Source: Limisphaerales bacterium (lineage in GTDB: Bacteria > Patescibacteriota > Microgenomatia > UBA1400 > PJMF01). Taken from it: a stretch of 64,000 nucleotides of DNA. The translations under genes were made by a program, and so were the position numbers. The DNA lies in the NCBI GenBank assembly GCA_044350895.1, contig JBILGT010000002.1, forward strand, positions 36,554 through 100,553. Reading direction: 5' to 3'. The notes beneath the pieces were generated by a model that made no database searches, had not been told where the DNA came from, and saw only the letters and a list, made by a program, of their open reading frames with translations. Positions 1-64,000 of this stretch are shown piece after piece (within the stretch, counting starts at the first letter, position 1; every line of letters starts with the position of its first letter).

Positions 1-1
1 A

Positions 2-994
2 CTTGCCTCGTACGACCTCGCTGAGAATAATGCTCACTTTGTACTATACCGTCCACAGTCCGGAGGCGATGAATTTACACTTTCAATAACTGGACCGGAC
101 GAAATTCTCAAGAAAATCAAAGCAGAGTTTCCAGAAAGAATTCGGCATATGGAGTATGAAGGCATTTCCGAGGTAATTGGAGCTGAGTGTGGAAGTGCGC
201 TTTTTACCCATGCGGAGCAACAGACATTTGCCCAAGGGGCATTATCTGAGGACAATGGGATCAACCTTGCTCTTGAGCAAAAAGTAAAAGAGCTTGAAAA
301 TAATCTTGCTTTAGAAGATAAAGATGTCAAAAATTTATATGGACTTGGTCGCTTTGATAAATTGTCATATCTGTACCAACTTTTGCAACTTGTATGCCTA
401 AAACAACTGAGTGATCAAAAAGTTCAGGAGATTTTGAAAGAACTGGTGAAAGCTGATAGTGATGTAGCAAAATTATTGCAACCCGCCGCTGAAACAGTAA
501 CCACTAGTAACAGAGATGCAATTAGTGATAATGGTCTTATAGATTTTTCAGTAGTTGTCGAGGATTTGATAGCACAGTCTGTCGAAATGCTTTCACATCC
601 TATATCTAAAATTGATAATTTAGTTGCTGCACTAGAAGACCAGCCATTTGATAGAACCACTAAGGGACTTAGTAAAGAGTCGCATCACAAGATTAGCGCT
701 GCATTCAGAACTATTCATCAATCATTGGCGGAGAACTTTGGAAGCCGCAGAATGACAACAGCGGGACAAACATGTTTTGGTTATATAACTAGACGTTGCG
801 AGCGCGTTGAGACTAGAATTGATGATTCTAATCGGCTCAGTTTACGTGATTTAGTTTTCTTGGGACTTCTTTCACAAGGCACATTAGCAAAACTTCAAGA
901 ATATGTGTTGGAATTAACAAATGCCATTGGTAAAGATGCCCTCGGAAAACATTCAGGTGCAGATACATTGGTAAAGTACGCATTCGGCGCTTAA
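2..994 (+). CDS. hypothetical protein (5' end truncated by window start)
   Basis: Frame 2 is open from the window start through the annotated ORF 149..994, so the gene continues upstream. No recognisable motif. Confidence 0.45.
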   Translation, partial: LASYDLAENNAHFVLYRPQSGGDEFTLSITGPDEILKKIKAEFPERIRHMEYEGISEVIGAECGSALFTHAEQQTFAQGALSEDNGINLALEQKVKELENNLALEDKDVKNLYGLGRFDKLSYLYQLLQLVCLKQLSDQKVQEILKELVKADSDVAKLLQPAAETVTTSNRDAISDNGLIDFSVVVEDLIAQSVEMLSHPISKIDNLVAALEDQPFDRTTKGLSKESHHKISAAFRTIHQSLAENFGSRRMTTAGQTCFGYITRRCERVETRIDDSNRLSLRDLVFLGLLSQGTLAKLQEYVLELTNAIGKDALGKHSGADTLVKYAFGA

Positions 995-1002
995 TTTATT
1001 AC

Positions 1003-2784
1003 CTACTGTTTGTACTCCACATTAAAAAATGCAAAGCCACTTTGAGGAATTCTCAGATAGCCTGGTGCGCGAAGATTAAATGTTGATTTGAACTCTTCAC
1101 CAGAAATTGCGATTGAGCCACGGTTTGTCTGGAACGTAACAGTCGCTGTTTGCCCATTTCCGCCATGTGAAACACTCACCCCACTAATACTTGTCACCGC
1201 TCCACCCGAGCCATTAGCAAAATTACGGAGTTCTTCTTTAGAATATGGATTGCCACTGCCGCCACCAATATTACACTCATTAATTGTCGTTGGCACAATT
1301 CTTCCAGAGTCAGCTCCGTTTGGATTTTTGCGAACAATCCAGGCATTAATAATGTCAGCCATTTCTTCTTGTGAAAGCCAAGGATGGTTTCGACCACAGT
1401 TGGCACCACTACTAGAATACCCATTGCGGTACCATGATTTATAGAACCACGGACTTTTGGCAATACTTTCCCAGGCTCGGTTAGACCAATCGCCACTTCC
1501 TGATTTGTCTTGAGTATCCCAACCACTCTTTTTGGAATATCCCCCGTGTGTGGAAGCGTACTGGGTTGAAACAGGATTACCACCACCGTCTACGAGCACC
1601 CACCCTTTTGTTTCGTTAACGGCACTTTCCCATGCGCCACCCTTTTTACTATTCTTGAAAACTTGGCAACTTTCTGTTGTACAAATTGTTCGCTGCCCAT
1701 TGTTCGTATATTTAATGGCAAAAGTTCGAGCTGCGATTGCTTGAGCTTTGAGAGCGTTAATATTCCAGCTTCCTGGCATTTCATAAATTCCTTGTAGGTA
1801 TCGATCTTCAAATGAAATTTTTCCAACACCTTGCACATCAATGTCACCCATTTCGCTGTAGTCTTTTTTGATTGTGGCATCAGGATAATATGCTTTCAAA
1901 ATATCTTCCACAGACTGCCCAGCATCAGCACGGGCCTTTGCGCCGTATTGGCTCATACCATTTCGGTGCGTATATGCTCCAAAACTAAAAACTGCAAACG
2001 AATTACTTGGTGCTTGAGATTTGAAAGCAATCGATGCATTAAAATCATCAGCCAGTGGAACTTCTCCGACTGAAGTAATTGAAGTACCGGAACGTGCGGA
2101 AAGAATTGCTTCCTGTTTGGCATTAAGTTCAGCAATTTTGCCCGTTAACTCTTTTTGGTATGCCTTAGCCTTATTAATCTCAGCAGTAAAGAAGTCTGCT
2201 TGAGCATCAAGTTGCTTTTCCAACCCAGCCAAAGTGACTTGCCGTTGCTCCAAAGCCTTTTTATCAGATTCCAGTTTTGAGATATCTTGACCGACAGTAT
2301 TAATGAGGTTCTGGTTCTTCTCACGAAGACTTGAGTGATAGGTCAGACCTTTAGTGAGATCAGCTGCGTCATCGCTGCTAAACACAACGAGGAGCGGTGA
2401 AACAACCCGAAGCTGTTTATACTGGCTACGCACTCTTTCTGAAAGAAGCGTGTAGTACACACCTAGCTCAGTTTCTCGTTTTTCAATGTCTGTGGCGAGC
2501 AAGGCGGCATCTTTTTTGGCCTTTGCAATGCCTGATCTCGCACTAGTAATTCGCGATTCTAGGGTTGTAACTTCTTTCTCAAGCGGTTTTGTAGCATCTT
2601 CAGAAAGTTTTTTTAGGTTTTCTAGGTCCTGAATATCCTTCTCTAACTGCTCGATTTCATCGAGTGCTTGAACTGAAAAATGCATTGATTCAACAAAGTA
2701 TTTACCACATAAAGAAAAGGTGCTAAATATGAAAAAAAGCAACAACACAAAACGGGCAGTACGTGTTCGAAAGCGAGGCATCAA
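1003..2784 (-). CDS. SpoIID/LytB-domain protein with N-terminal membrane anchor and long coiled-coil region
   Basis: C-terminal half carries the SpoIID/LytB signature region '...EMPGSWNINALKAQAIAARTFAIKYT...'. The N-terminus is hydrophobic (MMPRFRTRTARFVLLLFFIFSTF), followed by heptad-like Q/E/K/L-rich sequence. Confidence 0.65.
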   Translation of the reverse strand: MMPRFRTRTARFVLLLFFIFSTFSLCGKYFVESMHFSVQALDEIEQLEKDIQDLENLKKLSEDATKPLEKEVTTLESRITSARSGIAKAKKDAALLATDIEKRETELGVYYTLLSERVRSQYKQLRVVSPLLVVFSSDDAADLTKGLTYHSSLREKNQNLINTVGQDISKLESDKKALEQRQVTLAGLEKQLDAQADFFTAEINKAKAYQKELTGKIAELNAKQEAILSARSGTSITSVGEVPLADDFNASIAFKSQAPSNSFAVFSFGAYTHRNGMSQYGAKARADAGQSVEDILKAYYPDATIKKDYSEMGDIDVQGVGKISFEDRYLQGIYEMPGSWNINALKAQAIAARTFAIKYTNNGQRTICTTESCQVFKNSKKGGAWESAVNETKGWVLVDGGGNPVSTQYASTHGGYSKKSGWDTQDKSGSGDWSNRAWESIAKSPWFYKSWYRNGYSSSGANCGRNHPWLSQEEMADIINAWIVRKNPNGADSGRIVPTTINECNIGGGSGNPYSKEELRNFANGSGGAVTSISGVSVSHGGNGQTATVTFQTNRGSIAISGEEFKSTFNLRAPGYLRIPQSGFAFFNVEYKQ

Positions 2785-2911
2785 TGCCTGTAGTGTAACA
2801 GAAAATGTCCCCTATTTCCTTTCTTTTCTTAAATGAGGTAAAATACACTGTAGAAGCATCCTGAAAACGAACTCCAAGACAATTGGTGTTTTTTGTTGCT
2901 AGTAAAAAGAT

Positions 2912-4207
2912 ATGAAAAGAATACACAAATTTATAGTGAGTGCTAGTCTTTTCTTTGTTTTGATCCTCCAAAGCTTTATACAACCCCACACTGTCCGCGC
3001 AGCTGAGGCATGTCCTGGTACAACTGAAGGTTTTGGTGTTGAGCTACCACCCTATACCACAGACCTAAAACATACCGTTAAATTTGATACAACAAATTGG
3101 AGTAAAGATTACAAATATTTTATTGTGATTCGTTCAAGAGAATATGTTCCAGATATTGGTACTCGCAATGTAGAAGCAGATTCACCAGCATTTAAATTAG
3201 GAGCCGACACGTCTGTTTCAGATAGTGATGGGAAAGTTACTCTCACAGGTTCCCAATTAACATACGAAATAACATCAAGTTGGGCACTGCAAAATCGCAA
3301 TAATTCTTATGATTATCAAGATAAACATTATGTAGAAATCCATCGATACGCAACTGTTGCGATTGGCAACACCTGGAACTACTTCTGTAGCGGAGGAACG
3401 TACACCACTTCACCAGGCATCAAAGGCTGCAAGATTACTGTTTACCAGAATCGCTCTGATCAAGGTGGACAAGCATGTTATCTAGGCGGCAGCAATAGTT
3501 GTATTCAAACAAGTAGCAGTGAACAGGTGAATGTTCGGGTTGATAATTTAAAATACTCTGACGGCAAGGTTGTGGATGGTCTTGAAGTAAGCTTTGTGTT
3601 TGGGCAACCTGGCATGGGGGTAGCACCCGACTCTTTCCAAACAATCAGGAATGGTTCTGCTGCCGGTGCGTTTTACCCAAATGGGAGAGGCACCTTTAGT
3701 ATTCAACTGAGAATGCGTCGCTGGGGCATCAACTATGATATTCCAGGATGTTACAGAGAAATCGAAGTTGAAGAAGTCTGTAATGATAAATGCAACAAAA
3801 CTGAGACAAGTACTGATAGTACTGAGAATCTTGATATAGTTTCTGTTTTTCAAATTTGTTCTCAAATTAGTAACACTGAACTTAAGGCAAAATGTGAGGA
3901 GTGTGCCGGTGGCCCAGATGGTCGTAAGGGTGTTTGGACGGCGGTGGGGTGTATTGAACGCGATCCACAAAATATAGTGCAGCGCTTTATTGAGATTGGG
4001 CTAGGTGTAGGAGGCGGTATCTGCTTACTAATGACACTGGCCGCAGGCTTTATGATTACCACTTCTCAAGGTGATCCGAAACAGTTCAACGAAGCTAAAG
4101 ACATGATTACTTCAGCAATTGTTGGATTATTGTTTATAATTTTCTCAGTGTTCATTTTACAATTTATAGGTGTGACAGTCCTGCAAATTCCAGGATTTGG
4201 AAGCTAA
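2912..4207 (+). CDS. secreted protein with large N-terminal extracellular domain fused to a C-terminal VirB2/TrbC-like pilin-type two-helix domain
   Basis: Signal peptide (MKRIHKFIVSASLFFVLILQSFIQPHTVRA). The C-terminus '...GLGVGGGICLLMTLAAGFMITTSQGDPKQFNEAKDMITSAIVGLLFIIFSVFILQF...' has the same TM1-(G/S)GDxxK...A(K/R)(N/D)-xxxSAIxGL-TM2 architecture as the pilin array at 9.6-14.4 kb. Confidence 0.5.
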   Translation: MKRIHKFIVSASLFFVLILQSFIQPHTVRAAEACPGTTEGFGVELPPYTTDLKHTVKFDTTNWSKDYKYFIVIRSREYVPDIGTRNVEADSPAFKLGADTSVSDSDGKVTLTGSQLTYEITSSWALQNRNNSYDYQDKHYVEIHRYATVAIGNTWNYFCSGGTYTTSPGIKGCKITVYQNRSDQGGQACYLGGSNSCIQTSSSEQVNVRVDNLKYSDGKVVDGLEVSFVFGQPGMGVAPDSFQTIRNGSAAGAFYPNGRGTFSIQLRMRRWGINYDIPGCYREIEVEEVCNDKCNKTETSTDSTENLDIVSVFQICSQISNTELKAKCEECAGGPDGRKGVWTAVGCIERDPQNIVQRFIEIGLGVGGGICLLMTLAAGFMITTSQGDPKQFNEAKDMITSAIVGLLFIIFSVFILQFIGVTVLQIPGFGS

Positions 4208-4217
4208 TCATATATCT

Positions 4218-5534
4218 ATGAACAAATTACGACTCTTTATCTTCACCACACTGATATTTTTGTTTACGTTCTTTATTCAAACTACTACCGTGCATGCTGC
4301 GATAGGTGCTGACTGTGGCAATCATGGAAGATGTGGGGGTACATCAGATGGTTGTGGTGCAAACGAAATTTGTATTGATGCTACCGTCTGGGATACACAA
4401 GGTGGTAAGTGTGAAGCGTCAAACGGACGCTGTGAGAATCGAGATGATTCAAGGAATGAAGTCTGCGGCTATACTGATGGTCTCCTGCATGGCACAGATC
4501 AATGGTGTGGAGCCCGCGGCGGCTGCGCCACAGGATACCTGTGTAATAGCACTTCTAAAAAATGTGAGCTTAATAATGGGGATACTGCTGGAGGCGCCGT
4601 TGGCTCAGCATGTGCAAATATCCAGGAAGTATATGATAGCCAGTGTGGCTACTGGACTTCCAATCAATGTGGCGCAGCTGGCGTTTGTCAGACCGGGTAT
4701 CGCTGCGTTGCTGTGACCTCAATCATTAGCCGAACTGGCTATGCCTGTAGACCAGATCCCACAGATGAACCCAATAAATGTCCAGGGTCTCCTACACAAC
4801 CTGCAGTTGCATTGAGCTGTGGTGAATCTTCTGACAACCCAAATGCAACGTGCAGTTGTTCAGGCACTGGTGCTGGACTTGTTGACTTGGCCTACGGCAA
4901 AAAGTGTTGTGGCTGGAAACTAAATGGTGGAGCTGACTGTGGTGCAACAAGCCCCACTACCCCCCTCCTGTGTGGCCAAACTTCTGCAAATAGTACGGCA
5001 ACCTGTGGTTGTACAGGAGCAACTCTCACTCGGAATACCAATGTCGACGCAACAACAGAACGCAATCAAATGTACTGTTGTGGGTGGATAAACGGCAAAA
5101 GTTGCGGAAGTACCAAACCAGCCACCCCAGTAGATCCAGCAAATCCTGTTGATCCTACAGATCCTGGAACAGGTGGTGCTGATGACACGACAACTTTAGA
5201 TATTTTTGCAGGTCCGAATTCTGAAGACTTTAAACTACTCAATCCTATTGCAAACTTCAGTACTGATGCCGCAGCGCGAGCTTCATTTACCTCTCCTGGT
5301 GGAATTATTTCGCGGGTGCTTCTCTTTGCATTTCCAATTGCAGGATTAATCCTGTTTGTAATGCTAGTCATTGCAGGATTCCAGATTGTAGCTGGGGCAG
5401 CATCAAGTGGCAGTAAATCAATTGATGCTGGTAAACAACGTGCCAGCAATGCACTCCTTGGCTTTGTGCTACTCTTCGTTGCCTACTGGGTAATGCAGAT
5501 TATTGAAACAATTTTTGGAATTACGATTCTCTAA
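4218..5534 (+). CDS. cysteine-rich secreted modular protein, Pro-rich linker, C-terminal VirB2/TrbC-like pilin-type domain
   Basis: Probable start at 4218 (MNKLRLFIFTTLIFLFTFFIQTTTVHA signal peptide) rather than the track start 4197. Repeated CG..G.C..GY.C and C.C.G.G....CCGW modules, a PxDPxNP linker, and C-terminal '...FPIAGLILFVMLVIAGFQIVAGAASSGSKSIDAGKQRASNALLGFVLLFVAYWVMQI...'. Confidence 0.5.
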   Translation: MNKLRLFIFTTLIFLFTFFIQTTTVHAAIGADCGNHGRCGGTSDGCGANEICIDATVWDTQGGKCEASNGRCENRDDSRNEVCGYTDGLLHGTDQWCGARGGCATGYLCNSTSKKCELNNGDTAGGAVGSACANIQEVYDSQCGYWTSNQCGAAGVCQTGYRCVAVTSIISRTGYACRPDPTDEPNKCPGSPTQPAVALSCGESSDNPNATCSCSGTGAGLVDLAYGKKCCGWKLNGGADCGATSPTTPLLCGQTSANSTATCGCTGATLTRNTNVDATTERNQMYCCGWINGKSCGSTKPATPVDPANPVDPTDPGTGGADDTTTLDIFAGPNSEDFKLLNPIANFSTDAAARASFTSPGGIISRVLLFAFPIAGLILFVMLVIAGFQIVAGAASSGSKSIDAGKQRASNALLGFVLLFVAYWVMQIIETIFGITIL

Positions 5535-5559
5535 AATTTATCAGAAAAAGTTTTATAGT

Positions 5560-6273
5560 TTACTTGCCGAATCTTCGTTTGCGTGATGCATATTCTTCTA
5601 AAAGTTCGTCAAACTTCTCAGGGGTAAATTCTGGAAAATAAAATTTTGGGAATGCTAACTCAGCATACTCACTTTGCCAAAGCAAAAATCCAGAGCTGCG
5701 GTGCTCACCACTCGTGCGAATAATGAAGTCTGGATCAGGGATACCTACTGTATCAAGTGCTTGTTCAACTTCTTCTTTTGTAATTGGTTTTGTTGTAGTC
5801 GTTACCCCTGACGCTTCGCGTGCTGCAACCAAACTATTTACGGTTCTTAAAAGCTCATCTCTTCCACCGTAGTTCATTGCAAAAATGACGGTGATACCAG
5901 TATTATCTTTGGTCAGATCAATTCCCCGCTGTATTCGTTCCTGGATCTCAGAATCAAATTTAGAGATATCACCAATTGTTTTTACACGGACATTTTTTTC
6001 GTGGAACTTTGGTACAAATACATCAAAAACTTCTTTGAAAAGATCAAGCAAGTATTCAACTTCACGTTTGTCACGCTGCCAATTTTCAGTACTAAAAATC
6101 CAAAATGTTATATAGCGAACACCTCTAGCATGAGCGTGATCAACGAGTGGCTCAAAAACAGCATCTACAGCTCGTCTGTGGCCCAACAAAACCTCCAGTT
6201 TATGCTCTCTCGCCCAACGTCGGTTGCCATCACAAATAATTGCTACATGTTCTGGAAGTGTGTTGTCAGACAT
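5560..6273 (-). CDS. uppS: isoprenyl transferase (undecaprenyl diphosphate synthase)
   Basis: 'HVAIICDGNRRWAREH...' and the rest of the cis-prenyltransferase family signature. 237 aa is the typical length. Confidence 0.9.
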   Translation of the reverse strand: MSDNTLPEHVAIICDGNRRWAREHKLEVLLGHRRAVDAVFEPLVDHAHARGVRYITFWIFSTENWQRDKREVEYLLDLFKEVFDVFVPKFHEKNVRVKTIGDISKFDSEIQERIQRGIDLTKDNTGITVIFAMNYGGRDELLRTVNSLVAAREASGVTTTTKPITKEEVEQALDTVGIPDPDFIIRTSGEHRSSGFLLWQSEYAELAFPKFYFPEFTPEKFDELLEEYASRKRRFGK

Positions 6274-6275
6274 AG

Positions 6276-7079
6276 TTACTTTGTAATTGCAGTTCCTACT
6301 ACAGTATCACCAATAAGAGAGTGAAATAATGCATCTTTTTTTAGGCCTGAGATAATGCCCACCTGCATTCCTGCAGCAGCAAGTTTCATTGATTCTTCAA
6401 TTTTATGTGCCATGCCACCAGTTACATCAAATCCTTTTGTGACTCCAATTAGCTTTTCCACTTCTCTGATATTTTCTTCAGTGATGTGCGGAATTACTGC
6501 GCCAGATGCATCAAGTACACCCGCCACTTCAGTGACATGAATAATTTTCTGAATACTGTATTTATCTGAATCAATAAAGTGCTCAGCAATGTATCCTAGT
6601 ATTTTTTCAGTAGACCAAATTGTACATCCTTTAGTACTATCCACTAATACATCTCCACCTGTAATTGGGACCATGCCTTTTGCCAGATATTCCTCAAGGA
6701 CATCGCCACACCAGTGTTTGGCTTTGTCTGAATCAGTTACCATGGAATTACTGAAGTAAAAACTTACTGCGGGGATTGAGTGTGCCAAGAACTCTTGCAC
6801 CACAATTCGATTGAGTTGTGCAGCACTATCTTGAGTTACCGCCATACCCATTCTACTGTCTTCATTGATGAATCCATCCATTGTCTTGTAACGCAGTGCA
6901 GGTGCATGTGCGAAACTACCTTGACCATGTCCCACAATATACAAACCACCAGTTTGATGTTGGGCACGAACAATTTCAGTCACGAGCTGTTTGAGGACAT
7001 CTGCTCGTACCATCATCGGAACTTCTTTATTTGTGATGATTGAGCCACCGAGTTTGATGAGTGTAAGTTTTTGTTTCAT
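6276..7079 (-). CDS. ipk: isopentenyl phosphate kinase (amino-acid kinase family)
   Basis: N-terminal 'LIKLGGS', internal 'VGHGQGSFAHAP', C-terminal 'DVTGGMAHKIEE', all as in archaeal IPK. 267 aa. 4-bp overlap with uppS. Confidence 0.7.
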   Translation of the reverse strand: MKQKLTLIKLGGSIITNKEVPMMVRADVLKQLVTEIVRAQHQTGGLYIVGHGQGSFAHAPALRYKTMDGFINEDSRMGMAVTQDSAAQLNRIVVQEFLAHSIPAVSFYFSNSMVTDSDKAKHWCGDVLEEYLAKGMVPITGGDVLVDSTKGCTIWSTEKILGYIAEHFIDSDKYSIQKIIHVTEVAGVLDASGAVIPHITEENIREVEKLIGVTKGFDVTGGMAHKIEESMKLAAAGMQVGIISGLKKDALFHSLIGDTVVGTAITK

Positions 7080-7621
7080 TCAGTTGCTCCTTGTTGTAAT
7101 AATCCTTCGGCAAGAATTCTTTGTGCAGCAATATACACATATGGACGTAAAATTTTTGGACCTTCTGTCTCAAGAAAATCTGGTAATGCGATGGTTGCAA
7201 TAGTGATACTTGGGTACTTATTTTTCAAATACACCAGCTCCGCTTCTGTCAAAGTTACTTTATGACCTACAGCATCAAAGACAACGGTTCCAGGTTTGTT
7301 GACTTTACGTTGCTCCACCCGAACTATAGGGAGACCATTGCTTATTCGATTCAGGGTGAGAGGTAAACCACGCTCCTCAAAACTTTCACGAACAATTGTA
7401 GTCCTCATATCAGCATGTTCACCATCCTCTACACCGCCACCAATCATGCAAAACATTCCTGCTAGCAAACTCACCCATTCTGAGAAAAGTTCAGAATTTG
7501 GAATTCTCTCCTGTTTTCCGGCATCTTCAGGATGAACCCCAAAAAAAATTGTGCCGTCATTAGTTGGATTCATCAGCCAAGCATATGCTCCCAAATGTAT
7601 TTTTTCTGTGGAATTAGACAT
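7076..7621 (-). CDS. Nudix hydrolase
   Basis: Nudix box-like 'GGGVEDGEHADMRTTIVRESFEERGL'. 4-bp overlap with ipk and 2 bp from idi, so operonic. Confidence 0.5.
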   Translation of the reverse strand: MSNSTEKIHLGAYAWLMNPTNDGTIFFGVHPEDAGKQERIPNSELFSEWVSLLAGMFCMIGGGVEDGEHADMRTTIVRESFEERGLPLTLNRISNGLPIVRVEQRKVNKPGTVVFDAVGHKVTLTEAELVYLKNKYPSITIATIALPDFLETEGPKILRPYVYIAAQRILAEGLLQQGATE

Positions 7622-7622
7622 A

Positions 7623-8216
7623 TTATTTTTCTCCTAAGTTTTTAGACAATTTCAGTAATAGGTCATTTCTCTCTAGCATAATCACAAACCAGGGCGCCCA
7701 GTCTTTACTCACTGCTCTATCACACACTTTTTCCCAGCTCACCCACTCAATTGCAGCAACTTCATCAGGATTCGGCGCAACAGTTCCCTCAAACCACCCC
7801 ATAAATACTTGATCAATTTCGTTTTCACTAAACTCATCGTTACATCGTACTTGGTACTGAAACTTCTCAACTGGGTGCAACTCAATTGGCTTTCCATTTT
7901 CATCATTTGTAATACCTAATTCAGCTTCCAATCTTCGCCGAGCGCAGGCTTCATAACTTTCATCTGGCCACACATTCCCACAAGCAGTATTTGCCCACTG
8001 TAATGTACCCACAATTTTTTTGGCACTTCTCTGCTGAATAAGCAGTTCATACTCGCCCGAAGCATTTTCTCTAAACATGAAAACAGAAATTGCCCGGTGC
8101 AGTTTTCCTTCGCCTCGATGCGCCTCAAGTTTATCCATTGATCCAATCACCACATCGTCAGAGGTCACCAAAGTTACAAGATCAGTTTGTGGAATTTGAT
8201 TAGACAAGTTGTTCAT
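7623..8216 (-). CDS. idi: isopentenyl-diphosphate delta-isomerase, type 1 (Nudix fold)
   Basis: 'LHRAISVFMFRE...ELLIQQRSAKK...WANTACGNVWPDESYEACARRRLEAELGI' matches the type-1 IDI pattern (HRAFSVF...QQR...NTCCSHP...E.E). Confidence 0.75.
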   Translation of the reverse strand: MNNLSNQIPQTDLVTLVTSDDVVIGSMDKLEAHRGEGKLHRAISVFMFRENASGEYELLIQQRSAKKIVGTLQWANTACGNVWPDESYEACARRRLEAELGITNDENGKPIELHPVEKFQYQVRCNDEFSENEIDQVFMGWFEGTVAPNPDEVAAIEWVSWEKVCDRAVSKDWAPWFVIMLERNDLLLKLSKNLGEK

Positions 8217-8463
8217 GTTCCTCTGCTTGATCTACTAAAATAAATAGCGCAGGAAGCAACAATCCTGCTTCAGGTAGTGACGCTTTCGCTTTTGGTATTT
8301 CTTTTCGTTTTACCAATTGATCAGTAGATAACTTATAATTACCAGGATATCCACCCCATAACAATTGTTCTTTATTTCTCCAACATGACCGTTCGATTGA
8401 CATACATAGTATTAGTCGCAAAAGCATAGCAAAATCATGCACTCAAAAATAAATTGAGAGAGG

Positions 8464-8802
8464 TTACTCGGAAAAAGCTATCCAGAAGCGGATCAATAAG
8501 TAAAACAATAAAATTTGCCAATATACACAAAAAAGCACCAACCAATTTGCAAAAAATGGGATCAGATCACAACCAAAAAAGCTGGTAGTTTGACAAGAAA
8601 AAATAAACCGGACTGCTGGCACAACCAGAAAAAACCAGACAATTTTTGCCAAAACATACACGGCCACTGGCAAGAAAGTCATCCAGGCAAATACTCTCTC
8701 TCGAGTCAGCGACTGCATTGTTTGATATGGGTGCAGTAACAGACCACCAGTGATCTGTGCAACAGAGTATATGAATGAAGCAAGGAACGCGCGGTTGTTC
8801 AT
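8464..8802 (-). CDS. small polytopic membrane protein (3-4 TM), function unknown
   Basis: Hydrophobic throughout. 4-bp overlap with the upstream 71-aa ORF, so it is the third gene of the sigma-factor operon. Confidence 0.35.
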   Translation of the reverse strand: MNNRAFLASFIYSVAQITGGLLLHPYQTMQSLTRERVFAWMTFLPVAVYVLAKIVWFFLVVPAVRFIFSCQTTSFFGCDLIPFFANWLVLFCVYWQILLFYLLIRFWIAFSE

Positions 8803-9014
8803 AATTTGATCCAGTTCAATGCTTCAAGACCAAATGCTGTTAAACCAGAGAGTACGGCGAGTACTTGCCAAGGATAGTTGCCTACAAATGCCGCAATGGA
8901 ATCAAGTTTATCGGGAAGGACTTTATTTGAGTGGAGTCGCGCCTGCATCTGGGCTTCAAACTGCAGCTTTGATAAAAAATCCATTTTTTGTGGTTCTTCA
9001 ACGGGTTGATCCAT
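8799..9014 (-). CDS. small single-pass membrane protein; candidate anti-sigma factor
   Basis: Immediately downstream of the ECF-like sigma gene (stop/start 4 bp apart). Has a cytoplasmic N-terminus and a C-terminal TM 'WQVLAVLSGLTAFGLEALNWI'. The assignment is by position only. Confidence 0.3.
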   Translation of the reverse strand: MDQPVEEPQKMDFLSKLQFEAQMQARLHSNKVLPDKLDSIAAFVGNYPWQVLAVLSGLTAFGLEALNWIKL

Positions 9015-9017
9015 AAA

Positions 9018-9602
9018 TTATGTGCTCTCTTGCTCCAAATATAGTAATCTAAATTGCTCACGTGCTCTGAATAACTCAGATTCCACTGATTTTACAGTTT
9101 TCCCCAGTTCAGTGGCAATTTGTGCCACTTTCTGGCTATCAACGTACTTTTTGAGCAAAAGTTCTCGAGAATATTCATTCATTTTTTTGAGTGCAACTAG
9201 GACACGAGCTGAAACTTCATGAGAATCTTCCACAGGACTTGAGAGCAACAGATGTGATAAAGCAGTGGTTTGAATTGCCTTTTTGGCATACATTTTTCGA
9301 TAAAAGTCAGCAACTTCATGTTTTGCGATAGCAGACATCCACGTCCAGAGACTCGCACTACCGTTATACAGGGACAAATTTTTTAGACAGTTTAAGAAAG
9401 TCTGCTGTGTCATTTCTTCAGCATCTTGGCTATTTTCCACTCTACTTTGAATGAATCTGAGGATTTTTTTATGAAAATGGTTAAACCAGTACTCGACGGC
9501 ATCTCGATCACCGAGTTTCAAAAGCTCTACTAGTTGCATTTCACTTTGTTGGTTCATACTACAGGAAGTATACTTTATTCTAGCTACACCGTATAATATC
9601 AT
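9018..9602 (-). CDS. RNA polymerase sigma factor, sigma-70/ECF family
   Basis: Region-2-like 'DAEEMTQQTFLNCLKNL' and a region-4 HTH 'SQKVAQIATELGKTVKSVESELFRAREQFR'. The likely true start is the internal Met at 9557 (MNQQSEMQLVELLK...). Confidence 0.65.
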   Translation of the reverse strand: MILYGVARIKYTSCSMNQQSEMQLVELLKLGDRDAVEYWFNHFHKKILRFIQSRVENSQDAEEMTQQTFLNCLKNLSLYNGSASLWTWMSAIAKHEVADFYRKMYAKKAIQTTALSHLLLSSPVEDSHEVSARVLVALKKMNEYSRELLLKKYVDSQKVAQIATELGKTVKSVESELFRAREQFRLLYLEQEST

Positions 9603-9606
9603 CCAT

Positions 9607-9966
9607 ATGTTTTTTCTAGTACAAAAAGTATATGCTGCAGGCTGCTCAGATCTAGACTATGGTTCTCCCGAACTTAATTTAGGCAGAGTGCTTTGCTTGA
9701 GCGACAGCACAGCTGTTGAAGATGTCTATAAAGATCCAGCATTTCTTGTCAACTTAATTGTTAGCAATTTATTTGTTTTTGCTGGAATAATAATTTTTCT
9801 TCTTATTTTTTACGCTGGATTTAAATTTATCTCTCAAGGAACTAAGGGCAAAGAGGAAGCAAAAGGGATCATTACTGCCGCTGTGACTGGCTTAGTATTG
9901 ATGTTTGCAGCATATTGGGTCCTCCAGATTGTAAAAACATTAACGGGGACTGACGTTGCACTCTAA
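9607..9966 (+). CDS. VirB2/TrbC-like pilin-type small membrane protein, paralog 1
   Basis: TM1 (LVNLIVSNLFVFAGIIIFLLIFYAGF), loop 'SQGTKGKEEAKG', TM2 (IITAAVTGLVLMFAAYWVLQIV). A TATAAT lies 12 bp upstream. Confidence 0.5.
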   Translation: MFFLVQKVYAAGCSDLDYGSPELNLGRVLCLSDSTAVEDVYKDPAFLVNLIVSNLFVFAGIIIFLLIFYAGFKFISQGTKGKEEAKGIITAAVTGLVLMFAAYWVLQIVKTLTGTDVAL

Positions 9967-9969
9967 ATT

Positions 9970-10419
9970 ATGAAAACAAATATAGTACTCAAAACTATTA
10001 GCTATATCTATCTTTTTGCTGTTATTATCAGTGCATTTTTCTGTATCCCAGGCCTCACCTTCGCACAAACTGCTGAAGACTTAGGGGTTGGAACAATTGC
10101 AGCCCCTCCTGGCGTGGATAAATATAATGCTGCCGCACAAGCGCAAGGTGCCGATATTGCGATCGTTTACTTTATGTCGAACATGATCAAGCTCTTTACG
10201 GTAGTTGCTGGAATCTGGGTAATTTTGAATGGCATTCTTGCAGGCTACTACTTTGTGCAATCAAGTGGAGACGCAGGCACCTATGAAAAAGCCCGTAATC
10301 AAATTACTCAAAGTGCCATTGGTCTTGCAATGATTGTACTTTCATATATGTTTACTGGGCTTGTTGGTTTACTTTTCTTTGGAGATGCGGGTATATTCTT
10401 AAATCCAAGGTTAAAATAG
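9970..10419 (+). CDS. VirB2/TrbC-like pilin-type small membrane protein, paralog 2
   Basis: Signal peptide plus 'VVAGIWVILNGILAGYYFVQSSGDAGTYEKARNQITQSAIGLAMIVLSYMFTGLVGLLFFGDAG'. Confidence 0.55.
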   Translation: MKTNIVLKTISYIYLFAVIISAFFCIPGLTFAQTAEDLGVGTIAAPPGVDKYNAAAQAQGADIAIVYFMSNMIKLFTVVAGIWVILNGILAGYYFVQSSGDAGTYEKARNQITQSAIGLAMIVLSYMFTGLVGLLFFGDAGIFLNPRLK

Positions 10420-10420
10420 T

Positions 10421-10969
10421 ATGAAACAGTTTATACTCAGCATCGTTGTTGCACTCTCAGTGCTATTCTTCGTCCCTACAGTGGCGCAAGCACAATCATG
10501 TCCTAGCAACCGGACTTGTAGTGGCGGTTGTACCGCTGTGGGCCAATGTGTTGGAAACAAACGATGTGTTAGTGTACAAGGCGTTATTTACCCTGGAACA
10601 GTTGATTGTGGTTCTGCCCAACTTGGCGGAGTTAAGCCACCTCCAGCTATTACTAGTTTTAATTTTCAAACTGGCTCTGCATCAGGCAATGGCATCATCC
10701 TCTTTTTATCTAGATTGATCAATCTTTTTGTCATAGTGTGTGGAATCTGGACAATGTTTAACTTTTTATATTCTGGATACATTCTAATTTCTTCTCAGTC
10801 AGATACTAAAAATCAAAGTGAAATAAAAGATAAATTAACAATGACAGCCATTGGCTTGGCTATTATTGCCGGAGCATACATAATCGCTGGACTAATCGGT
10901 CTTATTTTCTTTGGAGATGCGGGATATATTCTCAATCCGCAGCTCGTCAGCGCACTTGATAGAGGGTAA
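10421..10969 (+). CDS. VirB2/TrbC-like pilin-type small membrane protein, paralog 3 (with Cys-rich N-terminal extension)
   Basis: Signal peptide, a CPSNRTCSGGCTAVGQCVGNKRC module, then the shared two-helix domain ending 'IGLIFFGDAGYILNPQL' (same C-terminal tail as paralog 2). Confidence 0.55.
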   Translation: MKQFILSIVVALSVLFFVPTVAQAQSCPSNRTCSGGCTAVGQCVGNKRCVSVQGVIYPGTVDCGSAQLGGVKPPPAITSFNFQTGSASGNGIILFLSRLINLFVIVCGIWTMFNFLYSGYILISSQSDTKNQSEIKDKLTMTAIGLAIIAGAYIIAGLIGLIFFGDAGYILNPQLVSALDRG

Positions 10970-11025
10970 TATGGCTGGAAGATAGACTTTCTTCTGTCAT
11001 ATGGGTATAATTACAGGCGTACATT

Positions 11026-11406
11026 ATGATGATATACATAGCACAAAAACTTACCCAGTTCGGTTCTGGTTTTGCACCAGTTGTTGATACTGCATGGACA
11101 GATGGCTCAGATACAGAAGCAGGGGTACTTACCAATTTAGAAGCATTCATTTCACAAATCTTGGGACTGATTACAGTAATTGGTAGTTTGTTCTTTGTTA
11201 TCAACTTTCTCATGGCTGCCTTGAGCTGGATCACCGCAGCAGGTGACAGCGGCAAAATTCAAAAAGCTCGCGACCAGATGATTCAATCTACGTTGGGACT
11301 TGTTATTATGGTAGGCTCTTATGCAATAATTGGACTTATTGGATCAGTGGTTGGTATCGATATCTTACAACCAGGCCAAGCATTAAAGATGTTGATCCCA
11401 AGGTAA
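11026..11406 (+). CDS. VirB2/TrbC-like pilin-type small membrane protein, paralog 4
   Basis: 'WITAAGDSGKIQKARDQMIQSTLGLVIMVGSYAIIGLIG'. Confidence 0.55.
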   Translation: MMIYIAQKLTQFGSGFAPVVDTAWTDGSDTEAGVLTNLEAFISQILGLITVIGSLFFVINFLMAALSWITAAGDSGKIQKARDQMIQSTLGLVIMVGSYAIIGLIGSVVGIDILQPGQALKMLIPR

Positions 11407-11411
11407 ATTTA

Positions 11412-11840
11412 ATGTCATTAAACAAGTTACAAAAGACCATCTCATCAGTTACAACAACTACAGCACTTTTAGTGAGTAGTTCTACTTTGGCACTCGCTCA
11501 AACAGGCATAACCAATCCAGCAATTGGCATTTATGGTAAAGACCCAAATGCGGCCAAGGCCGGCACTTCATTTGCGGGGTATGTCGCTATCATGTGGAAA
11601 GCTATGATTTCAATTGGAGCATTACTAGTTCTCTTATACTTTGTATGGGGTGCAATCGATTGGATAACAGCCGCTGGAGATAAAGGTAAAATGGAAGGTG
11701 CCCGCAATAAAATGCTCAATGCCTTTATTGGTTTACTGCTATTGGTCAGCTCATACACCATAATTGCATTCGTTGGCTGGCTATTCTTTGGAACTGAATT
11801 CAACATCTTACAACCAATATTTATATTTAATAATCCATAA
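11412..11840 (+). CDS. VirB2/TrbC-like pilin-type small membrane protein, paralog 5
   Basis: Signal peptide plus 'WITAAGDKGKMEGARNKMLNAFIGLLLLVSSY'. Confidence 0.55.
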   Translation: MSLNKLQKTISSVTTTTALLVSSSTLALAQTGITNPAIGIYGKDPNAAKAGTSFAGYVAIMWKAMISIGALLVLLYFVWGAIDWITAAGDKGKMEGARNKMLNAFIGLLLLVSSYTIIAFVGWLFFGTEFNILQPIFIFNNP

Positions 11841-11845
11841 TATTT

Positions 11846-12187
11846 ATGCCAACACCAACAAAAATAGACTTACAAGGAGGCGCAATCCTCGCACAAATTC
11901 CAGGCACTGAGAACATGGAATCGCCAAATGCCGGCTTTGCCCGTCTTATTGGGAATATTCTTGCCGCAGTCATGGTTGTTTCATTACTCCTTGTTCTCTA
12001 CTTTTTAGTAGTTGGTGCAATTGAGTGGATTACGGCAGCTGGCGATAAAGGTAAAATTGATTCAGCACGTAACAAAATGACAAATGCTGTTATCGGCATC
12101 ATAGTTTTATCTTCCGTTACCGCACTATTTGCAGCTGTACAATATTTCTTAGGTGTCAATGTACTTACATTTTCATTTACCCCGTAA
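11846..12187 (+). CDS. VirB2/TrbC-like pilin-type small membrane protein, paralog 6
   Basis: 'WITAAGDKGKIDSARNKMTNAVIGIIVLSS'. Confidence 0.55.
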   Translation: MPTPTKIDLQGGAILAQIPGTENMESPNAGFARLIGNILAAVMVVSLLLVLYFLVVGAIEWITAAGDKGKIDSARNKMTNAVIGIIVLSSVTALFAAVQYFLGVNVLTFSFTP

Positions 12188-12325
12188 GGAGCGATTGATT
12201 CGCATACTTTAGAGTCTGGGTAAATCAAACTGGTACTTGCAAGCACTAAAAGTATATTGCTAAGCTATTACTTGACGGAGAGCATATAATATAATCTAGT
12301 GTAAGATACACTTACAAGGAGCAAG

Positions 12326-12739
12326 ATGATTGGTAAATTAAACACGGCATTAGTAGCCAGTACAGTAACTGGATTTTTAAGTGCACCAATTGCATTTGCA
12401 GTGGAACCTACTTCAGGAGTTACTTCAGCAGTTGGCACAGTCACAGCAGGAACTGGATGGGCAGATAACATCGGTGGTTTAATCACTAGTGTCTTAACTA
12501 TCGTCATGGTTGTTGCTATCCTACTCGTCTTACTCTACCTCATCATGGGTGGTATCGAATGGATCACATCTGGTGGTGATAAAGGTAAAACTGAAGGTGC
12601 TCGTAACAAAATTACCTCAGCTATCATTGGTATCATCATCTTGGCAGCAGCTTATGCGCTCGTCCAACTTGTCGCCTACGTATTAGGATTTGCAAGTCTG
12701 AACGCAGCTCTCGAATCATTACCTAGAATCGGTACGTAA
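12326..12739 (+). CDS. VirB2/TrbC-like pilin-type small membrane protein, paralog 7
   Basis: AAGGAG RBS 8 bp upstream of the ATG and a TATAAT around 12286. Signal peptide plus 'WITSGGDKGKTEGARNKITSAIIGIIILAAAYALVQLVAYVLGFASLNAAL'. Confidence 0.6.
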   Translation: MIGKLNTALVASTVTGFLSAPIAFAVEPTSGVTSAVGTVTAGTGWADNIGGLITSVLTIVMVVAILLVLLYLIMGGIEWITSGGDKGKTEGARNKITSAIIGIIILAAAYALVQLVAYVLGFASLNAALESLPRIGT

Positions 12740-13179
12740 TAACAATAATAATGAATTTAATTAAAAGGAGTTACATGTTAAATAAAATTCAAAAAGCAGC
12801 AGCAGCAACTGCGGGAGTCGCAGCCAGCTTACTAACCACTGCAGTAGCATACGCTAAAGATACCAGTGCTATAGGCACAGTCACACCAGGTACAGGTTGG
12901 GCAGATAACATCGGTGTTTTAATCACCAGTGTCCTCACCATCGTCATGGTTGTTGCTATCTTGCTCGTCTTACTTTACCTCATCATGGGTGGTATCGAAT
13001 GGATCACATCTGGTGGTGACAAAGGTAAAACTGAAGGTGCTCGTAACAAAATTACTTCAGCTATCATCGGTATTATCATCTTGGCCGCATCATATGCACT
13101 CGTCCAACTTGTCGCCTACGTCTTAGGATTTGCAAGTCTTAATGCCGCCCTGCTCTCATTGCCTCAAATCGGTAAGTAA
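12433..13179 (+). repeat. tandem duplication (~300 bp units, ~440 bp period) of pilin-type gene bodies
   Basis: 12461-12739 and 12901-13179 align base-for-base with only scattered substitutions (e.g. gcagataacatcggtg[g/t]tttaatcac...). Confidence 0.8.
12751..13179 (+). CDS. VirB2/TrbC-like pilin-type small membrane protein, paralog 8 (near-identical tandem copy of paralog 7)
   Basis: The probable true start is 12775 (AAAGGAG RBS just upstream; MLNKIQKAAAATAGVAASLLTTAVAYA signal peptide). The mature domain is about 90% identical at DNA level to paralog 7. Confidence 0.6.
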   Translation: MNLIKRSYMLNKIQKAAAATAGVAASLLTTAVAYAKDTSAIGTVTPGTGWADNIGVLITSVLTIVMVVAILLVLLYLIMGGIEWITSGGDKGKTEGARNKITSAIIGIIILAASYALVQLVAYVLGFASLNAALLSLPQIGK

Positions 13180-13202
13180 TATTTTTAAAATTAGAATTTC
13201 AG

Positions 13203-13230
13203 AAACCCCCATCTTGTATGGGGGTTTTTG
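13203..13230 (+). terminator. rho-independent terminator after pilin paralog 8
   Basis: AAACCCCCA-tcttgta-TGGGGGTTT followed by a T-run. Confidence 0.7.
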
Positions 13231-13266
13231 GTATATTAGGTGTGTTTGTTACACATTTGACCCACT

Positions 13267-13821
13267 TTGATGTATAATGTAAGTCTAATGAAAAAAGCCG
13301 TTATATCACTTGTATTAGTACTCATATTTAATTTTTTAGCTGTATTTAGCAATCCCATAGTATTCGCAGCAGACGAGGTAAAATTAGTCAAAGATGGTAG
13401 TACCTACTATCTGAGTACTGAAGGTTCTGCATCCACCACGCGCAGTGGACAAACCTATCGTCTTGTTCCTGTTGAGCAAACCGCCGCAACCAGTGCTGCA
13501 AAAACAGCATCTCGTTCAGCAGTTGTTCCGCCTCCTGGATATGTAGGTAATATTGGAGAGCTTATCAGCTTCTTACTTAAGTTGGTAATGATTGTGGCAA
13601 TTTTACTTATTCTTCTCGCCTTTATCACCGCTGGTTTTGAGTGGATTACATCTGGAGGTGACAAAGGTAAAACTGAAAGTGCCCGAAACCGCATTGTCGC
13701 AGCTTTTGTTGGTGTACTCATCTTATCTGCCGCATACGCATTAACACTACTCGTTGCCTATGTTCTTGGTTTTGATAGTATTGATGATGTTTTTGGCAGC
13801 ATTAAGCGAATTAATCCATAG
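13267..13821 (+). CDS. VirB2/TrbC-like pilin-type small membrane protein, paralog 9
   Basis: Probable start 13288 (MKKAVISLVLVLIFNFLAVFSNPIVFA). 'WITSGGDKGKTESARNRIVAAFVGVLILSAAYALTLLVAYVLGF'. Confidence 0.55.
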   Translation: MMYNVSLMKKAVISLVLVLIFNFLAVFSNPIVFAADEVKLVKDGSTYYLSTEGSASTTRSGQTYRLVPVEQTAATSAAKTASRSAVVPPPGYVGNIGELISFLLKLVMIVAILLILLAFITAGFEWITSGGDKGKTESARNRIVAAFVGVLILSAAYALTLLVAYVLGFDSIDDVFGSIKRINP

Positions 13822-13844
13822 GTCACAAACTCTACATTCACTTC

Positions 13845-14372
13845 TTGCTGTTCTATCAGGTATACTATAGAGATTCAAAATCTATGCGCCGTAACACATT
13901 TACCTATCAAGTAATTTCATTTTTTAGAGCTGCAATCTTCAGTGTCGCACTACTTGCAAACGTCGCTGGCCCAGTCTACGCCCAAACCCAGGCTTGGTCA
14001 GGTGTGTGTGTCGGCCCAGCTCAGATTAATGCAGCAACGAAAGCCAATGATGTTGCTACTATCCAAGGCGTTCAGTGTCTACTTGCCAATGTATTTACTG
14101 TGATCATAACAATCGTCGGTCTGGCAGGATTTGTCATGTTTATTGTAGGTGCCTTTAGATATTTGGTTTCTGGCTCAAATAGCAAGGGTATTGAAGCCGC
14201 CAAAAATACCATTCAATACATGGTGATCGGCATTATTGTAACGCTCAGTGGTTTCATCATTCTGAATATGATTTCTTCATTCACCGGAATCGACGTCATT
14301 ACTCGATTTGTTATTCCAAGTTCAGATCGTGGTACTTCTGCAGATGACTATCCAATTCCAGTTGGAATGTAA
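13845..14372 (+). CDS. VirB2/TrbC-like pilin-type small membrane protein, paralog 10 (divergent)
   Basis: Probable start 13884 (MRRNTF...signal peptide). 'IVGLAGFVMFIVGAFRYLVSGSNSKGIEAAKNTIQYMVIGIIVTLSGFIILNMI'. Confidence 0.45.
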   Translation: MLFYQVYYRDSKSMRRNTFTYQVISFFRAAIFSVALLANVAGPVYAQTQAWSGVCVGPAQINAATKANDVATIQGVQCLLANVFTVIITIVGLAGFVMFIVGAFRYLVSGSNSKGIEAAKNTIQYMVIGIIVTLSGFIILNMISSFTGIDVITRFVIPSSDRGTSADDYPIPVGM

Positions 14373-14459
14373 TGCTTGTCGATTCTCCCCGACAAAATTA
14401 TAAATTACAGCACAGCATTCTCTTTCAGCTAAACCTCATGAATTAGGTATAATACAACT

Positions 14460-17400
14460 ATGATCAAACTCACGGGTATGAGGTTGTTTTTTTTGTGTGT
14501 GAGTTTTGTCGTGGGATTAATTAGCAGCGCCACATTAGTCTACGCGCAATCCAGCAATTTTGCTTCCTTCAAAGAAGATCTCGACTTTGTCCGTTCTCAA
14601 AGTGCTGCGGTACTTCTCTTTACACCACTTGGCTCCAACCCTGATCCTAACTTCAAAAAGCATGCGCTCAGCATGCAGCAAGTTCAAACACTCTGTGGTC
14701 AAACCGGAGACTGCGGAAACCTCGGTATTAACTTTGCCACAATGTTTAAGAAAGGTCAGTACGACAAGCTCAAGCAACTTAATATGCACTGGGCACTCGA
14801 AATCGCAGAGAAAGGTCGTGAAGCCAATGCTGCATCCGCCATTAATGAAAATCCCGATGCTCGAATTATTGTCCGTATTGGTGTAGCTGGTAATTCTGGA
14901 GGATTTGCTGACTACAACGGGAATGCAGCAGATTATATCGAGTTTCTTAAAAATCTTTCTGGTCAGGTGGGTGGCAAAGAATTTTACGCCATTGCAGGTC
15001 CAAATGAGCCAGATATCGAAAAGTGGATTGATCCCAATTGTGGAAGTGCACCGGGAGTTGAGTCAGCAGATTCACAGAAATTTTTTGATTGTGTGGGGCC
15101 AAAATTAACGCAGTATATGAACGCTGTGTGCGCCGCCAATCTCCCCAGTAATATCAAACTCCTCACTCCTGCTTTCAACATGACTTCATATAGCTTCCCC
15201 GGAATTGTCGCAGCCATGGAAAAATCAGGGGCAAACTGGAAGTGTTTCGCAGATCGCCAAACTGGTTTTGCAGGCAACCTCTACCCTGCCGGAAAAGCCA
15301 TGAAAGCATACTGGAATGATGACTACACAGGAAAAACAATTCAATTTTTACAGAGCAAAGGTTTGAAGGTATATATAACTGAGACAGGACCACACACTGC
15401 AATCAGCGCCCAAGATGTAAATGCTACAGCCCATGATTTTAGCGAGTTCTACATCCACCCAATCAAAGGAATTACTGGAGGTGATAAAAATATCATTCGT
15501 GATGATTTGGTTCGGCAAGGCTATGAAGCACGCTGTGCGGCCCCTGGATTTAATATTGAACTAGGTCAAGATGGCATTGAATGGATGGAAAAATATCTTA
15601 AATGTCGCGATGATGGCAAATGTAATGATGGAGATGTTGGCGATGGAGCTTCTTTTGGAGGAGAGACCATTCAACAATTTACAGCCACAATGAATGAGCA
15701 TACCTCCATTGGTCAAAGAGTGCTTTCAATTCTATCAATCGACTATCGAGACTCACTGATCCCTGTTTTTAGAGATGTTGACCAAGTCCCACAACTGAAA
15801 CGGTCACTTGAGGATTATTTTGGCTACAGAGAACCCGCCAACGACCAATATAACCTTGCTGAACTTAGATCTTCAGCTATAAATTCACTCCTCACAACCA
15901 ACCAACGATGCACCCAATCTGCTATCTCACTCTTACAAAGAGACGAAATGTGTAAAAAGCTACAAGATCCGACTAAATGTGCGCTGTACGAATCAAAAGT
16001 GCCTGAGACCCAACTTACCGTAAAACAACTTCTAGATGCATACAATGCTTATGCAGGAATTTCCACTGACCATGACGCCACGTGCTCAAAAATAACTGGA
16101 GGAGCTGATACAGAACTGCGTCGTGGAATGCTTAATCTGCCACTGCAAATTGATAACGCGTATCGCCTCGCATTTCTCGTTACCACAATCAGAACTAGAG
16201 TTCCGCTGGCTGGAGATATGATGAACTTGTTCCAACATCCACACCGTGGAGAACTCAATGAAGCCCCCGATCCTGCCCACGTCGTAATTGTGACAGCATT
16301 TAAAATACCTGATATCACAACAAATAAAGGCACAATTGACACACAAGGTGAACCAAAAAGCGGTCATACAGACTTCAATGACCCAGCTATGTTGACTCGC
16401 GATGTACTTATCCCAAGTACCATCAAACAAGAACTCGACAGGAGAGGTGATCTTGAACGTAAGAGATTACTCAATATGGGTCAAGTGATTGCAGACCAGG
16501 ATCAAGATGATAAAACAATGGAAATTGCCTGTCGCATCAAAGGTGTTGGTGGACAACAATGTCTCGATCCTTTAACTAGTGCGCTGGTGGATATTATCAA
16601 CGCACAATCACTCATTGAGACTGAGAATGAACAACTTATTGAAAAAGCTGTCGGGACAGATGTCTATACTGCTGTAGAAAAAGAACAGATGTTCAAACTC
16701 AACTGTGACGATGCTCCAACTGAAGAACCCACCTATATATTTGATCCAGGTGAGCTACAGCCACTCAACAATGCCGGCCGCGTATTCAAAACTGACTTTG
16801 GCGTAGCGATTTTGGAAAATCTTTTCACCGATGAATCACACATGAGACCAGGAACTTTTGAGTATGATCCTACCTATGCTGATACTGAGAGTAATAAAAA
16901 ATCAGCCCCCGGTGGTTTCCACTGGGGACTTAAGTCAGTTTTCCATGTCACTAGTGACAACACGTTTGGACCAACAGATACCAGCCGTTCTGTGAAACAT
17001 TTCATCGTCTACCCTGAAGGGTACGACCTTAAAACTGTTGAAGCGGTTATGTCGGGCACATTCTTTACGACACAACAAATTGTGGCATTGAGGGATAAGG
17101 CTCTTGATTATCAACGATTCATGATTAAAGACGACAAAATTTTATTTGATGGCGGCGAAATTTCCCACTCATTTACCGACTATACAGTGGAATACGATGA
17201 GGGCTATTGCGATACAACCTACTATAATTCTGCTGGAGAACTCAAACGTACACCTCCTTGTCCCACAGGTTCATTCGGCTTCAGACTTTTTGCCAGTAAA
17301 GATCCCACTTCAGCAGGAATTCTGGGAGGTAGACTTGGATTTTGGATGCACACCATTCAGCTCACCCTGCAACGAGCAGAAGCACTCACCCACAAATATC

Positions 17401-18686
17401 TTGAGAATTGTACTAGTACTGAAGATTTCTTGCTAGATCAATGCGGAGGCTCTTCAAGTAGCCAAGTAGGTAGTGATGAAGACAAAGATGATGACTTTGA
17501 TAAGCTCCAGCCATTCCCAATCACCTACTGGAATGGCAGCGAAGTCACATTCAGACCACCAAATCGAGAAATGTGGGATGCAATTATCAGTGCTTCAAGT
17601 CAGCATGGTTGCGATCCGTGGCTCGTACTCGCCACTGCTCATGCTGAAAGTGCCAACTTTGTAAATGAATCTTCACCAGGTAGTAATGGCGAGCAAGGAC
17701 TCTTTGGGTTTACCCCTGCTGAATGGGAGAAATGGAAAACTGAGAACAATTCACCTGCCAATGCAGATCACCACATGTCTCGTTGTGACTACTGGCAGCC
17801 TACATCCTTTTCTGCCCGCACACTTGATTTCAGCTCCCCCACCAACATCCGCTCTGCTGTAGATTCTGCGTGTCGCAGAATCCTTTGGACTGGGGCGCAA
17901 AGGCAAAGCAGCACGCAACAAAAGTTTTTGTACGATTTCAGTAGCTCAAACAAAGCTTACAAGAGTAACCCTTGGAATGGAGTAACTCCTGATGCTGAGA
18001 TCTGGACTAACAGTACTAATCAAGCAGACTATGTCTTCCGTTTATGGCAAGAGCTTTTGACAAAAACCGGCAATACTCCAAAATCACAACCTACTGGATA
18101 TCCATATGCTACTTGTATGGGAGAAGCACCAAAACCGACTGTCATAGACACCAACGCAGACGCAGCCGACTACAAAGGTCGCACTACTCTTCCAGCCACC
18201 GGACAAGCAACATACTATAGTGCTGGGGTGATGAACCAAGTGCTCAACTATCGTGAAGGTGGAGAGATTAATCCAAATCTCGTGGATACTTGTGAAATTG
18301 CATCCACCGGGGCACTCAAAGCACAGTTTGATCAAATGCAGGCTGAAGCAGATCGCAATGGCACTGGTAAATTTGTGGGTTGTGCAGCAATGCTGCGTTT
18401 GGGTGATGTACGATTCAGAGATAATAAGGATAAGAATGACGTTCGGGTCGTATGGATTCAGCGGCCACCAGGAGCTCCTTCAGATATTCCAGAAGTGATT
18501 GGGCCAATTGCAATTATTGACGTGGCGGCATCTCAGGACTATGCACGGTTGCGCGCAAAGGGTTGGATTATTGACTTAGACTTCCACACCTTCCGCAGAT
18601 TATTTGAGTGGCAAGGCAGTTGGAGACGTCCACAAGAAGGCATTAGAGTGTGTGACACAAGAGATCAGTGTTTACTTGGAAGTTAA
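14460..18686 (+). CDS. giant secreted multidomain hydrolase: clan GH-A glycosidase-like domain + lytic transglycosylase (SLT, VirB1-like) + C-terminal 3D/DPBB-like domain
   Basis: Signal peptide (MIKLTGMRLFFLCVSFVVGLISSATLVYAQ). 'AIAGPNEPD' (GH-A acid/base NEP) and 'VYITETGPH' (nucleophile TExG) in the N-terminal third. SLT catalytic region 'LVLATAHAESANF...GEQGLFGFTPAEW'. 'GQATYYSAGVMNQV...GEINP' near the C-terminus resembles 3D/RlpA-like DPBB. Confidence 0.65.
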   Translation: MIKLTGMRLFFLCVSFVVGLISSATLVYAQSSNFASFKEDLDFVRSQSAAVLLFTPLGSNPDPNFKKHALSMQQVQTLCGQTGDCGNLGINFATMFKKGQYDKLKQLNMHWALEIAEKGREANAASAINENPDARIIVRIGVAGNSGGFADYNGNAADYIEFLKNLSGQVGGKEFYAIAGPNEPDIEKWIDPNCGSAPGVESADSQKFFDCVGPKLTQYMNAVCAANLPSNIKLLTPAFNMTSYSFPGIVAAMEKSGANWKCFADRQTGFAGNLYPAGKAMKAYWNDDYTGKTIQFLQSKGLKVYITETGPHTAISAQDVNATAHDFSEFYIHPIKGITGGDKNIIRDDLVRQGYEARCAAPGFNIELGQDGIEWMEKYLKCRDDGKCNDGDVGDGASFGGETIQQFTATMNEHTSIGQRVLSILSIDYRDSLIPVFRDVDQVPQLKRSLEDYFGYREPANDQYNLAELRSSAINSLLTTNQRCTQSAISLLQRDEMCKKLQDPTKCALYESKVPETQLTVKQLLDAYNAYAGISTDHDATCSKITGGADTELRRGMLNLPLQIDNAYRLAFLVTTIRTRVPLAGDMMNLFQHPHRGELNEAPDPAHVVIVTAFKIPDITTNKGTIDTQGEPKSGHTDFNDPAMLTRDVLIPSTIKQELDRRGDLERKRLLNMGQVIADQDQDDKTMEIACRIKGVGGQQCLDPLTSALVDIINAQSLIETENEQLIEKAVGTDVYTAVEKEQMFKLNCDDAPTEEPTYIFDPGELQPLNNAGRVFKTDFGVAILENLFTDESHMRPGTFEYDPTYADTESNKKSAPGGFHWGLKSVFHVTSDNTFGPTDTSRSVKHFIVYPEGYDLKTVEAVMSGTFFTTQQIVALRDKALDYQRFMIKDDKILFDGGEISHSFTDYTVEYDEGYCDTTYYNSAGELKRTPPCPTGSFGFRLFASKDPTSAGILGGRLGFWMHTIQLTLQRAEALTHKYLENCTSTEDFLLDQCGGSSSSQVGSDEDKDDDFDKLQPFPITYWNGSEVTFRPPNREMWDAIISASSQHGCDPWLVLATAHAESANFVNESSPGSNGEQGLFGFTPAEWEKWKTENNSPANADHHMSRCDYWQPTSFSARTLDFSSPTNIRSAVDSACRRILWTGAQRQSSTQQKFLYDFSSSNKAYKSNPWNGVTPDAEIWTNSTNQADYVFRLWQELLTKTGNTPKSQPTGYPYATCMGEAPKPTVIDTNADAADYKGRTTLPATGQATYYSAGVMNQVLNYREGGEINPNLVDTCEIASTGALKAQFDQMQAEADRNGTGKFVGCAAMLRLGDVRFRDNKDKNDVRVVWIQRPPGAPSDIPEVIGPIAIIDVAASQDYARLRAKGWIIDLDFHTFRRLFEWQGSWRRPQEGIRVCDTRDQCLLGS

Positions 18687-18702
18687 TTAAAATTTCAATT
18701 AA

Positions 18703-19614
18703 TTAGATTCGCTTACTTGGTGAGAACTCTGGTGGTGGTGAAATACTATTCTTTTTGTTAGCTGGCTTCACAATTTTTGACTTATTGTTTTTTTCAGGTT
18801 CACGAAGCCCCCCTTCAACGGTGAAACCAATATCTGTTTCCACTGGAGTCGCCTTTTCCTGACTGTTTTTCTTAAAGTTTCGACGCGCACCAAATCGTAT
18901 AAGTTGCGCCACTACTTCAAAAGTTTCAGCAGAAGTTGTTACTGAACTTAAGTTCTGAGTACTGTTTTCAATCCCAGCTAATAAATTTGTAGCCACTTCA
19001 CTTTCAATGGATATTCCCAAATTCTGCAGTAGTTGGGCAATTACTTCACTACTGGAACTCACTGAGCCTGAATCGATTTTCACTGTCCCAAACGATGTCG
19101 TAAAGTTGTTAATAGAAACAAGTGAAGCAGTTTTGAATAAGTCCTCATATCCAAAGTAGAGTTGTTCCAAACTTTCGAGATCAGTTACACCCACTAAAAA
19201 AACTGCATCTGCGACTGCGCCAGTATATGTGAATTCAACTTGTGATGCATCAAGCGGTGGGAACCCTGCTTTTGGCTTGATGGTCAAATAAAATTTGCCC
19301 GTATCCTCACCAATGTGATAACTCACCTTATCCACTTGTTCTGGAGAATATGCAAAACTTATTCCCAGATTTTGATTTCCCATATCGATTTGCGTTTGCT
19401 CAATACCAATCAATGAGGCATCTGTTCTCTCCTCTATTTGCGGCGAAACGAGCCGCACCGACTTTTGTGCAGCAGAAAATGCTAAATACAAACTAGCCGC
19501 AACTGCACGATGATCAAATGATGTTTGTGAAGGGTGAATAACCAGAATTGTACTGGCAGAATCAAGTATGTTTTTAAGTTGTGACAACTGTGTTTCATCG
19601 AGCATAGAATTCAA
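18703..19614 (-). CDS. DHH-family phosphoesterase-like protein (degenerate motifs)
   Basis: 'ILVIHPSQTSFDHRA' where NrnA-type proteins have 'IxxHxxPDGDA'. 'TVEGG' near the C-terminus resembles the DHHA1 GGH region. Weak. Confidence 0.3.
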   Translation of the reverse strand: MNSMLDETQLSQLKNILDSASTILVIHPSQTSFDHRAVAASLYLAFSAAQKSVRLVSPQIEERTDASLIGIEQTQIDMGNQNLGISFAYSPEQVDKVSYHIGEDTGKFYLTIKPKAGFPPLDASQVEFTYTGAVADAVFLVGVTDLESLEQLYFGYEDLFKTASLVSINNFTTSFGTVKIDSGSVSSSSEVIAQLLQNLGISIESEVATNLLAGIENSTQNLSSVTTSAETFEVVAQLIRFGARRNFKKNSQEKATPVETDIGFTVEGGLREPEKNNKSKIVKPANKKNSISPPPEFSPSKRI

Positions 19615-19728
19615 TCCCTATAACTATGTATATTTGTTATCACACTATACCAATCGTTGTCTACATACAAAAAAAATTCCCAAGTTACTTTACCCTTTGC
19701 ATCATACTTTTGGTATACTACACACATC

Positions 19729-21426
19729 ATGTTGAAACGGATACTTCTGACCGTGTTTTCTTTGTTTGTGCTCAACACAAGTATTGTGAGTGCTCAAGGT
19801 ACAGCACCTACCCCAACTCCTGGTGCTGATGCAGACAACAATGGGTACGTTGATAACCCATACAGTTATAATATAACCACCGATGAGTATGCCTCATATA
19901 AAAAAGCCACTCAAAATTGTGAGACCCCTTCCCTAGAATGTTTGGTCAAGTACACTACTCGCTTTGCAGCTATGGAGTGGGCACTCGATATCGCCTATGG
20001 TCAAAAAATTGCTGACAACGGGCGCAGTGGCGGCGTCTTTGCAGGAGTAATGGGACTTGTAAATGAGATGTACAAGAATCCTGCGGCACACACAGCTACC
20101 TATGTGGCTGACGTGATGCACACAGCTGGTTTTGCTCCAAAAGCATATGCGCAAGGTCTGGGTTTTGCGTCCCTTGATCCAATTTTGAACTTATGGAAAG
20201 TGTTCAGAAATGTAGCGTACTTCTTCTTCATTATCATTTTCATTTTCTTAGGCTTTATGATTATGCTGCGCAAAAAGATCAGTGGACAGGCAGCAGTCAC
20301 TGCTCAGCAAGCAATTCCATCAGTCATTATTAGTTTGATTCTCGTCACTTTTTCCTATGCCATTGCTGGTTTCATGATTGATTTAATGTATGTACTGATG
20401 TTCCTTATTGTGGGCGTATTTGAAGGAATAACATCGAGTATCGAAGTGGCTGGACAACAAATGACTGGCGCGACCCTAGTTAACCTCAACTTTATTGGAT
20501 TGTTCGCATTTCTTTTTAAAGCAAATACTGATGCCCAGGCAATTGGAACTAACATAAACATTTCATCAAGTATTATTGAAGCAGCGGCAGATAGCTCTAA
20601 TGTGGCAACATACTTAGGTGGTGTTATCGGTGGATTGACACTCACCTTGATCATCACGGTTGCTGTTTTAATTGGTTCTGTCAGATTATTCTTTGAATTA
20701 CTCAAATCATATGCATCCATTATTATGTATGTTGTCACTAGTCCATTAGTATTAATGTTTGGAGCACTTCCTGGTAACGATGTATTTGGGAAATGGATCA
20801 AAGGAATTATTGGAAACCTTCTTGCCTTCCCCACAGTTTTATTAGTGTTGATAATTTTCATTGAATTTACCCATCAAGGTGGTAGCGCTGGCGGCGCAAC
20901 TGCAGGATTCATGCCACCATTTTTAATTGGAAATGGCAGTGCTGCAAACATGATTGGGCCACTACTGGGTCTTGCTATTATCTTAGGACTTCCAGACATT
21001 GTGAAAGAAGTTAAAAAAGCGGCAGGTGCTGGAGAAGGTGGAATTGGCAGCATGCTTGCTGGCTTTGCTACAAGTAATTTGAAGTCAGGAATTAGATACT
21101 CGCCGATTACAGGGCGCGCGGCTGGATATATTGGCGGTGCTGGAGAAGGAATAGCTAGAGCGGCGTATAACGGTGACTTCTTGACTAGACCAGGTGTTGC
21201 TTGGGACAAAATCAAAGGTTATGCTGGAGTACGAGGTGGGCAAGGTGCTGACTTCGGAAAGAGATTCGCGTCTGGTGCAGAACAGGTTTTTGAAAACAAA
21301 TGGATGGATCCTAATGCCTGGGAAAATGTCATTTTGTCTCAAGGTAGAGAGAAAAAAGCTGCAGAAATCAAGGCGCGTCTTGAAAAACTTGACAAACTCG
21401 GTCGTACCCCAGGCAGAAGATCTTAA
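19729..21426 (+). CDS. VirB6/TrbL-like polytopic membrane protein with Gly-rich C-terminal tail
   Basis: Probable start 19729 (MLKRILLTVFSLFVLNTSIVSAQ). About 130 aa extracellular, then about 8 TM helices and a G/A-rich cytoplasmic tail. The topology matches VirB6; there is no sequence-specific motif. Confidence 0.45.
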   Translation: MLKRILLTVFSLFVLNTSIVSAQGTAPTPTPGADADNNGYVDNPYSYNITTDEYASYKKATQNCETPSLECLVKYTTRFAAMEWALDIAYGQKIADNGRSGGVFAGVMGLVNEMYKNPAAHTATYVADVMHTAGFAPKAYAQGLGFASLDPILNLWKVFRNVAYFFFIIIFIFLGFMIMLRKKISGQAAVTAQQAIPSVIISLILVTFSYAIAGFMIDLMYVLMFLIVGVFEGITSSIEVAGQQMTGATLVNLNFIGLFAFLFKANTDAQAIGTNINISSSIIEAAADSSNVATYLGGVIGGLTLTLIITVAVLIGSVRLFFELLKSYASIIMYVVTSPLVLMFGALPGNDVFGKWIKGIIGNLLAFPTVLLVLIIFIEFTHQGGSAGGATAGFMPPFLIGNGSAANMIGPLLGLAIILGLPDIVKEVKKAAGAGEGGIGSMLAGFATSNLKSGIRYSPITGRAAGYIGGAGEGIARAAYNGDFLTRPGVAWDKIKGYAGVRGGQGADFGKRFASGAEQVFENKWMDPNAWENVILSQGREKKAAEIKARLEKLDKLGRTPGRRS

Positions 21427-21514
21427 TCTAGTTCTCAATTAAAAAAATTCACGAATATTATTAAGAAGCTGACATTTTCATCTTTTACTCTAGTACTTAG
21501 AGGGTCAAATAGGT

Positions 21515-24500
21515 CTAGTGTTTAACCTCAGCCTTACCAGAAGCATCTTTCTCTACTGCATGCTCGTGTTCGTATGGTGGTTTAAATTCCCCTTCAGAAT
21601 ATAGAGGGATAGCTCGTTTAATGCTGTGAGAAAGATCATCATCTTCTTCTGTTTCAATTTCCCATAACTTACGCATATAGAACATCTTATATCTATCACG
21701 AGGTCCTGCGATACAATAAGGTGGTGCGTTTCGCAAATCACCACCCATCAATCTTACAATTTCCTCGACTACATATCCAGGCAAACCACCAACTAGAACA
21801 TATTTGCTCATAAGTTCTCTATATAATGAATTTACTTTATGCCGTAAATGCCCGGATTCATAATTATGCAAAAGATCTGTAATATACGCACAAGTCAGTG
21901 GCGCAAATAACAATTGATGCTTTCCAGGAACCAATTTTGCCTTGCCCATATAATCCTTAATCCAAACTCTTAATAGTCCTTCAACTGCACCCTTATCCAT
22001 ATCAGGATCCATTGGTTTTTCAAATGCATCAAACAGTCCTTCTAGTTGGGTGCTGGCAATTTCGAATTGAACGGCAGAGAAATTGGGTGATTCATGTCCA
22101 CCAAAAAGAATATTTTGACCAAACATTGCATCCAACTGGGCAAGTCTATACTCTTTTTCATCCTTAAATTTTTTGTCCTTATACTTTTTATTAGCTTCCT
22201 TTAATTTTCTGTAATTAAAGTAGCCTTGGTGCTTAAATTCCTCTACGAAATCATTGACAGCTGTATTAAAGGCTGACTCTGTTATTCTTCCAGAAGTTAT
22301 ATCAGCAATTAACTGCCGTTTGCGCGCTTCTAGTTCCATTACTTGAGACGTCATTTCAGGCAATAATGGGAAGATTGGTTGATCAAGGTCAATGATAGCT
22401 CCTTCAAACAAACGTTTTTCTCTAGCTGGTGTCAAAGCATGAAGTGCCTCAGCATCATCTTTACCATGAAGATGCAGGTGCAGATCCAAATGATGTCTCG
22501 GCATAAATAACTTGCGAGCTTCGGTTATCCAAAGTGGTAATTTATCGTGCTTCATAAGTTCCTGCGCTGAGAACCTGGGGGCTGGTGGCAAATTACTAAA
22601 CCGTGTAAATAAATACAATTCAAAAAGGTCATGTACTTCTTCAGCACTACGAGCTTTATTAAGCCAGTTGTCATCAAAACTTTGAGCCACAAGTGCAATA
22701 AACTGATCTCGATCCACGAATTGGAAAATTCTCATGAACCTGGCTCTTGAGAGCCGATCATATCTAGTTGCATTGTATAAGTCCAAGGAGAATCTATTGG
22801 AGTAAGCGGATTCATCTTTACGAAGTGTTTCACCTGGAGAGAATCCATGACCACGAGTAGTACCACGACCTAAATATGGTTGATATCCAACAGATTTTGC
22901 ACCAAATGCTTTATAATAATTTAGGAGTGCAAGTCTTCTAAATATTGGTATGTCAGCAAAAACAAGTTTAATAATTGATGTAAAATCATCAGCAACGTGT
23001 TCATTAAGTACTCCATATGCAAATGGTTGATCCAACTTAGCTATTTTACTCAGCCGAGTTTGGAACTCATGGTCAGGCTCCCCTTGAATTCTTACTACCT
23101 GACTTCCACCCACGACACGATATGCTTGTTCTACTGGATTTTCATCCATAATTTCATCAATGCGCGATTGATAATCTGCTGTGGTTTCACCTTGGCGTTG
23201 TGGGACTAGCTTTACGACTGCAGCTCTATCGCCAGCTTGTATTGCATCTCTCGTTTTTCTCAATCTCTCCTGATAGTCAGGGTGAGTTTCCCTTTGGATC
23301 ATCCTAATATTGCCTGAATGATCAGCTAATCTGGCTCTTGTGGCATTTGTTGGATTTCCTGCGGCATCAATTATTTGGTCATGTATAGCTTCTACTAAAT
23401 GGCCTTTACCGACACCACCGAACTTTTCATTATCCTTAATTCGTGAAGTAATAAATCGCCACATAGCAATGGCGCGGACATCAACAGCAACACCATTTTC
23501 AAAATCCTTAATACCAACTGGTCGATTTGGATCTTTAAAATATAGCATTGCAAGTGTTTGCGGAGTACCGCCATTACCAGCAAACGGTTTAATCATATGA
23601 TTTAAGTTATGTGCCCAATCTTTACTACGGGATGTTCCATCAATGGCAGCGGCAGTAGTAGCAACACCATCCTTCAAAAGACTTTGTTGGTAATAATCTT
23701 CGACTTCACCTAAGCCAGCTTCATACCGATTTTTTAGCGCTTTAAAACGATCACTATCATATATAGCTGTTTGATCCATTAGCTCACTTACGACTTCTTG
23801 AATTGACATTGTCTGAGGATCCAGAGGTGTCAAAAGTTCTCTGGTGTGTTGTTGAATTAGTTGCTGTGCTCTTCTTTCAAACGCATCAATAACTCGATCT
23901 TCTTCTCCAACACCAGTTCTATTAAGGACGCCCGCTGTTTGTAATCTGTTGTATTCGGTGATGAGATTATCTCTTAGTTGTTTAAGCTCAGGCATCGACA
24001 TGCCCTCTTTCATCATTGCTTGTCTACTTTCTGGAATCTCAGCAACTAATCCTTCCCAGACTACTAGCTCCTTAGAGAAGTCAATTTTAAATTTCTCAAC
24101 ATTTCTAGTTTGAGTAAAACGATCAACCAGAGCCTGAATTTCACCTATTCTTTCAACCAAAGCGCGTCTACGATCAGTAATGACATCTCTTTGCTGTTGA
24201 TTGTTTCTGTTATATCCAAGTGCCGTAGTAGGTAAATTTGTGACAGCTTGATCAAAATTGGTCAGAACCGTAGTAGCATCTTGCAAAGCTTGCTGTGCTG
24301 CTATATCAGTTGTAATACCTGAAAGGTCTTGATTTACAACTGTTTCAGCAGCAACGGCCCATGGTTCAGTAGCAATTTGTTTCTGCCAAGTATTAAATGC
24401 GGTTTCTTGGAGGTTCTCTATTTGCTGAAGTATTCTCTGCTGTAAGGTTTCAGCTCGTCTGATGAGCCCCTGTGCGATGAGATAATCTCCCGTAGCAGGA

Positions 24501-26197
24501 TCAAATGTTCGTAAATCCATACGTTGGAGAATATTGACGTAGTATTCAAGCAGCTGTTGAACCGTATAGTTCTCTTCCTTTCCAGCAACATCAACGGGAC
24601 GAATTGTATTTCGGGGATCATATGAGGCATTAGCTAAGGCTGTTTCAACTGCGGTAATTTCTTGTTCAAAGTCAGTCACTAGCTTATTGGTTTTAGCATA
24701 ATATGCCGCTTCTGGGGATGTGGCTGGGTTCACAGTGGCTTGAGCAGGTCGTGCTTCAGGTATCAGGCGACGCATGCGATTAATTCTATTTTCAATATTC
24801 GTCATCCCTTGACTTATTATAGTTCGGTCGTCTGAAGATAATTTCAAGCCTAAAACATCCTCTGCTTCAAGCATTATATTTGATTCATACTCAGTGATAA
24901 TTGCATTGATCTCATTTATTTGATCTTGATTTATAGTAGCTGGAGTAAGTTGGGCTGCAAGGATGGCTTTAGCAGCTTGATTCAAATCTTGAAGCCTTTG
25001 TGAAACCTCTAAAAATCTTTGTCGTTCAGCTGGTTGGGTAACGTCTACAAATTGTGCGGCATTGATTTTATTTTCAAGATGAGATAAACGTTGGAGCATT
25101 GAAAGTAGATTGCGCATCACATTTATATCTTGTTCGTCACTTATTAGTCCTTCTAATCCTTGTCCCAGTACTTCAAGTACATAGAAAGCATTTCTATACT
25201 CTATCCCACCATTTACAGAACCAGCAAATATTAAGATTTCAGCATATGGGTTAAAATCAGGGCTATTTAAAGCTTGTTCTAATTCATCCATTATTAATCC
25301 ATAACGAGTCACTTCTGACGATCTACTTAGTCGACGAACTATTTCATAGATCTGATCCCGTAGATCTTCAAGCAAGTGAAGCATTTCATTAAGTTCACGT
25401 AATATATTGGGATCACTGGCTACAATGTTTAACTGGTCTTGTATCCCTTGTTCCAACTCAATAAGCACATTAAAAGTATTTTGGTACCCCATTGGACGAG
25501 TGTTGGCAGCATCTGCTGGAACCTGGATGACATCATATGGATTGTAACCTGGATTGGTTAAGGCTGTATCTAAAGCATCTATCACCAACTTGTACCGTTG
25601 CCGCTGTAAAGCTCGTTCGCGCTCTCCATCATCTCCTGGGTCACCATCGGGAGCTGCAGCTAATTCAGCAGCCCAATCAGCTGCAAAATTTTCTTCCGAT
25701 TCTCCTTCTTGCTGTTCAGTCAAGCTTGCTCTGCGAATACCAGCCAAGAGATCTCTATACCGTTTTACAAGATCAGGACGTGCTACAAAATTGGCGATAT
25801 GTAGTCGACACATGTTATTGAGGTCCTGCAAAAATACTTCTGCATTATGTGCATTAGTAATGTCACCCGCATTTAGTGCTTCTTCTCCAAGTTCTAGCGC
25901 GCGGTCGCAAATCCAAAAAATTGCATCCAAAATTTGTTTCTGTAAGTCGGCTTTAGTTTCTTCAAATACATTAAATTCGCCTAAAGTTTGCGGTTGATAC
26001 TCAGATATTTCTTGATATCTTCTCGTTAAATCAGTAACAATACCCATGGAAGCGCTAATATTTGCTACATCCATAGCTCCAACCACAGTCGAAACTCTGT
26101 TTAAATCACGATCAAGAGCTTTCTGAAGCTCTTCAAGTGACTGGCTGTATTGCTCAACCTCTTTTACCATACAGCGAATTATACTATTTTTCTTCAC
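21515..26197 (-). CDS. giant (1560 aa) cytoplasmic coiled-coil-rich protein, no recognisable catalytic motif
   Basis: Uninterrupted ORF, no signal peptide or TM, Q/E/L-rich heptad-like stretches, and a globular C-terminal ~500 aa without known motifs. Confidence 0.6.
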   Translation of the reverse strand: MKKNSIIRCMVKEVEQYSQSLEELQKALDRDLNRVSTVVGAMDVANISASMGIVTDLTRRYQEISEYQPQTLGEFNVFEETKADLQKQILDAIFWICDRALELGEEALNAGDITNAHNAEVFLQDLNNMCRLHIANFVARPDLVKRYRDLLAGIRRASLTEQQEGESEENFAADWAAELAAAPDGDPGDDGERERALQRQRYKLVIDALDTALTNPGYNPYDVIQVPADAANTRPMGYQNTFNVLIELEQGIQDQLNIVASDPNILRELNEMLHLLEDLRDQIYEIVRRLSRSSEVTRYGLIMDELEQALNSPDFNPYAEILIFAGSVNGGIEYRNAFYVLEVLGQGLEGLISDEQDINVMRNLLSMLQRLSHLENKINAAQFVDVTQPAERQRFLEVSQRLQDLNQAAKAILAAQLTPATINQDQINEINAIITEYESNIMLEAEDVLGLKLSSDDRTIISQGMTNIENRINRMRRLIPEARPAQATVNPATSPEAAYYAKTNKLVTDFEQEITAVETALANASYDPRNTIRPVDVAGKEENYTVQQLLEYYVNILQRMDLRTFDPATGDYLIAQGLIRRAETLQQRILQQIENLQETAFNTWQKQIATEPWAVAAETVVNQDLSGITTDIAAQQALQDATTVLTNFDQAVTNLPTTALGYNRNNQQQRDVITDRRRALVERIGEIQALVDRFTQTRNVEKFKIDFSKELVVWEGLVAEIPESRQAMMKEGMSMPELKQLRDNLITEYNRLQTAGVLNRTGVGEEDRVIDAFERRAQQLIQQHTRELLTPLDPQTMSIQEVVSELMDQTAIYDSDRFKALKNRYEAGLGEVEDYYQQSLLKDGVATTAAAIDGTSRSKDWAHNLNHMIKPFAGNGGTPQTLAMLYFKDPNRPVGIKDFENGVAVDVRAIAMWRFITSRIKDNEKFGGVGKGHLVEAIHDQIIDAAGNPTNATRARLADHSGNIRMIQRETHPDYQERLRKTRDAIQAGDRAAVVKLVPQRQGETTADYQSRIDEIMDENPVEQAYRVVGGSQVVRIQGEPDHEFQTRLSKIAKLDQPFAYGVLNEHVADDFTSIIKLVFADIPIFRRLALLNYYKAFGAKSVGYQPYLGRGTTRGHGFSPGETLRKDESAYSNRFSLDLYNATRYDRLSRARFMRIFQFVDRDQFIALVAQSFDDNWLNKARSAEEVHDLFELYLFTRFSNLPPAPRFSAQELMKHDKLPLWITEARKLFMPRHHLDLHLHLHGKDDAEALHALTPAREKRLFEGAIIDLDQPIFPLLPEMTSQVMELEARKRQLIADITSGRITESAFNTAVNDFVEEFKHQGYFNYRKLKEANKKYKDKKFKDEKEYRLAQLDAMFGQNILFGGHESPNFSAVQFEIASTQLEGLFDAFEKPMDPDMDKGAVEGLLRVWIKDYMGKAKLVPGKHQLLFAPLTCAYITDLLHNYESGHLRHKVNSLYRELMSKYVLVGGLPGYVVEEIVRLMGGDLRNAPPYCIAGPRDRYKMFYMRKLWEIETEEDDDLSHSIKRAIPLYSEGEFKPPYEHEHAVEKDASGKAEVKH

Positions 26198-26231
26198 ATA
26201 AAACGAGCTTGTTTAGGTACAATACCGTTCT

Positions 26232-26627
26232 ATGACTTCGCAACTCCACTCGCTATGGTTCTCAAGCACTGTTTTGCATGGTGATAAATCTGGCCGCCAG
26301 ATAGGTTTTCCCACAATAAACCTTGATCCCAAGGCTATGCCGCTAGGTTCTGAAGAAGGTGTGTATGCATCTGAAGTCAGAGTAGCTGACAAAATATATG
26401 TTGGAGCACTTTATTTTGGTCCTCGCAGCGTCAAAAATGAGGTTTTTAATGTGCTTGAAATCCACATCCTCAATTTTTCACAAGAAATTTACGGACAGAC
26501 AGTTTCATTTAAGGTTGGTACATTTATTCGTCCAGTGATACACTTCACAAAACTTTCAGAACTTAAAACACAACTTGCTGAAGATATTGCAGCAATACAA
26601 AAGGATGAAACGCTACATGCAAAATAA
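26232..26627 (+). CDS. riboflavin kinase (monofunctional flavokinase domain)
   Basis: 'LHGDKSGRQIGFPTINL...EGVYASEVRV...GALYFGPRSV...LEIHILNFSQEIYGQTVSFK...IRPV.HFTKLSELKTQLAEDI' matches the bacterial/eukaryotic flavokinase pattern (GRxLGFPTAN...GVY...). Confidence 0.7.
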   Translation: MTSQLHSLWFSSTVLHGDKSGRQIGFPTINLDPKAMPLGSEEGVYASEVRVADKIYVGALYFGPRSVKNEVFNVLEIHILNFSQEIYGQTVSFKVGTFIRPVIHFTKLSELKTQLAEDIAAIQKDETLHAK

Positions 26628-27534
26628 ATTTTCAAAAACACAATTGGTCGGACCGGCACTTATTGCTGTTGCGGCAATCCTTTGGGCATTGGATGGTGTA
26701 CTACGCAGAAGTCTTTTTGCGCTGCCACCAATCGTAATTGTGTTTTATGAGCACCTAATTGGGAGCATCATTTTACTGCCACTTTTGTGGAAACAGCTCA
26801 CCACTGAAGCAATCACCCGCAAAAGTCTCATGCTCGCATCAGGAATTGCCTTGTTGAGTGGACTACTTGGCACGCTCTGGTTCACCACAGCTCTGGTTAA
26901 AGTCAATTTTATTTCGTTTAGTGTCGTCTTTTTACTACAAAAACTACAACCTATTTTTGCAACTTCAGCAGCTGTCGTGCTCCTCAAAGAGAAAGTTTCC
27001 CGAACGTACGTCATGTGGGCGGGACTCGCGATGCTTGCTGCGTTTTTTGTAACGTTTAAAAATGGCTATGTCAGCTTGGCCACTGGAGAAGGCACAATTG
27101 TTGCTGCGCTCTACGCTATAGGTGCTGCGGCCGCCTGGGGATCGTCAACTGCCCTCTCAAAACTGCTCCTTAAAGAACATTCAACTGGTATGGCAACAGG
27201 ACTTCGATTCTTTCTCACCACAATATTTGGATTTATCGCTGTACTACTCTTTACTCAGCCTAATCAAATTATGTTGGTAGATGGCTCTCAAATCCTCCGC
27301 TTTGCAGTAATCGCGCTTTCTACGGGTATGGTAGCACTGTACATCTACTACAAGGGTTTACAGCGCACCCAAGCTAAAATTGCCACCATTATTGAATTAA
27401 TTTTTCCTATGTTGGCTGTTTCGATTGACGCAGTGGTGTACAAATCATTTTTGGCTCCCACTCAAATTATTGCTGCGCTCGTGTTGCTCTTTGCAATCTA
27501 TAAAGCTTCACAACTCAACGCCCAAAAGCAGTAG
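26617..27534 (+). CDS. EamA/DMT-family transporter (10 TM)
   Basis: Two tandem 5-TM halves. Start chosen at 26617 (AAGGA 10 nt upstream) to minimise overlap with the riboflavin kinase gene; the track start is 26575. Confidence 0.65.
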   Translation: MQNKFSKTQLVGPALIAVAAILWALDGVLRRSLFALPPIVIVFYEHLIGSIILLPLLWKQLTTEAITRKSLMLASGIALLSGLLGTLWFTTALVKVNFISFSVVFLLQKLQPIFATSAAVVLLKEKVSRTYVMWAGLAMLAAFFVTFKNGYVSLATGEGTIVAALYAIGAAAAWGSSTALSKLLLKEHSTGMATGLRFFLTTIFGFIAVLLFTQPNQIMLVDGSQILRFAVIALSTGMVALYIYYKGLQRTQAKIATIIELIFPMLAVSIDAVVYKSFLAPTQIIAALVLLFAIYKASQLNAQKQ

Positions 27535-27605
27535 TTTGAGTCAACTAGTACTACCACTAATACTTCACTACACAGAATGCGGGTGTTCCAGGTATAATTA
27601 TCGGT

Positions 27606-30600
27606 ATGGCATCCGATACTCAACCTCGGCAGATTGTTTTTGTGGCTGGAACTACTACTTCAGTAGATGAGTATCCTGTTGATGTAGACCACATAAAACA
27701 AATTGGTTTTTACTCCTCTGATGATTTTATTCAGTTTAAAGATCTCTTTTTAGAGCTCATCAATTCTCTCCATCTTAATGATCAAGGTATTTACGAACTA
27801 TATCCCGGTCAAGAAATCAAACAGATTCGCATTACATATCAAAAGGATGGCGGAAATTTTCAAAAAGTTTCACTTCGCACTACCGATGGATTACCTGGTG
27901 ACCCAGGAATACCAGAAAAACGGGAACGACTTTTCTTCTGTGACTTTGTCTATATTTCACTCGGCATCGCCAAAATCCTTCGAAAGAACTATCCCAAATC
28001 TACTGAAACACTGAAAGACTATACCGACAGCTTCGATATTGAGAAACAAATTAAAGAATGGGGAGCTGCTGGAGAGAAGCAGTATCTTTCCCAACGAGCA
28101 CTGCAGTGGGAAACTCCAGCAATCAAAGAGTTGCTTACTGAAATTTTTACGGCGTTTCAAGATATCACTGTAGAACTTAAAAAAGAGCCTGTCCAAGAAC
28201 CACCAGCTGAGGAATCAGGTGAACGACGCGCTACAGAAGCTGATGCTCTACTTGTCTTACCAGAAGTTTTGACTGCAGGAGTCACTCCAACTGTAGATGG
28301 TGGTGGCGATACAGCTGATACTACTAGCACACCTACTAGCACAAGAACTGAATCAATTGAAGATGAATCAAGCTACGTAACAGCGCGACAATTTGTTTTG
28401 GGGTTTGCGAGAACAACATTGATTGACGATGTCTTGAGGCGCAGTGGTCTAGATCCTGATTCTTTACCGCCTGAACTTCGAGGGCGATATGATGAGCTCT
28501 TCAGAATTCTTGAAACAGAACTAACTATTGTGCTGAGAAATCTTTCTGATGAAGAACGAGAACGACTTGCTTCTGGCGATGTGAGTCAAAAAATTTCCGT
28601 CTACTATTTACTACTCCGCCAATTATCAGGTAGTCCATCAGCACGTTTTTATGAGTTGTTTGTAGAATTTTATGAAACAGAAGTCACACATCTAGTTGAG
28701 AACCAACAAACAGAAGCGGCCCAACAACTTGTGACCGCAGTAACTGCCCAGTTTAGCGAAGTAGCACAAGAAATTCCTGAGCTTCAAAGAATTCATGATA
28801 ATTTACTAGCCTGGGAGCGTGAAATTTTGAGTGCAGCTCCAGTTGCAGCAACAACTGCTGAGACTGATGATGAAATCGAAACACCAGCTACTATTGTAGA
28901 AGCAACTGATGAAGTTGAAATACAGATCTCTCGCCTCCCCGATCCGCCAGTTATCATTCCAACGTTCCAAGCGCAAGTCAGTGCGCTTCCTCAAGTCCAA
29001 CAACTTACACAAAACGAGCAGGCCAGCATCCCCAATCGTTCTGGCCACGTTATTTGGGGAGCAATGGCTGAACTATTTTCAGAGGAAGATCTTCGTCGAA
29101 ATAATATTCCACCAGAGCTTTTTAACGCTGTTTCTCAGACTGCTTATGAATACCTCAATGGACTTTCTGCGCAGGAACTTAAAAAACTTGCAAAATCACC
29201 AAGTAGTTTAATTCGTCATATAAAAAATGTTTCTGTCAGACTACAAACTGATGCTGTTTTTAGTGAAACATACGGACAATACAAGTTATCCTATGCTACA
29301 CCAGCAATTAATCGTACCGAGCGAATTGAAGTTGAGACACAGTGGGCTTCTGAGAATTTGAAATACGAACTTTTCAGTGCCCACGACATTACGACATCAT
29401 TACTCAACCAATCTGCAAAATTAACCAGTGAGTATCGTGATGTTGAACAGAATCTTGAAGCAAAAGTTTATGGTATTTTCCTTACATTTAGTACTGATTA
29501 TCTCCAACTTTTATACTTCAATCCCAACGAGCGACGTACCTTAATCATTCGAATACAAAACACACTCAATGCTGATCCTCAGTTTTTAAGAGAATTAAGT
29601 GAGTTTTACAACGAACTAATTGTCTATTTTGCTGAACAACAAAGACTTGAGGAACGTGAAGACCTTGTTGAGAGTTTAAAAAGTACTAATCACTCATTTT
29701 TACAAGAAGAAGGCACTTTTCGCTATATTGTCAGTGATGTTCAACTATCAGATTCACACAAATTATTTATTGAGCAGTTAAAAAAGAGCTTAAACACTGA
29801 CTCCCCGCCAATCTTGCAAAACACTGCAAATGTGCTCGACGCCCTGATCATTGCACATGGAATCGAAGAAACTAACCGTCTTATTCAAGGGGTAAGTCCA
29901 CAACTACTAGAAATGACGTTTGGATTACCCACAGGGATCATTACTGATGACAACCATCGGTCGATTAGAGAAATTTTGGGTAACTACATAACTGTTCGTG
30001 TTTTCAACCTTGCACCAGGTGAAATTGCCGATCACAGAGCCCTATTAGTACCAGGTCAGACTACTATTCCTACAAATGCCACTAGTTTGCAGAAACACTT
30101 GGGACCAGTACATAATCTTGCAAAAATAATTACTGAAGATGGTTCTGAAAAAACGACTCTTGCACTACAAGGCGGAGTTAAGAAAAGAATTGATGCATTA
30201 GAAAAGGTTTTGGGACAAAAGTGGAGAAACTTAGGACTTGAGGAACGTGCAGCAGTTTACTTGTACTTTGATAAACCGTTTGATGCTTCACTTAAGCAAC
30301 GTCTAAAAAGTAAGTCAGCAGATTTGGAAGCTGACAAGCATATTTTAGGCGTCTTCATAGAATTTGCAGGTTTTAACGATCGATTATTGCCAGAGCTTGT
30401 CACTGATGCTCGGCTTAATGGATTTCAAAGATTAACTGGTGGAATCCCTGTTGAGACTAAATCGGGTGATGATATTACTGAGTTTTACAAAATCACCCGT
30501 CAAGCTGAAATACTTGAGCTTGAAGTTTCACTACTCGTACTAGACGAACTTTCAGCATTAGAGCGGGAACAACTTGCAGCACAGTACCAGATGTCTGCTG

Positions 30601-32447
30601 CGCAGCTTGAAGCTGCTTACCTCACCGCAATCACTACCAATCAAGGAATGCACTCACTTCCCGGGCCAGATGAGATCACACAAGTTGGAGGTGATCAACA
30701 ACCCGCCCAGCCTGGACAAAACTTGCCTGAGAGTACTACCAGAAGCCCACTCAGAGAGCGACTGAAAAATGGACTCAGAAAAAAAGCCACAGGAGAAATA
30801 ACTAAGAGACTTGGTGCAGCAACTGCCGAAAAAGCCCTTTTTGGTCTTGGAGGCAAACTGGCTGGTTTGGCATCTGGGGTTGGTGCTGCAATTGCTGCAG
30901 CTGCATTGATTAAGGACGTTCTCACTGAACTTTGGAATAACGAGGGCTTACGAAATCTACTCGCTGGGGCATTAACTGTCGGTTCAGCAATTTTGCTTAA
31001 TATTCTTGGAAATGTGGCGGGACTTTTAACTTTTGCTGCAATAAGTTTTGTGGGAGGATTTTCTATCCCCGCTCTCTTAGCTGGATTAGCTGCTGGTCAA
31101 GCAGCAGCCATGGCAGCACCTTGGGCACGCTGGTTTTCACAACCACGCACACCACCAAACCCATTTGGTTTCTCAACTGGTAGTGAGCAGTCAGCATCAG
31201 GAACTCCATCATTAGCTCAAATGCGTGGAAAAGCTCCTGGGGCGACTCCCCAATCGTCCATTTCACCTACTCCAGAATCAACCACAGCGACTGCAAATAG
31301 TGGAGTAACACCAGATGGTTCAAATGCTTCTGTTTCTGCTACAACCCAATATAGTACAACTTCAACAACAGCCGCTACTGCTTCTGGATTGTCTCAACTT
31401 GCTGCTATACCTATTGCTATTCTGGCTCCAACAATGGGAATTTTCACCGTTTTCATATCAACAATATTGGTTGTCACTGTTATTGCAGGAGCATTTTTAG
31501 TACCAGTTCCTACAAAACCAAATTCTCGCAAGGTAATTGATGGACTTGGACAACAGTCCAGTTCCAAATACGTCACTATCACAAAAACTCCTTCAATTGG
31601 AGCTACAAAAGGAGAAATTCAAAATAGAACAGATGTTCCTGTTACGTACACAATTACTGTTGAACCAAAGCCAGGATATTCAATAAAAGTTACTGGCGTA
31701 AAAGATGAATTTTCTGGAATTGGTGGGCAAACAACAGACCTGCAATCAAAACTTGATTTTTCAAAATTCCCCAGTGAACCAATCAAGGACTCTTCATTTT
31801 CAACAAGCTATACGGTCAATACAGGCACCAATTTGATTGATGCACTTATAATGAATGCTGTTACAGCAACCTTTGATGTATACGATTACACTGGGTACGT
31901 AATTGAAACGGGTGAAACATATACCGCAACAGCAACTATTTATATTGGTAATCCAAAAGTAGGCTGTTGGCCAACTAGTGGTGGTGTATGGCAACTGCCT
32001 GGTGGTAGCTTCAGTCATAGCAGATTGGATGCATACGACATTGGAAATGAAATTGGAACTCCTGTGTATGCGCCATTCCCTGGAGAAGTATGTGATAAAG
32101 GATATGACACTGCAGCAAGCGGTGGATATGGGCTCCACGCCAGTTTGAAGTTCAACCTAGGTGGCGGAGATCTCGTCCTATTTTTTGGTCACTTTGTTAA
32201 AAGTCCAAAAGATTTAATTGAAGGACTTGATGCCCGCGGATGTAAGACTGTTAATGCTGGAACACTCATAGGACTGATGGATGACACAGGTTTTTCCACA
32301 GCATCTCACTTACATTACGAACTGAGACCAAATACAATTGGGGTGAAGCTCAAAGATTTGCATCCAGATGGTCAACAGGTTATTAATTCATTCAACAGTG
32401 GAAAAAGGCCAGTGATCGTCCGAGACTGTTTTGGAGGAACAAAATAA
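27606..32447 (+). CDS. giant (1613 aa) membrane protein: large cytoplasmic N-terminal region, Gly/Ala-zipper TM segments, extracellular C-terminal M23 (LytM) peptidase domain
   Basis: C-terminus 'HSRLDAYDIGNEIGTPVYAPFPGEV...GGYGLHASLKF...GTLIGLMDDTGFSTASHLHYELRP' is the M23 signature (HxxxD...HxH). TM cluster 'GLASGVGAAIAAAAL...ALTVGSAILLNILGNVAGLLTFAAISFVGGFSIPALLAGLAAGQAAAMAA' and 'IAILAPTMGIFTVFISTILVVTVIAGAFLV'. Confidence 0.65.
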   Translation: MASDTQPRQIVFVAGTTTSVDEYPVDVDHIKQIGFYSSDDFIQFKDLFLELINSLHLNDQGIYELYPGQEIKQIRITYQKDGGNFQKVSLRTTDGLPGDPGIPEKRERLFFCDFVYISLGIAKILRKNYPKSTETLKDYTDSFDIEKQIKEWGAAGEKQYLSQRALQWETPAIKELLTEIFTAFQDITVELKKEPVQEPPAEESGERRATEADALLVLPEVLTAGVTPTVDGGGDTADTTSTPTSTRTESIEDESSYVTARQFVLGFARTTLIDDVLRRSGLDPDSLPPELRGRYDELFRILETELTIVLRNLSDEERERLASGDVSQKISVYYLLLRQLSGSPSARFYELFVEFYETEVTHLVENQQTEAAQQLVTAVTAQFSEVAQEIPELQRIHDNLLAWEREILSAAPVAATTAETDDEIETPATIVEATDEVEIQISRLPDPPVIIPTFQAQVSALPQVQQLTQNEQASIPNRSGHVIWGAMAELFSEEDLRRNNIPPELFNAVSQTAYEYLNGLSAQELKKLAKSPSSLIRHIKNVSVRLQTDAVFSETYGQYKLSYATPAINRTERIEVETQWASENLKYELFSAHDITTSLLNQSAKLTSEYRDVEQNLEAKVYGIFLTFSTDYLQLLYFNPNERRTLIIRIQNTLNADPQFLRELSEFYNELIVYFAEQQRLEEREDLVESLKSTNHSFLQEEGTFRYIVSDVQLSDSHKLFIEQLKKSLNTDSPPILQNTANVLDALIIAHGIEETNRLIQGVSPQLLEMTFGLPTGIITDDNHRSIREILGNYITVRVFNLAPGEIADHRALLVPGQTTIPTNATSLQKHLGPVHNLAKIITEDGSEKTTLALQGGVKKRIDALEKVLGQKWRNLGLEERAAVYLYFDKPFDASLKQRLKSKSADLEADKHILGVFIEFAGFNDRLLPELVTDARLNGFQRLTGGIPVETKSGDDITEFYKITRQAEILELEVSLLVLDELSALEREQLAAQYQMSAAQLEAAYLTAITTNQGMHSLPGPDEITQVGGDQQPAQPGQNLPESTTRSPLRERLKNGLRKKATGEITKRLGAATAEKALFGLGGKLAGLASGVGAAIAAAALIKDVLTELWNNEGLRNLLAGALTVGSAILLNILGNVAGLLTFAAISFVGGFSIPALLAGLAAGQAAAMAAPWARWFSQPRTPPNPFGFSTGSEQSASGTPSLAQMRGKAPGATPQSSISPTPESTTATANSGVTPDGSNASVSATTQYSTTSTTAATASGLSQLAAIPIAILAPTMGIFTVFISTILVVTVIAGAFLVPVPTKPNSRKVIDGLGQQSSSKYVTITKTPSIGATKGEIQNRTDVPVTYTITVEPKPGYSIKVTGVKDEFSGIGGQTTDLQSKLDFSKFPSEPIKDSSFSTSYTVNTGTNLIDALIMNAVTATFDVYDYTGYVIETGETYTATATIYIGNPKVGCWPTSGGVWQLPGGSFSHSRLDAYDIGNEIGTPVYAPFPGEVCDKGYDTAASGGYGLHASLKFNLGGGDLVLFFGHFVKSPKDLIEGLDARGCKTVNAGTLIGLMDDTGFSTASHLHYELRPNTIGVKLKDLHPDGQQVINSFNSGKRPVIVRDCFGGTK

Positions 32448-33451
32448 TGGAATACGTTATTCAAGAGCAACCCACTCAACAGTCCCCCAAATGGCTTCCA
32501 CGACTGGTTGTTATTGGCGTCATTGTCCTGGCTGTAGGATACTTGTTTCGTTGGCTCACTCCAGACGCCGCCCCCGCTCAGCCACTTTCTCAGTCGAACT
32601 ACGATAATTCACAAAGCACTTTTGAAAATATGGTGTTCACGGGTACTGCACCAGCAATTCCCAGCAAACTACCTGTTGCAACAGCAACTGAAGTGAAGCG
32701 AGTTAATCAGGAAGTGGAACTCACTCTTATTTCCAAACACCGACTGCAAGGTTTTGAAAAGTATACTGGAATCTGGATTGGACCTGAATACAACCTCACC
32801 CGAACAAGTAGTCCTGAACTATACGTTTTAACAAAAAAAGCCGTGGAAGATGCCACAGCTCTCGAAAGTGGTATTTCCACTGAGCAAGCGGTACGAAGTG
32901 CCACCAATTATGTATCAGAAGTTTTTAAGAATGAAAAGTTCGTTTCATTTCCCGATAGAATCCGTTATTTTGAAATTGGTGATCATCCACATCCTGAAAT
33001 AACAGAATCAGAAGAAAATGCAAATACTATCGAAATTTCTTTTGGCTATAAATACGGTCCCTACCCTGTTTTTTTTGACAAGGACTATACTTTTCCCGTC
33101 ACAATCATTGTTAATTCTGAATATGAGATACAAAAGATGACATTCCAACCATATTTTATGCAGTTTCAAGAAGGTCAAAACTTTTCAACGGTTACTATTC
33201 AGCAAGCACTCGGGAACATTATGGATGGAAAAGGAGCGCTCATTAAAAGTACCTACGACGGACACGGAAACCCATTATTGAGTGACATAACTAAAGGCAG
33301 TTTAAGTACTGTCTATGTTGAATATCGAGTTGATTCCGATTCAAAAACACTACTGCCCTACTATCGCTTTACTGGTCAACTGGAAAATAACGAAGGAATC
33401 ACCTTTTATGGTGAAGTGGTAACGCCAGCCATTCAAACAGAACAACAGTAA
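32447..33451 (+). CDS. membrane-anchored (N-terminal TM) extracytoplasmic protein; candidate VirB8/TcpC-like component
   Basis: ATG overlaps the stop of the upstream gene. TM 'LPRLVVIGVIVLAVGYLF', then a ~290-aa soluble domain. The assignment is by size, topology and position only. Confidence 0.35.
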   Translation: MEYVIQEQPTQQSPKWLPRLVVIGVIVLAVGYLFRWLTPDAAPAQPLSQSNYDNSQSTFENMVFTGTAPAIPSKLPVATATEVKRVNQEVELTLISKHRLQGFEKYTGIWIGPEYNLTRTSSPELYVLTKKAVEDATALESGISTEQAVRSATNYVSEVFKNEKFVSFPDRIRYFEIGDHPHPEITESEENANTIEISFGYKYGPYPVFFDKDYTFPVTIIVNSEYEIQKMTFQPYFMQFQEGQNFSTVTIQQALGNIMDGKGALIKSTYDGHGNPLLSDITKGSLSTVYVEYRVDSDSKTLLPYYRFTGQLENNEGITFYGEVVTPAIQTEQQ

Positions 33452-33493
33452 ATCATGATAAGATACTAAAGAAAAGAATCGTGAACTTCATGT

Positions 33494-34684
33494 TTGCCCA
33501 TCATGAAAGAACATCCAATACCACAAGATATTACTAGCTATCGCTTTCACATTGTTGGAAGCATGACACTCAAACAATTTGGTGAAGTTGCAGGTGGTGT
33601 TGTTATCTGTTTTATACTCTATCAGACAAATCTTCCCGCAATCATCAAATGGCCACTCATTGCTATCCTTTTTGGAGGCGGACTTGCTGCAGCTTTTGTT
33701 CCTATTGAAGAGCGTCCCTTAAGTCACTGGATTGCAACATTTTTTAGTATTCTCTATAAACCAACACAATTTTTCTGGAAACGTGCCTACAACATTCCTG
33801 CTCCGTTTTTGTTTAAAGGTAATAGTGATAATATGCTGCAAATGCAGGAGCTCGACCTTACTCCTGCGCGACGGCAACGAATTAAAGAATTTATTTCTTC
33901 AACAGGAACAACCGAAACTGTCGGTGAGTTTACTAACGAAGAGCAATCTCGCATGTCCGATATTCTCAATATTTTCCAGACTCAAACAACGATTGGAGTT
34001 CGAGAAGAACATACTGAAGTCATTCATAAACCGAATCTCACTGTTCGAGTACGAAGCATGCGGCAATTTGAAATTCCTAGTGAAGAAGTTGAAAAAGAAC
34101 ATTTTACAGTAAATTCGCTTGATAGTGTAGAAAATTTGGACTCTACAATTGTTTTACAAACTGACGAACCTACAAGTAGCTCATACAAAAAGAACAGCTA
34201 CCTCGAGTCACAACAAGTTGCACAGGGGCTTGAAATTCCCGAAATTCAACCTGTTGATCTTGGCATAAAGAACACTCCAGAAGAAGTATCAGCACTGATT
34301 CAACAACAAAACATCAATCCTACAGAACGTGCATACCTAGAAGACACACAGCCACATTTCAAAATAGAAAGTGCTTCTGAATCTGTTCATTTTAACAATC
34401 AGCTTCCCTTTCCCAGTCAACCAACTGTTGCAAATAAACTGGTCGGTATGGTTCTCACTCCAAATAATGATTTGGTCCCAGGAGCAATTGTAGAGATAAA
34501 AACTGCAAATGGACACGTATCAAGAGCAGTAAAAACTAATGCATTGGGACAGTTTTTCATTACTACACCGCTTAATAATGGCGACTACGTTGTGTCAGTA
34601 GAAAAAGAAGGACAGACATTTAGACCAGTTTCAATTCAATTAGTTGGTAAAATCGTAGAACCTTTGGAAATCCGGAGTAGCTAA
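33494..34684 (+). CDS. two-TM N-terminal domain protein (VirB3/PrgI-like topology) with C-terminal carboxypeptidase-regulatory/transthyretin-like beta-sandwich
   Basis: N-terminal hairpin 'GGVVICFILYQTNLPAIIKWPLIAILFGGGLAAAFV'. C-terminal 'GMVLTPNNDLVPGAIVEIKTANGHVSRAVKTNALGQFFITTPLNNGDYVVSVEKEG' resembles a CarbopepD_reg-like fold. Confidence 0.4.
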   Translation: MPIMKEHPIPQDITSYRFHIVGSMTLKQFGEVAGGVVICFILYQTNLPAIIKWPLIAILFGGGLAAAFVPIEERPLSHWIATFFSILYKPTQFFWKRAYNIPAPFLFKGNSDNMLQMQELDLTPARRQRIKEFISSTGTTETVGEFTNEEQSRMSDILNIFQTQTTIGVREEHTEVIHKPNLTVRVRSMRQFEIPSEEVEKEHFTVNSLDSVENLDSTIVLQTDEPTSSSYKKNSYLESQQVAQGLEIPEIQPVDLGIKNTPEEVSALIQQQNINPTERAYLEDTQPHFKIESASESVHFNNQLPFPSQPTVANKLVGMVLTPNNDLVPGAIVEIKTANGHVSRAVKTNALGQFFITTPLNNGDYVVSVEKEGQTFRPVSIQLVGKIVEPLEIRSS

Positions 34685-35923
34685 TTGCGACAGCTTCCAA
34701 AAGAAGCTACCATTAAAAAGCAACATATGGCAGATATTATTCAATCAACAACACAACAATTCTTGGATATTTACGATATCACCAACAACTTTGTGGTAAT
34801 GAAAGACGGCACTGTATCGACAATATTAACTGTTGATGCAATGAATTTTGGTCTTTTAGCAGAAGAAGAACAAGATGCCATCATGTACGCCTACGCAGGA
34901 CTGCTCAACTCACTCAACTACTCTGTTCAAATCATTATTAACTCTAGAACAAAAGACGTTACGTCATACTTAAAAGTGCTGCAGGAACAGGAAACTACTG
35001 CAGAGACCGAGACACTCCGTCGGCGCATCAGAATGTACCGGGAGTTTGTCGGCAACTTAATTCATGAAAGAAATGTTTTGGATAAAAAGTTCTATGTTGT
35101 CATTCCTGCCGCAGCCGTTGAAATGGGATTTTTAGCTCCAGCAAGTGTGTTACCTGGAAAAACCAATGCGTTTGATATCAGTTCAATTGAGCGTTCTGTC
35201 ATAATTGAAAAAGCTAGAAATCTGCTTGACCCTAAGCGAGACCACCTCATTGCGCAGTTTGCACGTATTGGATTGTTTTCAAGACAGCTTTCAACGCAGG
35301 AAATTATTCAACTGTTCTATGTTCGATACAACCCAGAAGCGGTTGAAGGTCAGCAAATTGGTGAAAGTAGTAGTTATACCACTCCGCTTGTAAAAGCGAG
35401 TATACAGGGAAATTTTATGAATACCCCGACACAAACGGTACCACAACCTCAAGCTATACCTGAGGTGCAAGCTTCGCTTGACCCAGTTGTCACACAATCA
35501 ATGCCAGAGATGAGCATGCAACCAGCACATCTTGAACCAGTTCCAGAAATTCATATTGCTGCTGTTGCTCCTGAAACTGTTGCAGCTCCATTTACACCTA
35601 CAGAACCACCGGCTGCACCAGTCATGCCACCAATGGCAACTATGCCGCAAATGTCTCAACCACCAGCAATTGAGACACCCATTTCTCCAGTAGTTTCACA
35701 ACCACCAGTGGTAAATACACCACCTATGCAAACTATTGAGATTCCAGCTGCAACTCCACCTGTACCAGAGAACACACTAGCCAGCACTGGAAGTCTCCCG
35801 TCCGAAGCTGAAGTACAAGCTGATTTAAATACAACACTACAGTCTCTGGGGACCACACCAGATATAACCAGTGTTCCACCAACCCAACCAGCGGCTGATC
35901 TGCCACCGCTGCCAGAGATTTAA
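34685..35923 (+). CDS. protein with VirB4-N-terminal-like domain followed by Pro/Thr/Gln-rich low-complexity tail
   Basis: 'FLDIYDITNNFVVMKDGTVSTILTVDAMNFGLLAEEEQDAIMYAYAGLLNSLNYSVQIIINS' resembles the CagE/TrbE/VirB4 N-terminal domain. The C-terminal 190 aa are PxxP-rich. Start is adjacent to the stop of the upstream gene. Confidence 0.4.
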   Translation: MRQLPKEATIKKQHMADIIQSTTQQFLDIYDITNNFVVMKDGTVSTILTVDAMNFGLLAEEEQDAIMYAYAGLLNSLNYSVQIIINSRTKDVTSYLKVLQEQETTAETETLRRRIRMYREFVGNLIHERNVLDKKFYVVIPAAAVEMGFLAPASVLPGKTNAFDISSIERSVIIEKARNLLDPKRDHLIAQFARIGLFSRQLSTQEIIQLFYVRYNPEAVEGQQIGESSSYTTPLVKASIQGNFMNTPTQTVPQPQAIPEVQASLDPVVTQSMPEMSMQPAHLEPVPEIHIAAVAPETVAAPFTPTEPPAAPVMPPMATMPQMSQPPAIETPISPVVSQPPVVNTPPMQTIEIPAATPPVPENTLASTGSLPSEAEVQADLNTTLQSLGTTPDITSVPPTQPAADLPPLPEI

Positions 35924-35984
35924 AATGACTTTTTTAATAAAGCCACTTTTACTCTGAGGTAAAATACAAGTACAATAGAAACCA

Positions 35985-38048
35985 ATGCCCAGTTTATCGT
36001 CGTTACTTCCAACGCTTCCGTTTCCATTTGGCCAAAAGAAAAAGCCTGAGAATTCGCCATCACCAGAGGAGCTGCAGGAACAGAAAAACTTGGAAAAGTT
36101 ACAACAGTTTTCTCGAGGCCTAGTTACTATCCAAGATATCATTGCTCCTGAAGCTATTGAGGTTGATTTTACGTATCAGAAAATCAACTCTACCTATACT
36201 AGAACTCTGTTTGTAGCTGGCTATCCCCGAACTGTCCCAGCCAACTGGCTCGCGCCACTCATCAACTACCCACATCAGATTACAACTTCAATGTTTATCT
36301 TTCCGGTAGATTCAGCTGAGATTCTCGATAACCTCAAACGCAAAATCACTGAAATGGAAGCTGAAATTCAATCAGATTTACGTGCAGGTAAGATTTCAAA
36401 CATTAATACCGAAGTTAAACTAGAAGACGCACGATTCATTCGCGAAGAACTAGCAAAAGGTGCGGAGCGGTTTTATCAATTTGGTCTGTATGTCACTATT
36501 CAAGCCAAAGATAAAGAAGAACTCGATAAGATCACTAAAAGCATTCAATCAACACTCGGTTCTCTCTTAATCGTATCCAAGAAAGCTACGCTGCAAATGG
36601 ATGAGGGATTTAAGACAACGTTACCAATGGGAGTTGATAAGTTGCTCGTCACTCGAAATATGGATACCACGTCACTCGCAACAACATTCCCGTTTACTTC
36701 ATCTGAACTTACGATGGAAACAGGCATTATGTACGGCATTAATGAGCATAATGACTCGCTCGTTATCTTTGACCGTTTCAAGATGGAAAACGCCAACATG
36801 GTTATCTTTGCTAAGTCAGGTGCTGGAAAATCTTACACCGTCAAACTAGAGATTTTGCGCCAGCTTATGTTTGGTGCTGAAGTGATTGTTATGGACCCTG
36901 AACATGAGTATGAAGATATGTCTGTAGCCGTAGCTGGAACGTACATTAATTTTACTTTTAATTCTGAAACAAAGATCAACCCTTTTGACCTCGCCAATCT
37001 CTATGAGGAAGGTGAAAATGAACTTGGGCAAAAAATTATTTCATTACATGGTCTTCTCAAAGTTATGTTGGGTGATATGACACCACAACAAGATGCTTTA
37101 CTCGACCGCGCCTTGGTAGCAGCTTATAAAGCTAAAGGCATTACTCCAGATCCAGCAACACAAGTCAACGAACCACCACTCATGGAAGATGTCTATAAAG
37201 CTTTGATTGGTATGGAAAATCGAGATGCTGATGATATTTCAGCCAGACTAGAAAAATTTATCACAGGTTCATTCCGAGGAATTTTCGATCAAAAATCAAA
37301 CATTGATATTAAAAGCCAATTAACGGTCTTTTCAGTTAAAGAAATGGAAGAAGAGATGCGTCCAATTGCGATGTACATCATCTTGGACTTTATCTGGACT
37401 CGTATTCGCAAAGACCTCAAGAAGCGCCTTCTTATTATTGATGAGGCCTGGTACTTTATGAAGCATCCTGATTCAGCTTCATTTATCTACTCAATGGTAA
37501 AGCGTGCTCGTAAATATTACTTGGGTATTACCACCATCACGCAAGATGTTGAAGACTTTTTGCACACAGATTACGGTAAAGCAATTGTGACAAACGCTTC
37601 CATCCAGTTTTTGATGAAGCAGTCTACAGCGTCAATTCCGGTTCTTGCAGAAACGTTCTATCTTTCACAAGGTGAACGACAACTGCTCGTCACAGCAGAT
37701 GTTGGTGAAGGAATTTTCTTTGCAGGGCAAAATCACGTTGCGCTTCGTGTTGTGGCTAGTGAAGAAGAACACACCTTAATTACAACCAACCCTGAAGAAG
37801 TACTACAAAACCGCCGTGTTGCAGAACAAACCAGAATTCAAGCTGCAACTGATTTGGCTGAGAAAAAACCATCATATCCGATGCCACCACGACAGCCTGC
37901 TCAAAGAGAACCAGCTGCACAAGCTGCAATGCCTGCCGTCTTAGTCAAAACAGCTGATACAACTTCTGCTGCTGCGACTGGTCGACCACAGTACATGCCA
38001 GATTCAATTGATAATTACAAACCACCTTCTAAACCAATCAAACAATAG
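35985..38048 (+). CDS. virB4: type IV secretion ATPase VirB4 (Gram-positive TcpF/PrgJ/TraE-like)
   Basis: N-terminal 'IAPEAIEVDFTYQKINSTYTRTLFVAGYPRTVPANWLAPL...SMFIFP', Walker A 'FAKSGAGKSYT', Walker B 'LLIIDEAWYFM'. 687 aa. Confidence 0.8.
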   Translation: MPSLSSLLPTLPFPFGQKKKPENSPSPEELQEQKNLEKLQQFSRGLVTIQDIIAPEAIEVDFTYQKINSTYTRTLFVAGYPRTVPANWLAPLINYPHQITTSMFIFPVDSAEILDNLKRKITEMEAEIQSDLRAGKISNINTEVKLEDARFIREELAKGAERFYQFGLYVTIQAKDKEELDKITKSIQSTLGSLLIVSKKATLQMDEGFKTTLPMGVDKLLVTRNMDTTSLATTFPFTSSELTMETGIMYGINEHNDSLVIFDRFKMENANMVIFAKSGAGKSYTVKLEILRQLMFGAEVIVMDPEHEYEDMSVAVAGTYINFTFNSETKINPFDLANLYEEGENELGQKIISLHGLLKVMLGDMTPQQDALLDRALVAAYKAKGITPDPATQVNEPPLMEDVYKALIGMENRDADDISARLEKFITGSFRGIFDQKSNIDIKSQLTVFSVKEMEEEMRPIAMYIILDFIWTRIRKDLKKRLLIIDEAWYFMKHPDSASFIYSMVKRARKYYLGITTITQDVEDFLHTDYGKAIVTNASIQFLMKQSTASIPVLAETFYLSQGERQLLVTADVGEGIFFAGQNHVALRVVASEEEHTLITTNPEEVLQNRRVAEQTRIQAATDLAEKKPSYPMPPRQPAQREPAAQAAMPAVLVKTADTTSAAATGRPQYMPDSIDNYKPPSKPIKQ

Positions 38049-38151
38049 CTTTTCCTACTTGCGTGCTGTGTAAAACACTGTGTATAACTATGTGACTCGT
38101 CTAACGATTTAAGTAATCTGGGTCTAATTTTTCTCTGGAGATGTTCTTTTT

Positions 38152-39675
38152 ATGCAGCAATCAACACTTTCTAATGAAGAAGTTTCTACAATTTGGCAAC
38201 AGTACTGCAACTTACTCCAAAAAGAGATGTCTTCTGCAGTTTACAACACGTGGATTCTCTCAAATCCCATTACAGAAATTGAGGTTATAGATGACACAAA
38301 AGCCGTTGTCACCATTACTAGTCCAACAGCTTTCCACTCCACAAACCTCAAAAAGAACTTACATATGCAAGTCAAACAAGCATTAGATGTTCTTCTACAA
38401 AGAAATTGTGAAGTTTCATATTTAGTGGGTGATCCACAAAAGAAACGAGAAACTCCAAAAGAACCTGCTACAGGATTCACACAAGTGGTTTCAGCTTCGT
38501 TTACACAGCAACAGTTTGCAGCTACTTCTACTCCACCGGCATTTGCCAATCACACACAAAACCAATCCCCGCGGGTTGAAGATTTATTTTCTGAGAATAC
38601 GATGATGAATGCAGCAGAAGAACGTATTCAAATGCAAGCGCGCGGCATTGGTTTGAGAATTGATTACACCTTTGCCACGTTTGCAGTCTCCACCACCAAC
38701 GAAATGGCACATGCAGCAGCTACAGCAGTATCAAACAGACCAGGTCAGTCATACAATCCACTCTTTCTATATGGTGGTGTGGGTGTCGGCAAAACGCATC
38801 TCATGCACGCGATTGGCCATAATATTTTGAGAGCAAATCCGAATGCCAAGATTATCTACTGTACTGGTGAAGAGTTTACCAATGACATTGTGCATGCCAT
38901 TCAAACAAAAAAGGCTAGCCACTTCAAAGATCGCTATAGATCAGCAAATGTTTTATTAATTGACGATATTCAGTTTATTGCTGGTAAAAACGCTGTCCAA
39001 GAAGAGTTTTTTCACACATTTAACGCACTTACCAAGCAATTTAGCCAAATAGTGCTTACTTCAGATCGGCCACCTCACGAAATAACATTACTTGAGGATC
39101 GGCTGAGATCACGCTTTGAAGCTGGACTGATGATTGATATTCAACAACCATCATTTGAATTAAGAACAGCAATAGTCCTAGTAAAAGCCAAAGCACAACA
39201 AATCGCAATCACCATAGATCTTGCAAAAGTGATTGCTTCAAAAGTCGAGAGTGCCCGAAAGATAGAAGGCATTATCACGAGTATTCGATCCGAAATTGAA
39301 CTTAAACACCGAGAGCTCAACCTAGAATTGATTGAAGATATTCTGCAAGTAGAAGTCGAAGTTAAACGACCTCGGATAAAAGTTGCTCCTGCTGATGTCA
39401 TTAAAACTGTGGCTAATCACTATCACGTTAAGCAGTCATCATTAAAAGGTTCAAGTAGGCTTAAAAGTCTTGTTACAGCGCGTCATATCGCGATGTATTT
39501 ACTCAAAAAAGAGCTTTCTTTACCACTCACCGAAATCGGTCGTTGGTTTGCAAGTCGTGACCACACTAGTGTGTTACATGCAGTGAAAAAAGTCGAAAAA
39601 GATATGGCGCTCAGTGATGAATTGCGTCAGGATGTGTCAGCACTCCAGATGACATTGGCTGCGATTTCAAAATAA
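38152..39675 (+). CDS. dnaA: chromosomal replication initiator DnaA
   Basis: Walker A 'LFLYGGVGVGKTHLMHAIG', 'LLIDDIQFIAGKNAVQEEFFHTFNAL', C-terminal domain IV 'TARHIAMYLLKKELSLPLTEIGRWFASRDHTSVLHAVKKVE'. Confidence 0.92.
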   Translation: MQQSTLSNEEVSTIWQQYCNLLQKEMSSAVYNTWILSNPITEIEVIDDTKAVVTITSPTAFHSTNLKKNLHMQVKQALDVLLQRNCEVSYLVGDPQKKRETPKEPATGFTQVVSASFTQQQFAATSTPPAFANHTQNQSPRVEDLFSENTMMNAAEERIQMQARGIGLRIDYTFATFAVSTTNEMAHAAATAVSNRPGQSYNPLFLYGGVGVGKTHLMHAIGHNILRANPNAKIIYCTGEEFTNDIVHAIQTKKASHFKDRYRSANVLLIDDIQFIAGKNAVQEEFFHTFNALTKQFSQIVLTSDRPPHEITLLEDRLRSRFEAGLMIDIQQPSFELRTAIVLVKAKAQQIAITIDLAKVIASKVESARKIEGIITSIRSEIELKHRELNLELIEDILQVEVEVKRPRIKVAPADVIKTVANHYHVKQSSLKGSSRLKSLVTARHIAMYLLKKELSLPLTEIGRWFASRDHTSVLHAVKKVEKDMALSDELRQDVSALQMTLAAISK

Positions 39676-39943
39676 CCCAGGAGTTTTTCACACCTGTTGA
39701 AAACTTTGTGAATAACTTATGCATAACCTAGTGGACAGAATGTGCATGATTTTTACTGAATGTGTGCAACAGAAAGTTACTCACACAGCTGGACACAGCA
39801 ATTCACATTAGTTATTAACATTCACAAGCGGCGTGAGTTCACATATAATCCACAGTATTGCAACCAGATCAGAAAGCCGTCCTTTTCAACAAAGCGCAAC
39901 TAGCCTACTATTACTACAACTAAATTTATATATATAAAGTTTT
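39676..39943. promoter_or_regulatory. candidate oriC (dnaA-dnaN intergenic): degenerate DnaA boxes plus AT-rich unwinding element
   Basis: TGTGAATAA (39707-39715) and TAATCCACA (39846-39854) are each one mismatch from TTATCCACA/TGTGGATAA. AT-run 'taaatttatatatataaagttttat' at ~39920-39945. An additional TGTGTATAA lies upstream of dnaA at 38079-38087. Confidence 0.5.
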
Positions 39944-41053
39944 ATGCAAATTGTCGTATTACAAGAAAATTTACAGCACGCACTTAACTATATTCAAAAG
40001 GCAATTCCCGCTAAAGCACAGCTTCCCGTACTCTCTTCCATTCTCATAACAACAACAGAATCAACCTGTACTATTGGAGCAACTGATTTGTACTTTGGGG
40101 TGAGAGCTACAATGCCAGCTCAAATTGAAACTTCCGGAACAGTCGCTGTACCTGGTAAAGAGTTTAGAGAGATAATTGGTTCGCTTCCAGCTGGTGAAAT
40201 TAAACTAAGTTTTACTGCAAGTACCTTGACAATAGTTGCAGGGAGAACGACCTGTACACTCCAGTGTCAAGAAAGTGATGAGTATCCCCCATTCCCTCAA
40301 GTCACCGGTGAAGTTGCAACACTATCCACCAAAATCCTCGAAACGATTTCCCAAGTGGTCCTCTATAGTGCGTCAAACGATCAAGCTCGTCCATTACTCA
40401 CAGGAGTTCTCTTCAATTTAACCGCAGAATCCACCCGAGTTGTCACAACTGACGGATTTAGATTATCAATTGCTGATTTTTCACCAATGCCTGGACAACA
40501 ACCGATTCAATTCATACTGCCCGTTCGTGCCGTCAGTGAAGTTTGTCGTATAGCTGCCCAACTAAAGAGTGAAACTGTTGTTTTCACTGTTTCAAGTGAG
40601 TTGAAGCAGGTTTTTATTACCTTTGATGGCATTGAAGTATATGCCCGAGTTCTAGAAGGTGACTATCCCCCATATGAAAAGATAGTCCCTGCTCTCTTTA
40701 CAACAGAAGTGGTTCTATCTAGTGATGAACTACTTGAACAGGTAAAACGAGCTACAATCTTTTCAAGAGACACATCAAGTATTGTGCAACTCGAAATTAC
40801 TCCTGAAAAAGTAGTCGTAAAGGCAGCCTCTTCAACACTCGGTAACTATTCAGGTGAAGTGGGTAATGCGCAAATCACCGGAAGCGGTGGTACTATCGCA
40901 TTTAAATCAAAGTATATTCTCGACTTTTTACAAGCTGCTAAGCAAACTGAAGTCTGGTTTGGCATGAGTGATAGTTTAAAACCAGCGATGTTTCAGTCAA
41001 AAGAACTAAATGGATATAGATATGTAGTTATGCCATTCCGTGTAACGACATAG
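39944..41053 (+). CDS. dnaN: DNA polymerase III beta sliding clamp
   Basis: '[35 protein letters not shown]', position immediately after dnaA, 369 aa, three-domain length. Confidence 0.9.
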
Positions 41054-41076
41054 TCTGCTATAATACCTTTTCTGTT

Positions 41077-41214
41077 ATGACAAAACGTACCTGGAACCCA
41101 AAAAAGAAAAAACGAGCTCGTAAACACGGCTTCTTAAAACGCATGCTATCAGTTGGTGGCAGAAACGTTTTAAAGCGTCGTCGTGCAAAAGGTCGTCAAC
41201 GACTTGCTGTCTAA
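41077..41214 (+). CDS. rpmH: 50S ribosomal protein L34
   Basis: Translated by hand: [45 protein letters not shown]. Below the ORF-track size cutoff. Confidence 0.85.
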
Positions 41215-41220
41215 ATAGTA

Positions 41221-41553
41221 ATGCTTGCAAAACAATTTAACTTTAAGCTTCGTTCAGATAGAGAGTTTTTCTCCAACGCTTCCAAAACTCGATTACATCC
41301 GTTTACTGTATTCTTGCAAGAAGTACCTAGTTCTTTTGCTATTACTATTCTCGTACCAAAGCGCGTAGTTGCGCTTGCTACAAAAAGAAATAGAATAAAA
41401 AGGCTTTTGTATCAGGAATTACAGAAGCATCTGGATGCTTTACAAGAACTGCATCTGCACTGTGTAATTGTTCTACAATCTCAAATTCCAGATCAAAAAG
41501 TGAGCATAGCTGTTGATAAATTAAAAATGTATCTAACAGCGGTACGGGCATGA
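41221..41553 (+). CDS. rnpA: RNase P protein component
   Basis: Position after rpmH. 'KRNRIKRLLYQ' RNR-type motif. Confidence 0.75.
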   Translation: MLAKQFNFKLRSDREFFSNASKTRLHPFTVFLQEVPSSFAITILVPKRVVALATKRNRIKRLLYQELQKHLDALQELHLHCVIVLQSQIPDQKVSIAVDKLKMYLTAVRA

Positions 41554-41741
41554 AATTACTAGAAAAACTATATATAATTAGTAAAACAGTACGATATATA
41601 TTTCTTTTTTCTGTATTTGGTGTTGTTAGTAAATGTAAACATACACCTACTTGTGGACACTACTTTGTCCAAACAATAAGAAAAGAAGGAATTTTACAAG
41701 GAATATATAAGGGAGTACCACGTATAATAGCCTGTTACTGA
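41550..41741 (+). CDS. yidD: membrane protein insertion efficiency factor YidD
   Basis: 'CKHTPTCGHYFVQTIRKEGILQGIYKGVPRIIAC' matches the C.F.PSCS.Y....G...G......RI.RC pattern. 4-bp overlap with rnpA. Confidence 0.75.
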   Translation: MKLLEKLYIISKTVRYIFLFSVFGVVSKCKHTPTCGHYFVQTIRKEGILQGIYKGVPRIIACY

Positions 41742-41754
41742 GGAGCAATACCGT

Positions 41755-42519
41755 ATGCAACCAATTATTGATGTCATATCAAACTTTATACTTTTTCTCT
41801 ATCAGCTTACTGGCAATTTAGGTGCTGCGTTAATCCTCTTCACACTAGCCATTAGGTCAGTTCTCTTCCCACTCACTCTTTCTTCACTGAAAGCTGGCAA
41901 TAACATCAAAAAATTACAACCAGAATTAAAAGAATTACAGAAAAAACATAAGGGCGATAAAACTGCTATGCAGCAAGCCCAAATGGATTTGTATAAAAAA
42001 TATAATGTAAATCCCCTAGCCGGCTGTTTACCACAGTTACTACAAATTGGTGTGCTCATTGTTTTATACCAAGTATTAGTAGAGTTTTTAGCTCAATCAG
42101 AAATTCACGGAATTCAAATTAATCCATCATTTTTGTGGCTACAACTCAATCACCCAGATCCAACCTACATTTTGCCGGTTCTAGCTGGTGTCACTCAATT
42201 AATACTTTCTCTCATGATTGCTCCTGGTGCCGAAAAGACTGATGAAGTTCCAAACCAGAGTAAAAAGAAAAAGGTTCAAGAAGAAAACAAAAAAGAAGAA
42301 GATTTTGCTGAAATGGCGCAATCTATGCAGCAGCAGATGATTTTTATTATGCCTGTAATGACTGGTATACTAGCACTTCAGTTTCCAGCTGGTTTGTCAC
42401 TGTACTGGGTAATCACTACCCTCTTTAGCATTGGACAACAGTGGTATGTTTCTGGCTGGGGTGGCTTAGTCATGTACTTACAAAGAATACAAAATGTAAT
42501 GACACAAAAACGTGTTTGA
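41755..42519 (+). CDS. yidC: membrane protein insertase YidC (short Gram-positive type)
   Basis: 'RSVLFPLTLSSLKAGNNIKKLQPELKELQKKHKGDKTAMQQAQMDLYKKYNVNPLAGCLPQLLQIGVLIVLY'. Conserved rnpA-yidD-yidC-jag order. Confidence 0.85.
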   Translation: MQPIIDVISNFILFLYQLTGNLGAALILFTLAIRSVLFPLTLSSLKAGNNIKKLQPELKELQKKHKGDKTAMQQAQMDLYKKYNVNPLAGCLPQLLQIGVLIVLYQVLVEFLAQSEIHGIQINPSFLWLQLNHPDPTYILPVLAGVTQLILSLMIAPGAEKTDEVPNQSKKKKVQEENKKEEDFAEMAQSMQQQMIFIMPVMTGILALQFPAGLSLYWVITTLFSIGQQWYVSGWGGLVMYLQRIQNVMTQKRV

Positions 42520-42997
42520 AGAAAGGAATAGTATGACAATTGATACATTTGTTCGCAATTTATGTGAACACTGTGGAGTTGATTCAGAAGTTTTAGAAGT
42601 TTCTGTTGAAGATTCTTCAGAAATGATGATGATAACCATTTCACTTCCAGAAGAAGATTCTGGTCGTTTTATTGGTTTTCATGGAGAAACACTTGAGTCA
42701 ATTCAACGAGTGCTTCGGGTGATCTTCTCTGAAGAATATCCTGAAAAGAAAATTGTGCTCAATATTAATGAGTACCGCCAAGAGCGTGAACGTAAATTAC
42801 AAGAATTGACAAAAAATGTGGCGGAGCGTGTTCTCGAAACAGGCCAAACCTACACATTCCAGTCTTATTTACCTGCACATGAGCGTTTTGTTATTCACTC
42901 AACTCTAGGTGAGCTTCCAGAAAATGAAAAGCTTGAAAGCGTCTCAACTGGTGAAGGCAAAGAACGAAGATTGAGTATTCGCATGAAAGCGGAATAA
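42512..42997 (+). CDS. khpB: Jag/KhpB (KH + R3H RNA-binding protein)
   Basis: Overlaps the yidC stop. The R3H-like C-terminus is 'ERFVIHSTLGELPENEKLESVSTGEGKERRLSI'. Confidence 0.7.
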   Translation: MFEERNSMTIDTFVRNLCEHCGVDSEVLEVSVEDSSEMMMITISLPEEDSGRFIGFHGETLESIQRVLRVIFSEEYPEKKIVLNINEYRQERERKLQELTKNVAERVLETGQTYTFQSYLPAHERFVIHSTLGELPENEKLESVSTGEGKERRLSIRMKAE

Positions 42998-43000
42998 TCT

Positions 43001-43417
43001 ATGGATATTCAGATATTCACTGATGGTGGTTCACGAGGAAATCCCGGTCCTGCAGCAATTGGTGTTGTCGTCAGATCAGCTGATGAAGCAACGCTTTTTG
43101 AAGTTGGGAAAACCATTGGTGTCGGAACCAACAACGAAGCTGAGTACCAAGCATTTCTACTTTCACTAGAATGGCTAAAATCCCAAACAACTGTGTCTCA
43201 AATTACTTCAGTTACCTGGAAACTTGATTCCAAGCTTGTTGTAGAACAACTCAACAAAAAATGGAAAATCAAAGAGCCACGAATGCTACAGTACGCGCAA
43301 AATTGCTGGAAAGACTTGAGTGCTCTGACTCATAAATATGTGATCACACATATTCCTAGAGAACTCAATTCCCAGGCAGATGCGCTTGCTAATCAAGCCT
43401 TAGATACACAAGTATAG
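43001..43417 (+). CDS. rnhA: ribonuclease HI
   Basis: 'IFTDGGSRGNPGPAAIGVVV...NNEAEYQAFLLSLEWL...ITHIPRELNSQADALANQAL'. Confidence 0.85.
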   Translation: MDIQIFTDGGSRGNPGPAAIGVVVRSADEATLFEVGKTIGVGTNNEAEYQAFLLSLEWLKSQTTVSQITSVTWKLDSKLVVEQLNKKWKIKEPRMLQYAQNCWKDLSALTHKYVITHIPRELNSQADALANQALDTQV

Positions 43418-43472
43418 ATTGTTTGACCTATACGTATCCAAAATTCTTTCTTAGAATAGAACGGGTATACGT

Positions 43473-46400
43473 ATGGCACTGAATCAATTTACTACTGAAT
43501 TTTTCGAAACAGACATAACCATTGTTGTTTTAGACACAACAAATATTTTTGCCGAGCATTTTCAGACAATTCTTGAAAGTAAAAATTTGCAGGTTTCCAT
43601 TTTTGGAGCTGAACCAGATCTCATTGCTACCAAAACTGATCTACTTTCCACCGCGTATAAAATAATTCTCTGTCTCTCACCCGCTGCTTATCCTGATTCT
43701 TTTGAAGAACTACTGCAATCATTACAACCATTTCAAGAAAAATTGGTTGTAGTAATGCCAATTATTAGTGGAACTCAACTGCAAGTTCCTGGAGAAATTC
43801 CTTTTTTCACTGAGTTTTTAAGTTCTCAAAGGAAGGTGTTGTCAATTTGTAATGATATTTTGCCTCAGTCAGCTTTTATTTTTGGTCAAGACCTGATAGT
43901 TCAGCCTGGAGAAGGACTACTTCTAGACTTGTTTTCACAGCAAATCCAAAAGGGATTTGTGTTTGCTCCTACTGTTTCTTTTTCACCACACACACTTCCT
44001 GCTTTTATTGAAGCTGCCACAGAACAACTATTTCAAGCATACAGAACGAGTACTGTAATTCGAGGTCGAACCAAGGCTGCTTTAAAAATAGCTCAAAAAA
44101 TCAGTCACCAATATGAAGGTTACTATTTTTGCGATGTTGCGCTCCAACCAGTGGATGCCGTTGAAGTTGAAACAATCCCTTTCACTGTCAAAGAAGTGGT
44201 TGTATCAGAAGAAGATGACGCTGTAACAGCTTGGTATACCAAACAACTTCCTTCACCAGAACAGCCCCCGTTTTTTAATGCCGCACAACTATCATTTTTA
44301 GGAACCCACCAAGAAACAGATATCCCAAACACACAATTACCGCCTGCAAACTATCCTTATCAAGACGTGACTTTGGAAGAAATGCCATCTCTAGAACCAG
44401 AAGTTCCAGACGAACTTCTCCCAGCTATGCCAGAAGAAATCGGACTAAGAACACAAGATATTCCTCAAGTAGCACTTACCCCACCGGAAAACGAAACGGC
44501 GATGCCATTCTCTAATACGCCAATTAAAATTCAAAAAATTGATTTTAATGTCAGTTCAGAAATTCAGCGTATTTTTGCCGAAACACGCCAAGAAAAAAAG
44601 ACTGAACGAGTTACTTCTCTCGTCAAAGCTCAAACACGTATTAAAAAAAAGTCAAAAAAAAGAACAACACTTTTTTATGGTGGACTAGCATTTACTGGTA
44701 TGGGATTGGGTGTGTTACTACTCATGACTGTTTTTATGATGAGTTTTTACCTACTCAAGAACTCGCTGCTTTCAGTTATGGCAGCTACAACGAGAAATGA
44801 ACCAATCGCCGCGTCACAGTGGAGTCGGCTGAAAGGTTTTACTAGACTGGTTGCTGCTCAAACCACTAGTTATAAAGCCATTGTAAGTTTGCCACAAATT
44901 GAAGAAGCAGAACACGCAGTCACTGTCAGTAGAAAATTAAGTGAACTTTCCCAGAATCTTTCGGTGAGAGATGAAGACCTTAAAAGCTTAGTTTTAACTG
45001 TATTAGGTAGTCATACTGGTAACATAGACGAACTAGCCGAAAATGTGGGTCGTGAATCACTCACAGCGCACGAAAACCTTGAAACAATAGAAAACGAATT
45101 GAGTCAGATAGAATTTTCAGATTCAGGTTCTGTAGATGAGTTGGTAGCAACATATCAAAAGCAAGTTGAAGACCTTAAAAAACAATCCTTTGTTCAACAA
45201 CAACTCCAGCCCATCCTGCACCCGGTTTTTGGACAGTCACAAAAAAGAACATATGCAGTTCTCTTCCAGAACAACCAAGAATTACGACCAACGGGTGGCT
45301 TCATTGAGGCAGTGGCATTGCTCACTTTCGACAAGGGATCACTCATAGATCACAGTATCTATACATCCTACGAAGTTCATAAGAAATTGCCTGGTGAAGT
45401 CACCGCTCCGGCTGAACTTACAAAGGCAACTGGCGAAAAGGTATATTTCTTCCATGATTCAAACTGGAATCCAGATTTTCCTAAAGCAGCAGATCAAGTT
45501 AAGTGGTTTGTTGAAAAAGGGTTTAACACCAAAATTGATGGCGTTATTGCTGTAGATTTATATGGCATTCAGAATATTCTCGAATCAACTGGACCACTAG
45601 ATCTGCCTGAATACAATGAAGTTATTACCAGTAAAAATCTACTTGAACGAATGGAGTTTCATTCTGAAGTGGTGCTGGTTGAATCAGCTAAAAACCAGGA
45701 CTATCGTAAGTTACTCTTCTCTCGTCTCCTTGAAAAGGTACTTGCTCTCCCCGCTGAAAAAGTTGCTTCGTTCTTAACTGCACTTCAAACCTCTTTCTCA
45801 CAAAAAGATGCGCTTATTGCACTTTCTAATCAAGATGAACAGCAGCCGTTTCAGAGCCTTGGCTGGAGTGGAGCTCAAATTGTGCCACGCTGCCCAAGTG
45901 AGTTCTCTGGCAGTTCTTGTCTGGTTGACCCATTTATGCAGGTGGAAGCAAATGTTGGTGTAAATAAAGCAAACTACTACTTAAAAAGGAGTATAGATCA
46001 TACTATTTCACTGTCCTCTACCCTTGCTGCTCACCGAAGAACTATCAACTTTGAAAATACCGCGCAACTTGATGCTTGGCCAAAAGGTCCATATAAAAAC
46101 TACATGAGATTTTACTTACCTGCCACCGCTTCCAAACCCACAATTATGGTGGGTGGTGCTCCCCTAGCTGATGCACAAATTACAAAAACTCAGGAAAATG
46201 GACAGACAGTACTTGGTTTTATGGTTGAAGTCCCTATTCAATCCAAAAAACAAGTTGTGCTCGAATACTCAATTCCGCTCACCACCACAAGTGAGGCTGA
46301 CTTTTCATATCTGTTCTTCAATAACAAGCAACCAGGCACAGGTGAAACACCATTCCTCTTGAGAATACTCCCTGCCCCATCTCTACGCCCACAACTAATT

Positions 46401-46496
46401 GCTCCTCAAGCATCTGTAGCTGCTGATGGCATTGTTTTCACCAAACCAAGTGATGAAACAAGCATCTATGGTATCCAATTTAGTCAAGCAAACTAA
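43473..46496 (+). CDS. large membrane protein with C-terminal DUF4012-like extracytoplasmic domain
   Basis: Cytoplasmic ~400 aa, TM 'LFYGGLAFTGMGLGVLLLMTVFMMSFYLL', then 'FQNNQELRPTGGFIEAVALLTFDKG...VIAVDLYGIQNILESTGPLDLPEY' (DUF4012 hallmark N.ELRPTGGF.G). Confidence 0.55.
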   Translation: MALNQFTTEFFETDITIVVLDTTNIFAEHFQTILESKNLQVSIFGAEPDLIATKTDLLSTAYKIILCLSPAAYPDSFEELLQSLQPFQEKLVVVMPIISGTQLQVPGEIPFFTEFLSSQRKVLSICNDILPQSAFIFGQDLIVQPGEGLLLDLFSQQIQKGFVFAPTVSFSPHTLPAFIEAATEQLFQAYRTSTVIRGRTKAALKIAQKISHQYEGYYFCDVALQPVDAVEVETIPFTVKEVVVSEEDDAVTAWYTKQLPSPEQPPFFNAAQLSFLGTHQETDIPNTQLPPANYPYQDVTLEEMPSLEPEVPDELLPAMPEEIGLRTQDIPQVALTPPENETAMPFSNTPIKIQKIDFNVSSEIQRIFAETRQEKKTERVTSLVKAQTRIKKKSKKRTTLFYGGLAFTGMGLGVLLLMTVFMMSFYLLKNSLLSVMAATTRNEPIAASQWSRLKGFTRLVAAQTTSYKAIVSLPQIEEAEHAVTVSRKLSELSQNLSVRDEDLKSLVLTVLGSHTGNIDELAENVGRESLTAHENLETIENELSQIEFSDSGSVDELVATYQKQVEDLKKQSFVQQQLQPILHPVFGQSQKRTYAVLFQNNQELRPTGGFIEAVALLTFDKGSLIDHSIYTSYEVHKKLPGEVTAPAELTKATGEKVYFFHDSNWNPDFPKAADQVKWFVEKGFNTKIDGVIAVDLYGIQNILESTGPLDLPEYNEVITSKNLLERMEFHSEVVLVESAKNQDYRKLLFSRLLEKVLALPAEKVASFLTALQTSFSQKDALIALSNQDEQQPFQSLGWSGAQIVPRCPSEFSGSSCLVDPFMQVEANVGVNKANYYLKRSIDHTISLSSTLAAHRRTINFENTAQLDAWPKGPYKNYMRFYLPATASKPTIMVGGAPLADAQITKTQENGQTVLGFMVEVPIQSKKQVVLEYSIPLTTTSEADFSYLFFNNKQPGTGETPFLLRILPAPSLRPQLIAPQASVAADGIVFTKPSDETSIYGIQFSQAN

Positions 46497-46581
46497 AATA
46501 AAACTGATATAATTGATCATCTGGCTTGTGCAAAACAAGAAAGTATATTAGTAAATACATATTTATTACACATCAAAACAT

Positions 46582-47262
46582 ATGACAAACTCACAAAAGG
46601 CAATTCTCCACGTGCGCGAAAGATCTATTACTGGAAAGAAAAGTAAACAACTGCATCAACAGGGCTTTATTCCTGCTAACGTATTTGGCTTAAATCAAGA
46701 ATCTGAATCAATCGAATTACAAACAGCAGTCTTTAAAAAACTCCTGGAAGTGCAGGGCGACACTACGCTTTTGTACTTACAAGTTGGAGCAGATAAACAA
46801 ATTCCTACCTTGATTGGTGAAATCCAATACAACCCAGTTACTGATGAGCCAATTCACGTTTCCTTCAAGAGAGTTAACCTTAAAGTCAAAGTTACTTCCG
46901 AAATTTCTGTTGAAACAGTTGGTACTTTTGAAGTTCCAGATGCAACAGTCGTTCTTACTCGTAATATGCTTGAAATTGAAGCATTACCTGCTGACTTACC
47001 AGAAATGTTTGAAGTTGATATCTCTGGTCTAACTGAAGTAGGGCAGACATTGCATCTTTCAGATGTGGCATTTGATCGAGATAAAATCACTGTTCTTTTA
47101 TCTGAAGAAGAATTAGAAGCTCCAATCGTTATCGTCCAAAAGGTTGAAAAAGAAGTTGAAGAAACTCCTGCAGAGACCACTGAAGGTGCTGAAACACCAG
47201 CCGGAGAAGCTGCACCAGCTGCTGAAGGTGAAACACCAGCAACTGAAGAGAAAAAAGAATAG
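46582..47262 (+). CDS. rplY: 50S ribosomal protein L25 / general stress protein Ctc
   Basis: 'ILHVRERSITGKKSKQLHQQGFIPANVFG...IELQ...LLYLQV...IPTLIGEIQYNPVTDEPIHVSFKRV' plus an acidic C-terminal tail. Confidence 0.85.
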   Translation: MTNSQKAILHVRERSITGKKSKQLHQQGFIPANVFGLNQESESIELQTAVFKKLLEVQGDTTLLYLQVGADKQIPTLIGEIQYNPVTDEPIHVSFKRVNLKVKVTSEISVETVGTFEVPDATVVLTRNMLEIEALPADLPEMFEVDISGLTEVGQTLHLSDVAFDRDKITVLLSEEELEAPIVIVQKVEKEVEETPAETTEGAETPAGEAAPAAEGETPATEEKKE

Positions 47263-47288
47263 TTTTACTCAAGTAAAATTAAAAATTA

Positions 47289-47315
47289 AAGACCTCCCAC
47301 AAGGAGGTCTTTTTA
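47289..47315. terminator. rho-independent (possibly bidirectional) terminator
   Basis: AGACCTCC-cacaa-GGAGGTCT followed by TTTTT, between convergent rplY (+) and the 47411..47860 ORF (-). Confidence 0.65.
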
Positions 47316-47410
47316 GTTGTCATTCCTACAAATAGGGGAGTCTAAATTAATATGAAATGCGCAAATTGCATGAGATTAGAATTTACTGCTGAAGAAAAGT
47401 AGGTCTAAGA

Positions 47411-47860
47411 TTATTTTGTAGAATTTGTCGAAAAAATCTCGTTGTTAGGATCGAGTTTTTGAGCTTCTTCCCAATAAATGTATGAGTCTTTCTGGTTGTG
47501 AATAGCTCGCTCCAAAAGTGAAACGTTAATCAATATATCTCGATGTTCAGGTTGTATTTGTAGTATTCTTTGGTATTCATCAAGTTTTTTTTCAAGATCG
47601 TTCCGAGTGAAAACAATGTTCTCGTGGGGTGTTTTAGTTTGCAGTTCTACTTGAGTAATCTGTTGTTCATAAATACGAGCCTGAACAGTTTTAATGTTTA
47701 ATCCCACACCGCATAAAATAAGTAAAAAGAGAATAAAACTCCAGAGAACTGGCAGGATATGAATGACGTAGTAGGAACTGAGATCAAGAAAAAAGAAAAA
47801 TAAATACAAAATAAGACGGGCACGCAGAATCACAGAAGACATTCTGTAAATTATACCCAC
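47411..47860 (-). CDS. small membrane protein, unknown function
   Basis: Two hydrophobic helices at the N-terminus and a soluble C-terminal ~90 aa. Confidence 0.35.
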   Translation of the reverse strand: MGIIYRMSSVILRARLILYLFFFFLDLSSYYVIHILPVLWSFILFLLILCGVGLNIKTVQARIYEQQITQVELQTKTPHENIVFTRNDLEKKLDEYQRILQIQPEHRDILINVSLLERAIHNQKDSYIYWEEAQKLDPNNEIFSTNSTK

Positions 47861-47879
47861 AAATCAGGGGACTGTGTAG

Positions 47880-50138
47880 TTAAGAGTTTTTAGGCCACTG
47901 TGAAGTGATTAATAGAGTAGGGGAATCAACAATTTCTTGTCGTATTTCCTGCCAGATTTTTTCGGTCACAAACGGCATAAAAGGATGTAACATCTTGAGG
48001 AAAGTTAGCAACCCTTCTTTGAGCATCTCAAGCGAAATCTTACCTTGTTTTTGTTTTTCAATACACTCGTCACAGAACCAGTGCCAGAACTCGTTGTACA
48101 GTACGTCAGCGGCCAGACCAAGTTTGCGCTGTTGGAGGTGATTTGTTACTTCTTCCACAATTCTTGTCAATTTTTCCATGAAAATAGCATCATCTGAAGC
48201 AGTTGAAAGCTCTGGCTGCTTTTCTTGAGACTGCATAGAAATAAACCGAGCAGCATTCCAAACCTTATTAGAAAAATTACGCATTGCTTTAAAGTCTTGC
48301 TCAGCCACAGATTTATCTTGTCCAGGTGTAGATCTGATGACGAGTGCCATACGGAGCGCATCAGCACCAAATTTTTCTACTATCTCAAGTGGGTTGATGA
48401 CATTTCCTTTGCTCTTACTCATCTTTTGACCTTTTGAATCTCGAACAAGTCCATGCAAATATACCTCTGCAAATGGAGATTTTCCTGTTAAGTAAATGCC
48501 CATGATCATCATGCGCATCACCCAAAACGGCAAAATATCGTAGCCAGTTTCCATGACAGTAGTGGGGTAGAAGTTTTTAAAGTCATCGGGCTTGTTGGTT
48601 TTTAACGTTACCACAGGCCATTGTGCTGAAGAAAACCACGTGTCAAAGGTGTCTGTTTCAGGTAGATATAACTTCTTGTCGGAAGGACGCTCTGGCGAGA
48701 TAGAGTAGGGGACTGAAATGTCAGCAAAAAGTTGTTGCAATCCTGCCTCAATTTCCTCAAGGGAATACTCGTTTAAAAGATCCCTTAAAACCCCTTGCTT
48801 GAGTTCTTTATTTGGTGTCACAAAAGAAATTGTTATAGACGATTCATAACCGCTGACTTCATACCAAACAGGAATGCGAATTCCCCACACAATTTGACGA
48901 CTGATATTCCAATCTTGGAGATTCTCGAGCCAGTGGCGAAGAATCTTTTCTCGACCAACTCCATGCACAATAGTTTCTCCAGAATCAAGCGCTTTGAGCG
49001 CAGCTTTTGTTAAACTCTTCTTATCTTCGTTCACTTTAATAAAGAATTGGGGGAGTGGTAATGGTTCTAAAACGCGACCACAGCGATAGCAAGTTCCAAT
49101 TCTGTTCTGATATTTGTCATCAATTCTGTCGATTAAGCCTTTTTCTTGCAGATCTGCTACAACCATTTCTCGGGCAGCTTTTGCACTCATTCCTGCATAC
49201 TTGCCAGCCTCTGCAGTCATTTTTCCGCGACGGTCAACAGCAATTATCAGGGGAAGTTTGTGCTTCTTTCCAACTGCAAAGTCATTGAAGTCATGAGCGG
49301 GAGTTAGTTTTACAATTCCCGTTCCAAATTCAGGATCAACAAACTCATCAGCAATAATTTCCATTTCGGCATCAGTGAGCGGATTTAAGACTTTTTTACC
49401 AATTAAATGCTGCGTCTTTTTATTGTTGGGATGAACTGCCAAATGTGTGTCAGCCCAAATAGGTTCTGGCCGCGTTGTGGCAAGTGTAATAAATTCGGTC
49501 GAATTTTCAGCCATACGGTATTTGACATAGAAAAGTGAAGATGTCTGGTCAACGTGATTTACCTCAAGTTCTGAAAACGACGTTCCGCAGTGCACACAAA
49601 AATTAACAAGGCGCATATCACGATAAACAAGTTTATCTGCAGCAAGTTTTTTAAATGTTTCAGTCACATACGTCACTACGTCGTCATCGAGTGTAAAGGT
49701 AAATCGGCTCCAGTCAGCGCTGGCACCCAATTTCTTAATTTGATCCACAGCAATACCAGAATTTTCTTGTACATAGTCCCAAATTTGCTTGTAAAGTGTT
49801 TGTCTGTCAAAATTAAAACGCGATTTATCAATCTTTTTTAACTTTTTTTCAAACACAAATTGTGTTTCAATGCCTGCGTGATCTGTGCCTGGAACCCAGA
49901 GTGTTGTATCACCCATCATTCTATGAAAGCGTGTCATGACGTCTTCCAATGAAACGAACATTGCATGACCGATATGCAATGGATCATTAGCGTTTGGTGG
50001 CGGCATAATGATTGTAAATGATTTGTTTGATCCGTCTTTTTTTGAACTTAACTGTGTATCGGGATTAAAAGCATCAGCTGTTTCCCAGAGTGAATACATT
50101 TCATTTTCAGATTGTGTGTGATCGTAGCGTGCTTCCAT
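47880..50138 (-). CDS. valS: valine--tRNA ligase (short form lacking C-terminal coiled-coil)
   Basis: 'MPPPNANDPLHIGHAM', 'WVPGTDHAGIETQ', 'LATTRPEP', 'KLTPAHDFNDFAVGKKHKLP', 'KMSKSKGN' all parallel E. coli ValRS. 752 aa. Confidence 0.85.
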   Translation of the reverse strand: MEARYDHTQSENEMYSLWETADAFNPDTQLSSKKDGSNKSFTIIMPPPNANDPLHIGHAMFVSLEDVMTRFHRMMGDTTLWVPGTDHAGIETQFVFEKKLKKIDKSRFNFDRQTLYKQIWDYVQENSGIAVDQIKKLGASADWSRFTFTLDDDVVTYVTETFKKLAADKLVYRDMRLVNFCVHCGTSFSELEVNHVDQTSSLFYVKYRMAENSTEFITLATTRPEPIWADTHLAVHPNNKKTQHLIGKKVLNPLTDAEMEIIADEFVDPEFGTGIVKLTPAHDFNDFAVGKKHKLPLIIAVDRRGKMTAEAGKYAGMSAKAAREMVVADLQEKGLIDRIDDKYQNRIGTCYRCGRVLEPLPLPQFFIKVNEDKKSLTKAALKALDSGETIVHGVGREKILRHWLENLQDWNISRQIVWGIRIPVWYEVSGYESSITISFVTPNKELKQGVLRDLLNEYSLEEIEAGLQQLFADISVPYSISPERPSDKKLYLPETDTFDTWFSSAQWPVVTLKTNKPDDFKNFYPTTVMETGYDILPFWVMRMMIMGIYLTGKSPFAEVYLHGLVRDSKGQKMSKSKGNVINPLEIVEKFGADALRMALVIRSTPGQDKSVAEQDFKAMRNFSNKVWNAARFISMQSQEKQPELSTASDDAIFMEKLTRIVEEVTNHLQQRKLGLAADVLYNEFWHWFCDECIEKQKQGKISLEMLKEGLLTFLKMLHPFMPFVTEKIWQEIRQEIVDSPTLLITSQWPKNS

Positions 50139-50235
50139 AGTGAGACTAATTATAACACTCGAGATAGGCGGTCTTAAAAGCTTTTATTGAAAATTATCTT
50201 AAAAGATGTAGTCTACATGTATAAGGAATACCGCT

Positions 50236-50988
50236 ATGTTATGGTTCTTTGGGATTATCTTTTTTATTTTGCTCATTTCTCTTCGTCAAGTAAATCAGTA
50301 TGAACGTGGTGTTCGCTATACCATGGGTAGATTCACTGGCCTTGTCGGTCCGGGCTGGCGAGTAGTTGTTCCTATTTTTCAAACCATGACAAAGGTCGAC
50401 ATTCGTACTCGTGCCATGGACGTCCCAAAGCAAGAAACAATTACCAAAGATAACGTATCCTGCAAAATGAACGCTGTGATTTACTTTAAAATTGTTGATG
50501 CTTCTCGCGCAATTAATGAAGTGGAAAACGTAATTTGGGCAGTTTCCCAGCTGGCTCAAACCACCATGCGTCGTATTGCTGGTGAAGTGACATTGGATGA
50601 ACTGCTCTCAAATCGCGAAAAAATCGCCGCTCAAATTCTACAAATTGTGGATGTCACCACCGAACAGTGGGGTGTCACAGTAGAAACTGTGGAGCTCAAA
50701 GACATTGAATTGCCAGAAAATATGGTGCGAACCATGGCCAAAACAGCTGAAGCAGAGCGTGAAAAGCGCGCAACTATCATCAACTCAGAAGGAGAAGTGG
50801 TAGCTGCTCAAAACCTGTCTCAAGCTGCAGCCATGATGGCTCAAACACCAGGTGCTTTGCACTTACGTACACTTAATTCGATCAATGATATTAGTTCTGA
50901 TCAATCCAACACTGTGGTCTTTGCAGTACCTGTCGAAATACTGCGAGCAATAGATGGAATTACTCAATATATGGGTCAGAAGAAGTAG
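50236..50988 (+). CDS. SPFH/band-7 (stomatin/prohibitin-like) membrane protein
   Basis: N-terminal TM then 'QYERGVRYTMGRFTGLVGPGWRVVVPIFQTMTKVDIRTRAMDVPKQETITKDNVSCKMNAVIYFKIVD'. Confidence 0.8.
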   Translation: MLWFFGIIFFILLISLRQVNQYERGVRYTMGRFTGLVGPGWRVVVPIFQTMTKVDIRTRAMDVPKQETITKDNVSCKMNAVIYFKIVDASRAINEVENVIWAVSQLAQTTMRRIAGEVTLDELLSNREKIAAQILQIVDVTTEQWGVTVETVELKDIELPENMVRTMAKTAEAEREKRATIINSEGEVVAAQNLSQAAAMMAQTPGALHLRTLNSINDISSDQSNTVVFAVPVEILRAIDGITQYMGQKK

Positions 50989-51492
50989 TTAGCGTTTGTT
51001 TTTACGCAGTGCCTGAATAAGCGACCTCAGCTCATCATAGAGTATGAGCACTGTGGGTGTGATGATGCAGAGAATAAATCCCCAGGGTGATTTTATAAAC
51101 CGAATGATATATCCAAACTTGGGTATCACTCCAATCACTTTGCCAATTACTTTTTCTTCAGTTATGACTTCTACGTCTGCAGTTTGATTGGCATCACCTT
51201 TTGTTACAAATTTTCCTGGATTTTTGGACTGCACTTCTTGAATACGGTGGGTGACTGTTCTGTCGTTTTCATCTTTGAAAGTAACCACATCTGCTTTTAT
51301 ATACTCAGGCTGTTTCTTAATGATGATGGCATCTCCAGTCATGATGCTTGGTTCCATTGAGCCAGATTGAACAACGTAGGTGCGCCAGGGGACAGTGTTG
51401 CGAAACCAGCTTACCAACTTGTAGCTAATAAATCCAAAAAACAAGGCAATCACAATGTAGACCACAATGTGTTTGAACGTAGTTTTTTTCAT
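50989..51492 (-). CDS. sipW: SipW-type (archaeal/ER-type S26B) signal peptidase I
   Basis: 'VVQSGSMEPSIMTGDAIIIKK' and 'TVTHRI', with both N- and C-terminal TM anchors. 167 aa. Confidence 0.75.
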   Translation of the reverse strand: MKKTTFKHIVVYIVIALFFGFISYKLVSWFRNTVPWRTYVVQSGSMEPSIMTGDAIIIKKQPEYIKADVVTFKDENDRTVTHRIQEVQSKNPGKFVTKGDANQTADVEVITEEKVIGKVIGVIPKFGYIIRFIKSPWGFILCIITPTVLILYDELRSLIQALRKNKR

Positions 51493-51497
51493 GAAGT

Positions 51498-52163
51498 TTA
51501 TCTACCAGGAAGAATCTGTCGTAGGTTAAATGTAATATCAAATGACGTACTATCACTTTGCACTTCATTGCCAAAATCTTTTCCTTCAGTGGTCCAATCA
51601 ATACTGACAGTAACGCTCTGCCCTGGTGGAATTGTCACTTTTCCAGCATTTGCTTTCCAGAGTGCTTCATACTGAGCTCCGTTTTCTGCTGAAAGGTCAC
51701 TCGTGAAAATTGTCCGTTCTTGATTGTTTTCCTTGAGCTTGATGACTGTTTGAATATTTTTGCCCAGCTCACCCAAATTTTCACCTGGATTGGCGCATGT
51801 AGTATCTTCAAGAGCTTCTGGCTCATTGCAGTCATTCTCAAAATTTTTAACATTGGAAAGCGCAAAACTAAATTCGCCCGGTAAACTTCCTACATTATTA
51901 ATCACCCAAGATTTACCACCAGAAACTACGTTTTGTGCACCAACGCCACTTACTTGTAGACTCTCGGCTTGTTGATTGTTAATTCCTTCAACAGTCATGT
52001 CTAGCGTACCAACTACAAAACTACTCTGGGCTGATTGTTCGCGGTCCACAAAAAGCGCTTGCGTCGTCATCAGTCCAATGACGCCTACAAGTGAAATCAG
52101 AAATAAGCTTTTGAGCAGTCCAAGTTTTCGCAGCATGGTTGTGGGTTGTTGTAATCTTCTCAT
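51498..52163 (-). CDS. TasA/camelysin-family protein with SipW-cognate signal peptide
   Basis: 'TTQALFVDREQSAQSSFVVGTLDMTVEG' (pattern AxF.D.E.S..N.F..GTLD). C-terminus '...DSTSFDITFNLRQ'. Confidence 0.6.
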   Translation of the reverse strand: MRRLQQPTTMLRKLGLLKSLFLISLVGVIGLMTTQALFVDREQSAQSSFVVGTLDMTVEGINNQQAESLQVSGVGAQNVVSGGKSWVINNVGSLPGEFSFALSNVKNFENDCNEPEALEDTTCANPGENLGELGKNIQTVIKLKENNQERTIFTSDLSAENGAQYEALWKANAGKVTIPPGQSVTVSIDWTTEGKDFGNEVQSDSTSFDITFNLRQILPGR

Positions 52164-52170
52164 ACTTTAC

Positions 52171-52746
52171 CTATTCCGCCCAAGCACCAGAAGTTACTGT
52201 GTTCTGTAGTGTCTCGGTATCTGTAAAATGACTTTCTGGACTTTGACTGACAAATGAAATATTAAATGCACAGGTTTGGTTTTTTAGTGCTACATCTTTA
52301 TTATTGAACTTCACAACAAAGACAAGATCTTCCCATTTTTCTTGATCAGATAACTCACCAGAAAATGAGAGATTCATGAGATTTCCTGAATAGACAGGAC
52401 TCCAATCTTGCATAATAACCCCTTCGAGACTTTGACAGAATGTATCTGAACCAGCTGTTTTTTGAACGCTGACAGAGTAGGGGAATTCAAGTTTTCCACT
52501 ATTCTTAATTCTCACTGTTTCTACCTGGAATCCACTGGGAATCATTCCAGTGACTGAGAAGAGGAGAGATTTGGAGAGCTCGTTGGCAGTGTCGTTGGTG
52601 GAGAAATCTAATGTTGTTGCTTCAAATCTATTGTTATGAACATCTTCCTGATCAAACAAATCAGCATCAGTGAATTGGGTGTACGCGGAAAACACTGCTA
52701 TTAAAAACAAGCTGAGTTTAAATAGAAGTCCGAATGTTGGTCTCAT
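52171..52746 (-). CDS. TasA/camelysin-like protein (divergent) with SipW-cognate-like signal peptide
   Basis: 'AYTQFTDADLFDQEDVHNNRFEATTLDFS'. C-terminus '...CAFNISFVSQ'. Confidence 0.5.
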   Translation of the reverse strand: MRPTFGLLFKLSLFLIAVFSAYTQFTDADLFDQEDVHNNRFEATTLDFSTNDTANELSKSLLFSVTGMIPSGFQVETVRIKNSGKLEFPYSVSVQKTAGSDTFCQSLEGVIMQDWSPVYSGNLMNLSFSGELSDQEKWEDLVFVVKFNNKDVALKNQTCAFNISFVSQSPESHFTDTETLQNTVTSGAWAE

Positions 52747-52748
52747 GT

Positions 52749-53252
52749 TTAGGACTGAGTATTGTCATGCTTTTTTGGTTTTTCTTTAAAAATTTCACTA
52801 CCCACGATCAAGATGAGTGGAATGGCGATAAGTAAAAACATACCAAATGGCTGCTGACTGTGAACGAGCAGATATCCAGCTTTTGGAATTCTAAACTGGT
52901 ATTTTCCTACGATATTTTGTTGCGTGATTGGATCTGGGTCGGTGGCTTGGTTGTTATCACCTTTGGTGGTGAGCTTGCCCTCATCATCACTCAAAATACG
53001 GTGAGTGACGGTTCTATTAGCAGCATCGTGGAACGTCACAATGTCATCTTTTTGATACGCATTTTGTGGTTTGATAAAAATAACATCCCCAGTCATGATT
53101 GTGGGCTCCATTGAACCTGACTGGACGATAAAACTTCTGAGTGGGAGTGGACTTGATTTGCTATTTGAAGCAGTTGTTGCAAAGCTAACGAGCACAAATG
53201 CAACGTAAAAAATCCAGAAAATACTACTGATAAATTGAAATGCTTTTTCCAT
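52749..53252 (-). CDS. sipW: SipW-type signal peptidase I (second copy)
   Basis: 'IVQSGSMEPTIMTGDVIFIKP' and 'TVTHRI'. 167 aa, same architecture as the copy at 50989..51492. Confidence 0.75.
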   Translation of the reverse strand: MEKAFQFISSIFWIFYVAFVLVSFATTASNSKSSPLPLRSFIVQSGSMEPTIMTGDVIFIKPQNAYQKDDIVTFHDAANRTVTHRILSDDEGKLTTKGDNNQATDPDPITQQNIVGKYQFRIPKAGYLLVHSQQPFGMFLLIAIPLILIVGSEIFKEKPKKHDNTQS

Positions 53253-53331
53253 ATTATTTCTTTAAAACGCTAATACGGAGGGCTTTCACCCTCCGTATGC
53301 TTAGTACTCGTCGATCCACTCCTCAACTAAG

Positions 53332-53970
53332 TTAAGAAGGGTTTACTTGTGTCAAATCAAATTGTGCTTGGAAACTTAATCCATCACTTTGGATTTCGTT
53401 GCCATAGGTAGCTGGGTCGTTTGCCCAGTTCATTTTGACTTTAACTGTTGCTCCAGCAGGAACTGCTACTGTGCCAGCGTTAGTATTCCACTGTGTAGCA
53501 TATTGGCCTTGATTTGAAGTTGCCAATGTTGAGGTTACAACAGCATCTTCTTCATCATAGTTACCATCGTTGTCGGTATCAATTTTGACAACAGCTGTGG
53601 TAGCTGCACCTAGTTCACCGAGTGCATCTGCTGCACAAGCTGGCTCTGTCACTAATTCTGGCTCATTACAACCATTCTCAGTGTTGGTAATACTGTTAAG
53701 ACGGAATGTGAGATTGCCTGGAACAGTACCAGCGTTTCGAATTGTCCATTCCTTTTCACCGGTCACAGTGCCATCTACACCGATGTTATCAACATTGATA
53801 CTTTCAAATGCAGTGCCGTTTTGGCCATCTACAGTCATATCCAATGTTCCAGCAGCAAATGTGTTTGAAGCTGAAGTCTCTGTATCACTGAAGAGAGCTT
53901 GGGTAAGTGCGTAACCGCCTCCGATGAGTGCTGAGACGATGATGAGAAAGAGCAGGGCTTTCTTTTTCAT
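53332..53970 (-). CDS. TasA/camelysin-family protein with canonical SipW-cognate signal peptide
   Basis: 'ALTQALFSDTETSASNTFAAGTLDMTVDG'. C-terminus '...DGLSFQAQFDLTQ'. First gene after a ~245 bp AT-rich promoter region. Confidence 0.7.
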   Translation of the reverse strand: MKKKALLFLIIVSALIGGGYALTQALFSDTETSASNTFAAGTLDMTVDGQNGTAFESINVDNIGVDGTVTGEKEWTIRNAGTVPGNLTFRLNSITNTENGCNEPELVTEPACAADALGELGAATTAVVKIDTDNDGNYDEEDAVVTSTLATSNQGQYATQWNTNAGTVAVPAGATVKVKMNWANDPATYGNEIQSDGLSFQAQFDLTQVNPS

Positions 53971-54215
53971 TGATGAACCTTTCTTTTTATAATATGTACA
54001 TATTTATTTTTTTATGGACGAAATACTACACATTTTAAGTGTAGATAAAGTCCAATAAATATGCATTTTTGATTGACCGATCAGCTCAACTAATCTGGAT
54101 TTTCAAAAAATGGCATATTTATATTCATTTATAAAAATAAATAAAATAAATCACTTACTACAATACTTATAATTGAAATAGGTAGTCAACTAGATACAAA
54201 TAGCTATTAACTAGA

Positions 54216-55346
54216 TCATTTGCCTTCTGATGGGTGTTTTTTGCGTCTACGTTTGATGATGAAAAATATAAAAAGCACTAGTAATAGTATAATACAAAAA
54301 TGTATGTAAAATGTGCGTAGCATGAATCTATTATTCGCCTTTTGTGTGGGGTTATCCACAGAACTATCTACTTCAGTTTGAGCGCCGAGTACTTTCCCTT
54401 CATTTTTTTGACCAATTACTTCTTCTGTATTACTAAGATTCCCATGATTTTGATTTTCCTTGGGTGTGGGAGGTACTTTTTTTCGTTCCAAGATAACTTG
54501 CTTCGATGTTGGCCCAATGGCGCATCCTGAGCGAGCAGTAATACTGAAAAAGTAGTTTTTCTGTGGTGATAATCCTTGGGGTGAATACTCGGTTGTGTTC
54601 CCGACATCAATGGTGGGGTAGAGCAACTCGCCATCGGTAGTTCCAAAAGTGAGCTGATAGTTTGTTGCATTTGGCAGCGAGTTCCATCTCAGTTTTGTAG
54701 TAGTGAGATTATTGGGGTTTGGAATACTTGTAAGGTTGAGAGTTCCTTTTGGTGGTGTGTTGCTGCAAGGTTGAGGTGTTGGTGCTCCTGGATTCTGTGA
54801 TGGCTTTTGAGAGGGAAGAGGTGCGGGTTCTTTGATAGATTCATCACAACTAAAGCTGAGGTCAAAATCAACAGTTGCAGTGCTCCCTTGGTACTCATTC
54901 CCTGCTGATTTATTAAATAGTACATTCCAACTGTATTCACGCATTGTCGCTGCATTGAGTGTATCAATGTACAGTGGAGTTTCTGTTGTGAGTAACTTTC
55001 TTAGTGGAAAAGCGGTCAGTGGGGTATCTTTGGAAGTAACAGACAGTGTTAACTCATCCGACAAATCACTCTCTGAGTATGAACCGCTATGACGGGCTCG
55101 TACTCCCAGTTCGCAACCTTCGTCTTTTCGCTGATTATGAATACTCACTATTCTGTTGACGCTTTCGCCAGGAACCATATTGTCCGCAGTAAAGAATGGA
55201 GCATCAGAAGTAGAACTTTCACAAGCACCCTTCTGAGTACAGCGAATCACAATGTGCTGTTGGTCTGAAATAGCAAAAACACGATTGGGAACGGCTAGGA
55301 AAATAACACAACAACACAGAACAGTGGAAAAAAAACGCCAAAACAT
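54216..55346 (-). CDS. cell-surface protein: TasA-like N-terminal domain + fibronectin type III domain + C-terminal TM anchor with basic tail
   Basis: Signal peptide. The N-terminal domain ends 'TATVDFDLSFSCDES', like the TasA-like C-termini. FN3-like 'LTTTKLRWNSLPNATNYQLTFGT...YFFSITARS'. C-terminus 'FYIHFCIILLLVLFIFFIIKRRRKKHPSEGK'. Confidence 0.5.
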   Translation of the reverse strand: MFWRFFSTVLCCCVIFLAVPNRVFAISDQQHIVIRCTQKGACESSTSDAPFFTADNMVPGESVNRIVSIHNQRKDEGCELGVRARHSGSYSESDLSDELTLSVTSKDTPLTAFPLRKLLTTETPLYIDTLNAATMREYSWNVLFNKSAGNEYQGSTATVDFDLSFSCDESIKEPAPLPSQKPSQNPGAPTPQPCSNTPPKGTLNLTSIPNPNNLTTTKLRWNSLPNATNYQLTFGTTDGELLYPTIDVGNTTEYSPQGLSPQKNYFFSITARSGCAIGPTSKQVILERKKVPPTPKENQNHGNLSNTEEVIGQKNEGKVLGAQTEVDSSVDNPTQKANNRFMLRTFYIHFCIILLLVLFIFFIIKRRRKKHPSEGK

Positions 55347-55373
55347 GGTGCCAGTATACTCGATTCTAAAAGG

Positions 55374-57212
55374 TTATATACCTTTGAGGTATTTCGCAGA
55401 CCAAGGTCTGTAGTTGGATTTATATTCTTCTTCACGAATTACTTTTCCATTTTTATCTTTAACTATATTTTTGAAGCTTGCTTGTATTCCTGCTGCTGCC
55501 CAGTCTACTTGTACTGTTTTACCAGGAGGGAGACTTGGATCGGGAATATATACTGGGGGTGGGGCAGCCTGGAAATTCCATGTTTTATGATCTACGATTT
55601 CTGCGGTTCTGCCATCAGAAGTTCCGTATAGTTCAAAGAACATATAGAGGTTTTTACTGTCAGCCTCTCCATATACTAAAATATGATGTCCTGTATCATT
55701 TTTAAATCTGAAGTCGGTCTCCCCTGAATATACGGTGGCATCAATTCCTGGCTTGCGATCTAGCTCGTAGTAACTTACGCGGTAACTATGTGGCAGTCTT
55801 CTCGTCACTGGTAGTCCAGCATTTAATACTGATCTAAATAGTGTTGTACTAACCTGACACACGCCGCCGCCATCTCCTAGAACTGTTCTGTTTCCTTGAA
55901 TAACGTAGGCAGATTTAAAGCCAGTTGCTCCAGAGACCTCTCCGAGATGTTTGTTAAAGGAGTACTCTTCGCCAGGTTTGATAATGTCGAGAGAAATTCG
56001 TGATGCTGCCAATCCAACATTGTGAACGCGATTGGGAATGCTATGCGCGTAATAACTTTCTCCAAACCCAATCCGCTCGGCTACTCCAATATCATTGGTT
56101 TGTGAGAGTGACTTCTTGGGCGGTAGCTCAGCTAAAATTAATTTCTTTTCAAATTCAAGTTTCTTGTCATCAGTATTAGTAGTAATTTCGTTCAAAATAG
56201 CAGTGAGTTCTTTAAGGTTCTCAGCTCTGTTGAGTGTCAGTCCATTTTTTGGCGGAATAAATTTTTTGACAGTACTGGTTGCAGCATCATACTCAAATAC
56301 TGGTTCCTGTGGGGGGCGGTTCACTTGTTTCTCCCAAGTTTCAAAGAGTATCGTTGTTTGTTTTTGATTGATTCCTGTAGGCAGTGCTAAAAGACTGACC
56401 AGTTGCTTATCTGAAAGGGTAAGTGGAACGCCTTCTTTGGTAAATTTGACTGTTTTGCCTACAAATTTTTTACCACGCTCAAGACTAGGGTCAACCTGGT
56501 CTGCCGTAAGCACTGCACCGACACTAGCCACGGGTGCTGAAAGCTCAAATACACCGCTTTGGATGTTTTCCAATAGTTTTTCTTTTGTCTTATCAACGTC
56601 AACGGCTCGTCCAATTTCTCCGGTGTCAACAGTCAAAGATGCGGTTGCACCGCTTGTTTTTAAAATGAGCGCAGGTTCAATAGGAGGAACAGCAACTTTA
56701 TCTTGAAGATTCGATATAAATGTCTCCAATTTTTCAGGACGGTATGAAATACGTAGTGAGATGTGTTGTGGTGTAAAGTATCGACGTAACACCGTGTAGA
56801 CGCGCCAGTGAAGCTGAGTTGTTTCTGGTATTTTAACCAATGTATTGACTGCTTCAGCAGTTTCATAATTGGCACCCAAGTTTGTTGAGCTAGTTGCTAC
56901 CAAAATATCGTCTACTCGAAGTGTTACTGTGTGAGCTGGAGGAGTGGTGAACTGCTCAGTCAGGATCTTTTTCGCCTCTGAAACTTCAACATTCCCAAGT
57001 GGTACGCCTTCTATAGTAGTAACTAGTGGAAGATGCGATTTGGCATTAAAGTAAACTAGTAGTAAAATACCGCTGATGATGCAGCTAAAACCAGCAAAAG
57101 CTAAGCCAATTGTTGTTGCTTTTGCAGTTTTGGTAGAAAGAATAGTAAAATAAGGTTTGTATTCCGACATACATGCTCTGCTTGTGTTATCATGTAGTAA
57201 GACTACTAACAC
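55374..57212 (-). CDS. VanW-family protein with N-terminal membrane anchor
   Basis: 'GEEYSFNKHLGEVSGATGFKSAYVIQGNRTVLGDGGGVCQVSTTLFRSVLNAGLPVTRRLPHSYRVSYY' is VanW-domain-like. Confidence 0.65.
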   Translation of the reverse strand: MLVVLLHDNTSRACMSEYKPYFTILSTKTAKATTIGLAFAGFSCIISGILLLVYFNAKSHLPLVTTIEGVPLGNVEVSEAKKILTEQFTTPPAHTVTLRVDDILVATSSTNLGANYETAEAVNTLVKIPETTQLHWRVYTVLRRYFTPQHISLRISYRPEKLETFISNLQDKVAVPPIEPALILKTSGATASLTVDTGEIGRAVDVDKTKEKLLENIQSGVFELSAPVASVGAVLTADQVDPSLERGKKFVGKTVKFTKEGVPLTLSDKQLVSLLALPTGINQKQTTILFETWEKQVNRPPQEPVFEYDAATSTVKKFIPPKNGLTLNRAENLKELTAILNEITTNTDDKKLEFEKKLILAELPPKKSLSQTNDIGVAERIGFGESYYAHSIPNRVHNVGLAASRISLDIIKPGEEYSFNKHLGEVSGATGFKSAYVIQGNRTVLGDGGGVCQVSTTLFRSVLNAGLPVTRRLPHSYRVSYYELDRKPGIDATVYSGETDFRFKNDTGHHILVYGEADSKNLYMFFELYGTSDGRTAEIVDHKTWNFQAAPPPVYIPDPSLPPGKTVQVDWAAAGIQASFKNIVKDKNGKVIREEEYKSNYRPWSAKYLKGI

Positions 57213-57230
57213 AAATAGCGTTGTTTACTA

Positions 57231-59336
57231 TTGTGTCAGAATACCCCGTATCATACCAGCAGTAGTCACCGTATGCCCGCTCCATTACCGAAACCTGCCA
57301 CACCACCAGCTCCTAAACCAGTTGCTCCTGCAAACATGGCACCTCCTGCAATACCTCCACAGCAACCACCACAAGTTTCTGGTGTAAAAAATGTGAGTCC
57401 TACTAGTCCTGTTGCAGGCCGTACTTCAATTCCTCCTGCTCGACCAGTTGTTCAACAGCCACCAGCTGTGGTAAAACCACCTCAGCCAGCTGCTCCTGTT
57501 GTCACTCAACCCACTACTGTTCCAACTCCAGTTGCACCTTCAATGCAATCTCAAGCTCAGAAGCAAGTTTTTCCCACAAACATGGCCCCTCCAGCTATAC
57601 CACAACAACAATCACCACAGATTTTGGCACAACGTCCACCAGCTGCACCTGGAACTATTCCTACTCCAGCTGGATCACGACTGCCAGTACGACCAGTTGC
57701 TCCTGGAGCGCCCCAGCAACCAGTGAGAATTCAACAGCCACCGCAAACATTAACAGCACTTTCTTCAATGGCAAGTAATCGCCTCCCAACTGGTGCAGGT
57801 ACTCAAGGACCAACTACTCCTCAGACACCACCACCAAGTAAAGGAGGAACAAAAGCTACTCCCGAAATGCCACAGAAACCTACTGTGACCGCAACGCCAC
57901 AAGCTCCCAAATCTCCTCAATTTGTTGAAACTAAAAAATCACCACTCAGATTTTTGCCAATAATTGGTGGTGTGATTCTCTTACTCTTTATCTTGGGCTT
58001 TGTTGCATTTAGATATCTCGGATTAGGTGGTAGTTCAACCTCAAGTGTTAGTAATTCTGGTACAACCCCAACTGGAGGTCAAACAGGCGGTGTTTCTGGT
58101 GGAACAACTTCAGGAACATCTGGACAAGCCGCACAACCTACAACTAAGAAAGTGACATTAGAATATTGGGGTTTGTGGGAACCATCTGAAACTATGGACT
58201 CTATTATTAAGGATTACGAGACAGCAAATCCTGGTACTACTATTAAATACAATAAACAGTCACATAAAGACTACAGAACTAGATTGCAAAATGCTTTGAC
58301 TTCAGAAAATGGTCCCGATATCTTCAGATTCCATGCTTCATGGGTGCCTATGCTGAAGCAGAATTTGGCTCCACTGCCATCCTCAGTTATGTCGGCCAAT
58401 GAATATCAATCCACCTTCTATCCTGTGGCGGTCAGTCAGCTTCAAGTGAATGGTCAACTTGTAGGTATTCCACTTATGTATGATGGAATTGTTCTGTTTT
58501 ATAACACCGATGTATTCCAAACAGCAGTGCTTGAACCACCAAAAACTTGGTCGGATTTACGTAACGCAGCAACAAAGCTTACGGTAAAAGAGGGAAGTAC
58601 TATCAAGAGAGCGGGTGTTGCTCTGGGTAATACTTCAAATGTTGAGCACTTTTCAGATGTACTTGCGGTATTGATGCTCCAAAACGGGGCAGACTTAACC
58701 AAGCCGAACTCTGCTGAAGTTCGCGATGCACTATTGTTCTATACCAACTTTATTAAAACAGATGATGTCTGGGATCCCGCACTGCCTACATCAACAGTTG
58801 CTTTTGCACGAGGTGATGTCGCGATGATGTTCGCTCCTTCCTGGAGAGCTCACGAAATTAAGTTAATGAATCCAAATCTTAAGTTTTCTACAGCGCCACT
58901 TCCACAGCTTTCTGATAAACGTGTAGCTTGGGGAACGTATTGGGCAGAAGGTGTGAACCCTAAGAGTAGTAACAAAGATGAGTCCTGGAAGTTTACAAAA
59001 TATTTAAGTTCCAAAGACGTACAGCAGAAACTATTTGCTTCACAATCTCAGACTCGTACGTTTGGAGAGCTGTATTCACGTCGTGATTTGGCAGATGTTA
59101 TGGCAAAAGATCCCCTGCTGAGTGCATTTGCTCAAGATGCACCATATGCACAGAGTTGGTATCTAAATTCATATACCCATGATGCTGGTGTAAATGATCA
59201 GTTAATTCAATACTACAGAGATGCAATTAACAGTCTCCTTGAAGGCAAACAGATGGAAGATGTTCAAAAAACACTTGATCAAGGTGTGTCTCAAGTTATT
59301 CGCCAATACGGCATTACTGCACAGCCCGCCAAGTAG
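57231..59336 (+). CDS. membrane-anchored ABC-transporter substrate-binding protein (family 1, sugar-type) with long Pro-rich repetitive N-terminal region
   Basis: ~230-aa P/A/Q-rich region containing a repeat (NMAPPAIPPQQPPQ / NMAPPAIPQQQSPQ), TM 'LPIIGGVILLLFILGFVAF', then 'KKVTLEYWGLWEP...'. The SBP fold runs to the C-terminus. Confidence 0.6.
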   Translation: MCQNTPYHTSSSHRMPAPLPKPATPPAPKPVAPANMAPPAIPPQQPPQVSGVKNVSPTSPVAGRTSIPPARPVVQQPPAVVKPPQPAAPVVTQPTTVPTPVAPSMQSQAQKQVFPTNMAPPAIPQQQSPQILAQRPPAAPGTIPTPAGSRLPVRPVAPGAPQQPVRIQQPPQTLTALSSMASNRLPTGAGTQGPTTPQTPPPSKGGTKATPEMPQKPTVTATPQAPKSPQFVETKKSPLRFLPIIGGVILLLFILGFVAFRYLGLGGSSTSSVSNSGTTPTGGQTGGVSGGTTSGTSGQAAQPTTKKVTLEYWGLWEPSETMDSIIKDYETANPGTTIKYNKQSHKDYRTRLQNALTSENGPDIFRFHASWVPMLKQNLAPLPSSVMSANEYQSTFYPVAVSQLQVNGQLVGIPLMYDGIVLFYNTDVFQTAVLEPPKTWSDLRNAATKLTVKEGSTIKRAGVALGNTSNVEHFSDVLAVLMLQNGADLTKPNSAEVRDALLFYTNFIKTDDVWDPALPTSTVAFARGDVAMMFAPSWRAHEIKLMNPNLKFSTAPLPQLSDKRVAWGTYWAEGVNPKSSNKDESWKFTKYLSSKDVQQKLFASQSQTRTFGELYSRRDLADVMAKDPLLSAFAQDAPYAQSWYLNSYTHDAGVNDQLIQYYRDAINSLLEGKQMEDVQKTLDQGVSQVIRQYGITAQPAK

Positions 59337-59389
59337 CATGCCACTTTTCCCAAAGCGAGATGCTCGTGTTCTGAGTATAATCCAGCTAC

Positions 59390-60265
59390 ATGAAATCACT
59401 TGAATATAGACTATTCCTGACGCTCGCCTATACAGCGCAATTCTCATACCCACTTTCCGCAGTGCAACTATTTAAACGTTGTGTTGGTAAGAAGCAAATA
59501 ACAGTGTCTGAATTTATAGCAACACTTGAGCACATGATTGATGCCCAACGAATTAGATACTCAAATGGTTACTTTTTCCTACCTGGAAATGAACATCACA
59601 TTCAGATTCGCGAGCGACGAATGTTGGCATCCCAAAAAAAATATGGGGAATTAAAAATTCTGCTAAAGTTTTTACAAAAAATCCCCTGGGTGATTGGAGT
59701 GGCAATCACTGGTTCAGCCGCTATGCAAAATGCTGAGTCTGAAGATGATATCGATATTTTGCTCGTGACGATGAATAATCGGTTGTGGTTGGTACGACCG
59801 CTTGTGATCTTTTTTGCTTTTTTGCAAGGAAAGCGAAGAACCTGGTCAAGTGAAGAAGAGAATAGCTGGTGTTTTAATTTGTGGTTAGAACCTCGCACCC
59901 TTGCGCAACCAAAGCCAAGTCACTCGTTGTATGTGGCATATGAAGTTTGCCAGACTGACTGGGTACTTAATAGATCCCACACAAAAGAGATTTTCTTTGC
60001 AATAAACAGCTGGGTACAACACTACTTGCCGCAATATTATCCAAAACCTTCAATCATTTCAATTCCGCAACAGCACCCAACGGTTACCTTGTTCTCAGTA
60101 TTACTCACAATACTTAACTACATTGCCTATGGGGTACAGCGAGTGTATATGCATGCTCATATGACTCGTGAGCGAGTCTCACTTGGGGCTGCGTTTTTTC
60201 ACCCTCGAGACACTCAGTCGATGATTTCTCGAGGTATGCGTGATATAGTTGGTAAACTCACATAA
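59390..60265 (+). CDS. nucleotidyltransferase-fold (Pol-beta superfamily) protein
   Basis: 'VIGVAITGSAAMQNAESEDDIDILLV' matches the GS-x(9-13)-DxD motif. Confidence 0.4.
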   Translation: MKSLEYRLFLTLAYTAQFSYPLSAVQLFKRCVGKKQITVSEFIATLEHMIDAQRIRYSNGYFFLPGNEHHIQIRERRMLASQKKYGELKILLKFLQKIPWVIGVAITGSAAMQNAESEDDIDILLVTMNNRLWLVRPLVIFFAFLQGKRRTWSSEEENSWCFNLWLEPRTLAQPKPSHSLYVAYEVCQTDWVLNRSHTKEIFFAINSWVQHYLPQYYPKPSIISIPQQHPTVTLFSVLLTILNYIAYGVQRVYMHAHMTRERVSLGAAFFHPRDTQSMISRGMRDIVGKLT

Positions 60266-60283
60266 TTACTCTCAGGAAATTGC

Positions 60284-60724
60284 ATGCCCAAAGATATAGT
60301 TTTAGCGACAGGTGTTTTTGATATCTTGCATGACGAACATCGTAGCTTTTTGCGAAAAGCAAAAGCCTTGGGAGGAAAACTGATAGTTGGTATTGAATCT
60401 GATGTTCGCGTTCGACAACTGAAAGGGCCAACTCGTCCCATTCATCCACAATCACTTAGAAAAGAAAATCTAGAAAAACTTGGCTTCATTGATGAAGTTT
60501 TTGTGCTACCCGATGCATTTAGTGAAAAAGAGCAGCATCGAGCATTACTAGCAACAATTCATCCTACGATTTTAGCTGTTTCTGAAAACACACCATTTAT
60601 TGAGTCCAAGCAACAGTTGATGCAAGAAATTGGTGGTAGAGTAGTGATAGTACATAAACACAACCCTGCTATTTCAACATCAAAAATACTAGCAGAACAT
60701 GCTGCTCAAAATACAGCTCCATAA
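60284..60724 (+). CDS. cytidylyltransferase-fold nucleotidyltransferase, RibL-like (archaeal-type FAD synthase candidate)
   Basis: 'IVLATGVFDILHDEHRSFLRKAKALGGKLIVGIESDVRVRQLKGPTRPIHPQSLRKENLEKLGFIDEV' resembles RibL/GCT-family proteins (TGTFDILHPGH...). The H.GH motif is here HDEH. Confidence 0.5.
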   Translation: MPKDIVLATGVFDILHDEHRSFLRKAKALGGKLIVGIESDVRVRQLKGPTRPIHPQSLRKENLEKLGFIDEVFVLPDAFSEKEQHRALLATIHPTILAVSENTPFIESKQQLMQEIGGRVVIVHKHNPAISTSKILAEHAAQNTAP

Positions 60725-60727
60725 TCT

Positions 60728-62110
60728 ATGGCAAAAACAAAAACACAATACGTCTGTCAAAACTGTGGTCAGTCATATCCTCGCTGGACTGGTCAGTGTC
60801 CCAGCTGTAGCCAATGGAACACGTTGGTTGAGGAAGTAGTCGAATCCAAAAAAGCTGGCCTTCGTCCTGTCGCAACACCCGCTGTGGGTATGACTTTTAC
60901 TCAAGTCGACCGCGTAAAAGACGTAAAATCACGGTTTCCCACCGGCATTGGAGAGTTAGACCGTGTTTTGGGCGGAGAAAAAGAGAAGTTGGGAATGGTG
61001 GCTGGTGCTGTGATGCTGATTGGTGGAGAACCAGGAATTGGAAAATCAACACTCCTCACACAAGTTGTGTTGGAGCGATTGCTCACAACTGCAAAAGATG
61101 CTCACATTCAGCCAATTATCTATGTTTGTGGCGAGGAAAGCCCAAGTCAAATAACGCTACGTATCAATAGAATACTTGAACAAGAAACAAAAAAATTTGG
61201 CAACAGAAATATCCTTGATAATCTTATTTTTATCCCTAATACCGACGTTGACCAGGTGGTTGCTGCTTTAGAAACAGCCAAGCCGCAACTGGCTATCATC
61301 GACAGTATTCAGACAATGACAACACAAGACTTGACTGGAGTTTCAGGAAGTGTCGGACAAGTTCGTGAATCAACGGAGCGCTTAACACATGCTGCGAAGC
61401 GCGGTAACTTTCCATTGTTCTTAGTGGGGCATGTTACCAAAGAGGGGGAGCTTGCAGGGCCAAAGGTGCTTGAACACATTGTTGATGCAGTTTTAGAATT
61501 AAGTGGCGAAAGAACAAACGATTTGAGAATAGTAAGAGCTATTAAAAACCGCTTTGGTGCAACCGATGAAGTGGGTGTGCTGCAACTTGGGGAGTCCGGT
61601 TTTATTTCTGTTGCCAACCCAAGTAGTTTATTCCTTGAACATCAAACACAACCCGTTGCAGGTTCAGCCACAGTCTGTGTTTTAGAAGGAACAAGGCCAC
61701 TATTACTTGAGGTACAAGCGCTTGCTGTTCGTTCACAACTGGCAATGCCACGTCGTGTAGGTAGAGGAGTAGAACTTACCCGCATCCAAGTTATTTCCGC
61801 AATATTACAGAAATATTGCCGCATGCCTTTGGATGGCTATGATTTGTTCATTAACCTAGCTGGGGGATTCAGCACAAAAGAGCCGGGTCTAGACCTTGGT
61901 ATGGCGCTGGCAATAGCAAGCTCACTTAAAAATAAGTCGTTACCACCTCAGACAGTCTGCATTGGTGAAGTGGGTCTACTCGGGGAAATACGGCAGGTTA
62001 ATCTCTTAGATAGGCGGATAAAAGAGAGTAATAGGCTTGGATTTAATACTGTTATATCAAAGAATACGCACAAAACGATACAACAAATTATTCAACAGTT
62101 CGGGTTGTAG
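60728..62110 (+). CDS. radA: DNA repair protein RadA/Sms
   Basis: N-terminal C4 zinc ribbon (CQNCGQSYPRWTGQCPSCSQWN), 'GIGELDRVLGGE', Walker A 'GGEPGIGKST', Lon-like C-terminal domain. Confidence 0.9.
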   Translation: MAKTKTQYVCQNCGQSYPRWTGQCPSCSQWNTLVEEVVESKKAGLRPVATPAVGMTFTQVDRVKDVKSRFPTGIGELDRVLGGEKEKLGMVAGAVMLIGGEPGIGKSTLLTQVVLERLLTTAKDAHIQPIIYVCGEESPSQITLRINRILEQETKKFGNRNILDNLIFIPNTDVDQVVAALETAKPQLAIIDSIQTMTTQDLTGVSGSVGQVRESTERLTHAAKRGNFPLFLVGHVTKEGELAGPKVLEHIVDAVLELSGERTNDLRIVRAIKNRFGATDEVGVLQLGESGFISVANPSSLFLEHQTQPVAGSATVCVLEGTRPLLLEVQALAVRSQLAMPRRVGRGVELTRIQVISAILQKYCRMPLDGYDLFINLAGGFSTKEPGLDLGMALAIASSLKNKSLPPQTVCIGEVGLLGEIRQVNLLDRRIKESNRLGFNTVISKNTHKTIQQIIQQFGL

Positions 62111-62203
62111 TCACCTTAAAATTATTGGATTGAATGCGGCAATAATCGCCAAAAATCTCAATACGAATGAAACACGAACGTTTAATTATCTCTTTGGAGG
62201 AGT

Positions 62204-63898
62204 TTATTTTTTGGAACGAGCGTAGCGCTCACTACTGGCTTTGACGACTTTATCTTTATTCATATTGCTACTCTTAGCGAGTGGCAATGTCTCAGCCGGG
62301 AAGGGATCACAAATTTGATTATCGATAGAAAGTTTGCTGATAATTTGATGACGGTTGAGTGAAACCAAGTCGTCAGGAGTGAACTGGCTGCCAAATTCTT
62401 TACTAAATACATTAGAATCTTCTGCGCCAAGAACAAAACTCAAAATACTTCCGCAGTTGCCAAAGATTGCTTTCTGCACATCTTCAGGAATCTGGGCAAT
62501 ATATTGGTTGGCAAGAATAAGATTGAGTCGATATTTTCGAGCTTCAGAAAGAATTTTGCTAAATGATTCTGTAGCAAAGTTTTGGAACTCATCGACATAT
62601 AAATAGAAGTCTCGGCGTTGCTCTTCAGGGGTATTAACCCGAGCCATTGCCGCCAACTGAATTTTTGTAATTAACATTGCACCAAGCAGTGTGGCATTAT
62701 CTTCACCGAGTTTTCCTTGCGAAAGGTTAACAAGAATAATCTTTCCTTGATCCATAGCTTCTTCAATACTGAATGAACTTTTTCGAGCATTAACAACATC
62801 TCGAACGAGTGGAGAGGAAACAAACTGACCAACTTTATTTAAAATTGGAGCGATTGCTTCATTTCGTTGCTTTTCCTGCATTGGATCAAACTCATTGACC
62901 CAGAAATTTTTGAGAATTGGGTCATCTAGTTTTTCAACTATTTTTGAACGGAAGTTTGCATCAGTAAGCATGTCGACAATATCCGACATACGTGCAGTTT
63001 CACTTTTAAGTAATGTCAACAGCGCATTTCTTAAAATATATTCCAAGCGTGGTCCCCATGAATATGCATAGAGTTTCTTGAATACTGAAACGATTCCTGA
63101 AGCTATTAACTCTCGGTGGACGACGTTATTTCCCTCAAAAAGGTTGAGTTTGACGGTGCGCTCAGTGTCGCTGGGGTCAAAGTAAATTGTGTCGTTAATA
63201 CGATGAGAGGGAATGTAGTTTAAAAGAATATCAATCAAATCACCATGGGGATCAATAACACATAACCCCTCGTTGTTCTTTAAATCATTGATTGCCATGT
63301 TGGCAAGTAGCGTAGACTTACCGGTTCCTGTTTTTCCAATCACATACATGTGTCGGCGACGATCTTTTCGACTTAATCCATATACAGTGGGTTTGTTTTT
63401 GTAGAGTGCTCGAGCAAAAACATTAATCTCACGCTTTGCTTCAGGTGTCATATCGGCAGTGACAATAGGTAAGTCTTCAGGTGGTTCTCCCATCAATTTT
63501 TTACCCCACGCAATATTCATAATGCCAGCCAATGTCTGGTTGGGAAGGTGAAAGAGAGTGGCAAGTTCAAGTAAACTAAAATGTTGAGAACTCTTCAAAA
63601 AAGTCTCACGTTTCTTCATTGCTCGCAAAAAATGTTTGGGTAATATTCGTATTTTAGTGAGTTGAAGCGTATTGCTTTCACTATTGGTAAATGTTTGAAA
63701 TGAATGTCCAATTGTCTCAAGAAGCAGCTTGCTTCTTTCTGGAGAATCAGAACTGACTGCTAGTCTAATTATTCCAGCAAGTGATTGATGGGCTGTTTTT
63801 TTATCGATAAGTGATTGTTGTGGGTGGGGAGTTGTGCTCGTGCTAATTCCTGATTTCCATCGCTGATCTTCTTGCGAGACAGTATATTGCAATACCAC
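62204..63898 (-). CDS. soluble TraD/TrwB/VirD4-like P-loop ATPase (coupling-protein family)
   Basis: Walker A 'VIGKTGTGKST', 'GLCVIDPHGDLID' (compare TrwB '...IVDPNGDM'), Walker B/'YLYVDEFQNF'. No TM segments within the window; the N-terminus may extend beyond the window end. Confidence 0.5.
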   Translation of the reverse strand: MVLQYTVSQEDQRWKSGISTSTTPHPQQSLIDKKTAHQSLAGIIRLAVSSDSPERSKLLLETIGHSFQTFTNSESNTLQLTKIRILPKHFLRAMKKRETFLKSSQHFSLLELATLFHLPNQTLAGIMNIAWGKKLMGEPPEDLPIVTADMTPEAKREINVFARALYKNKPTVYGLSRKDRRRHMYVIGKTGTGKSTLLANMAINDLKNNEGLCVIDPHGDLIDILLNYIPSHRINDTIYFDPSDTERTVKLNLFEGNNVVHRELIASGIVSVFKKLYAYSWGPRLEYILRNALLTLLKSETARMSDIVDMLTDANFRSKIVEKLDDPILKNFWVNEFDPMQEKQRNEAIAPILNKVGQFVSSPLVRDVVNARKSSFSIEEAMDQGKIILVNLSQGKLGEDNATLLGAMLITKIQLAAMARVNTPEEQRRDFYLYVDEFQNFATESFSKILSEARKYRLNLILANQYIAQIPEDVQKAIFGNCGSILSFVLGAEDSNVFSKEFGSQFTPDDLVSLNRHQIISKLSIDNQICDPFPAETLPLAKSSNMNKDKVVKASSERYARSKK

Positions 63899-64000
63899 TT
63901 TGTCAAATTCACCAAGTTGAGAAAGCGTGGAGAGAAGTGGTAGTAATGCGTCAGTAGAACTAAAGTCAGCGTAGGTTTTAAGAGGAAAATAGTCTCGATT

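Follow-up and report, generated by a model that had tools for sequence, protein, structure and literature searches.

Two adjacent genes on the chromosome of an ultrasmall bacterium (Patescibacteria), here called A and B, encode proteins that, judged by their sequences, bear large heads and belong to PF18895, the VirB2-like T4SS pilin family of Patescibacteria, whereas the members described so far are small; head-bearing members are not mentioned in the searchable published descriptions of PF18895 pilin arrays. The window analyzed, a contiguous stretch of 64,000 nucleotides, belongs to a chromosome of Microgenomatia type, in which a monoderm-type T4SS (PrgI/VirB3-like protein and VirB4) adjoins dnaA (Table 1), the published arrangement for Patescibacteria. 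The chances appear about even that A and B are minor or tip-type pilin subunits displaying host-recognition heads, and they are at present the leading candidates for the host-recognising part of this T4SS.

Table 1. Positions of genes A and B, their predicted parts and the related genes within the window.
Feature	Position	Strand	Description
SpoIID-domain protein	1003..2784	-	PcsB-like coiled coil (Pfam); divergent neighbour of A
Gene A	2912..4207	+	431 aa; signal peptide, two predicted Ig-like domains, Cys connector, pilin-family hairpin
A residues 1-30	2912..3001	+	Sec-type signal peptide, V-R-A/A
A residues 31-170	3002..3421	+	distal beta-sandwich D1 (predicted), most variable part; strands 37-166 (AF2)
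A residues 171-292	3422..3787	+	second beta-sandwich D2 (predicted), Big_1/invasin-like
A residues 293-351	3788..3964	+	conserved Cys-stapled connector (F.LC.QI...C..C...GVWTAVGCI)
A residues 352-431	3965..4204	+	two-helix pilin-family hairpin, polar loop SQGDPK, conserved tail IPGFG
Gene B	4218..5534	+	438 aa; signal peptide, Cys-rich modules, linker, pilin-family hairpin
B residues 1-27	4218..4298	+	Sec-type signal peptide, V-H-A/A; hydrophobic, helix 2-19 (AF2)
B residues 33-177	4314..4748	+	three type-1 Cys modules (CG..CG..GGC..GY.C)
B residues 201-296	4818..5105	+	two type-2 Cys modules (C.C...CCGW...C)
B residues 297-330	5106..5207	+	Pro/Asp/Gly-rich flexible linker; pLDDT <50 at 308-324
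B residues 331-438	5208..5531	+	conserved pre-helix segment (IF.GP.S.DF..LNP...SPGGIISR) and hairpin ending ...FGITIL
Pilin array	9607..14372	+	10 small PF18895 genes, 113-184 aa
T4SS core	33494..38048	+	PrgI/VirB3-like (33494-34684), 412-aa protein of unassigned family, VirB4-type ATPase (35985-38048)
dnaA	from 38152		follows the VirB4-type ATPase gene

Both reading frames were found as first described, and public gene calls on the identical 119-kb contig (JGI/NCBI) give proteins of the same lengths (that of B being identical to protein P0121). The start of gene B is most likely ATG 4218 and not TTG 4197, since the former agrees with the public call and the latter would overlap A. No terminator-like site was detected between or after A and B, promoter-like sites around them occurred at chance level, and no tRNA or Rfam feature was found within the window. 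The cleavage sites of the two signal peptides were taken from sequence alone; in A, the hydrophobic segment covers residues 4-25 and a helix is predicted by AF2 at 3-23, with A30 being nearly invariant. The first-pass annotation had proposed N-terminal extracellular regions of about 350 aa for both proteins, and these heads are indeed large, if slightly shorter than stated (mature parts before the hairpin of about 320 aa in A and 330 aa in B). Their predicted extracellular location, also part of that annotation, agrees with the signal peptides and the even numbers of Cys residues. Heads derived from an intracellular enzyme family were considered as well and ruled out for both proteins, as the Pfam search gave no enzyme match for either and the signal peptides and even Cys counts point the same way.

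Structures predicted by AF2 had a mean pLDDT of 87.8 for A and 78.6 for B. The head of A, for which the annotation had suggested structure prediction, was modelled as two Ig-like beta-sandwiches closest to invasin/intimin: in a fold search with the AF2 model, the best structural matches were invasin, InvE, intimin, FdeC and InvD, accompanied by a weak profile match to intimin and by a match to Big_1 (E 0.16) that falls under the Pfam threshold. Ig-like domains are also common as mere spacers. The invasin/intimin adhesins differ from A in their beta-barrel anchor, LysM and C-type-lectin tip domains, none of which was recognized in A by Pfam or in its AF2 model; A is predicted to be anchored by its C-terminal pilin hairpin in a monoderm cell. 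The connector that follows the sandwiches is predicted to form short helices and a beta-hairpin, and contains eight invariant residues (C316, Q318, C328, C331, T343, A344, G346 and C347).

The head of B is of a different kind. All 30 of its Cys residues lie within residues 33-296, and the earlier description of repeated Cys-rich modules followed by a PxDP linker was borne out by three plus two significant repeats (z = 9.4 for the type-2 pair, with 0/300 shuffles as good; z = 6.6, 0/300 shuffles, and z = 4.1, 1/300, for the type-1 copies) and by PVDP occurring twice in the linker, at residues 304 and 310. A relation of these modules to knottin, defensin or EGF-like families, which had been suggested for comparison, found no match in sequence or fold. 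A head-only search with B returned three proteins, a number that, given a word-index limit and fast divergence, says nothing about other contexts.

The assignment to PF18895 comes from the C-terminal parts. PF18895 (T4SS_pilin) matched A with 28.7 bits, above the gathering cut-off of 26.6, and B with 25.6 bits, 1 bit under it; it also matched all 10 array genes in the Pfam search, 116 of 117 A-family members and all 35 B-family members (best E 1.1e-10). HMMs built separately from the modules of the A and B families each found all 10 array pilins and one another (E 1e-4 to 1e-19), and had no match among the six-frame ORFs of the window beyond the 12 module-bearing ones. Together with a common alignment (TM1, G-x-x-[WF]-I-[TS]-S-x-G-D-x-x-K ... 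A-[KR]-x-x-[IM], TM2), these results uphold the initial claim that A and B end in the same two-helix module as the 10-gene array. Chance likeness of the C-termini is ruled out by the same reciprocal searches, in which family HMMs matched exactly the 12 module-bearing ORFs. Helices are predicted by AF2 at residues 352-384 and 389-423 of A and at 360-396 and 400-433 of B, separated by the loops SQGDPKQFNEAKD (A) and SSGSKSIDAGKQR (B); by hydropathy and alignment as well, both proteins have the signal peptide, two hydrophobic helices and short polar, K/R-containing loop of PF18895 pilins, and the T4SS genes and further pilin copies that accompany such pilins are encoded in the same window (the array, PrgI-like protein and VirB4). 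The homologue search with gene A returned 492 homologues, and a relative of A is encoded in 306 species-representative genomes. At E<=1e-30, the A-type module was found in 350 clusters, and it was C-terminal in all of the best 150 of these 350.

Compared with the VirB2-like pilin arrays of Patescibacteria, A and B share the C-terminal PF18895 module and Sec signal peptides, and the setting is also alike (a monoderm-type T4SS near dnaA, tandem divergent pilin genes, abundance in Microgenomatia). The described pilins are small, with genes of 381-417 bp where listed for Southlakia and PF18895 ending at residue 99-180, whereas the heads of A and B alone measure about 320-330 aa, and the two genes form a conserved pair heading the gene set. 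The Southlakia pilin series (SEML1_0014-0019 of Southlakia epibionticum; Wang et al. 2023, PMC10633639) matches both PF18895 and PF04956 (TrbC/VirB2). No match to PF04956 was found for A or B at E<=1, and only one of 117 A-family and two of 35 B-family members matched it weakly (E about 0.002-0.003). A profile of the 12 modules likewise found none of the solved VirB2/TraA pilins by sequence. The hairpin superposes on the archaeal conjugation pilin 8dfu_B with 75 of 84 residues aligned; this hairpin fold is generic. The sequence relation of the module to VirB2/TrbC/TraA pilins is at most marginal; the shared features are a signal peptide, two hydrophobic helices, a short basic loop and the T4SS context. 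VirB2-type pilins known to us are 50-120 aa long and have no globular domain; by contrast, about 75% of A and B is predicted to be an N-terminal extracellular head, and lengths of 431 and 438 aa exceed what is expected of such small proteins.

Association with pilin genes extends to other genomes. In seven related loci (L006, L029, L030, L034, L037, L039 and L080), the A-B pair stands immediately before an array of 8-10 pilin genes, which argues against the possibility that the module is only a membrane anchor or an embedded T4SS channel subunit that never polymerises, with the heads acting at the cell's own envelope or in cell-cell contact (adhesion, wall binding or S-layer). The module is, moreover, conserved far past the needs of a simple anchor, with positions that do not vary in the connector, in the loop and at the very C-terminus, and it is homologous to the ten small pilin-family proteins co-encoded with it. 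Display at the surface without a pilus nevertheless has several points in its favor: monoderm T4SSs are generally without pili, a Patescibacteria pilus is unproven (reviews treat a filament of PF18895 proteins as a possibility only, none having been demonstrated), VirB2 pilins are required even in pilus-less T4SSs according to a review, the fold of the hairpin is generic, and a fibre would have little room for large N-terminal heads. In this window, about 4 kb of opposite-strand housekeeping genes separate the pair from the array and some 30 kb separate it from virB4, both of which speak against a T4SS-pilus reading. On balance, we consider surface display without polymerisation possible but rather unlikely.

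The idea that A and B are minor pilins whose heads recognize the host gains from the way in which these heads vary. The heads proved far more variable than the pilin module across relatives, as their column entropy (2.5-3.2 bits vs 0.6-1.3 bits in the module; for the C-terminal part of B, 0.6-1.2 bits vs 2.0-2.5 bits in its head) and regional identities demonstrate. Relative to its closest orthologue, A is 69% identical in D1, 84% in D2 and 90% in the hairpin, and B is 45% identical in the type-1 modules and 81% in the hairpin. Compared with the closest orthologue (locus L002), dN was 0.20-0.41 in the heads vs 0.07-0.13 in the hairpins, dS being saturated (>2 or undefined). Among 80 A orthologues, D1 is absent or replaced in 29; both domains occur in 51 and D2 alone in 5-6, and the heads of 23 are beyond the reach of the A-head HMM, some of them being Cys-repeat heads. 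The length of B-type proteins varies between 82 and 543 aa, and 26 of 86 B-type heads contain the CCG[WYF] motif. An A-type protein, that of locus L073, also carries the type-2 module of B (z 12.8). Head modules are swapped between A and B scaffolds and between lineages. Only A and B have large heads: none of 139 ordinary array pilins had at least 150 residues before the module.

Such wholesale head replacement and the size range of B-type proteins fit poorly with a fixed structural role, in which A and B would be assembly initiators but not adhesins, namely a cap or nucleus for polymerisation of the small pilins and a VirB5-like platform, with heads that are structural (passage through wall or S-layer) and vary by drift or by evasion of phages or predators. 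The invasin/intimin-like folds predicted for A also point to binding. This explanation draws on the one-to-one retention of the pair, the constant connector and pre-helix motifs, the good conservation of D2 and the connector of A, and the absence of VirB5 from the reported Patescibacteria T4SS components; we judge it improbable. Less probable still is an envelope or cell-wall function with the divergent SpoIID-like peptidoglycan enzyme, unrelated to the T4SS, since the module is homologous to a T4SS pilin family, the pair lies directly beside the array in several genomes and transcription is divergent, and since the adjacency of the SpoIID-like gene with its PcsB-like coiled coil (next to A in 79 of 83 related loci, with the order SpoIID-like(-), A, B-type kept in 78-79) is unspecific and was down-weighted as a functional link, given that gene order is kept across the whole region (DNA ligase, Fic, carbohydrate kinase, RecN/SMC-like, SpoIID, A, B, uppS).

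For the preferred reading, as minor or tip-type subunits with host-recognition heads, we infer the membrane topology, filament incorporation, tip position and binding of A and B as follows. Both proteins would be exported by Sec and lose their signal peptides, so that the disulfide-rich heads remain outside the cell while the C-terminal hairpin is embedded in the membrane, its short K/R-containing loop facing the cytoplasm, as in VirB2/TraA-type pilins. The hairpins may then be taken up by the T4SS along with the ten small array pilins. A and B would be minor subunits, since a tightly wound helical fibre probably could not accommodate an N-terminal head of about 300 aa on each of its subunits. 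They would probably be incorporated first and so come to lie at the far end of the filament or channel, where the Cys modules of B and the membrane-distal domain of A could contact the surface of the host cell on which the epibiont depends, and swapping of head modules would change target specificity.

A and B may in this way take the place of the VirB5 proteins or separate adhesins of other T4SSs. According to a review, VirB5/TrwJ/TraC is a minor subunit at the pilus tip that both nucleates the pilus and touches the target. Reviews that list the T4SS components of Patescibacteria do not include VirB5, which would leave the tip role vacant there. The likeness to VirB5/TrwJ/TraC is one of proposed role only, a functional analogy: neither A nor B matched the VirB5/TraC helical-bundle family in sequence or fold, and VirB5, unlike A and B, is not a pilin-module fusion. 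In the Trw T4SS of Bartonella, which is alike in its tandem variable pilin genes, thought to provide variable surface structures for binding specific hosts, and in having no coupling protein, it is the small pilins and the separate VirB5 copies that vary, and not heads fused to the pilin. Minor pilins with large added domains are also known from type IV pili (T4P), such as CofB, TcpB and GspK-type proteins. They follow a similar logic, in which a pilin module with a bulky domain that fits only the fibre tip initiates assembly or binds; the machinery differs, the fold is unrelated, and in T4P pilins a class III signal peptide goes together with an N-terminal hydrophobic helix and a C-terminal extra domain. 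A and B do not belong to them, having Sec-type signals and a C-terminal pilin-like module in place of the class III signal and N-terminal alpha-1 helix (G/FxxxE).

In Southlakia, the sole Patescibacteria species tested genetically, the T4SS and the pilin series are essential, and in enrichments of Patescibacteria the genes for PF18895 pilins rank with those of highest expression; the role of this T4SS and the way in which hosts are found are nonetheless called completely unknown in the literature, and a survey of Patescibacteria T4SSs detected no adhesin (Quinonero-Coronel et al. 2025, PMC12102498). The A-B pair offers concrete candidates for the host-contact part of an essential T4SS that lacks a detected adhesin, and it bears on whether the monoderm T4SS builds a filament and on what sets the host range of uncultivated epibionts. 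A bolder proposal, which we advance tentatively and with less than even confidence, is that A and B supply the host-recognition element so far missing from the essential T4SS of Patescibacteria, nucleating and capping a monoderm filament, with exchangeable Ig-like or Cys-knotted heads deciding the host; if true, the VirB2 family would gain a pilin-fused tip adhesin of a kind not described in it before. A role as head-bearing pilin subunits would add multi-domain subunits to the VirB2 pilin family, and the head modules could mark host specificity for its prediction from metagenomes.

Two adjacent genes on this stretch of a Patescibacteria (CPR) chromosome, referred to as A and B, each encode an N-terminal hydrophobic helix that closes with a signal-peptidase motif of the -3/-1 type (A, VRA↓A; B, VHA↓A), a large head and two long hydrophobic helices at the C-terminal end. 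For gene B, the ATG is the better start, as it agrees with the public call and the overlap with A disappears. In the same segment, dnaA and dnaN adjoin monoderm-type T4SS genes, with genes close by for a number of very large proteins that are secreted or membrane-bound. A 589-aa protein could be a candidate divergent VirB6, a component described in the literature as scarce in Microgenomatia. Patescibacteria VirB2-like pilin arrays comprise 2-11 genes, are abundant in Microgenomatia and often lie close to dnaA (PMC12102498), and the pilin series of Southlakia epibionticum is essential (PMC10633639).

Coordinates of genes A and B and of the surrounding features in the window
Feature	Position	Strand	Description
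SpoIID-domain protein	1003-2784	-	N-terminal TM segment, PcsB-like coiled coil
Gene A	2912-4207		431 aa
Gene B	start TTG 4197 or ATG 4218		445 aa from TTG; 438 aa from ATG (public gene call)
ECF-type sigma-70	9018-9602	-	divergent from and adjacent to first array pilin (9607)
Pilin array	9607-14372		ten small genes, each matching Pfam PF18895 "T4SS_pilin"
Third array pilin (p3)	10421-10969		182 aa
Adjacent array pilin pair	12326-12739, 12751-13179		94% identity across C-terminal 100 aa
Secreted protein	14460-18686		1408 aa, directly 3' of array, without Pfam match
Membrane protein candidate	19657-21426		589 aa, ~7-8 hydrophobic segments
M23 peptidase-domain protein	27606-32447		1613 aa, domain at its end
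PrgI/VirB3-like gene	33494-34684		
VirB4-type ATPase	35985-38048		
dnaA	38152-39675		

The first-pass annotation had proposed that A and B end in the same module as the array pilins, and this similarity proved to be real. PF18895 scored 28.7 bits in A and 25.6 bits in B (cut-off 26.6) and was matched by 116 of 117 A relatives and 35/35 B relatives; moreover, one HMM from the C-terminal regions of the A family and another from those of the B family recovered all ten array pilins plus B or A, respectively (E 1e-4 to 1e-19), with no further match among the six-frame ORFs of the window. Judged by sequence, A can be assigned to PF18895 through its module and B by family evidence. The module of the first array gene (9607) was the most B-like of the array (E 9.5e-19). 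Extreme C-termini were fixed within each group: IPGFG[GSE] in the A family (P427, F429 and G430 invariant; 4190-4204 in A), exactly ...FGI.IL in the B family (5517-5531 in B), and G-x-[DT]-[IV]-L-x-P, C-terminal to helix 2, common to the array pilins. Such ends may serve as a signal for processing or packing; C-terminal processing is known for RP4 TrbC and for VirB2.

Within the array, p3 stands midway between plain pilins and large-head proteins, having a small Cys-rich N-terminal head (e.g., CPSNRTCSGGCTAVGQCVGNKRC; its stop-to-stop ORF has seven Cys, one of them in the TM helix). The adjacent pair seems to stem from a recent tandem duplication; within arrays, pilin identity has been published as 54% at most (PMC12102498). 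The ECF-type sigma-70 gene holds its position beside the first array pilin in many related loci and may thus be a dedicated regulator of the array.

An AlphaFold2 model of A (117 sequences, mean pLDDT 87.8) contained a signal helix, two beta-sandwich domains (D1, about 31-170; D2, 171-292), a small connector of short helices and a beta-hairpin (293-351; C316, Q318, C328, C331, T343, A344, G346 and C347 invariant), a helical hairpin (352-384/389-423) and the nearly invariant tail IPGFG. All 30 cysteines of B lie within residues 33-296, where both previously claimed module types exist as repeats significant against shuffles: type-1 (CG..CG..GGC..GY.C, three copies; z 6.6, 0/300 shuffles, and z 4.1, 1/300) and type-2 (C.C...CCGW...C, copies at 201-241 and 252-296; z 9.4, 0/300). 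The two types are unrelated to one another. The PxDP linker, disordered in the AlphaFold model, was recovered with two PVDP motifs (304, 310).

The heads were more variable than the module, with column entropies of 2.5-3.2 bits for the A head and 2.0-2.5 for the B head versus 0.6-1.3 for the hairpins. Identity to the closest orthologues (locus L002) was 69% for D1, 84% for D2, 83% for the connector and 90% for the hairpin of A, and 45%, 58% and 81% for the type-1 modules, type-2 modules and hairpin of B. dN in the heads was 3-4 times the hairpin value, which permits no inference on selection because dS was saturated. Among 80 A orthologues, 51 had D1 and D2, 5-6 had D2 alone, and 23 were unmatched by the A-head HMM, among them lone sandwiches and Cys-repeat heads of several kinds. 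B-type proteins ranged from 82 to 543 aa (median ~190), which makes the large head of B a lineage-specific expansion. The type-2 motif CCG[WYF] occurred in 26/86 B-type heads, and the type-2 module sits on an A-type scaffold in locus L073 (z 12.8, 0/500). At least 150 residues preceded the module in 78/83 A-type and 23/86 B-type proteins and in none of 139 ordinary array pilins. The overall pattern is one of exchangeable, predicted-extracellular modules on a fixed scaffold.

Relatives of A gave 492 matches in an index of 5.8-billion proteins and were encoded in 306 species-representative genomes; some are labelled "pilin" or "hypothetical", nothing more. The connector and hairpin alone retrieved 350 clusters (50% identity, E<=1e-30), and in the best 150 of these the A-type module was at the extreme C-terminus in every case, most proteins being 380-470 aa. 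Across 83 loci analysed by own HMMs, the order SpoIID-like (-), A (+), B-type (+) was kept in 78-79, followed by uppS in 43, and in seven (L006, L029, L030, L034, L037, L039 and L080) an 8-10-gene pilin array lay directly 3' of the pair. By this synteny, the pilin gene set has A and B as its conserved first two members; here, an opposite-strand block from uppS to the sigma factor (5560-9602) separates them from the array. A 119-kb JGI/NCBI metagenome contig carried the same gene B and gene order, and related loci bore the taxon labels Pacebacteria, Woesebacteria, Microgenomates or Paceibacterota. Many GenBank records with this Patescibacteria-type locus (L005-L084) are titled 'uncultured Pseudomonadales', L027 'Methylococcaceae' and L075 (CP011212.1, complete genome) 'candidate division TM6', titles that look inconsistent with locus content.

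No solved pilin was matched by sequence, and classical VirB2/TrbC (PF04956) gave only marginal matches to a few A/B relatives, which does not establish membership in that family. VirB5 and type IV pilus pilins showed no similarity to A or B, their likeness being a functional analogy. Membership of A in the invasin/intimin family was rejected, since only the Ig-like fold is shared, whereas the barrel and lectin domain are absent and the Big_1 score is sub-threshold.

After signal peptide removal, VirB2/TraA pilins have both termini outward and a basic loop toward the cytoplasm, a topology that would place both heads outside the cell. The pilus grows at its base, so the earliest subunits end up at the tip; tip and nucleus are normally made of VirB5, which sits on VirB6. 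A tight fibre is unlikely to accommodate an N-terminal head of 300 aa on all its subunits; component lists published for Patescibacteria T4SS do not include VirB5, and no adhesin was found in the published survey (PMC12102498). These points favour, at roughly even odds, a reading of A and B as minor subunits, probably distal ones, that would present host-binding heads. Surface display without a fibre, the hairpin being a membrane or channel subunit, is a tentative second reading, and a mainly structural role as nucleator or cap seems rather unlikely. The SpoIID-domain gene, divergent from and adjacent to A in 79/83 loci, could encode a candidate peptidoglycan-cutting partner apparently absent from these T4SSs (VirB1 is rare in Patescibacteria T4SS; PMC12102498), but gene order is conserved across the entire region, which weakens a functional link and makes an envelope function tied to this neighbour very improbable.

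The initial observation was thus confirmed, and its interpretation as host-recognition or tip subunits partly supported. The PF18895 family and arrays of small pilins in Patescibacteria were already known; the open-access papers covered by the search portray the array members as small pilins, with no mention of any that bear heads. Relative to these, the new variant is a pair of VirB2-like pilin-family proteins that is widespread and conserved, each protein having several domains and an exchangeable head of adhesin-like character.

Follow-up and report, generated by a model that had tools for sequence, protein, structure and literature searches.

A divergent Nudix-fold protein as the genomic partner of isopentenyl phosphate kinase in a reduced isoprenoid operon of Microgenomates-type CPR bacteria

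The gene directly upstream of isopentenyl phosphate kinase (IPK) in the 64-kb stretch of DNA analyzed here (the window) encodes a divergent Nudix-fold protein, referred to as ORF2, whose family accompanies IPK in the genome as a dedicated partner. The two genes belong to a set of four on the minus strand, in the order idi-nudix-ipk-uppS, which encode a type-1 isopentenyl-diphosphate isomerase of the Nudix superfamily (IDI-1, 197 aa, positions 7623-8216), the IPK-associated ORF2, a putative diphosphate hydrolase (181 aa, 7076-7621), IPK, which has the amino-acid-kinase fold (267 aa, 6276-7079), and a predicted cis-prenyltransferase, or UppS-type polyprenyl-diphosphate synthase (237 aa, 5560-6273). 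All four open reading frames have been confirmed at these coordinates, and profile scores and structure matches agree with the identities given to them in the initial annotation. The overlaps of 2-4 bp that it reported between the genes apply to ORF2 and IPK, which share 4 nt (7076-7079), but not to IDI-1 and ORF2, which are separated by 1 nt, or to IPK and UppS, which are separated by 2 nt. Relatives with a Nudix protein 52-84% identical to that of the window have the genes in the same order, and the arrangement is therefore conserved and not a product of chance. The four-gene set is best explained as the terminal isoprenoid (lipid-carrier) operon that Microgenomates-type CPR typically have, reduced from their mevalonate gene cluster. 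Scans of positions 5300-9800 for promoters and terminators returned fewer sites than were found in shuffled controls.

The core of this operon (IDI, IPK, and UppS) is already known and is ordinary for the lineage, since the synteny of IPK with IDI-I and cis-IPPS in CPR/Microgenomates was published in 2018 (Hoshino & Gaucher 2018, Mol Biol Evol, PMC6107057) and the IMG automatic annotation names all four genes, with ORF2 listed as an 8-oxo-dGTP pyrophosphatase MutT. The new point is the partnership between ORF2 and IPK. According to PMC6107057, the synteny of IPK, IDI-I, and cis-IPPS in CPR holds even in species without most of the mevalonate (MVA) genes; the CPR IPK is described as uncharacterized, its function is left open, and its characterization is called "critical". 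That a bacterial IPK should point to an archaeal-like route or to scavenging, as the initial annotation held, is reasonable but not new. The text of PMC6107057 contains neither the word "Nudix" nor the word "hydrolase" (0 occurrences of each), and a search of the literature found no paper describing an ORF2-type Nudix/IPK pairing.

The identity of IPK is well established, as the initial annotation held, and the outcome that it named as a refutation, a grouping with acetylglutamate kinases, is not favored. The protein scores 174 bits against NF040647 (IPPK_Arch, equivalog cutoff 120), matches PF00696, and contains both the KLGGS and the DVTGGM motifs, while the scores for other amino-acid-kinase subfamilies (FosC 45.6, FomA 27.4, and ArgB ~21) are all far under their own cutoffs. 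The top matches in a search of solved structures in the PDB are all IPKs, with E-values from 2.5e-28 to 6e-21, compared to 6e-5 for acetylglutamate kinase (NAGK). Equivalents of the M. jannaschii residues K6, G8, H60, S158, and K221, numbered from the alignment to the 3K4O sequence, are present and, like the two motifs, invariant across ~80 relatives. The residues of the C5 pocket are M/T/I, and both a C5-sized pocket and the catalytic residues are kept in all groups. The relatives of this IPK carry the names Woesebacteria, Pacebacteria, Microgenomates, or Patescibacteria.

IDI-1 scores 129.6 bits against NF002995 (cutoff 127), 71.7 against Pfam NUDIX, and 102.7 against TIGR02150, just under the cutoff of 105.8, and its alignment to the E. 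coli and human IDI-1 (1I9A/1NFS) spans the full length. Equivalents of H25, H32, C67, E87, Y104, E114, E116, and W161 (E. coli numbering) are all present. The residues C79, E133, and Y121, which align with the catalytic Cys67, Glu116, and Tyr104, are invariant in 19 CPR IDIs. The metal-ligand set H25, H32, H69, E114, and E116 is incomplete, with H69 replaced by Asn (WANTACGN) and the other four ligands kept. This replacement (CGN) is common to the close clade; the sequence at this place in distant CPR IDIs is CGH or CTH. The product of 5560-6273 scores 226.9 bits against TIGR00055 (cutoff 109.6) and 233.8 against PF01255, and the motifs DGNRRWA and RTSGE..S.FLLWQ are visible in its alignment to 1F75. 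Its top PDB match is the M. luteus UPPS (4e-55), with short-chain cis-prenyltransferases close behind (~1e-47); judged by its sequence, it is a UppS-type cis-prenyltransferase, and its matches are compatible with more than one product chain length.

ORF2 shows the Nudix alpha/beta/alpha fold in an AF2 model built on an alignment of 43 sequences and in fold and profile comparisons. The model has no membrane segment, and the protein looks soluble. The family is small: a set of 1.84 billion proteins contains 39 of its clusters at the 50% identity level. The Nudix box of the window protein reads G62-x5-E68-x9-R78E79-xx-E82E83-x-G85L86, compared to the consensus GX5EX7REUXEEXGU, and contains a two-residue insertion (x9 vs x7); the canonical spacing of x7 is kept in most of the family. 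The window protein scores 18.7 bits against PF00293, under the Pfam gathering threshold of 21.1, and 30 of 43 family members match this profile at E <= 0.01 (best 7e-11). R78, E79, and E83 are invariant in the family. ORF2 has the appearance of a catalytically competent, highly divergent Nudix hydrolase. Its similarity to other Nudix proteins is generic and is specific neither to prenyl-diphosphate Nudix enzymes nor to the plant NUDX1/3 clade. A recent duplicate of IDI-1, or an alternative isomerase, was also considered for ORF2 and rejected. The profile-profile match to IDI-1 is generic (prob 68%), the catalytic Cys and the His ligands of IDI are missing, and the hydrolase-type RE..EE box is retained.

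The comparison of gene neighborhoods covered 74 CPR species loci, for the retrieval of which IPK was used. IPK is directly preceded by a member of the ORF2 family in 24 of these loci and by a gene for a fusion of a Zn ribbon with an ORF2-like domain in another 8 (together 32/74). The fusion protein is homologous to ORF2 (hhalign prob 94.9%, E 4e-8), and its ribbon is of the DUF35 type. The start of IPK often overlaps the stop of the preceding gene by 4 nt. The reverse direction was covered by the genomic context of 5 distant ORF2-family members, a sample independent of the IPK search. All five genes lie directly upstream of a gene on the same strand, which encodes an AA_kinase in four cases and is unannotated and cut by the contig end in the fifth; with this one neighbor truncated, no examined member of the family is placed away from an IPK gene. 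ORF2-IPK pairs also exist without IDI or UppS within 10 kb (L037, L044, L047, L048, L053, L054, and L058), and the link of ORF2 is therefore to IPK itself. The ORF2-IPK loci L090 and L091 are likewise without UppS, and an MFS transporter is located directly upstream of the pair in L048, L053, L090, and L091. Among large contigs, DASPLQ010000012 (1.41 Mb) carries the order IDI-ORF2-IPK-UppS and LCLP01000001 (573 kb) carries ORF2-IPK only. The connection between the Nudix protein and IPK that was originally drawn from the window thus stands as a gene pair conserved across Microgenomates.

Based on these observations, we propose that ORF2 yields a prenyl monophosphate for IPK within this reduced mevalonate-cluster operon and that the pair feeds or balances the IP/IPP pool, a proposal that we favor with moderate confidence. 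ORF2 would cleave the diphosphate linkage of IPP/DMAPP, or of an imported or conjugated isopentenyl diphosphate compound, to give a prenyl monophosphate. IPK would then convert isopentenyl phosphate (IP) to IPP, IDI-1 would interconvert IPP and DMAPP, and the cis-prenyltransferase would make the polyprenyl diphosphate that serves as the carrier for cell-wall synthesis. Since IPK acts on IP or DMAP, the presumed product of ORF2, the two enzymes may together feed or balance the pool, although the direction of the flux and the source of IP are likewise presumed. Promiscuous hydrolysis of prenyl diphosphates is a feature of several bacterial Nudix enzymes, including E. coli NudB, NudI, and NudJ and B. 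subtilis NudF. On the other hand, a kinase and a phosphatase acting on one metabolite in one operon amount to a futile cycle, which is odd for a reduced genome, and the window contains no trans-prenyltransferase to give UppS its allylic primer. The insertion in the Nudix box and the sub-threshold Pfam score of the window ORF2 also speak against the proposal.

In the window, as in many relatives, ORF2 and UppS are encoded in one operon, and a conversion from diphosphate to monophosphate suits Nudix chemistry. ORF2 could then act at the product end of the operon as a cytoplasmic phosphatase of polyprenyl diphosphates (e.g., C55-PP), turning the UppS product into the monophosphate carrier. However, the conserved partner is IPK and not UppS, which is missing within 10 kb from the seven loci listed above and is missing from L090 and L091 as well, and a soluble-looking protein whose model has no membrane segment is not what this role would suggest. 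We consider it highly improbable.

The possibility that ORF2 is an unrelated housekeeping enzyme, such as a MutT-like nucleotide sanitizer, or a non-catalytic Nudix-fold subunit or regulator that was inherited in a syntenic block is in agreement with its IMG name and with the synteny that relatives also show for the genes around it (sigma factor, small ORFs, SpoIID, and Fic). Weakly related "A5-type" proteins encoded upstream of IPK, a type also found on the 938-kb chromosome OZ246401.1, have RG..EE in place of RE..EE, which counts in the same direction. However, the pairing with IPK outlasts rearrangements that drop IDI, UppS, and the sigma block, and the Zn-ribbon fusions hold the same position. 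The family is tiny, the members examined are all beside IPK (one neighbor being cut by the contig end), and the catalytic residues of ORF2 are conserved, all of which make this explanation very unlikely.

A specific sub-case of our proposal, and the idea put forward in the initial annotation, is a regulatory cycle like that of plants, in which the Nudix protein would convert IPP/DMAPP to IP/DMAP and IPK would re-phosphorylate these, tuning the IPP:DMAPP pool for the cis-prenyltransferase. Plant cytosolic IPK and the Nudix enzymes NUDX1/NUDX3 reportedly form such an IP/IPP cycle (Henry et al. 2015, 2018). Both systems pair IPK with a Nudix hydrolase, a putative one in the present case, where the pairing is one of genomic linkage. 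Plants have canonical Nudix enzymes, whose genes are not linked to that of IPK, whereas the genes described here form a translationally coupled operon and the Nudix protein belongs to a separate, divergent family. The conserved adjacency of the Nudix and IPK genes, together with IDI and UppS, the conserved catalytic glutamates of the Nudix box, and the existence of a plant literature on IPK/NUDX pairing are consistent with such a cycle. However, ORF2 resembles Nudix proteins in general and not the plant NUDX1/3 clade in particular, the cycle would waste ATP in a minimal genome, and it leaves unexplained both the adjacent MFS transporter and the exclusion of MVD-like genes described below. This version of the proposal is possible but doubtful.

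The full CPR clusters run HMGR-HMGS-thiolase-DUF35-MVK-MVD-like-IPK. The window locus comes from the same lineage as the published CPR/Microgenomates cluster (PMC6107057) and agrees with it in three enzymes and in synteny, and related loci in our sample reproduce that cluster. In contrast to it, the window locus lacks HMGR, HMGS, thiolase, MVK, and the MVD-like gene and has IDI and the Nudix gene directly upstream of IPK. The slot directly upstream of IPK is occupied by the Nudix gene (with IDI) in the lineage of the window and by the MVD-like decarboxylase in the full CPR clusters. MVD-like genes are present at 0/39 loci with ORF2 or the fusion and at 10/35 of the others (Fisher p = 2.6e-4, uncorrected for phylogeny), an exclusion that may be due to no more than the presence of two lineages.

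Searches of the 64-kb window found no gene of the mevalonate or MEP pathways and none for a trans-prenyltransferase, and neither MVK nor an IP-forming decarboxylase was found in the window, in the flanks of its close relatives, or at any ORF2-type locus. A query with the HMGS of the nearest MVA-bearing relative gave more than 8,000 matches, and none of the best 120 lies on the known contigs of 119,181, 351,653, and 1,409,795 bp. The haloarchaeal/Chloroflexi-type alternative pathway, as it is outlined in PMC6107057 with reference to Dellas et al. (2013), proceeds from MVK to a phosphomevalonate decarboxylase and then to IPK. Compared to this outline, the last step is the same, with an archaeal-type IPK that has conserved catalytic residues, and other Microgenomates loci with MVK-MVD-like-IPK in a row fit the route, but the window and the ORF2-type loci are without MVK or the defining decarboxylase.

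The mutual exclusion of ORF2-type and MVD-like genes, which occupy the same slot upstream of IPK, the MFS-ORF2-IPK arrangements, and the absence of MVA and MEP genes from the window would be accounted for by a salvage or bypass route. Lineages without the decarboxylase would import a host-derived isoprenoid precursor, from which the Nudix protein would produce IP/DMAP and IPK would produce IPP, and the pair would replace MVD and IPK as the source of IPP. The published CPR species that have IPK and IDI without most MVA genes (PMC6107057) fit this route as well. However, a candidate substrate is lacking, one locus (L013) has HMGR-HMGS-thiolase beside IPK and Nudix-type neighbors too, and the exclusion may be purely phylogenetic, so salvage seems rather unlikely. 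It is also unlikely that ORF2 and IPK constitute an unrecognized two-step route to IPP in Microgenomates that lack the decarboxylase, and possibly the whole pathway, with a host-derived or otherwise unusual compound that contains isopentenyl diphosphate being imported (in some of them by the adjacent MFS transporter) and cleaved by the Nudix protein to isopentenyl or dimethylallyl phosphate, which IPK would re-phosphorylate.

What the CPR IPK does matters for understanding how ultra-small symbionts come by the isoprenoid carrier for peptidoglycan, and also for models of how the mevalonate pathway first evolved. The ORF2 partner makes this question concrete, since its translation is coupled to that of IPK, it is excluded from the decarboxylase loci, and it is sometimes fused to a Zn ribbon and sometimes preceded by an MFS gene. 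If the pair only balances IP and IPP, as our proposal allows, it would be a modest counterpart, in bacteria, of the plant cycle. The salvage route, if true, would give isoprenoid metabolism a new entry point and would explain the cell-wall lipid carrier of these symbionts without either canonical pathway.

Additional genes have been identified upstream of the operon, all on the minus strand. A small ORF of 67 aa (8200-8403) overlaps the start of IDI by 17 nt and is a possible fifth gene of the operon. The gene calls of the source assembly include it, as do those of relatives, and its N- and C-termini are conserved with those in L004. Its position is that of small Zn-ribbon (zf-ChsH2-like) ORFs in L014, L018, and L019, but an HMM built from those ORFs misses it among the 1,075 ORFs of the window, and its assignment as a degenerate DUF35/zf-ChsH2 Zn ribbon is not supported. 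The stretch from the sigma gene to the isoprenoid genes holds two further small ORFs (8464-9014), one encoding a hydrophobic protein of 112 aa that is probably a membrane protein and the other a protein of 71 aa, both without a Pfam match. Their order is kept in L001-L010 and others, and the 112-aa family is found upstream of IPK in 29 related loci. The sigma-70-family factor (9018-9602) contains regions 2 and 4 (PF04542 and PF08281), is found upstream of IPK in 43 related loci, and is possibly the start of the transcription unit. Searches of the 64-kb window for tRNA and Rfam families gave no match. The window also carries T4SS-pilin, VirB4/VirD4-like, and dnaA/dnaN genes, which, like the names of the IPK relatives, fit its origin in a Patescibacteria (CPR, Microgenomates-like) genome. 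The JGI assembly places radA on another contig, 9.3 kb in length.

The ORF listing places four minus-strand genes at exactly the coordinates given in the initial annotation (5560–8216), and profile searches return the families named there. The type-1 IPP isomerase (IDI; 7623–8216, 197 aa) scores 129.6 bits against NF002995 (cutoff 127), 102.7 against TIGR02150, slightly below its cutoff of 105.8, and 71.7 against the Pfam NUDIX profile. It is followed by ORF2 (7076–7621, 181 aa), a divergent Nudix-fold protein whose match to PF00293 is weak (18.7 bits, under the cutoff of 21.1). Isopentenyl phosphate kinase (IPK; 6276–7079, 267 aa) and the UppS-type cis-prenyltransferase (5560–6273, 237 aa) reach 174 bits against NF040647 IPPK_Arch (cutoff 120) and 226.9 bits against TIGR00055 (cutoff 109.6), respectively. 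The genes had been described as overlapping by 2–4 bp. They are indeed tightly packed, but only ORF2 and IPK overlap (4 nt, ATGA type, 7076–7079), since IDI/ORF2 and IPK/UppS are separated by 1-nt and 2-nt spacers.

The operon adds one more case to a pattern already published for CPR (Patescibacteria-type bacteria, including Microgenomates), and pipelines annotate it correctly: IMG had already assigned the same four names, with ORF2 as 'MutT (NUDIX family)'. Most Microgenomates have mevalonate (MVA) genes, and an archaeal-type IPK, stated to be uncharacterised, is also found in CPR (Hoshino & Gaucher 2018, PMC6107057). The IDI-IPK-UppS part belongs to this pattern because the same study reports that CPR IPK mostly lies in synteny with other MVA genes, that its synteny with IDI-I and cis-IPPS extends to species without most MVA genes, and that cis-IPPS clustering is characteristic of MVA genes in CPR (PMC6107057). 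Its text makes no mention of a Nudix hydrolase (PMC6107057), and the literature found on IPK with Nudix, Patescibacteria, Microgenomates or CPR consists of plant papers or unrelated work. The added finding is a dedicated Nudix partner of IPK, of which we could not find a description. Such a partner turns the question of the purpose of CPR IPK into a simple two-protein experiment.

The pairing has been examined in 80 species-level loci retrieved with the IPK alignment, 74 of them from CPR, using our own ORF calling, HMMs and clustering. Directly upstream of IPK, 24/74 CPR loci carry an ORF2-family member and 8/74 a 298-aa protein in which an N-terminal zf-ChsH2 Zn ribbon precedes an ORF2-like domain homologous to ORF2 (hhalign probability 94.9%, E 4e-8, 149 columns). 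Another 10/74 carry an 'A5-type' protein of about 214 aa with weak similarity around the Nudix box (hhalign probability 78.7%), in which RG..EE replaces RE..EE and a C-terminal Arg is invariant. The position is occupied by IDI-1 in 8/74, by an MVD-like decarboxylase in 7/74 and by something else in 12/74, several of these last proteins matching PF00293 weakly or clearly; it falls at a contig end in 5/74. The upstream gene commonly overlaps IPK by 4 nt. Close relatives keep the full order of sigma factor, 71-aa ORF, 112-aa ORF, small ORF, IDI, ORF2, IPK and UppS, and two loci (L013 and L040) have a canonical Nudix gene between IPK and UppS instead. These data show that in Microgenomates the Nudix and IPK genes form a conserved pair, often with translational coupling. 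The observation in the initial annotation is confirmed, and the interpretation attached to it has partial support.

In seven loci (L037, L044, L047, L048, L053, L054 and L058), neither IDI nor UppS lies within 10 kb of ORF2-IPK; therefore, ORF2 is linked to IPK and not to the operon as a whole. A polyprenyl-PP phosphatase role for the Nudix protein is less likely because of this linkage to IPK rather than UppS. In a reverse test of five distant ORF2 members, including some of the weakest matches, all five lie directly upstream of the next same-strand gene. This gene is an AA_kinase in 4/5, the fifth being cut by a contig end and lacking annotation. An unrelated, MutT-like housekeeping enzyme is also less likely, since the pairing persists where loci have been rearranged and none of the family members examined sits apart from an IPK gene.

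The ORF2 family is small. A word-indexed search finds five close homologues, and a profile search run exhaustively over 1.84 billion cluster representatives finds 39, 17 of them at E <= 1e-10. In a 43-sequence alignment the Nudix box residues R78, E79 and E83 are invariant or nearly so, and most members keep the canonical spacing G-x5-E-x7-RE-xx-EE-x-GL; the clade of the window's ORF2 has two additional residues ahead of RE. Other conserved motifs are ED-x-GK-x-E (residues 32–38), Q104 and LRP (158–160). ORF2 is a catalytically plausible Nudix protein. An IDI-like isomerase has been ruled out: a profile-profile comparison with CPR IDIs gives only a generic match (probability 68%), there is no conserved Cys/His, and the hydrolase-type RE..EE is kept.

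The three neighboring enzymes are clearly identified. IDI aligns end to end with the E. coli and human IDI-1, with counterparts of the catalytic Cys67, Glu116 and Tyr104 and four of the five metal ligands. The fifth, His69 (E. coli numbering), is Asn in the motif WANTACGN (codons C79-G80-N81, minus strand, 7976–7984). CGN occurs throughout the close Microgenomates IDI clade, and CGH or CTH takes its place in CPR IDIs that are more distant. The substitution looks like a lineage trait, not decay, and may reflect a different metal preference. For IPK, clustering with acetylglutamate (NAGK) or carbamate kinases had been raised as the counter-case, and it is not seen, because IPK sequences are the first six of the ten best matches among solved structures (2.5e-28 to 6e-21 versus 6e-5 for acetylglutamate kinase). 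K6, G8, H60, S158 and K221 are invariant among about 80 relatives and the M. jannaschii enzyme. The C5 tail pocket is lined by small-to-medium residues (Met/Thr/Ile in the window protein), which is consistent with a C5 substrate. In the UppS-type protein both DGNRRWA and RTSGE are present, and its closest match is M. luteus UPPS (4e-55); its product length cannot be called since short-chain cis-prenyltransferases score almost equally.

Full Microgenomates clusters have the order HMGR-HMGS-thiolase-DUF35-MVK-MVD-like-IPK-...-UppS-Fic, which fits a route through MVK, decarboxylase and IPK. ORF2-type/fused genes and MVD-like genes are both found in the slot directly upstream of IPK, and the two never occur in one locus (MVD-like in 0/39 versus 10/35 loci; Fisher p = 2.6e-4, without phylogenetic correction). 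ORF2-type and decarboxylase genes are thus mutually exclusive in these neighbourhoods. In four loci lacking IDI and UppS, an MFS transporter is the next same-strand gene upstream of Nudix-IPK (L048:8129-9322, L053:8203-9396, L090:2770-3969 and L091:2432-3631), and the Zn-ribbon-fusion loci have an MFS gene and a trans-prenyltransferase nearby. We propose that the Nudix protein would hydrolyse a diphosphate-containing compound, giving a prenyl monophosphate that IPK would then use as its substrate. The pair may form the plant-like IP/IPP balancing cycle suggested initially, which has precedent but would amount to futile cycling in an organism with a minimal genome. It may also provide a supply or salvage route in place of the decarboxylase, which better accounts for the MVD-like exclusion and the MFS neighbour but has no known substrate.

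A Pfam scan covered all window ORFs of about 140 aa or longer except the pilin blocks 2912–4207 and 9607–14372, whose products are T4SS-pilin or without Pfam marks. No mevalonate-pathway, MEP-pathway or trans-prenyltransferase genes were found among the scanned ORFs of the 64-kb window. The relevant contigs are absent from the best 120 of >8,000 matches of an HMGS search, which is uninformative on genome content.

In other Microgenomates, the IPK-associated Nudix domain either carries a fused zf-ChsH2 (DUF35-type) Zn ribbon or has one immediately before it (L021:9095-9991, L077:4664-5521, L088:4001-4681 (P0159) and L089:886-1092); the module is familiar from the thiolase/HMGS scaffold protein of archaea. 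The 67-aa window ORF in a comparable position (8200–8403) has no detectable homology to such Zn ribbons.

Head-to-tail upstream of the isoprenoid genes, on the minus strand (8464–9602), lie a sigma-70-family gene and two small ORFs, one of 71 aa and one of 112 aa whose product is hydrophobic and probably a membrane protein. The sigma gene is in the conserved upstream position in 43 related loci and the 112-aa ORF in 29; these genes could form a sigma/anti-sigma unit that is transcribed together with the lipid-carrier synthesis genes. About ten to a dozen small T4SS-pilin-like genes (PF18895) flank the operon on the plus strand (2912–5534 and 9607–14372), an arrangement also seen in related loci.

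The window organism is a CPR bacterium of Microgenomates type, and its IPK has relatives in MAGs of Woesebacteria, Pacebacteria, Microgenomates and Patescibacteria. The window also encodes SpoIID- and VanW-domain proteins, and tRNA and Rfam searches of it gave no matches. Three very long ORFs of 1408, 1560 and 1613 aa, the longest with a C-terminal M23 peptidase domain, and PrgI-like, VirB4/TraG-like and VirD4-like genes (14460–18686, 21515–26197 (minus), 27606–32447, 33494–38048 and 62204–63898 (minus)) look like a CPR-type T4SS-like apparatus. The minus-strand cluster at 50989–53970 recalls SipW/TasA fibre operons; besides two unknown ORFs, it has a pair of S24/S26 signal-peptidase-like genes and one encoding a camelysin/TasA-like Peptidase_M73 protein. 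The genes dnaA, dnaN, rnpA, yidC, a KH/R3H (Jag/KhpB-like) gene and RNase H (38152–43417) have an order typical of a replication-origin region, and the cumulative GC skew minimum is at about 50–58 kb, right of the dnaA region. In JGI sample 3300059473, radA (60728–62110, within 55100–64000) and its neighbours are on a separate 9,314-bp contig and IPK on a 119,181-bp contig, so the window stems from another assembly or one that is more contiguous. Many contigs with this locus, which is clearly of Patescibacteria type (L008, L009, L012, L015–L018 and others), bear names of unrelated taxa (uncultured Pseudomonadales or Gammaproteobacteria, Methylococcaceae, Vitreimonas), which is placeholder or mis-binned taxonomy.

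Follow-up and report, generated by a model that had tools for sequence, protein, structure and literature searches.

A putatively membrane-tethered ECF sigma factor system in Microgenomatia that most likely serves isoprenoid lipid-carrier genes rather than the divergent pilin array

In the classical sigma/anti-sigma arrangement, the gene for a small single-pass protein immediately follows that of the ECF sigma factor. ECF sigma factors commonly, although not universally, autoregulate positively from an ECF-type promoter located before their own operon. Such cognate promoters have a conserved -35, a spacer of ~16-17 nt and a CGT- or CGA-type -10, and are found near the sigma gene. Class I anti-sigma factors carry an N-terminal domain of ~100 aa with four helices, while in those of class II two helices wrap sigma2 and sigma4. 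In class II factors, a short cytoplasmic two-helix part is followed by one TM helix (PMC7406223). A two-protein variant is known from B. subtilis, where the ECF sigma factor SigM is paired with the membrane anti-sigma complex YhdL-YhdK, which senses UndP allosterically (PMC11081497, PMC6827917). SigM, in turn, controls PG synthesis, UndP recycling and the release of UndP from other pathways.

The locus described here lies in a 64-kb stretch of DNA (the window, that is, all of the DNA analysed) and includes three tightly coupled minus-strand genes, all present as ORFs:

9018..9557, minus strand: ECF-type sigma gene, 179 aa (mechanical ORF to 9602)
8799..9014, minus strand: p71 gene, 71 aa, a tail-anchored membrane protein and candidate minimal anti-sigma factor
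8464..8802, minus strand: p112 gene, 112 aa, a three-TM membrane protein and candidate co-anti-sigma factor or sensor

Only 3 nt separate the sigma stop codon from the p71 start, and the p112 gene overlaps the p71 stop codon via ATGA. The three genes are co-transcribed, with translational coupling. The first of them encodes a bona fide two-domain ECF sigma factor. Its ORF matches Pfam Sigma70_r2 (1.4e-9, 38 bits against a cutoff of 24; ORF residues 40-103), Pfam Sigma70_r4_2 (2.7e-10, 40.2 bits against 25.7; ORF residues 133-183) and NCBIfam TIGR02937, sigma70-ECF (67.8 bits against 42.9), which bears out the initial annotation of a three-gene minus-strand operon headed by a sigma-70/ECF-like factor. 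With sigma2 and sigma4 as its only domains in 179 aa, the protein has the ECF (group 4) layout, and a profile of its homologs matches the solved ECF sigma factors AlgU/sigma-H, RpoE, SigW and CnrH in the PDB. The ECF subgroup is left without a name because no NCBIfam equivalog or subfamily model (BldN, SigZ, SigM, SigW, RpoE and others) reached its own cutoff. The homologs (n = 129) are mostly 175-190 aa long. The true start is likely M16 of the ORF (ATG at 9557, 179 aa), since most homologs align from this residue, a protein of 179 aa with the identical sequence has been recorded and the preceding extension is out of frame in one relative (L001). This 15-aa N-terminal extension (9558-9602) was rejected as coding on the latter ground, because homologs mostly begin at the equivalent of M16 and because it also overlaps the promoter boxes discussed below. 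The sigma/pilin region of the window is situated near dnaA/dnaN. Rfam and tRNA scans of the 64-kb window gave no matches.

The trio was compared with 80 loci from different Microgenomatia/Woesebacteria-like genomes, in which sigma identity is 43-65%. A p71 homolog directly follows sigma in 77 of these loci, as expected for the 71-aa single-pass protein that had been assigned to the anti-sigma position; p112 has a homolog in 76, and the whole trio is present in ~76 of the 80 genomes. Upstream of sigma, a divergent pilin array recurs in ~66-73 of the 80 loci; arrays of 4-10 genes are found in ~73, and a contig end accounts for most of the loci without one. The recurrence of trio and pilin array is far beyond chance. 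In a mirror-tree analysis of the suggested co-variation, the distances of sigma and p71 are correlated (r = 0.75), but no better than those of sigma and the pilin (r = 0.78). These correlations are unspecific, as the pilin control pairs correlate equally (r = 0.66-0.78 over all pairs, those with p112 included).

The product of the second gene, p71, has a single C-terminal TM helix (~residues 49-66) followed by ~5 residues. Its cytoplasmic part of ~45-47 residues comprises an amphipathic helix (12-31), P34 and a further helix (35-47). In the alignment of homologs, F13, L17 and P34 are invariant, and conservation of A21, Q24, L27 and W49 is 90% or higher. No Pfam or NCBIfam profile matched p71 or 32 of its homologs, and a PDB search with p71 returned no match at E up to 10, CnrY included. 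Likewise, a class I anti-sigma domain (ASDI: RseA, RsiW, RskA, zf-HC2) was not detected in p71 with Pfam, NCBIfam or the PDB. The layout of fewer than 50 cytoplasmic residues, two helices and one TM helix does fit a CnrY-like class II anti-sigma factor, although there is no sequence similarity to CnrY itself. For p112, the high-confidence AF2 model (pLDDT 89.5) predicts three long helices and a short interfacial one, at residues 3-23, 25-34, 36-67 and 76-111. The invariant residues are H24-P-Y-Q-T-x-Q30, P45, W95-Q96, Y101 and R105-F106, and the protein carries a Cys70/Cys78 loop. Its family is small, with 80 clusters only among 1.84 billion proteins, and searches of Pfam, NCBIfam and the PDB with p112 and its relatives revealed no known family or fold relative.

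On the other side of the sigma gene, a short gap leads to the pilin array:

9558..9606, no strand: shared divergent promoter region of 49 bp, between the sigma ATG at 9557 and the pilin ATG at 9607
9607..14372, plus strand: T4SS-pilin-like array of ten genes with PF18895 matches, for which regulation by sigma is not claimed

Three genes score above the PF18895 (T4SS_pilin) cutoff of 26.6 bits, namely 9970-10419 (28.0), 13845-14372 (28.5) and 2912-4207 (28.7). The first pilin gene, at 20.5 bits, falls below this cutoff and yet is a paralog; other array members are just below it. That the sigma start lies within ~50 bp of this gene was correctly described at the outset, and the head-to-head geometry is conserved, with a median sigma-pilin distance of 47 nt across loci. 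On the plus strand of the gap, a perfect TATAAT (9592-9597) is found 9 nt before the pilin ATG. On the minus strand, TATACT (9572-9567) stands 9 nt before the sigma ATG, and a TATTAT (9598-9593) overlaps the pilin -10. In 66 of 79 loci, a perfect TATAAT precedes the start codon on the divergent side by 5-11 nt. Judging by sequence and placement, these boxes read as housekeeping-type -10s for leaderless mRNAs, an arrangement usual in the lineage. Thus, the promoter of the sigma operon is of the housekeeping type and gives a leaderless mRNA. By contrast, no ECF-type promoter was found in 9558-9606, whether by reading the sequence, with the motif PWM or with the pattern GAAC-N15-18-CGT. The '-35 AAC / -10 CGT'-like promoter that had been expected there is absent, and the GAAC-N15-18-CGT pattern is not enriched in the window (15 instances against 16.9 expected). 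Autoregulation from an upstream promoter of its own is missing from the sigma operon, because no motif precedes it.

A different picture emerges on the far side of the trio, where a search for enriched k-mer pairs that used no prior pattern yielded GCATG...CGAC (16 observed against 0.3 expected). The corresponding motif stands before a group of isoprenoid genes:

8411..8441, minus strand: putative ECF-like bipartite promoter, directly after the p112 gene, from de novo k-mer pair enrichment
8200..8403, minus strand: small ORF of 67 aa, starting 11 nt after CGAC
7623..8216, minus strand: idi, type 1 isopentenyl-diphosphate isomerase with a NUDIX fold (NF002995, 129.6 bits vs 127; Pfam NUDIX, 7.9e-20)
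7076..7621, minus strand: NUDIX-like gene inside the isoprenoid operon (Pfam NUDIX, 1.8e-3, weak; no NCBIfam name)
6276..7079, minus strand: ipk, isopentenyl phosphate kinase (NF040647, 174 bits vs 120; Pfam AA_kinase)
5560..6273, minus strand: uppS, cis-prenyl (undecaprenyl) diphosphate synthase (TIGR00055, 226.9 bits vs 109.55; Pfam Prenyltransf, 2.1e-69)

The consensus is TTGCRTGATTT-N13-CGACTAAT, that is, TGCRTGA-N16-CGAC and then TAAT. In the window, the copy consists of TGCATGATTT at 8441-8432, a spacer and CGACTAAT at 8418-8411, the distance from TGCATGA to CGAC being 16 nt. A search of the whole 64 kb gave this one exact match (8415-8441) and no other, and there is no copy on the pilin strand. 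Every one of the 49 strict instances is on the sigma strand, and the spacer measures 16 nt in 46 of them. When the window and the 80 loci were scanned with a PWM, matches of at least 10 bits numbered 60 on the sigma strand, one (weak) on the other strand and one in shuffled DNA. In the window and dozens of relatives, the motif lies 7-13 nt upstream of the leaderless start codons of mevalonate-pathway, idi, ipk and uppS genes. According to the PWM, the information of the -10 part resides in the CGAC core and not in a terminal T, which argues against a sigma-A -10 box. Based on these features, TGCRTGA-N16-CGAC is predicted to be a candidate cognate promoter near the sigma gene.

Altogether, 48 of the 80 loci carry the motif. 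It is found within 200 nt after the p112 stop in 22 of these and at 200-1500 nt in 17, most of which have the order p112, idi, motif. In one locus (L058), it stands between sigma and p71, upstream of p71, which would give the feedback loop typical of ECF systems. The genes behind the motif in relatives encode HMG-CoA reductase (PF00368, 2.4e-89), GHMP (mevalonate) kinase, IPK, Idi, UppS and zf-ChsH2-like ORFs. The 67-aa ORF of the window, which had no match in a Pfam search, lies where relatives have small ORFs of the W-R-x-x-x-R-Y / zf-ChsH2 (DUF35-like) kind, such as that of L063 (PF12172 zf-ChsH2, 3.1e-7). In some genomes, idi is itself within the sigma operon or fused to p112, as in the p112-Idi fusion protein P0217. 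A scan of metagenome contigs with the strict motif gave 25 loci, in 13 of which the sigma trio adjoins. Recognisable genes for HMG-CoA reductase, Idi or mevalonate kinase, or else small ORFs like those that head the isoprenoid operons of relatives, follow the motif in 23 of the 25; of the other two, one has no downstream ORF in the contig and one precedes an uncharacterised membrane protein. Nevertheless, 28 loci, mostly from a subclade whose p112 lacks the loop, have no motif within 6 kb, and the idi promoter there is of the TAGAAT type. A search of the 28-32 loci without the motif found no alternative one, the enriched pairs being terminators or sigma-A-type promoters.

These observations are best accommodated by a membrane-tethered ECF sigma system that most likely drives isoprenoid lipid-carrier genes and not the pilin genes, a reading to which we give a probability of roughly 0.6. 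The sigma factor would recognize TGCRTGA-N16-CGAC as its promoter. It would be tethered at the membrane by p71, through two short cytoplasmic helices in the class II style of CnrY. Since p71 has almost no residues beyond the membrane, a signal would be read by a p71-p112 complex within the membrane itself. Release of sigma would then increase the synthesis of IPP/DMAPP and polyprenyl diphosphate. More tentatively, and with somewhat less than an even chance of being right, this complex may sense the lipid-carrier pool or the state of the membrane and switch on the mevalonate pathway, idi, ipk and uppS homeostatically via the motif. As to the signal, one may suggest the polyprenyl phosphate level or some related state of the membrane; this idea is speculative and draws on gene neighbourhood and on analogy with the sensing of UndP by SigM-YhdLK.

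The initial annotation had favoured another reading, in which the divergent pilin array and the T4SS-like locus are controlled by an ECF sigma/anti-sigma pair that responds to an envelope signal. The head-to-head arrangement persists in ~66-73 of the 80 genomes, the gap having a median length of 47 nt; T4SS-like genes with PrgI-like, VirB4/TraG-like ATPase and M23 hydrolase domains lie downstream in the window, and pilin-type genes are also found on the far flank of the sigma/isoprenoid block. However, in genomes as streamlined as those of CPR, a conserved gene order counts for little by itself, and the present region is also close to dnaA/dnaN. The gap itself offers only housekeeping -10s, the pilin promoter being a perfect TATAAT in leaderless placement like the housekeeping promoters of the lineage. 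Furthermore, the generic GAAC..CGT pattern is not enriched, and the ECF-like motif, which faces the isoprenoid genes, is absent from the pilin strand of the window and has one weak match there over all loci. Control of the pilin genes by this sigma factor is thus improbable.

A more serious objection concerns the motif, which might be read by another sigma factor, or by a transcription factor, whose gene lies in a different part of the genome. In that case, the closeness of motif and trio would be a matter of conserved gene order, and the sigma regulon would be a different one. The -35 part lacks the AAC typical of many ECF promoters, and both halves begin with TTGC, so the motif can also be read as a direct repeat with half-sites for a DNA-binding protein. 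No motif stands upstream of the sigma operon, hence the missing autoregulation; a subclade retains the trio without a nearby motif, and several metagenome loci have the motif beside idi and HMG-CoA reductase with no sigma gene in the DNA examined. Nevertheless, the constant spacing of 16 nt, the CGAC core and the 7-13 nt to leaderless starts point to a promoter rather than an operator, and neither the window nor the 12-kb loci contain a second sigma factor of the same family. The motif between sigma and p71 in L058, together with the presence of idi in the sigma operon or its fusion to p112, also ties the two elements to each other, and a different regulator appears rather unlikely, if less so than control of the pilins. 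It might also be argued that p71 and p112 are membrane proteins of the pathway, for instance in the handling or flipping of polyprenyl phosphate, with sigma constitutive or controlled otherwise. The polar cluster of p112 (H24-P-Y-Q-T-x-Q30, W95-Q96, Y101, R105) resembles a ligand or active site more than a pure protein interface, the Idi fusion exists, and profile searches detected no homology of either protein to known anti-sigma families. Against this, a small single-pass protein with a conserved amphipathic N-terminal helix follows the ECF sigma gene in 77 of 80 loci, and a tail-anchored protein of 71 aa has little capacity beyond binding, which makes such a role hard to credit. The membrane-tethered system directed at isoprenoid genes remains our preferred reading.

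CPR/Patescibacteria are mostly uncultured and, to our knowledge, next to nothing has been established about how they control their genes. A literature search for ECF sigma factors in CPR/Microgenomates, or for a link of these to pilins, found nothing relevant. The mevalonate pathway of CPR has been discussed mainly in evolutionary terms (PMC6107057). The locus offers a compact circuit, with one sigma factor, two tiny membrane proteins and a sharp motif that marks isoprenoid/lipid-carrier genes in many genomes, and it sets right the attractive but unsupported notion that the neighbouring pilin/T4SS genes are under the control of this sigma factor. If the proposal is true, it would describe, for the first time, a circuit of transcriptional control over isoprenoid synthesis in CPR/Patescibacteria, and would place the pathway that supplies the cell-wall lipid carrier under ECF control in reduced genomes. 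It would also represent a new, non-homologous class of anti-sigma complex and a second, independently evolved case of SigM-type monitoring of the lipid carrier from within the membrane. In addition, it would provide an orthogonal sigma/promoter/anti-sigma set and a motif for the annotation of regulons in Microgenomatia.

With RpoE-RseA and SigW-RsiW, the system shares the sigma2/sigma4 layout and a membrane-anchored partner encoded immediately downstream. Unlike in those pairs, p71 has neither a class I anti-sigma domain nor an extracytoplasmic domain that could serve as a substrate for site-1/site-2 proteolysis, the -35 lacks AAC and there is no autoregulatory promoter. The likeness to CnrH-CnrY-CnrX of Cupriavidus metallidurans extends further: the sigma profile aligns with CnrH along its whole length (4cxf_A, 1.7e-8), p71 is, like CnrY, very short, with two cytoplasmic helices in fewer than 50 residues and one TM helix, and sensing of the signal calls for a third membrane protein. 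Nevertheless, p71 shows no sequence match to CnrY or to any PDB chain, and while CnrX, a metal sensor of the periplasm, has a single anchor helix, p112 is predicted to be an integral bundle of three helices with hardly any soluble part. The targets differ as well, being metal efflux for CnrH and, putatively, isoprenoid genes here.

The comparison with SigM-YhdL-YhdK concerns the whole circuit. In both cases, three genes encode an ECF sigma factor, a single-pass protein that binds it (putatively so for p71) and a second small polytopic membrane protein; both have a functional link to the isoprenoid lipid carrier, and sensing is predicted here to occur in or at the membrane, as in SigM-YhdL-YhdK, and not through a large extracytoplasmic domain. 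By contrast, p71 and p112 have no similarity to named families, as judged by profile searches of Pfam, NCBIfam and the PDB; p71 is far smaller than YhdL (~358 aa), and the operon described here is not autoregulated. Furthermore, the putative regulon differs from that of SigM in comprising the biosynthetic route proper (the mevalonate pathway with idi, ipk and uppS). Sigma-p71-p112 is thus best read as analogous to, rather than homologous with, SigM-YhdL-YhdK.

Three ORFs follow one another on the minus strand between 8464 and 9602:

9018..9602, minus strand: sigma ORF, matching Pfam Sigma70_r2 and Sigma70_r4_2 and NCBIfam TIGR02937, each above its curated cutoff
8799..9014, minus strand: gene of a 71-aa protein (p71), starting 3 nt past the sigma stop codon
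8464..8802, minus strand: gene of a 112-aa protein (p112), in an ATGA overlap with the p71 stop codon

TIGR02937 is the NCBIfam ECF superfamily model, and these matches bear out the ECF-type assignment made initially. In addition, a profile built from the sigma homologs matched the solved ECF sigmas RpoE, AlgU, SigW, and CnrH. None of the named ECF subfamily models in NCBIfam reached its own cutoff for this sigma; thus, its subgroup is nameless. A database search returned 129 homologs, most of 175-190 aa and mostly from Woesebacteria, Pacebacteria, or unclassified Patescibacteria records. Because their alignments begin at the second methionine of the ORF, the gene is likely 9018..9557, encoding 179 aa. 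Database entries exist for an identical 179-aa protein, as well as for a 194-aa version, both under the name 'RNA polymerase sigma-70 factor (ECF subfamily)', and the records of the two downstream products read only 'hypothetical protein'. Given the 3-nt gap and the ATGA overlap, the trio is one translationally coupled unit. Sigma and p71 also share a reading frame, with TAA TTT between them (9012-9020, minus strand), so that stop-codon read-through would fuse both; this arrangement is probably incidental, since it is not kept in a relative's locus (L001). On the opposite strand, 49 bp separate the sigma start from the first pilin gene, which begins at 9607.

One genome per species was scanned with the sigma alignment, which gave 80 loci (sigma identity 43-65%), and homologs of the window proteins were sought among all their ORFs. 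Of the 80 loci, 77 have a p71 homolog directly 3′ of sigma and 76 have a p112 homolog next, and a divergent array of 4-10 pilin-like genes is found upstream of sigma in about 73, most of the remaining loci reaching a contig end at that point. The three-gene observation is therefore real and conserved: at the two points where the initial annotation could have failed, the sigma HMM matches and the 71-aa ORF is kept. The co-variation of p71 with sigma that it had also called for is uninformative in a mirror-tree comparison (sigma-p71 r=0.75 vs sigma-pilin r=0.78).

The initial annotation had placed p71 in the position of an anti-sigma factor, and its architecture supports a probable role of this kind. 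Residues F13, L17, and P34 are invariant, and A21, Q24, L27, and W49 are at least 90% conserved. Residues 12-31 form a helix with the conserved hydrophobic positions on one face, and P34 divides it from another, shorter helix (35-47). A hydrophobic stretch (49-66) comes next, with a median of about 5 residues after it, so p71 consists of about 45 cytoplasmic residues and one membrane anchor and has practically no part beyond the membrane. The layout matches that reported for class II (CnrY-type) anti-sigma factors, in which sigma4 and sigma2 are contacted by two helices (PMC7406223). In sequence, p71 resembles neither CnrY nor any Pfam family or PDB chain.

For p112, helices are predicted with high confidence at 3-23, 25-34, 36-67, and 76-111 (pLDDT 89.5). 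Its invariant residues (G20, H24-P-Y-Q-T, Q30, P45, W95-Q96, Y101, and R105-F106) gather toward one membrane face. The family is small, with 80 clusters among 1.84 billion representative proteins. One subclade has a loop with C70 and C78, which is deleted in another. Among the 80 loci, and uncorrected for phylogeny, the motif described below is near p112 with a Cys-x7-8-Cys loop in 41/43 loci and absent within 6 kb of loop-less p112 in 26/33. In many loci, idi directly follows or overlaps p112. In a database protein, P0217 (326 aa; two Logan contigs), a p112 homolog (1-111) is naturally fused to an IPP isomerase (120-274) that is 43% identical to the window Idi.

For control of the pilin/T4SS locus by sigma, the check initially proposed was for an ECF-type promoter in the intergenic region 9558-9606. 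Comparison of all loci in the DNA 5′ of sigma (median sigma-pilin distance 47 nt) gave as the conserved element GGTATTATAC, which on the pilin strand reads as a perfect TATAAT located 5-11 nt 5′ of the pilin start codon in 66/79 loci. For sigma, 45/79 loci have a -10-like hexamer (at least 5/6 matches) 4-14 nt ahead of its start. In the window, these elements are:

9592-9597, plus strand: pilin -10 TATAAT, 9 nt before the pilin ATG
9572-9567, minus strand: sigma -10 TATACT, 9 nt before the sigma ATG

In 713 upstream regions of these genomes, TANAAT peaks sharply 6-12 nt before start codons; thus, the lineage seems as a rule to use housekeeping-type promoters that give leaderless mRNAs, and both divergent promoters look like this type. 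Boxes of the (G)GTATAAT type stand 6-12 nt before starts throughout the window (for instance, 14445-14459, 27590-27605, 26214-26231, and 35969-35984) and in the relatives' loci. Matches to the generic ECF pattern GAAC-N15-18-CGT number 15 in the window vs 16.9 expected, which is no enrichment, and none lies in 9558-9606. On the pilin side the proposed check is therefore negative, and control of the pilin/T4SS locus by sigma is not supported.

A different element was found when short-word pairs at promoter-like spacing were sought in all upstream regions without a prior pattern. The top pair, GCATG...CGAC, occurred 16 times against 0.3 expected, and the full motif is TTGCRTGATTT-N13-CGACTAAT. 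All 49 strict instances are on the sigma strand, with a TGCRTGA-CGAC spacer of exactly 16 nt in 46; a position weight matrix gave 60 matches on that strand, against a single match on the opposite strand and a single one in shuffled DNA. The window holds one exact site:

8415-8441, minus strand: motif, starting 22 nt past the p112 stop codon

The motif spacing equals that of ECF promoters. SigX-type sites of B. subtilis read TGTAAC-N17-CGAC, and in the -10 half of the motif the information is in CGAC, not in the terminal T. Most start codons come 7-13 nt past CGAC, a distance in keeping with leaderless transcripts. The -35 half is without the AAC of many ECF promoters and TTGC opens both halves, which could be half-sites for another protein. 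As a candidate promoter, which we infer is recognised by this sigma, the motif is carried by 48/80 loci, less than 200 nt past p112 in 22 and 200-1500 nt past it in 17, where the order is mostly p112, idi, and motif. A subclade with loop-less p112 keeps the trio but lacks the motif within 6 kb, and a TAGAAT-type promoter stands before its idi. The sigma operon itself is not autoregulated.

Downstream of the motif, the window isoprenoid genes overlap or are at most 2 nt apart:

8403..8200, minus strand: 67-aa ORF, next after the motif
after the 67-aa ORF, minus strand: idi (NF002995, above cutoff)
7076-7621, minus strand: NUDIX-like gene, 181 aa, between idi and ipk; weak NUDIX match, no NCBIfam name
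after the NUDIX-like gene, minus strand: ipk (NF040647, above cutoff)
after ipk, minus strand: uppS (TIGR00055, above cutoff)

In relatives, the motif is followed by HMG-CoA reductase (PF00368, 2.4e-89), GHMP-type mevalonate kinase, IPK, Idi, UppS, and small ORFs. Among the small ORFs is a match to the zf-ChsH2/DUF35 zinc ribbon; in one locus (L058), the motif comes before p71. A metagenome contig scan with the strict motif, unbiased by sigma position, returned 25 loci, 13 of which have the trio adjoining. Of these sites, 23 precede isoprenoid genes (HMG-CoA reductase, Idi, mevalonate kinase) or operon-leading small ORFs as in relatives, and one has no ORF within its contig. The last (L092; contig Ga0196971_1000001, 1.41 Mb) lies before the gene of a polytopic membrane protein from no known family, possibly another member of the regulon; it is the only strict-motif site with a downstream gene outside the isoprenoid pathway.

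The 67-aa ORF resembles a decayed DUF35/zf-ChsH2 N-terminus. Two leaderless starts are possible after the window motif (8200-8407, minus strand), an 11-codon mini-ORF (ATG 8407) and the 67-aa ORF (ATG 8403), and a weak terminator-like hairpin in the latter, just before idi (8268-8249), is within chance expectation. The NUDIX-like protein may be an uncharacterised pathway component; proteins directly after the motif in two relatives (L011 and L017) may, to judge by eye, be akin to it. The mevalonate pathway is known from Microgenomates, where ipk and idi are syntenic and prenyl synthases are linked (PMC6107057); a literature search found no report on the regulation of the pathway.

Other pilin and T4SS-like genes of the window are:

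2912-4207 and 4197-5534, plus strand: 431-aa and 445-aa proteins with a C-terminal T4SS_pilin domain, convergent with uppS
27606-38048 and 38152-41053: T4SS-like genes, including a 1613-aa protein with an M23 peptidase domain, a PrgI-like protein, and a VirB4/TraG-like ATPase

Thus, the sigma/isoprenoid block lies between pilin-type genes on both sides. The T4SS-like genes directly adjoin dnaA and dnaN and are thus near the probable replication origin. For the giant ORFs (1408 and 1560 aa), no Pfam match was obtained.

Taken together, an ECF sigma is co-expressed with two conserved small membrane proteins, and a dedicated bipartite motif marks the isoprenoid genes adjoining its operon. The evidence points to control of isoprenoid lipid-carrier genes rather than of the pilin/T4SS locus. 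In the proposed mechanism, sigma would be tethered and inhibited by p71 through its two cytoplasmic helices and, because p71 is without an external domain, the input would be read in the membrane by p71 together with p112. Release of sigma would then increase the synthesis of IPP/DMAPP and polyprenyl diphosphate. As the window has no predicted terminator in the interval from p112 to the motif, read-through past p112 from the housekeeping promoter may supply basal expression, to which the ECF promoter would add the regulated part.

In function, the nearest precedent is the B. subtilis operon sigM-yhdL-yhdK, where a two-protein membrane complex holds sigma, with release proposed to occur when free undecaprenyl phosphate falls (PMC11081497, PMC6827917). 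The two systems are alike in logic and gene order, a resemblance without homology. We rate the trio as an ECF sigma whose probable membrane anti-sigma complex consists of unrelated minimal partners, and its proposed regulon as unusual and well-defined.

Follow-up and report, generated by a model that had tools for sequence, protein, structure and literature searches.

Within the window analysed (64,000 nt of contig JBILGT010000002.1 from Limisphaerales bacterium; Patescibacteriota, Microgenomatia), an open reading frame with an ATG start (14460..18686, + strand) encodes a 1408-residue protein of four modules (S1 to S4), which we consider reasonably probable to be a Sec-exported, modular, envelope-glycan-cutting accessory of the T4SS-pilus of Patescibacteria (Microgenomatia/Paceibacteria). 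The protein probably supplies the wall-cutting activity missing from this T4SS/pilus machine of ultrasmall (CPR) bacteria, and the chances that it would cut the producer's own envelope, or that of a host at the site of contact, appeared about even.

Export and genomic setting

As five relatives (53-87% identity) all aligned from residue 1, the start of the open reading frame was taken to be correct. The N-terminus (residues 1-29; 14460..14546, + strand) was found to be a signal peptide or signal anchor of Sec type, with the hydrophobic segment MIKLTGMRLFFLCVSFVVGLISSATLVYA followed by QSS at a cleavage-type site (VYA/QSS) and a helix predicted at residues 2-22. This was the only hydrophobic segment in the protein and, with its long h-region, it could be a signal anchor instead of a cleaved signal peptide. 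The signal peptide and the 29 Cys residues, many of them invariant, are export features that favour a role as a T4SS accessory.

Immediately upstream of the gene lie ten VirB2-like T4SS pilin genes (9607..14372, + strand; PF18895 matches in 10/10), and in approximately 37 Patescibacteria MAG loci the homologue is preceded by their one-to-one orthologues, arranged in unchanged order. Directly downstream (18703..21426) are genes for a 303-residue cytoplasmic DHH-like protein (- strand) and a 589-residue, nine-TM, VirB6-like protein (+ strand), assigned by synteny, TM scan and weak NCBIfam matches. The rest of the T4SS core (27606..38048, + strand; Pfam, NCBIfam and TM scan) encodes a 1613-residue five-TM protein with a C-terminal M23 peptidase, a 334-residue bitopic protein, PrgI/VirB3-like and VirB4-N/TrsD-like proteins and the VirB4 ATPase. 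This locus is monoderm-type and is adjoined by dnaA, downstream of the 1408-residue gene; in the literature, pilin arrays are characteristic of Microgenomatia and virB4 lies close to dnaA. The T4SS-cluster position beside pilin and VirB genes is the context of a VirB1-type enzyme. Together with the gene order (pil1-10, homologue, 303-residue gene on the - strand, 589-residue nine-TM gene on the + strand), which recurred in essentially all 43 loci and across lineages whose homologues were 22-60% identical to the query, this setting supports the accessory role.

Other wall-remodelling genes (SpoIID, VanW/PG_binding_4) are dispersed in the window. GC content stayed close to 41% and gave no hint of a foreign island; Rfam and tRNA scans across the 64 kb were empty, and a promoter/terminator scan gave no more than background. 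The dispersed SpoIID and VanW/PG_binding_4 genes would lend some weight to a housekeeping autolysin, acting in growth or division and lying near T4SS genes by coincidence, but this reading is strongly disfavoured, the position after pil10 and before the 303- and 589-residue genes being kept in essentially all loci at 22-60% identity.

Predicted structure and conservation of the modules

The original prediction, of a secreted enzyme combining a GH-A glycosidase-like domain, a VirB1-type lytic transglycosylase and a 3D/DPBB-like domain, had been built on motifs that proved to be real features of an exported protein: NEP (residues 182-184), TETG (307-310), AES (1062-1064) and GLFGF (1080-1084). 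The Pfam annotation proposed as a check gave no SLT, GH or 3D match, and the lack of an HMM match to any GH, SLT or 3D family counts against the accessory role. Pfam recognised no domain in the whole protein, in its four segments or in 14 full-length members (the query and 13 relatives), and PHROGs and NCBIfam gave no match to the protein or its segments. PDB sequences, queried both with the protein by itself and with profiles A1, A2 and A4, returned nothing significant; matches to a 'mosquitocidal toxin' (E 0.23) and a GH5 enzyme (E 0.55) were dismissed as noise. As no HMM library matched, the domain calls rest on predicted structure and motif conservation.

In the model, S1 (residues 33-315; 14556..15404, + strand) is not a plain GH-A domain but a circularly permuted GH-A-like barrel, with the (beta/alpha)8 TIM fold that clan GH-A requires. 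NEP (15003..15011, + strand), with the putative acid/base Glu183, follows strand 175-178, and TETG (15378..15389, + strand), with the putative nucleophile Glu308, ends strand 303-309. The TETG strand is the third after the NEP strand, with two strands between them (232-235 and 269-273), a placement that fits the ends of beta4 and beta7, where the two motifs had been expected, if strand 50-54 is numbered as the permuted beta8. Despite 37-86% identity across S1, GPNEPD and ITETGP were invariant (N182, E183 and E308 in 43/43 relatives each), which makes a chance tripeptide unlikely.

The glycosidase-like part of the prediction was therefore borne out in its TIM barrel and NEP/TETG placement, but the barrel is permuted, and its sequence placed S1 in none of the known GH families (Pfam, PDB profile search). 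Its closest known enzymes are those of clan GH-A (GH5, GH26, GH53, GH128/PF11790), with which it has the fold and NE/TE placement in common but not sequence family membership. The 396 proteins returned by an exhaustive profile search form a closed family, and none of the 150 matches listed connected it to known GH families; the sole link to GH was a sub-threshold PF11790 match in the relative P0092 (18.5 bits, where the cut-off is 21 bits). A word-index search with S1 only added nine relatives, none of these matches carrying a GH annotation. Pfam GH matches in P0054 (PF11790, PF02449) were rejected as evidence for S1, being located in a second, downstream barrel outside the S1-homologous region.

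S2 (residues 325-1000; 15432..17459, + strand) is the conserved, family-defining core and the only universal module of the family. It had no sequence match, and no structural match among those listed. At roughly 680 residues it makes up half of the protein, and that half is not accounted for by the accessory role. An acidic Ser/Asp-rich linker (residues 1001-1018; 17460..17513, + strand; SSSSQVGSDEDKDDDFDK) follows, of which residues 1001-1008, at the start of the C-terminal model, had pLDDT below 50; in some orthologues a Cys-rich insert of about 300 residues occupies the linker position.

S3 (residues 1019-1225; 17514..18134, + strand) is predicted, from its model and motifs, to have a GH23/SLT-like lysozyme fold with putative catalytic Glu1063 (17646-17648, + strand). 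The C-terminal model had an overall pLDDT of 89.8, and it gave Foldseek matches at ranks 1-38 that were nearly all Slt70, MltE, MltF, LtgA and phiKZ gp144, with three to S. aureus autolysin E (best E 0.012, probability up to 0.99, TM approximately 0.48 normalised to MltE), consistent with the goose-lysozyme/SLT fold. The helix at residues 1053-1063 terminates at E1063-S1064, as in the GH23/SLT catalytic Glu, and by hhalign E1063 was in register with MltE E64 and Slt70 E478, and Y1191 with MltE Y192 (P 0.009 and 0.04). The conserved motifs were ES..N..G.GxFQ and YVxRLW, with E1063 kept in 28/31 sequences, N1069 in 31/31, G1080 in 29/31 and Y1191 in 30/31; P0009 and P0010 had Met at the E1063 position. 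The lytic transglycosylase matches and the register with MltE and Slt70 favour the accessory role.

SLT-type HMMs (PF01464, PF13406, PF18896) gave no match to the S3 segment at E <= 10. Pfam SLT_3 (PF18896) domains of Patescibacteria resemble S3 in their ES...GLFQ motif and, in several orthologues, in their C-terminal position after S2, and hhalign of S3 against these SLT_3 domains found nothing significant beyond the GLFQ motif. The fold and the T4SS locus thus uphold the lytic transglycosylase claim in part, but 'VirB1-type' holds by analogy only, because no SLT HMM matched, which also makes homology to the VirB1/TrsG/CD419 profiles unlikely.

S4 (residues 1232-1408; 18153..18683, + strand) is probably a double-psi beta-barrel of the 3D/RlpA/barwin-like kind, judging from model topology and conserved Asp residues. 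In the model, six strands and the accompanying helices succeed one another as in a DPBB, and D1316, D1354, D1372 and E1279 were invariant (19/19). A barwin-like structure, 4jp6, was a weak Foldseek match (rank 42, E 0.55, TMt 0.55). Comparison by hhalign with RlpA and MltA of E. coli was negative, Pfam gave no match, the PDB profile search gave no support and an S4-only homologue search returned nothing new. The predicted 3D/DPBB-like domain is thus weakly supported, by strand topology, the three Asp and the barwin match, but not by RlpA/MltA profiles.

Module exchange and known wall-cutting enzymes

The orthologues swap both enzymatic ends, with the S2 core and the pilins constant. At the N-terminus at least three further domain types were found, two of them GH-A-like, and an NE.../...TE.G barrel of some kind recurs. 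At the C-terminus the alternatives were S3, Pfam SLT_3, lysozyme-like types with 'WGEESGF' or 'ITESGG', and Cys-rich tails; S3-only, S4-only and S3+S4 forms all occur in the family. That orthologues repeatedly carry a lysozyme-like C-terminal module with an N-terminal NE/TE barrel favours the accessory role, but in some of them Cys-rich, CBM-like tails take the place of the lysozyme-like module. Since such orthologues exist, and two have Met for Glu1063, peptidoglycan cleavage is not universal in the family.

The Met in P0009 and P0010, those CBM-like tails and the universality of S2 would suit a mainly structural or adhesive component, such as an S2-based pilus-tip or surface adhesin whose enzyme-like domains bind glycans with little or no cleavage. 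Also in favour of this reading, an adhesin such as PrgB was not found in Patescibacteria T4SS loci (PMC12102498). We consider this reading improbable, as the conservation of the putative catalytic residues (N182, E183, E308, E1063 and the three Asp of S4) would be unexpected in pure binding modules.

VirB1 of Agrobacterium and other diderm T4SSs is, like the 1408-residue protein, Sec-exported and encoded beside VirB2-type pilin genes, and has in common with S3 a lysozyme fold with a single catalytic Glu, then Ser, and a G-x-x-Q motif. However, VirB1 is about 240 residues, consists of little beyond the SLT domain and is recognised by PF01464 and by MPF-T profiles; the protein described here is far longer, without an SLT HMM match, and some of its orthologues do without the lysozyme-like module. 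Closer in architecture are PrgK (pCF10), TraG (pIP501) and TcpG, which also belong to monoderm-type T4SSs and carry several wall-degrading modules per polypeptide. These combine an SLT/muramidase with CHAP or LytM behind an N-terminal TM anchor, whereas here a GH-A-like barrel and the 680-residue core are joined to GH23-like and DPBB-like modules, with the M23 module on the separate 1613-residue membrane protein. In proteins of the RpfB/YabE type, a lysozyme-like Rpf or an MltA-like 3D domain serves as an alternative, interchangeable, glycan-strand-directed head; their carriers are DUF348/G5 with no T4SS link, whereas here the carrier is S1+S2, and there is no detectable sequence relation.

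Possible mechanism and target envelope

As a T4SS accessory, the exported protein would be positioned by S2 on the cell surface or where the pilus/T4SS is assembled. Using Glu1063, its one putative catalytic Glu, at the end of a helix, S3 would cut the MurNAc-GlcNAc backbone of peptidoglycan, and S4 may bind glycan strands or cut them too. S1 would be a GH-A-type glycosidase of the retaining kind (acid/base Glu183, nucleophile Glu308), and its substrate would be a beta-linked envelope polysaccharide other than peptidoglycan, for instance a capsule, an S-layer glycan or a secondary wall polymer. Between them, S1, S3 and S4 would clear a passage across the sugar-rich envelope through which the VirB2-like pilus or channel could pass, making the protein a functional counterpart of VirB1, PrgK or TraG, none of which HMM surveys detect beside most Patescibacteria T4SSs. 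The membrane-anchored M23 hydrolase of the locus could itself be the wall-opening factor, which counts against this role.

Alternatively, in line with the original prediction of an attack on a foreign wall or capsule, the 1408-residue protein may be a weapon, released or borne on or near the pilus, that digests the wall, the capsule or the exopolysaccharide of the host cell where the producer attaches. It would then help to make T4SS contact, deliver effectors or release nutrients, and would not serve assembly through the producer's wall. We regard this as possible, at well below even chances. The M23 protein, with its TM segments, could already open the self wall, and in reviews the lytic transglycosylases of Patescibacteria are proposed to weaken the envelope of the host (PMC11665869). 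The protein is exported with no wall-anchoring domain recognisable by Pfam, joins a non-peptidoglycan glycosidase-like barrel to peptidoglycan-type modules, and has relatives with NAGPA or pectate-lyase-like modules. The exchange of both ends between lineages around fixed S2 and pilins also fits host targeting, but autolysins too shuffle their domains. Where this S1 type was retained, its mean identity exceeded that of the core (50% versus 42%; higher in 37/42), so rapid diversification of S1 is unsupported, and the pattern is unlike that of an arms race.

A rather doubtful extension is a pilus-coupled 'drill head', in which the new-fold S2 docks on the VirB2-like filament or T4SS and turns exchangeable glycanase modules (DPBB, permuted GH-A barrels and lysozyme-like domains of several types) towards the host envelope. 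If true, each lineage's set of modules would mirror its host range and explain how epibionts breach host walls.

The role of the Patescibacteria T4SS has been called 'completely unknown', and the only species in which the system was tested could not grow as an epibiont without it (PMC11665869, PMC10633639); HMM surveys found most Patescibacteria T4SSs to be without a VirB1-type wall hydrolase (PMC12102498). The family described here defines a core of about 680 residues without known fold, and its one TIM-barrel family with three circular permutants is a neat case for studies of protein evolution. Not recognised by domain libraries, yet syntenic with the pilin array, it is a concrete candidate for the missing wall hydrolase, with testable putative catalytic residues (E183, E308, E1063 and D1316/D1354/D1372), and would add a second, putative non-peptidoglycan glycosidase chemistry to the T4SS locus.

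Coding capacity, export and module make-up

The 1408-aa open reading frame (window 14460-18686, + strand) and the motifs attributed to it in the original prediction (NEP 182-184, TETG 307-310, AES 1062-1064 and GLFGF 1080-1084) were all found where they had been placed, and since five relatives (53-87% identity) align with it from residue 1, the start codon is right. The sole hydrophobic stretch is the N-terminus, MIKLTGMRLFFLCVSFVVGLISSATLVYA followed by QSS, which is predicted to be a Sec signal peptide or possibly, its h-region being long, a signal anchor instead. Of its 29 Cys, one (C13) is in the signal peptide and 28 remain in the mature protein; many are invariant, which fits an extracytoplasmic protein. 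A perfect TATAAT lies ~8 nt 5' of the ATG (ggTATAATacaactATG, window 14440-14460), and no Shine-Dalgarno sequence is obvious; transcription may start from a promoter of the gene's own and yield an mRNA with a very short leader or none.

No match was found for the protein in Pfam (whole and as four segments), PHROGs, NCBIfam or PDB sequences, nor by Pfam in any of 14 full-length family members, and the family profiles gave no significant match to PDB sequences; the domain calls therefore needed structure prediction and conservation. A search of 5.8 billion proteins returned 77 relatives, those with a named source being from Patescibacteria (Woesebacteria, Pacebacteria or Dojkabacteria) save one labelled Bacteroidia, and phmmer and BLAST against these set the module borders. 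The core, S2 (325-1000), is the sole universal module (51/51 family proteins). It is preceded by a barrel, S1 (~33-315), in 44 of the 51 S2-bearing proteins, with other N-terminal domains in its place elsewhere, and followed by an acidic linker (1001-1018), a lysozyme-like domain, S3 (1019-1225; 29 proteins), and a C-terminal barrel, S4 (1232-1408; 18 proteins). Relatives with S3 only, S4 only, both and neither were each seen.

A permuted GH-A-like barrel at the N-terminus

Clan GH-A is defined by the beta4/beta7 spacing of its catalytic motifs. In an AlphaFold2 (AF2) model of residues 1-1000 (50-sequence alignment, mean pLDDT 84.5), S1 has strands at 50-54, 88-95, 111-116, 135-140, 175-178, 232-235, 269-273 and 303-309 with helices between; NEP directly follows strand 175-178, and TETG lies at the end of strand 303-309, the third after it, which in the model is the beta4/beta7 spacing of the clan. 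The GH-A assignment survives because these motifs map to beta4 and beta7 in the model, and what it now describes is a divergent, permuted barrel belonging to no sequence-defined GH family. Foldseek with this model returned generic TIM barrels and nothing more specific for S1, and an exhaustive S1 profile search closed on a family of 396 proteins with no sequence-defined GH family among the matches listed. Within its barrel, the stand-alone relative P0092 shows a match to PF11790 (Glyco_hydro_cc) that falls below threshold.

Residues ~33-80 of S1, FASFKEDLDFVRSQSAAVLLFTPLGSNPDPNFKKH, align with what follows the nucleophile strand in relatives of collinear order (P0086 411-457, E 2e-6; P0080 308-339; P0069 305-344), and strand 50-54 is on this ground read as beta8 shifted to the N-terminus, making S1 a predicted circularly permuted GH-A-like TIM barrel. 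A third strand order, beta5-7 and then alpha7-beta8-beta1-4, was found in P0052-P0076. One TIM-barrel family in Patescibacteria thus occurs as three circular permutants (query 14556-15404; P0052-P0076, P0080, P0083-P0086): canonical beta1 to beta8 in stand-alone proteins, alpha7-beta8 at the N-terminus in the query family, and beta5-7 ahead of alpha7-beta8-beta1-4 in a third group of large proteins.

Neither GPNEPD nor ITETGP varies among the relatives, and R139, N182, E183, N240, N273, Y275, W285 and E308 were each conserved in 43/43. Where the query-type S1 is kept, its mean identity is 50% against 42% for S2; this indicates strong purifying selection on S1, the pattern that an active enzyme whose substrate stays the same should show.

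C-terminal domains and module exchange

Foldseek with an AF2 model of residues 1001-1408 (mean pLDDT 89.8) ranked family-1 lytic transglycosylases (Slt70, MltE, MltF, LtgA, phiKZ gp144) in nearly all of its first 38 places, S. aureus autolysin E also being among them, with probability up to 0.99, yet a best E of only 0.012. Helix 1053-1063 of S3 ends with E1063-S1064 in the model, and N1069 and G-x-G-x-F-Q follow in SLT motif order; E1063 is conserved in 28/31, N1069 in 31/31 and Y1191 in 30/31. In hhalign, E. coli MltE (P 0.009) and the C-domain of Slt70 (P 0.04) aligned weakly with S3; E1063 nonetheless falls opposite the catalytic Glu in each, and Y1191 opposite MltE Y192. No SLT HMM matched S3, nor was a relation detectable to the SLT_3 domains at the same position in other orthologues. 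The VirB1-type label accordingly holds by analogy only, and S3, on its modelled fold, motif order and alignment register, is a predicted GH23/SLT-like domain. In P0009 and P0010, which retain S4, Met occupies the E1063 column, and their S3 may be catalytically dead.

S4 is modelled with six strands and a helix ahead of the last, and E1279, D1316, D1354 and D1372 are invariant (19/19). Its motifs (G-x-A-T-Y-Y, C-A-A-M, G-P-I-A-I-I-D-V, W-I-I-D-L-D) are RlpA-like by eye only, a single barwin-like Foldseek match was obtained (E 0.55, TMt 0.55), and E. coli RlpA and MltA gave no match when profiles were compared. Of the proposed 3D/DPBB domain, the strands, invariant Asp and weak barwin match speak for a DPBB, which S4 probably is, and the unmatched profiles against.

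Orthologues matching S2 only have different N-terminal domains: a homologous barrel with WNEPN in group C (hhalign probability 94%), 'KPLWITEIG' in group D, and sequence too divergent for alignment ahead of S2 in groups A and B. Across the orthologues the tail may be S3, Pfam SLT_3, one of two further lysozyme-like sequences of 'ESG' type, a lone S4 or a ~150-aa Cys-rich domain, so the general plan is a glycosidase-like barrel, S2 and then usually a lysozyme-like head. P0020 (2167 aa) adds a pectate-lyase-like region and, at its N-terminus, an endonuclease/exonuclease/phosphatase-like module, and P0069 (1731 aa) a NAGPA phosphodiester glycosidase; these extras point to a wider putative envelope-glycan toolbox around the same barrel or core. 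The swapping of modules, and the want of an anchor domain in the query, lean towards the main rival reading, as originally proposed, that it acts on the host envelope, whereas the strong conservation of S1 leans towards the cell's own.

The pilin locus and the likely role

Directly upstream lie ten tandem VirB2-like pilin genes (pil1-pil10, PF18895; window 9607-14372, + strand), and homologues occupy the same place, after one-to-one pil1-pil10 orthologues and before genes for the 303-aa and 589-aa proteins, in 41 genome and 2 metagenome loci, every one of them in a Patescibacteria MAG; this recurrence rules out a chance neighbourhood. All ten pilins have separate orthologues, collinear with the array, in ~37 MAGs whose large-protein homologues are only 22-60% identical to the query. 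Recent tandem amplification is rejected on this one-to-one order, which would imply a conserved multi-pilin filament. The T4SS_pilin domain also lies at the C-terminus, and there only, of two bigger proteins of 431 and 445 aa (window 2912-5534, + strand; PF18895, E 1e-6 and 1e-5), possibly pilins that bear a large N-terminal head. Many GenBank MAG records with the locus (L003-L041) bear the title 'uncultured Pseudomonadales bacterium', isolates HK-STAS-PATE-xx among them; for a Patescibacteria-specific locus this suggests that the taxonomy is systematically mislabelled.

Downstream follow genes for a 303-aa DHH-like protein (- strand), a 589-aa nine-TM VirB6-like protein, a 1560-aa cytoplasmic protein (21515-26197, - strand), an EamA transporter, a 1613-aa protein with a C-terminal M23 peptidase (27606-32447, + strand; five TM, aa ~1084-1300), a bitopic protein, a PrgI/VirB3-like protein, a 412-aa VirB4-N/TrsD-like protein (34685-35923, + strand), VirB4 (35985-38048, + strand) and lastly dnaA and dnaN. 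The 1560-aa protein lacks TM segments and gave just one domain match, to DUF6827 and weak, and its conservation was detectable in two fetched loci only (L014, L022). The 412-aa protein, encoded just 5' of virB4, resembles the VirB4 N-terminal part and TrsD (NCBIfam E 1e-7 and 1e-6) and may be either a piece of a split VirB4 or a partner of TrsD type. A VirD4/TrwB-type coupling protein (62204-63898, - strand; PF10412, PF12696) is encoded 24 kb from virB4; the S. epibionticum T4SS reportedly lacks a recognisable one (PMC10633639). The locus matches the published description of Microgenomatia T4SSs, with arrays of 2-11 pilin genes, virB4 near dnaA, a monoderm-type machine and VirB1 homologues seldom detected (PMC12102498).

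The M23 protein, kept downstream in several loci, is a candidate second wall hydrolase. As a separate hydrolase in the locus it is a further point for a host target, set against the tight adjoining of the query gene to the pilin genes, as in virB1-virB2, which leans to the own envelope; for an envelope-breaching enzyme, we consider the two targets about evenly balanced. Multidomain wall hydrolases tied to T4SSs are already known, and no account of these domains together, of the permuted GH-A-like barrel, of the S2 core or of the strict ten-pilin coupling was found in the searchable literature. E183, E308, E1063 and the three invariant Asp of S4 are putative catalytic residues. The best-supported reading, from sequence and models, is an exported multi-activity envelope glycanase of the pilus/T4SS apparatus; in function it would be comparable to VirB1, PrgK or TraG, with a putative non-peptidoglycan glycosidase added.
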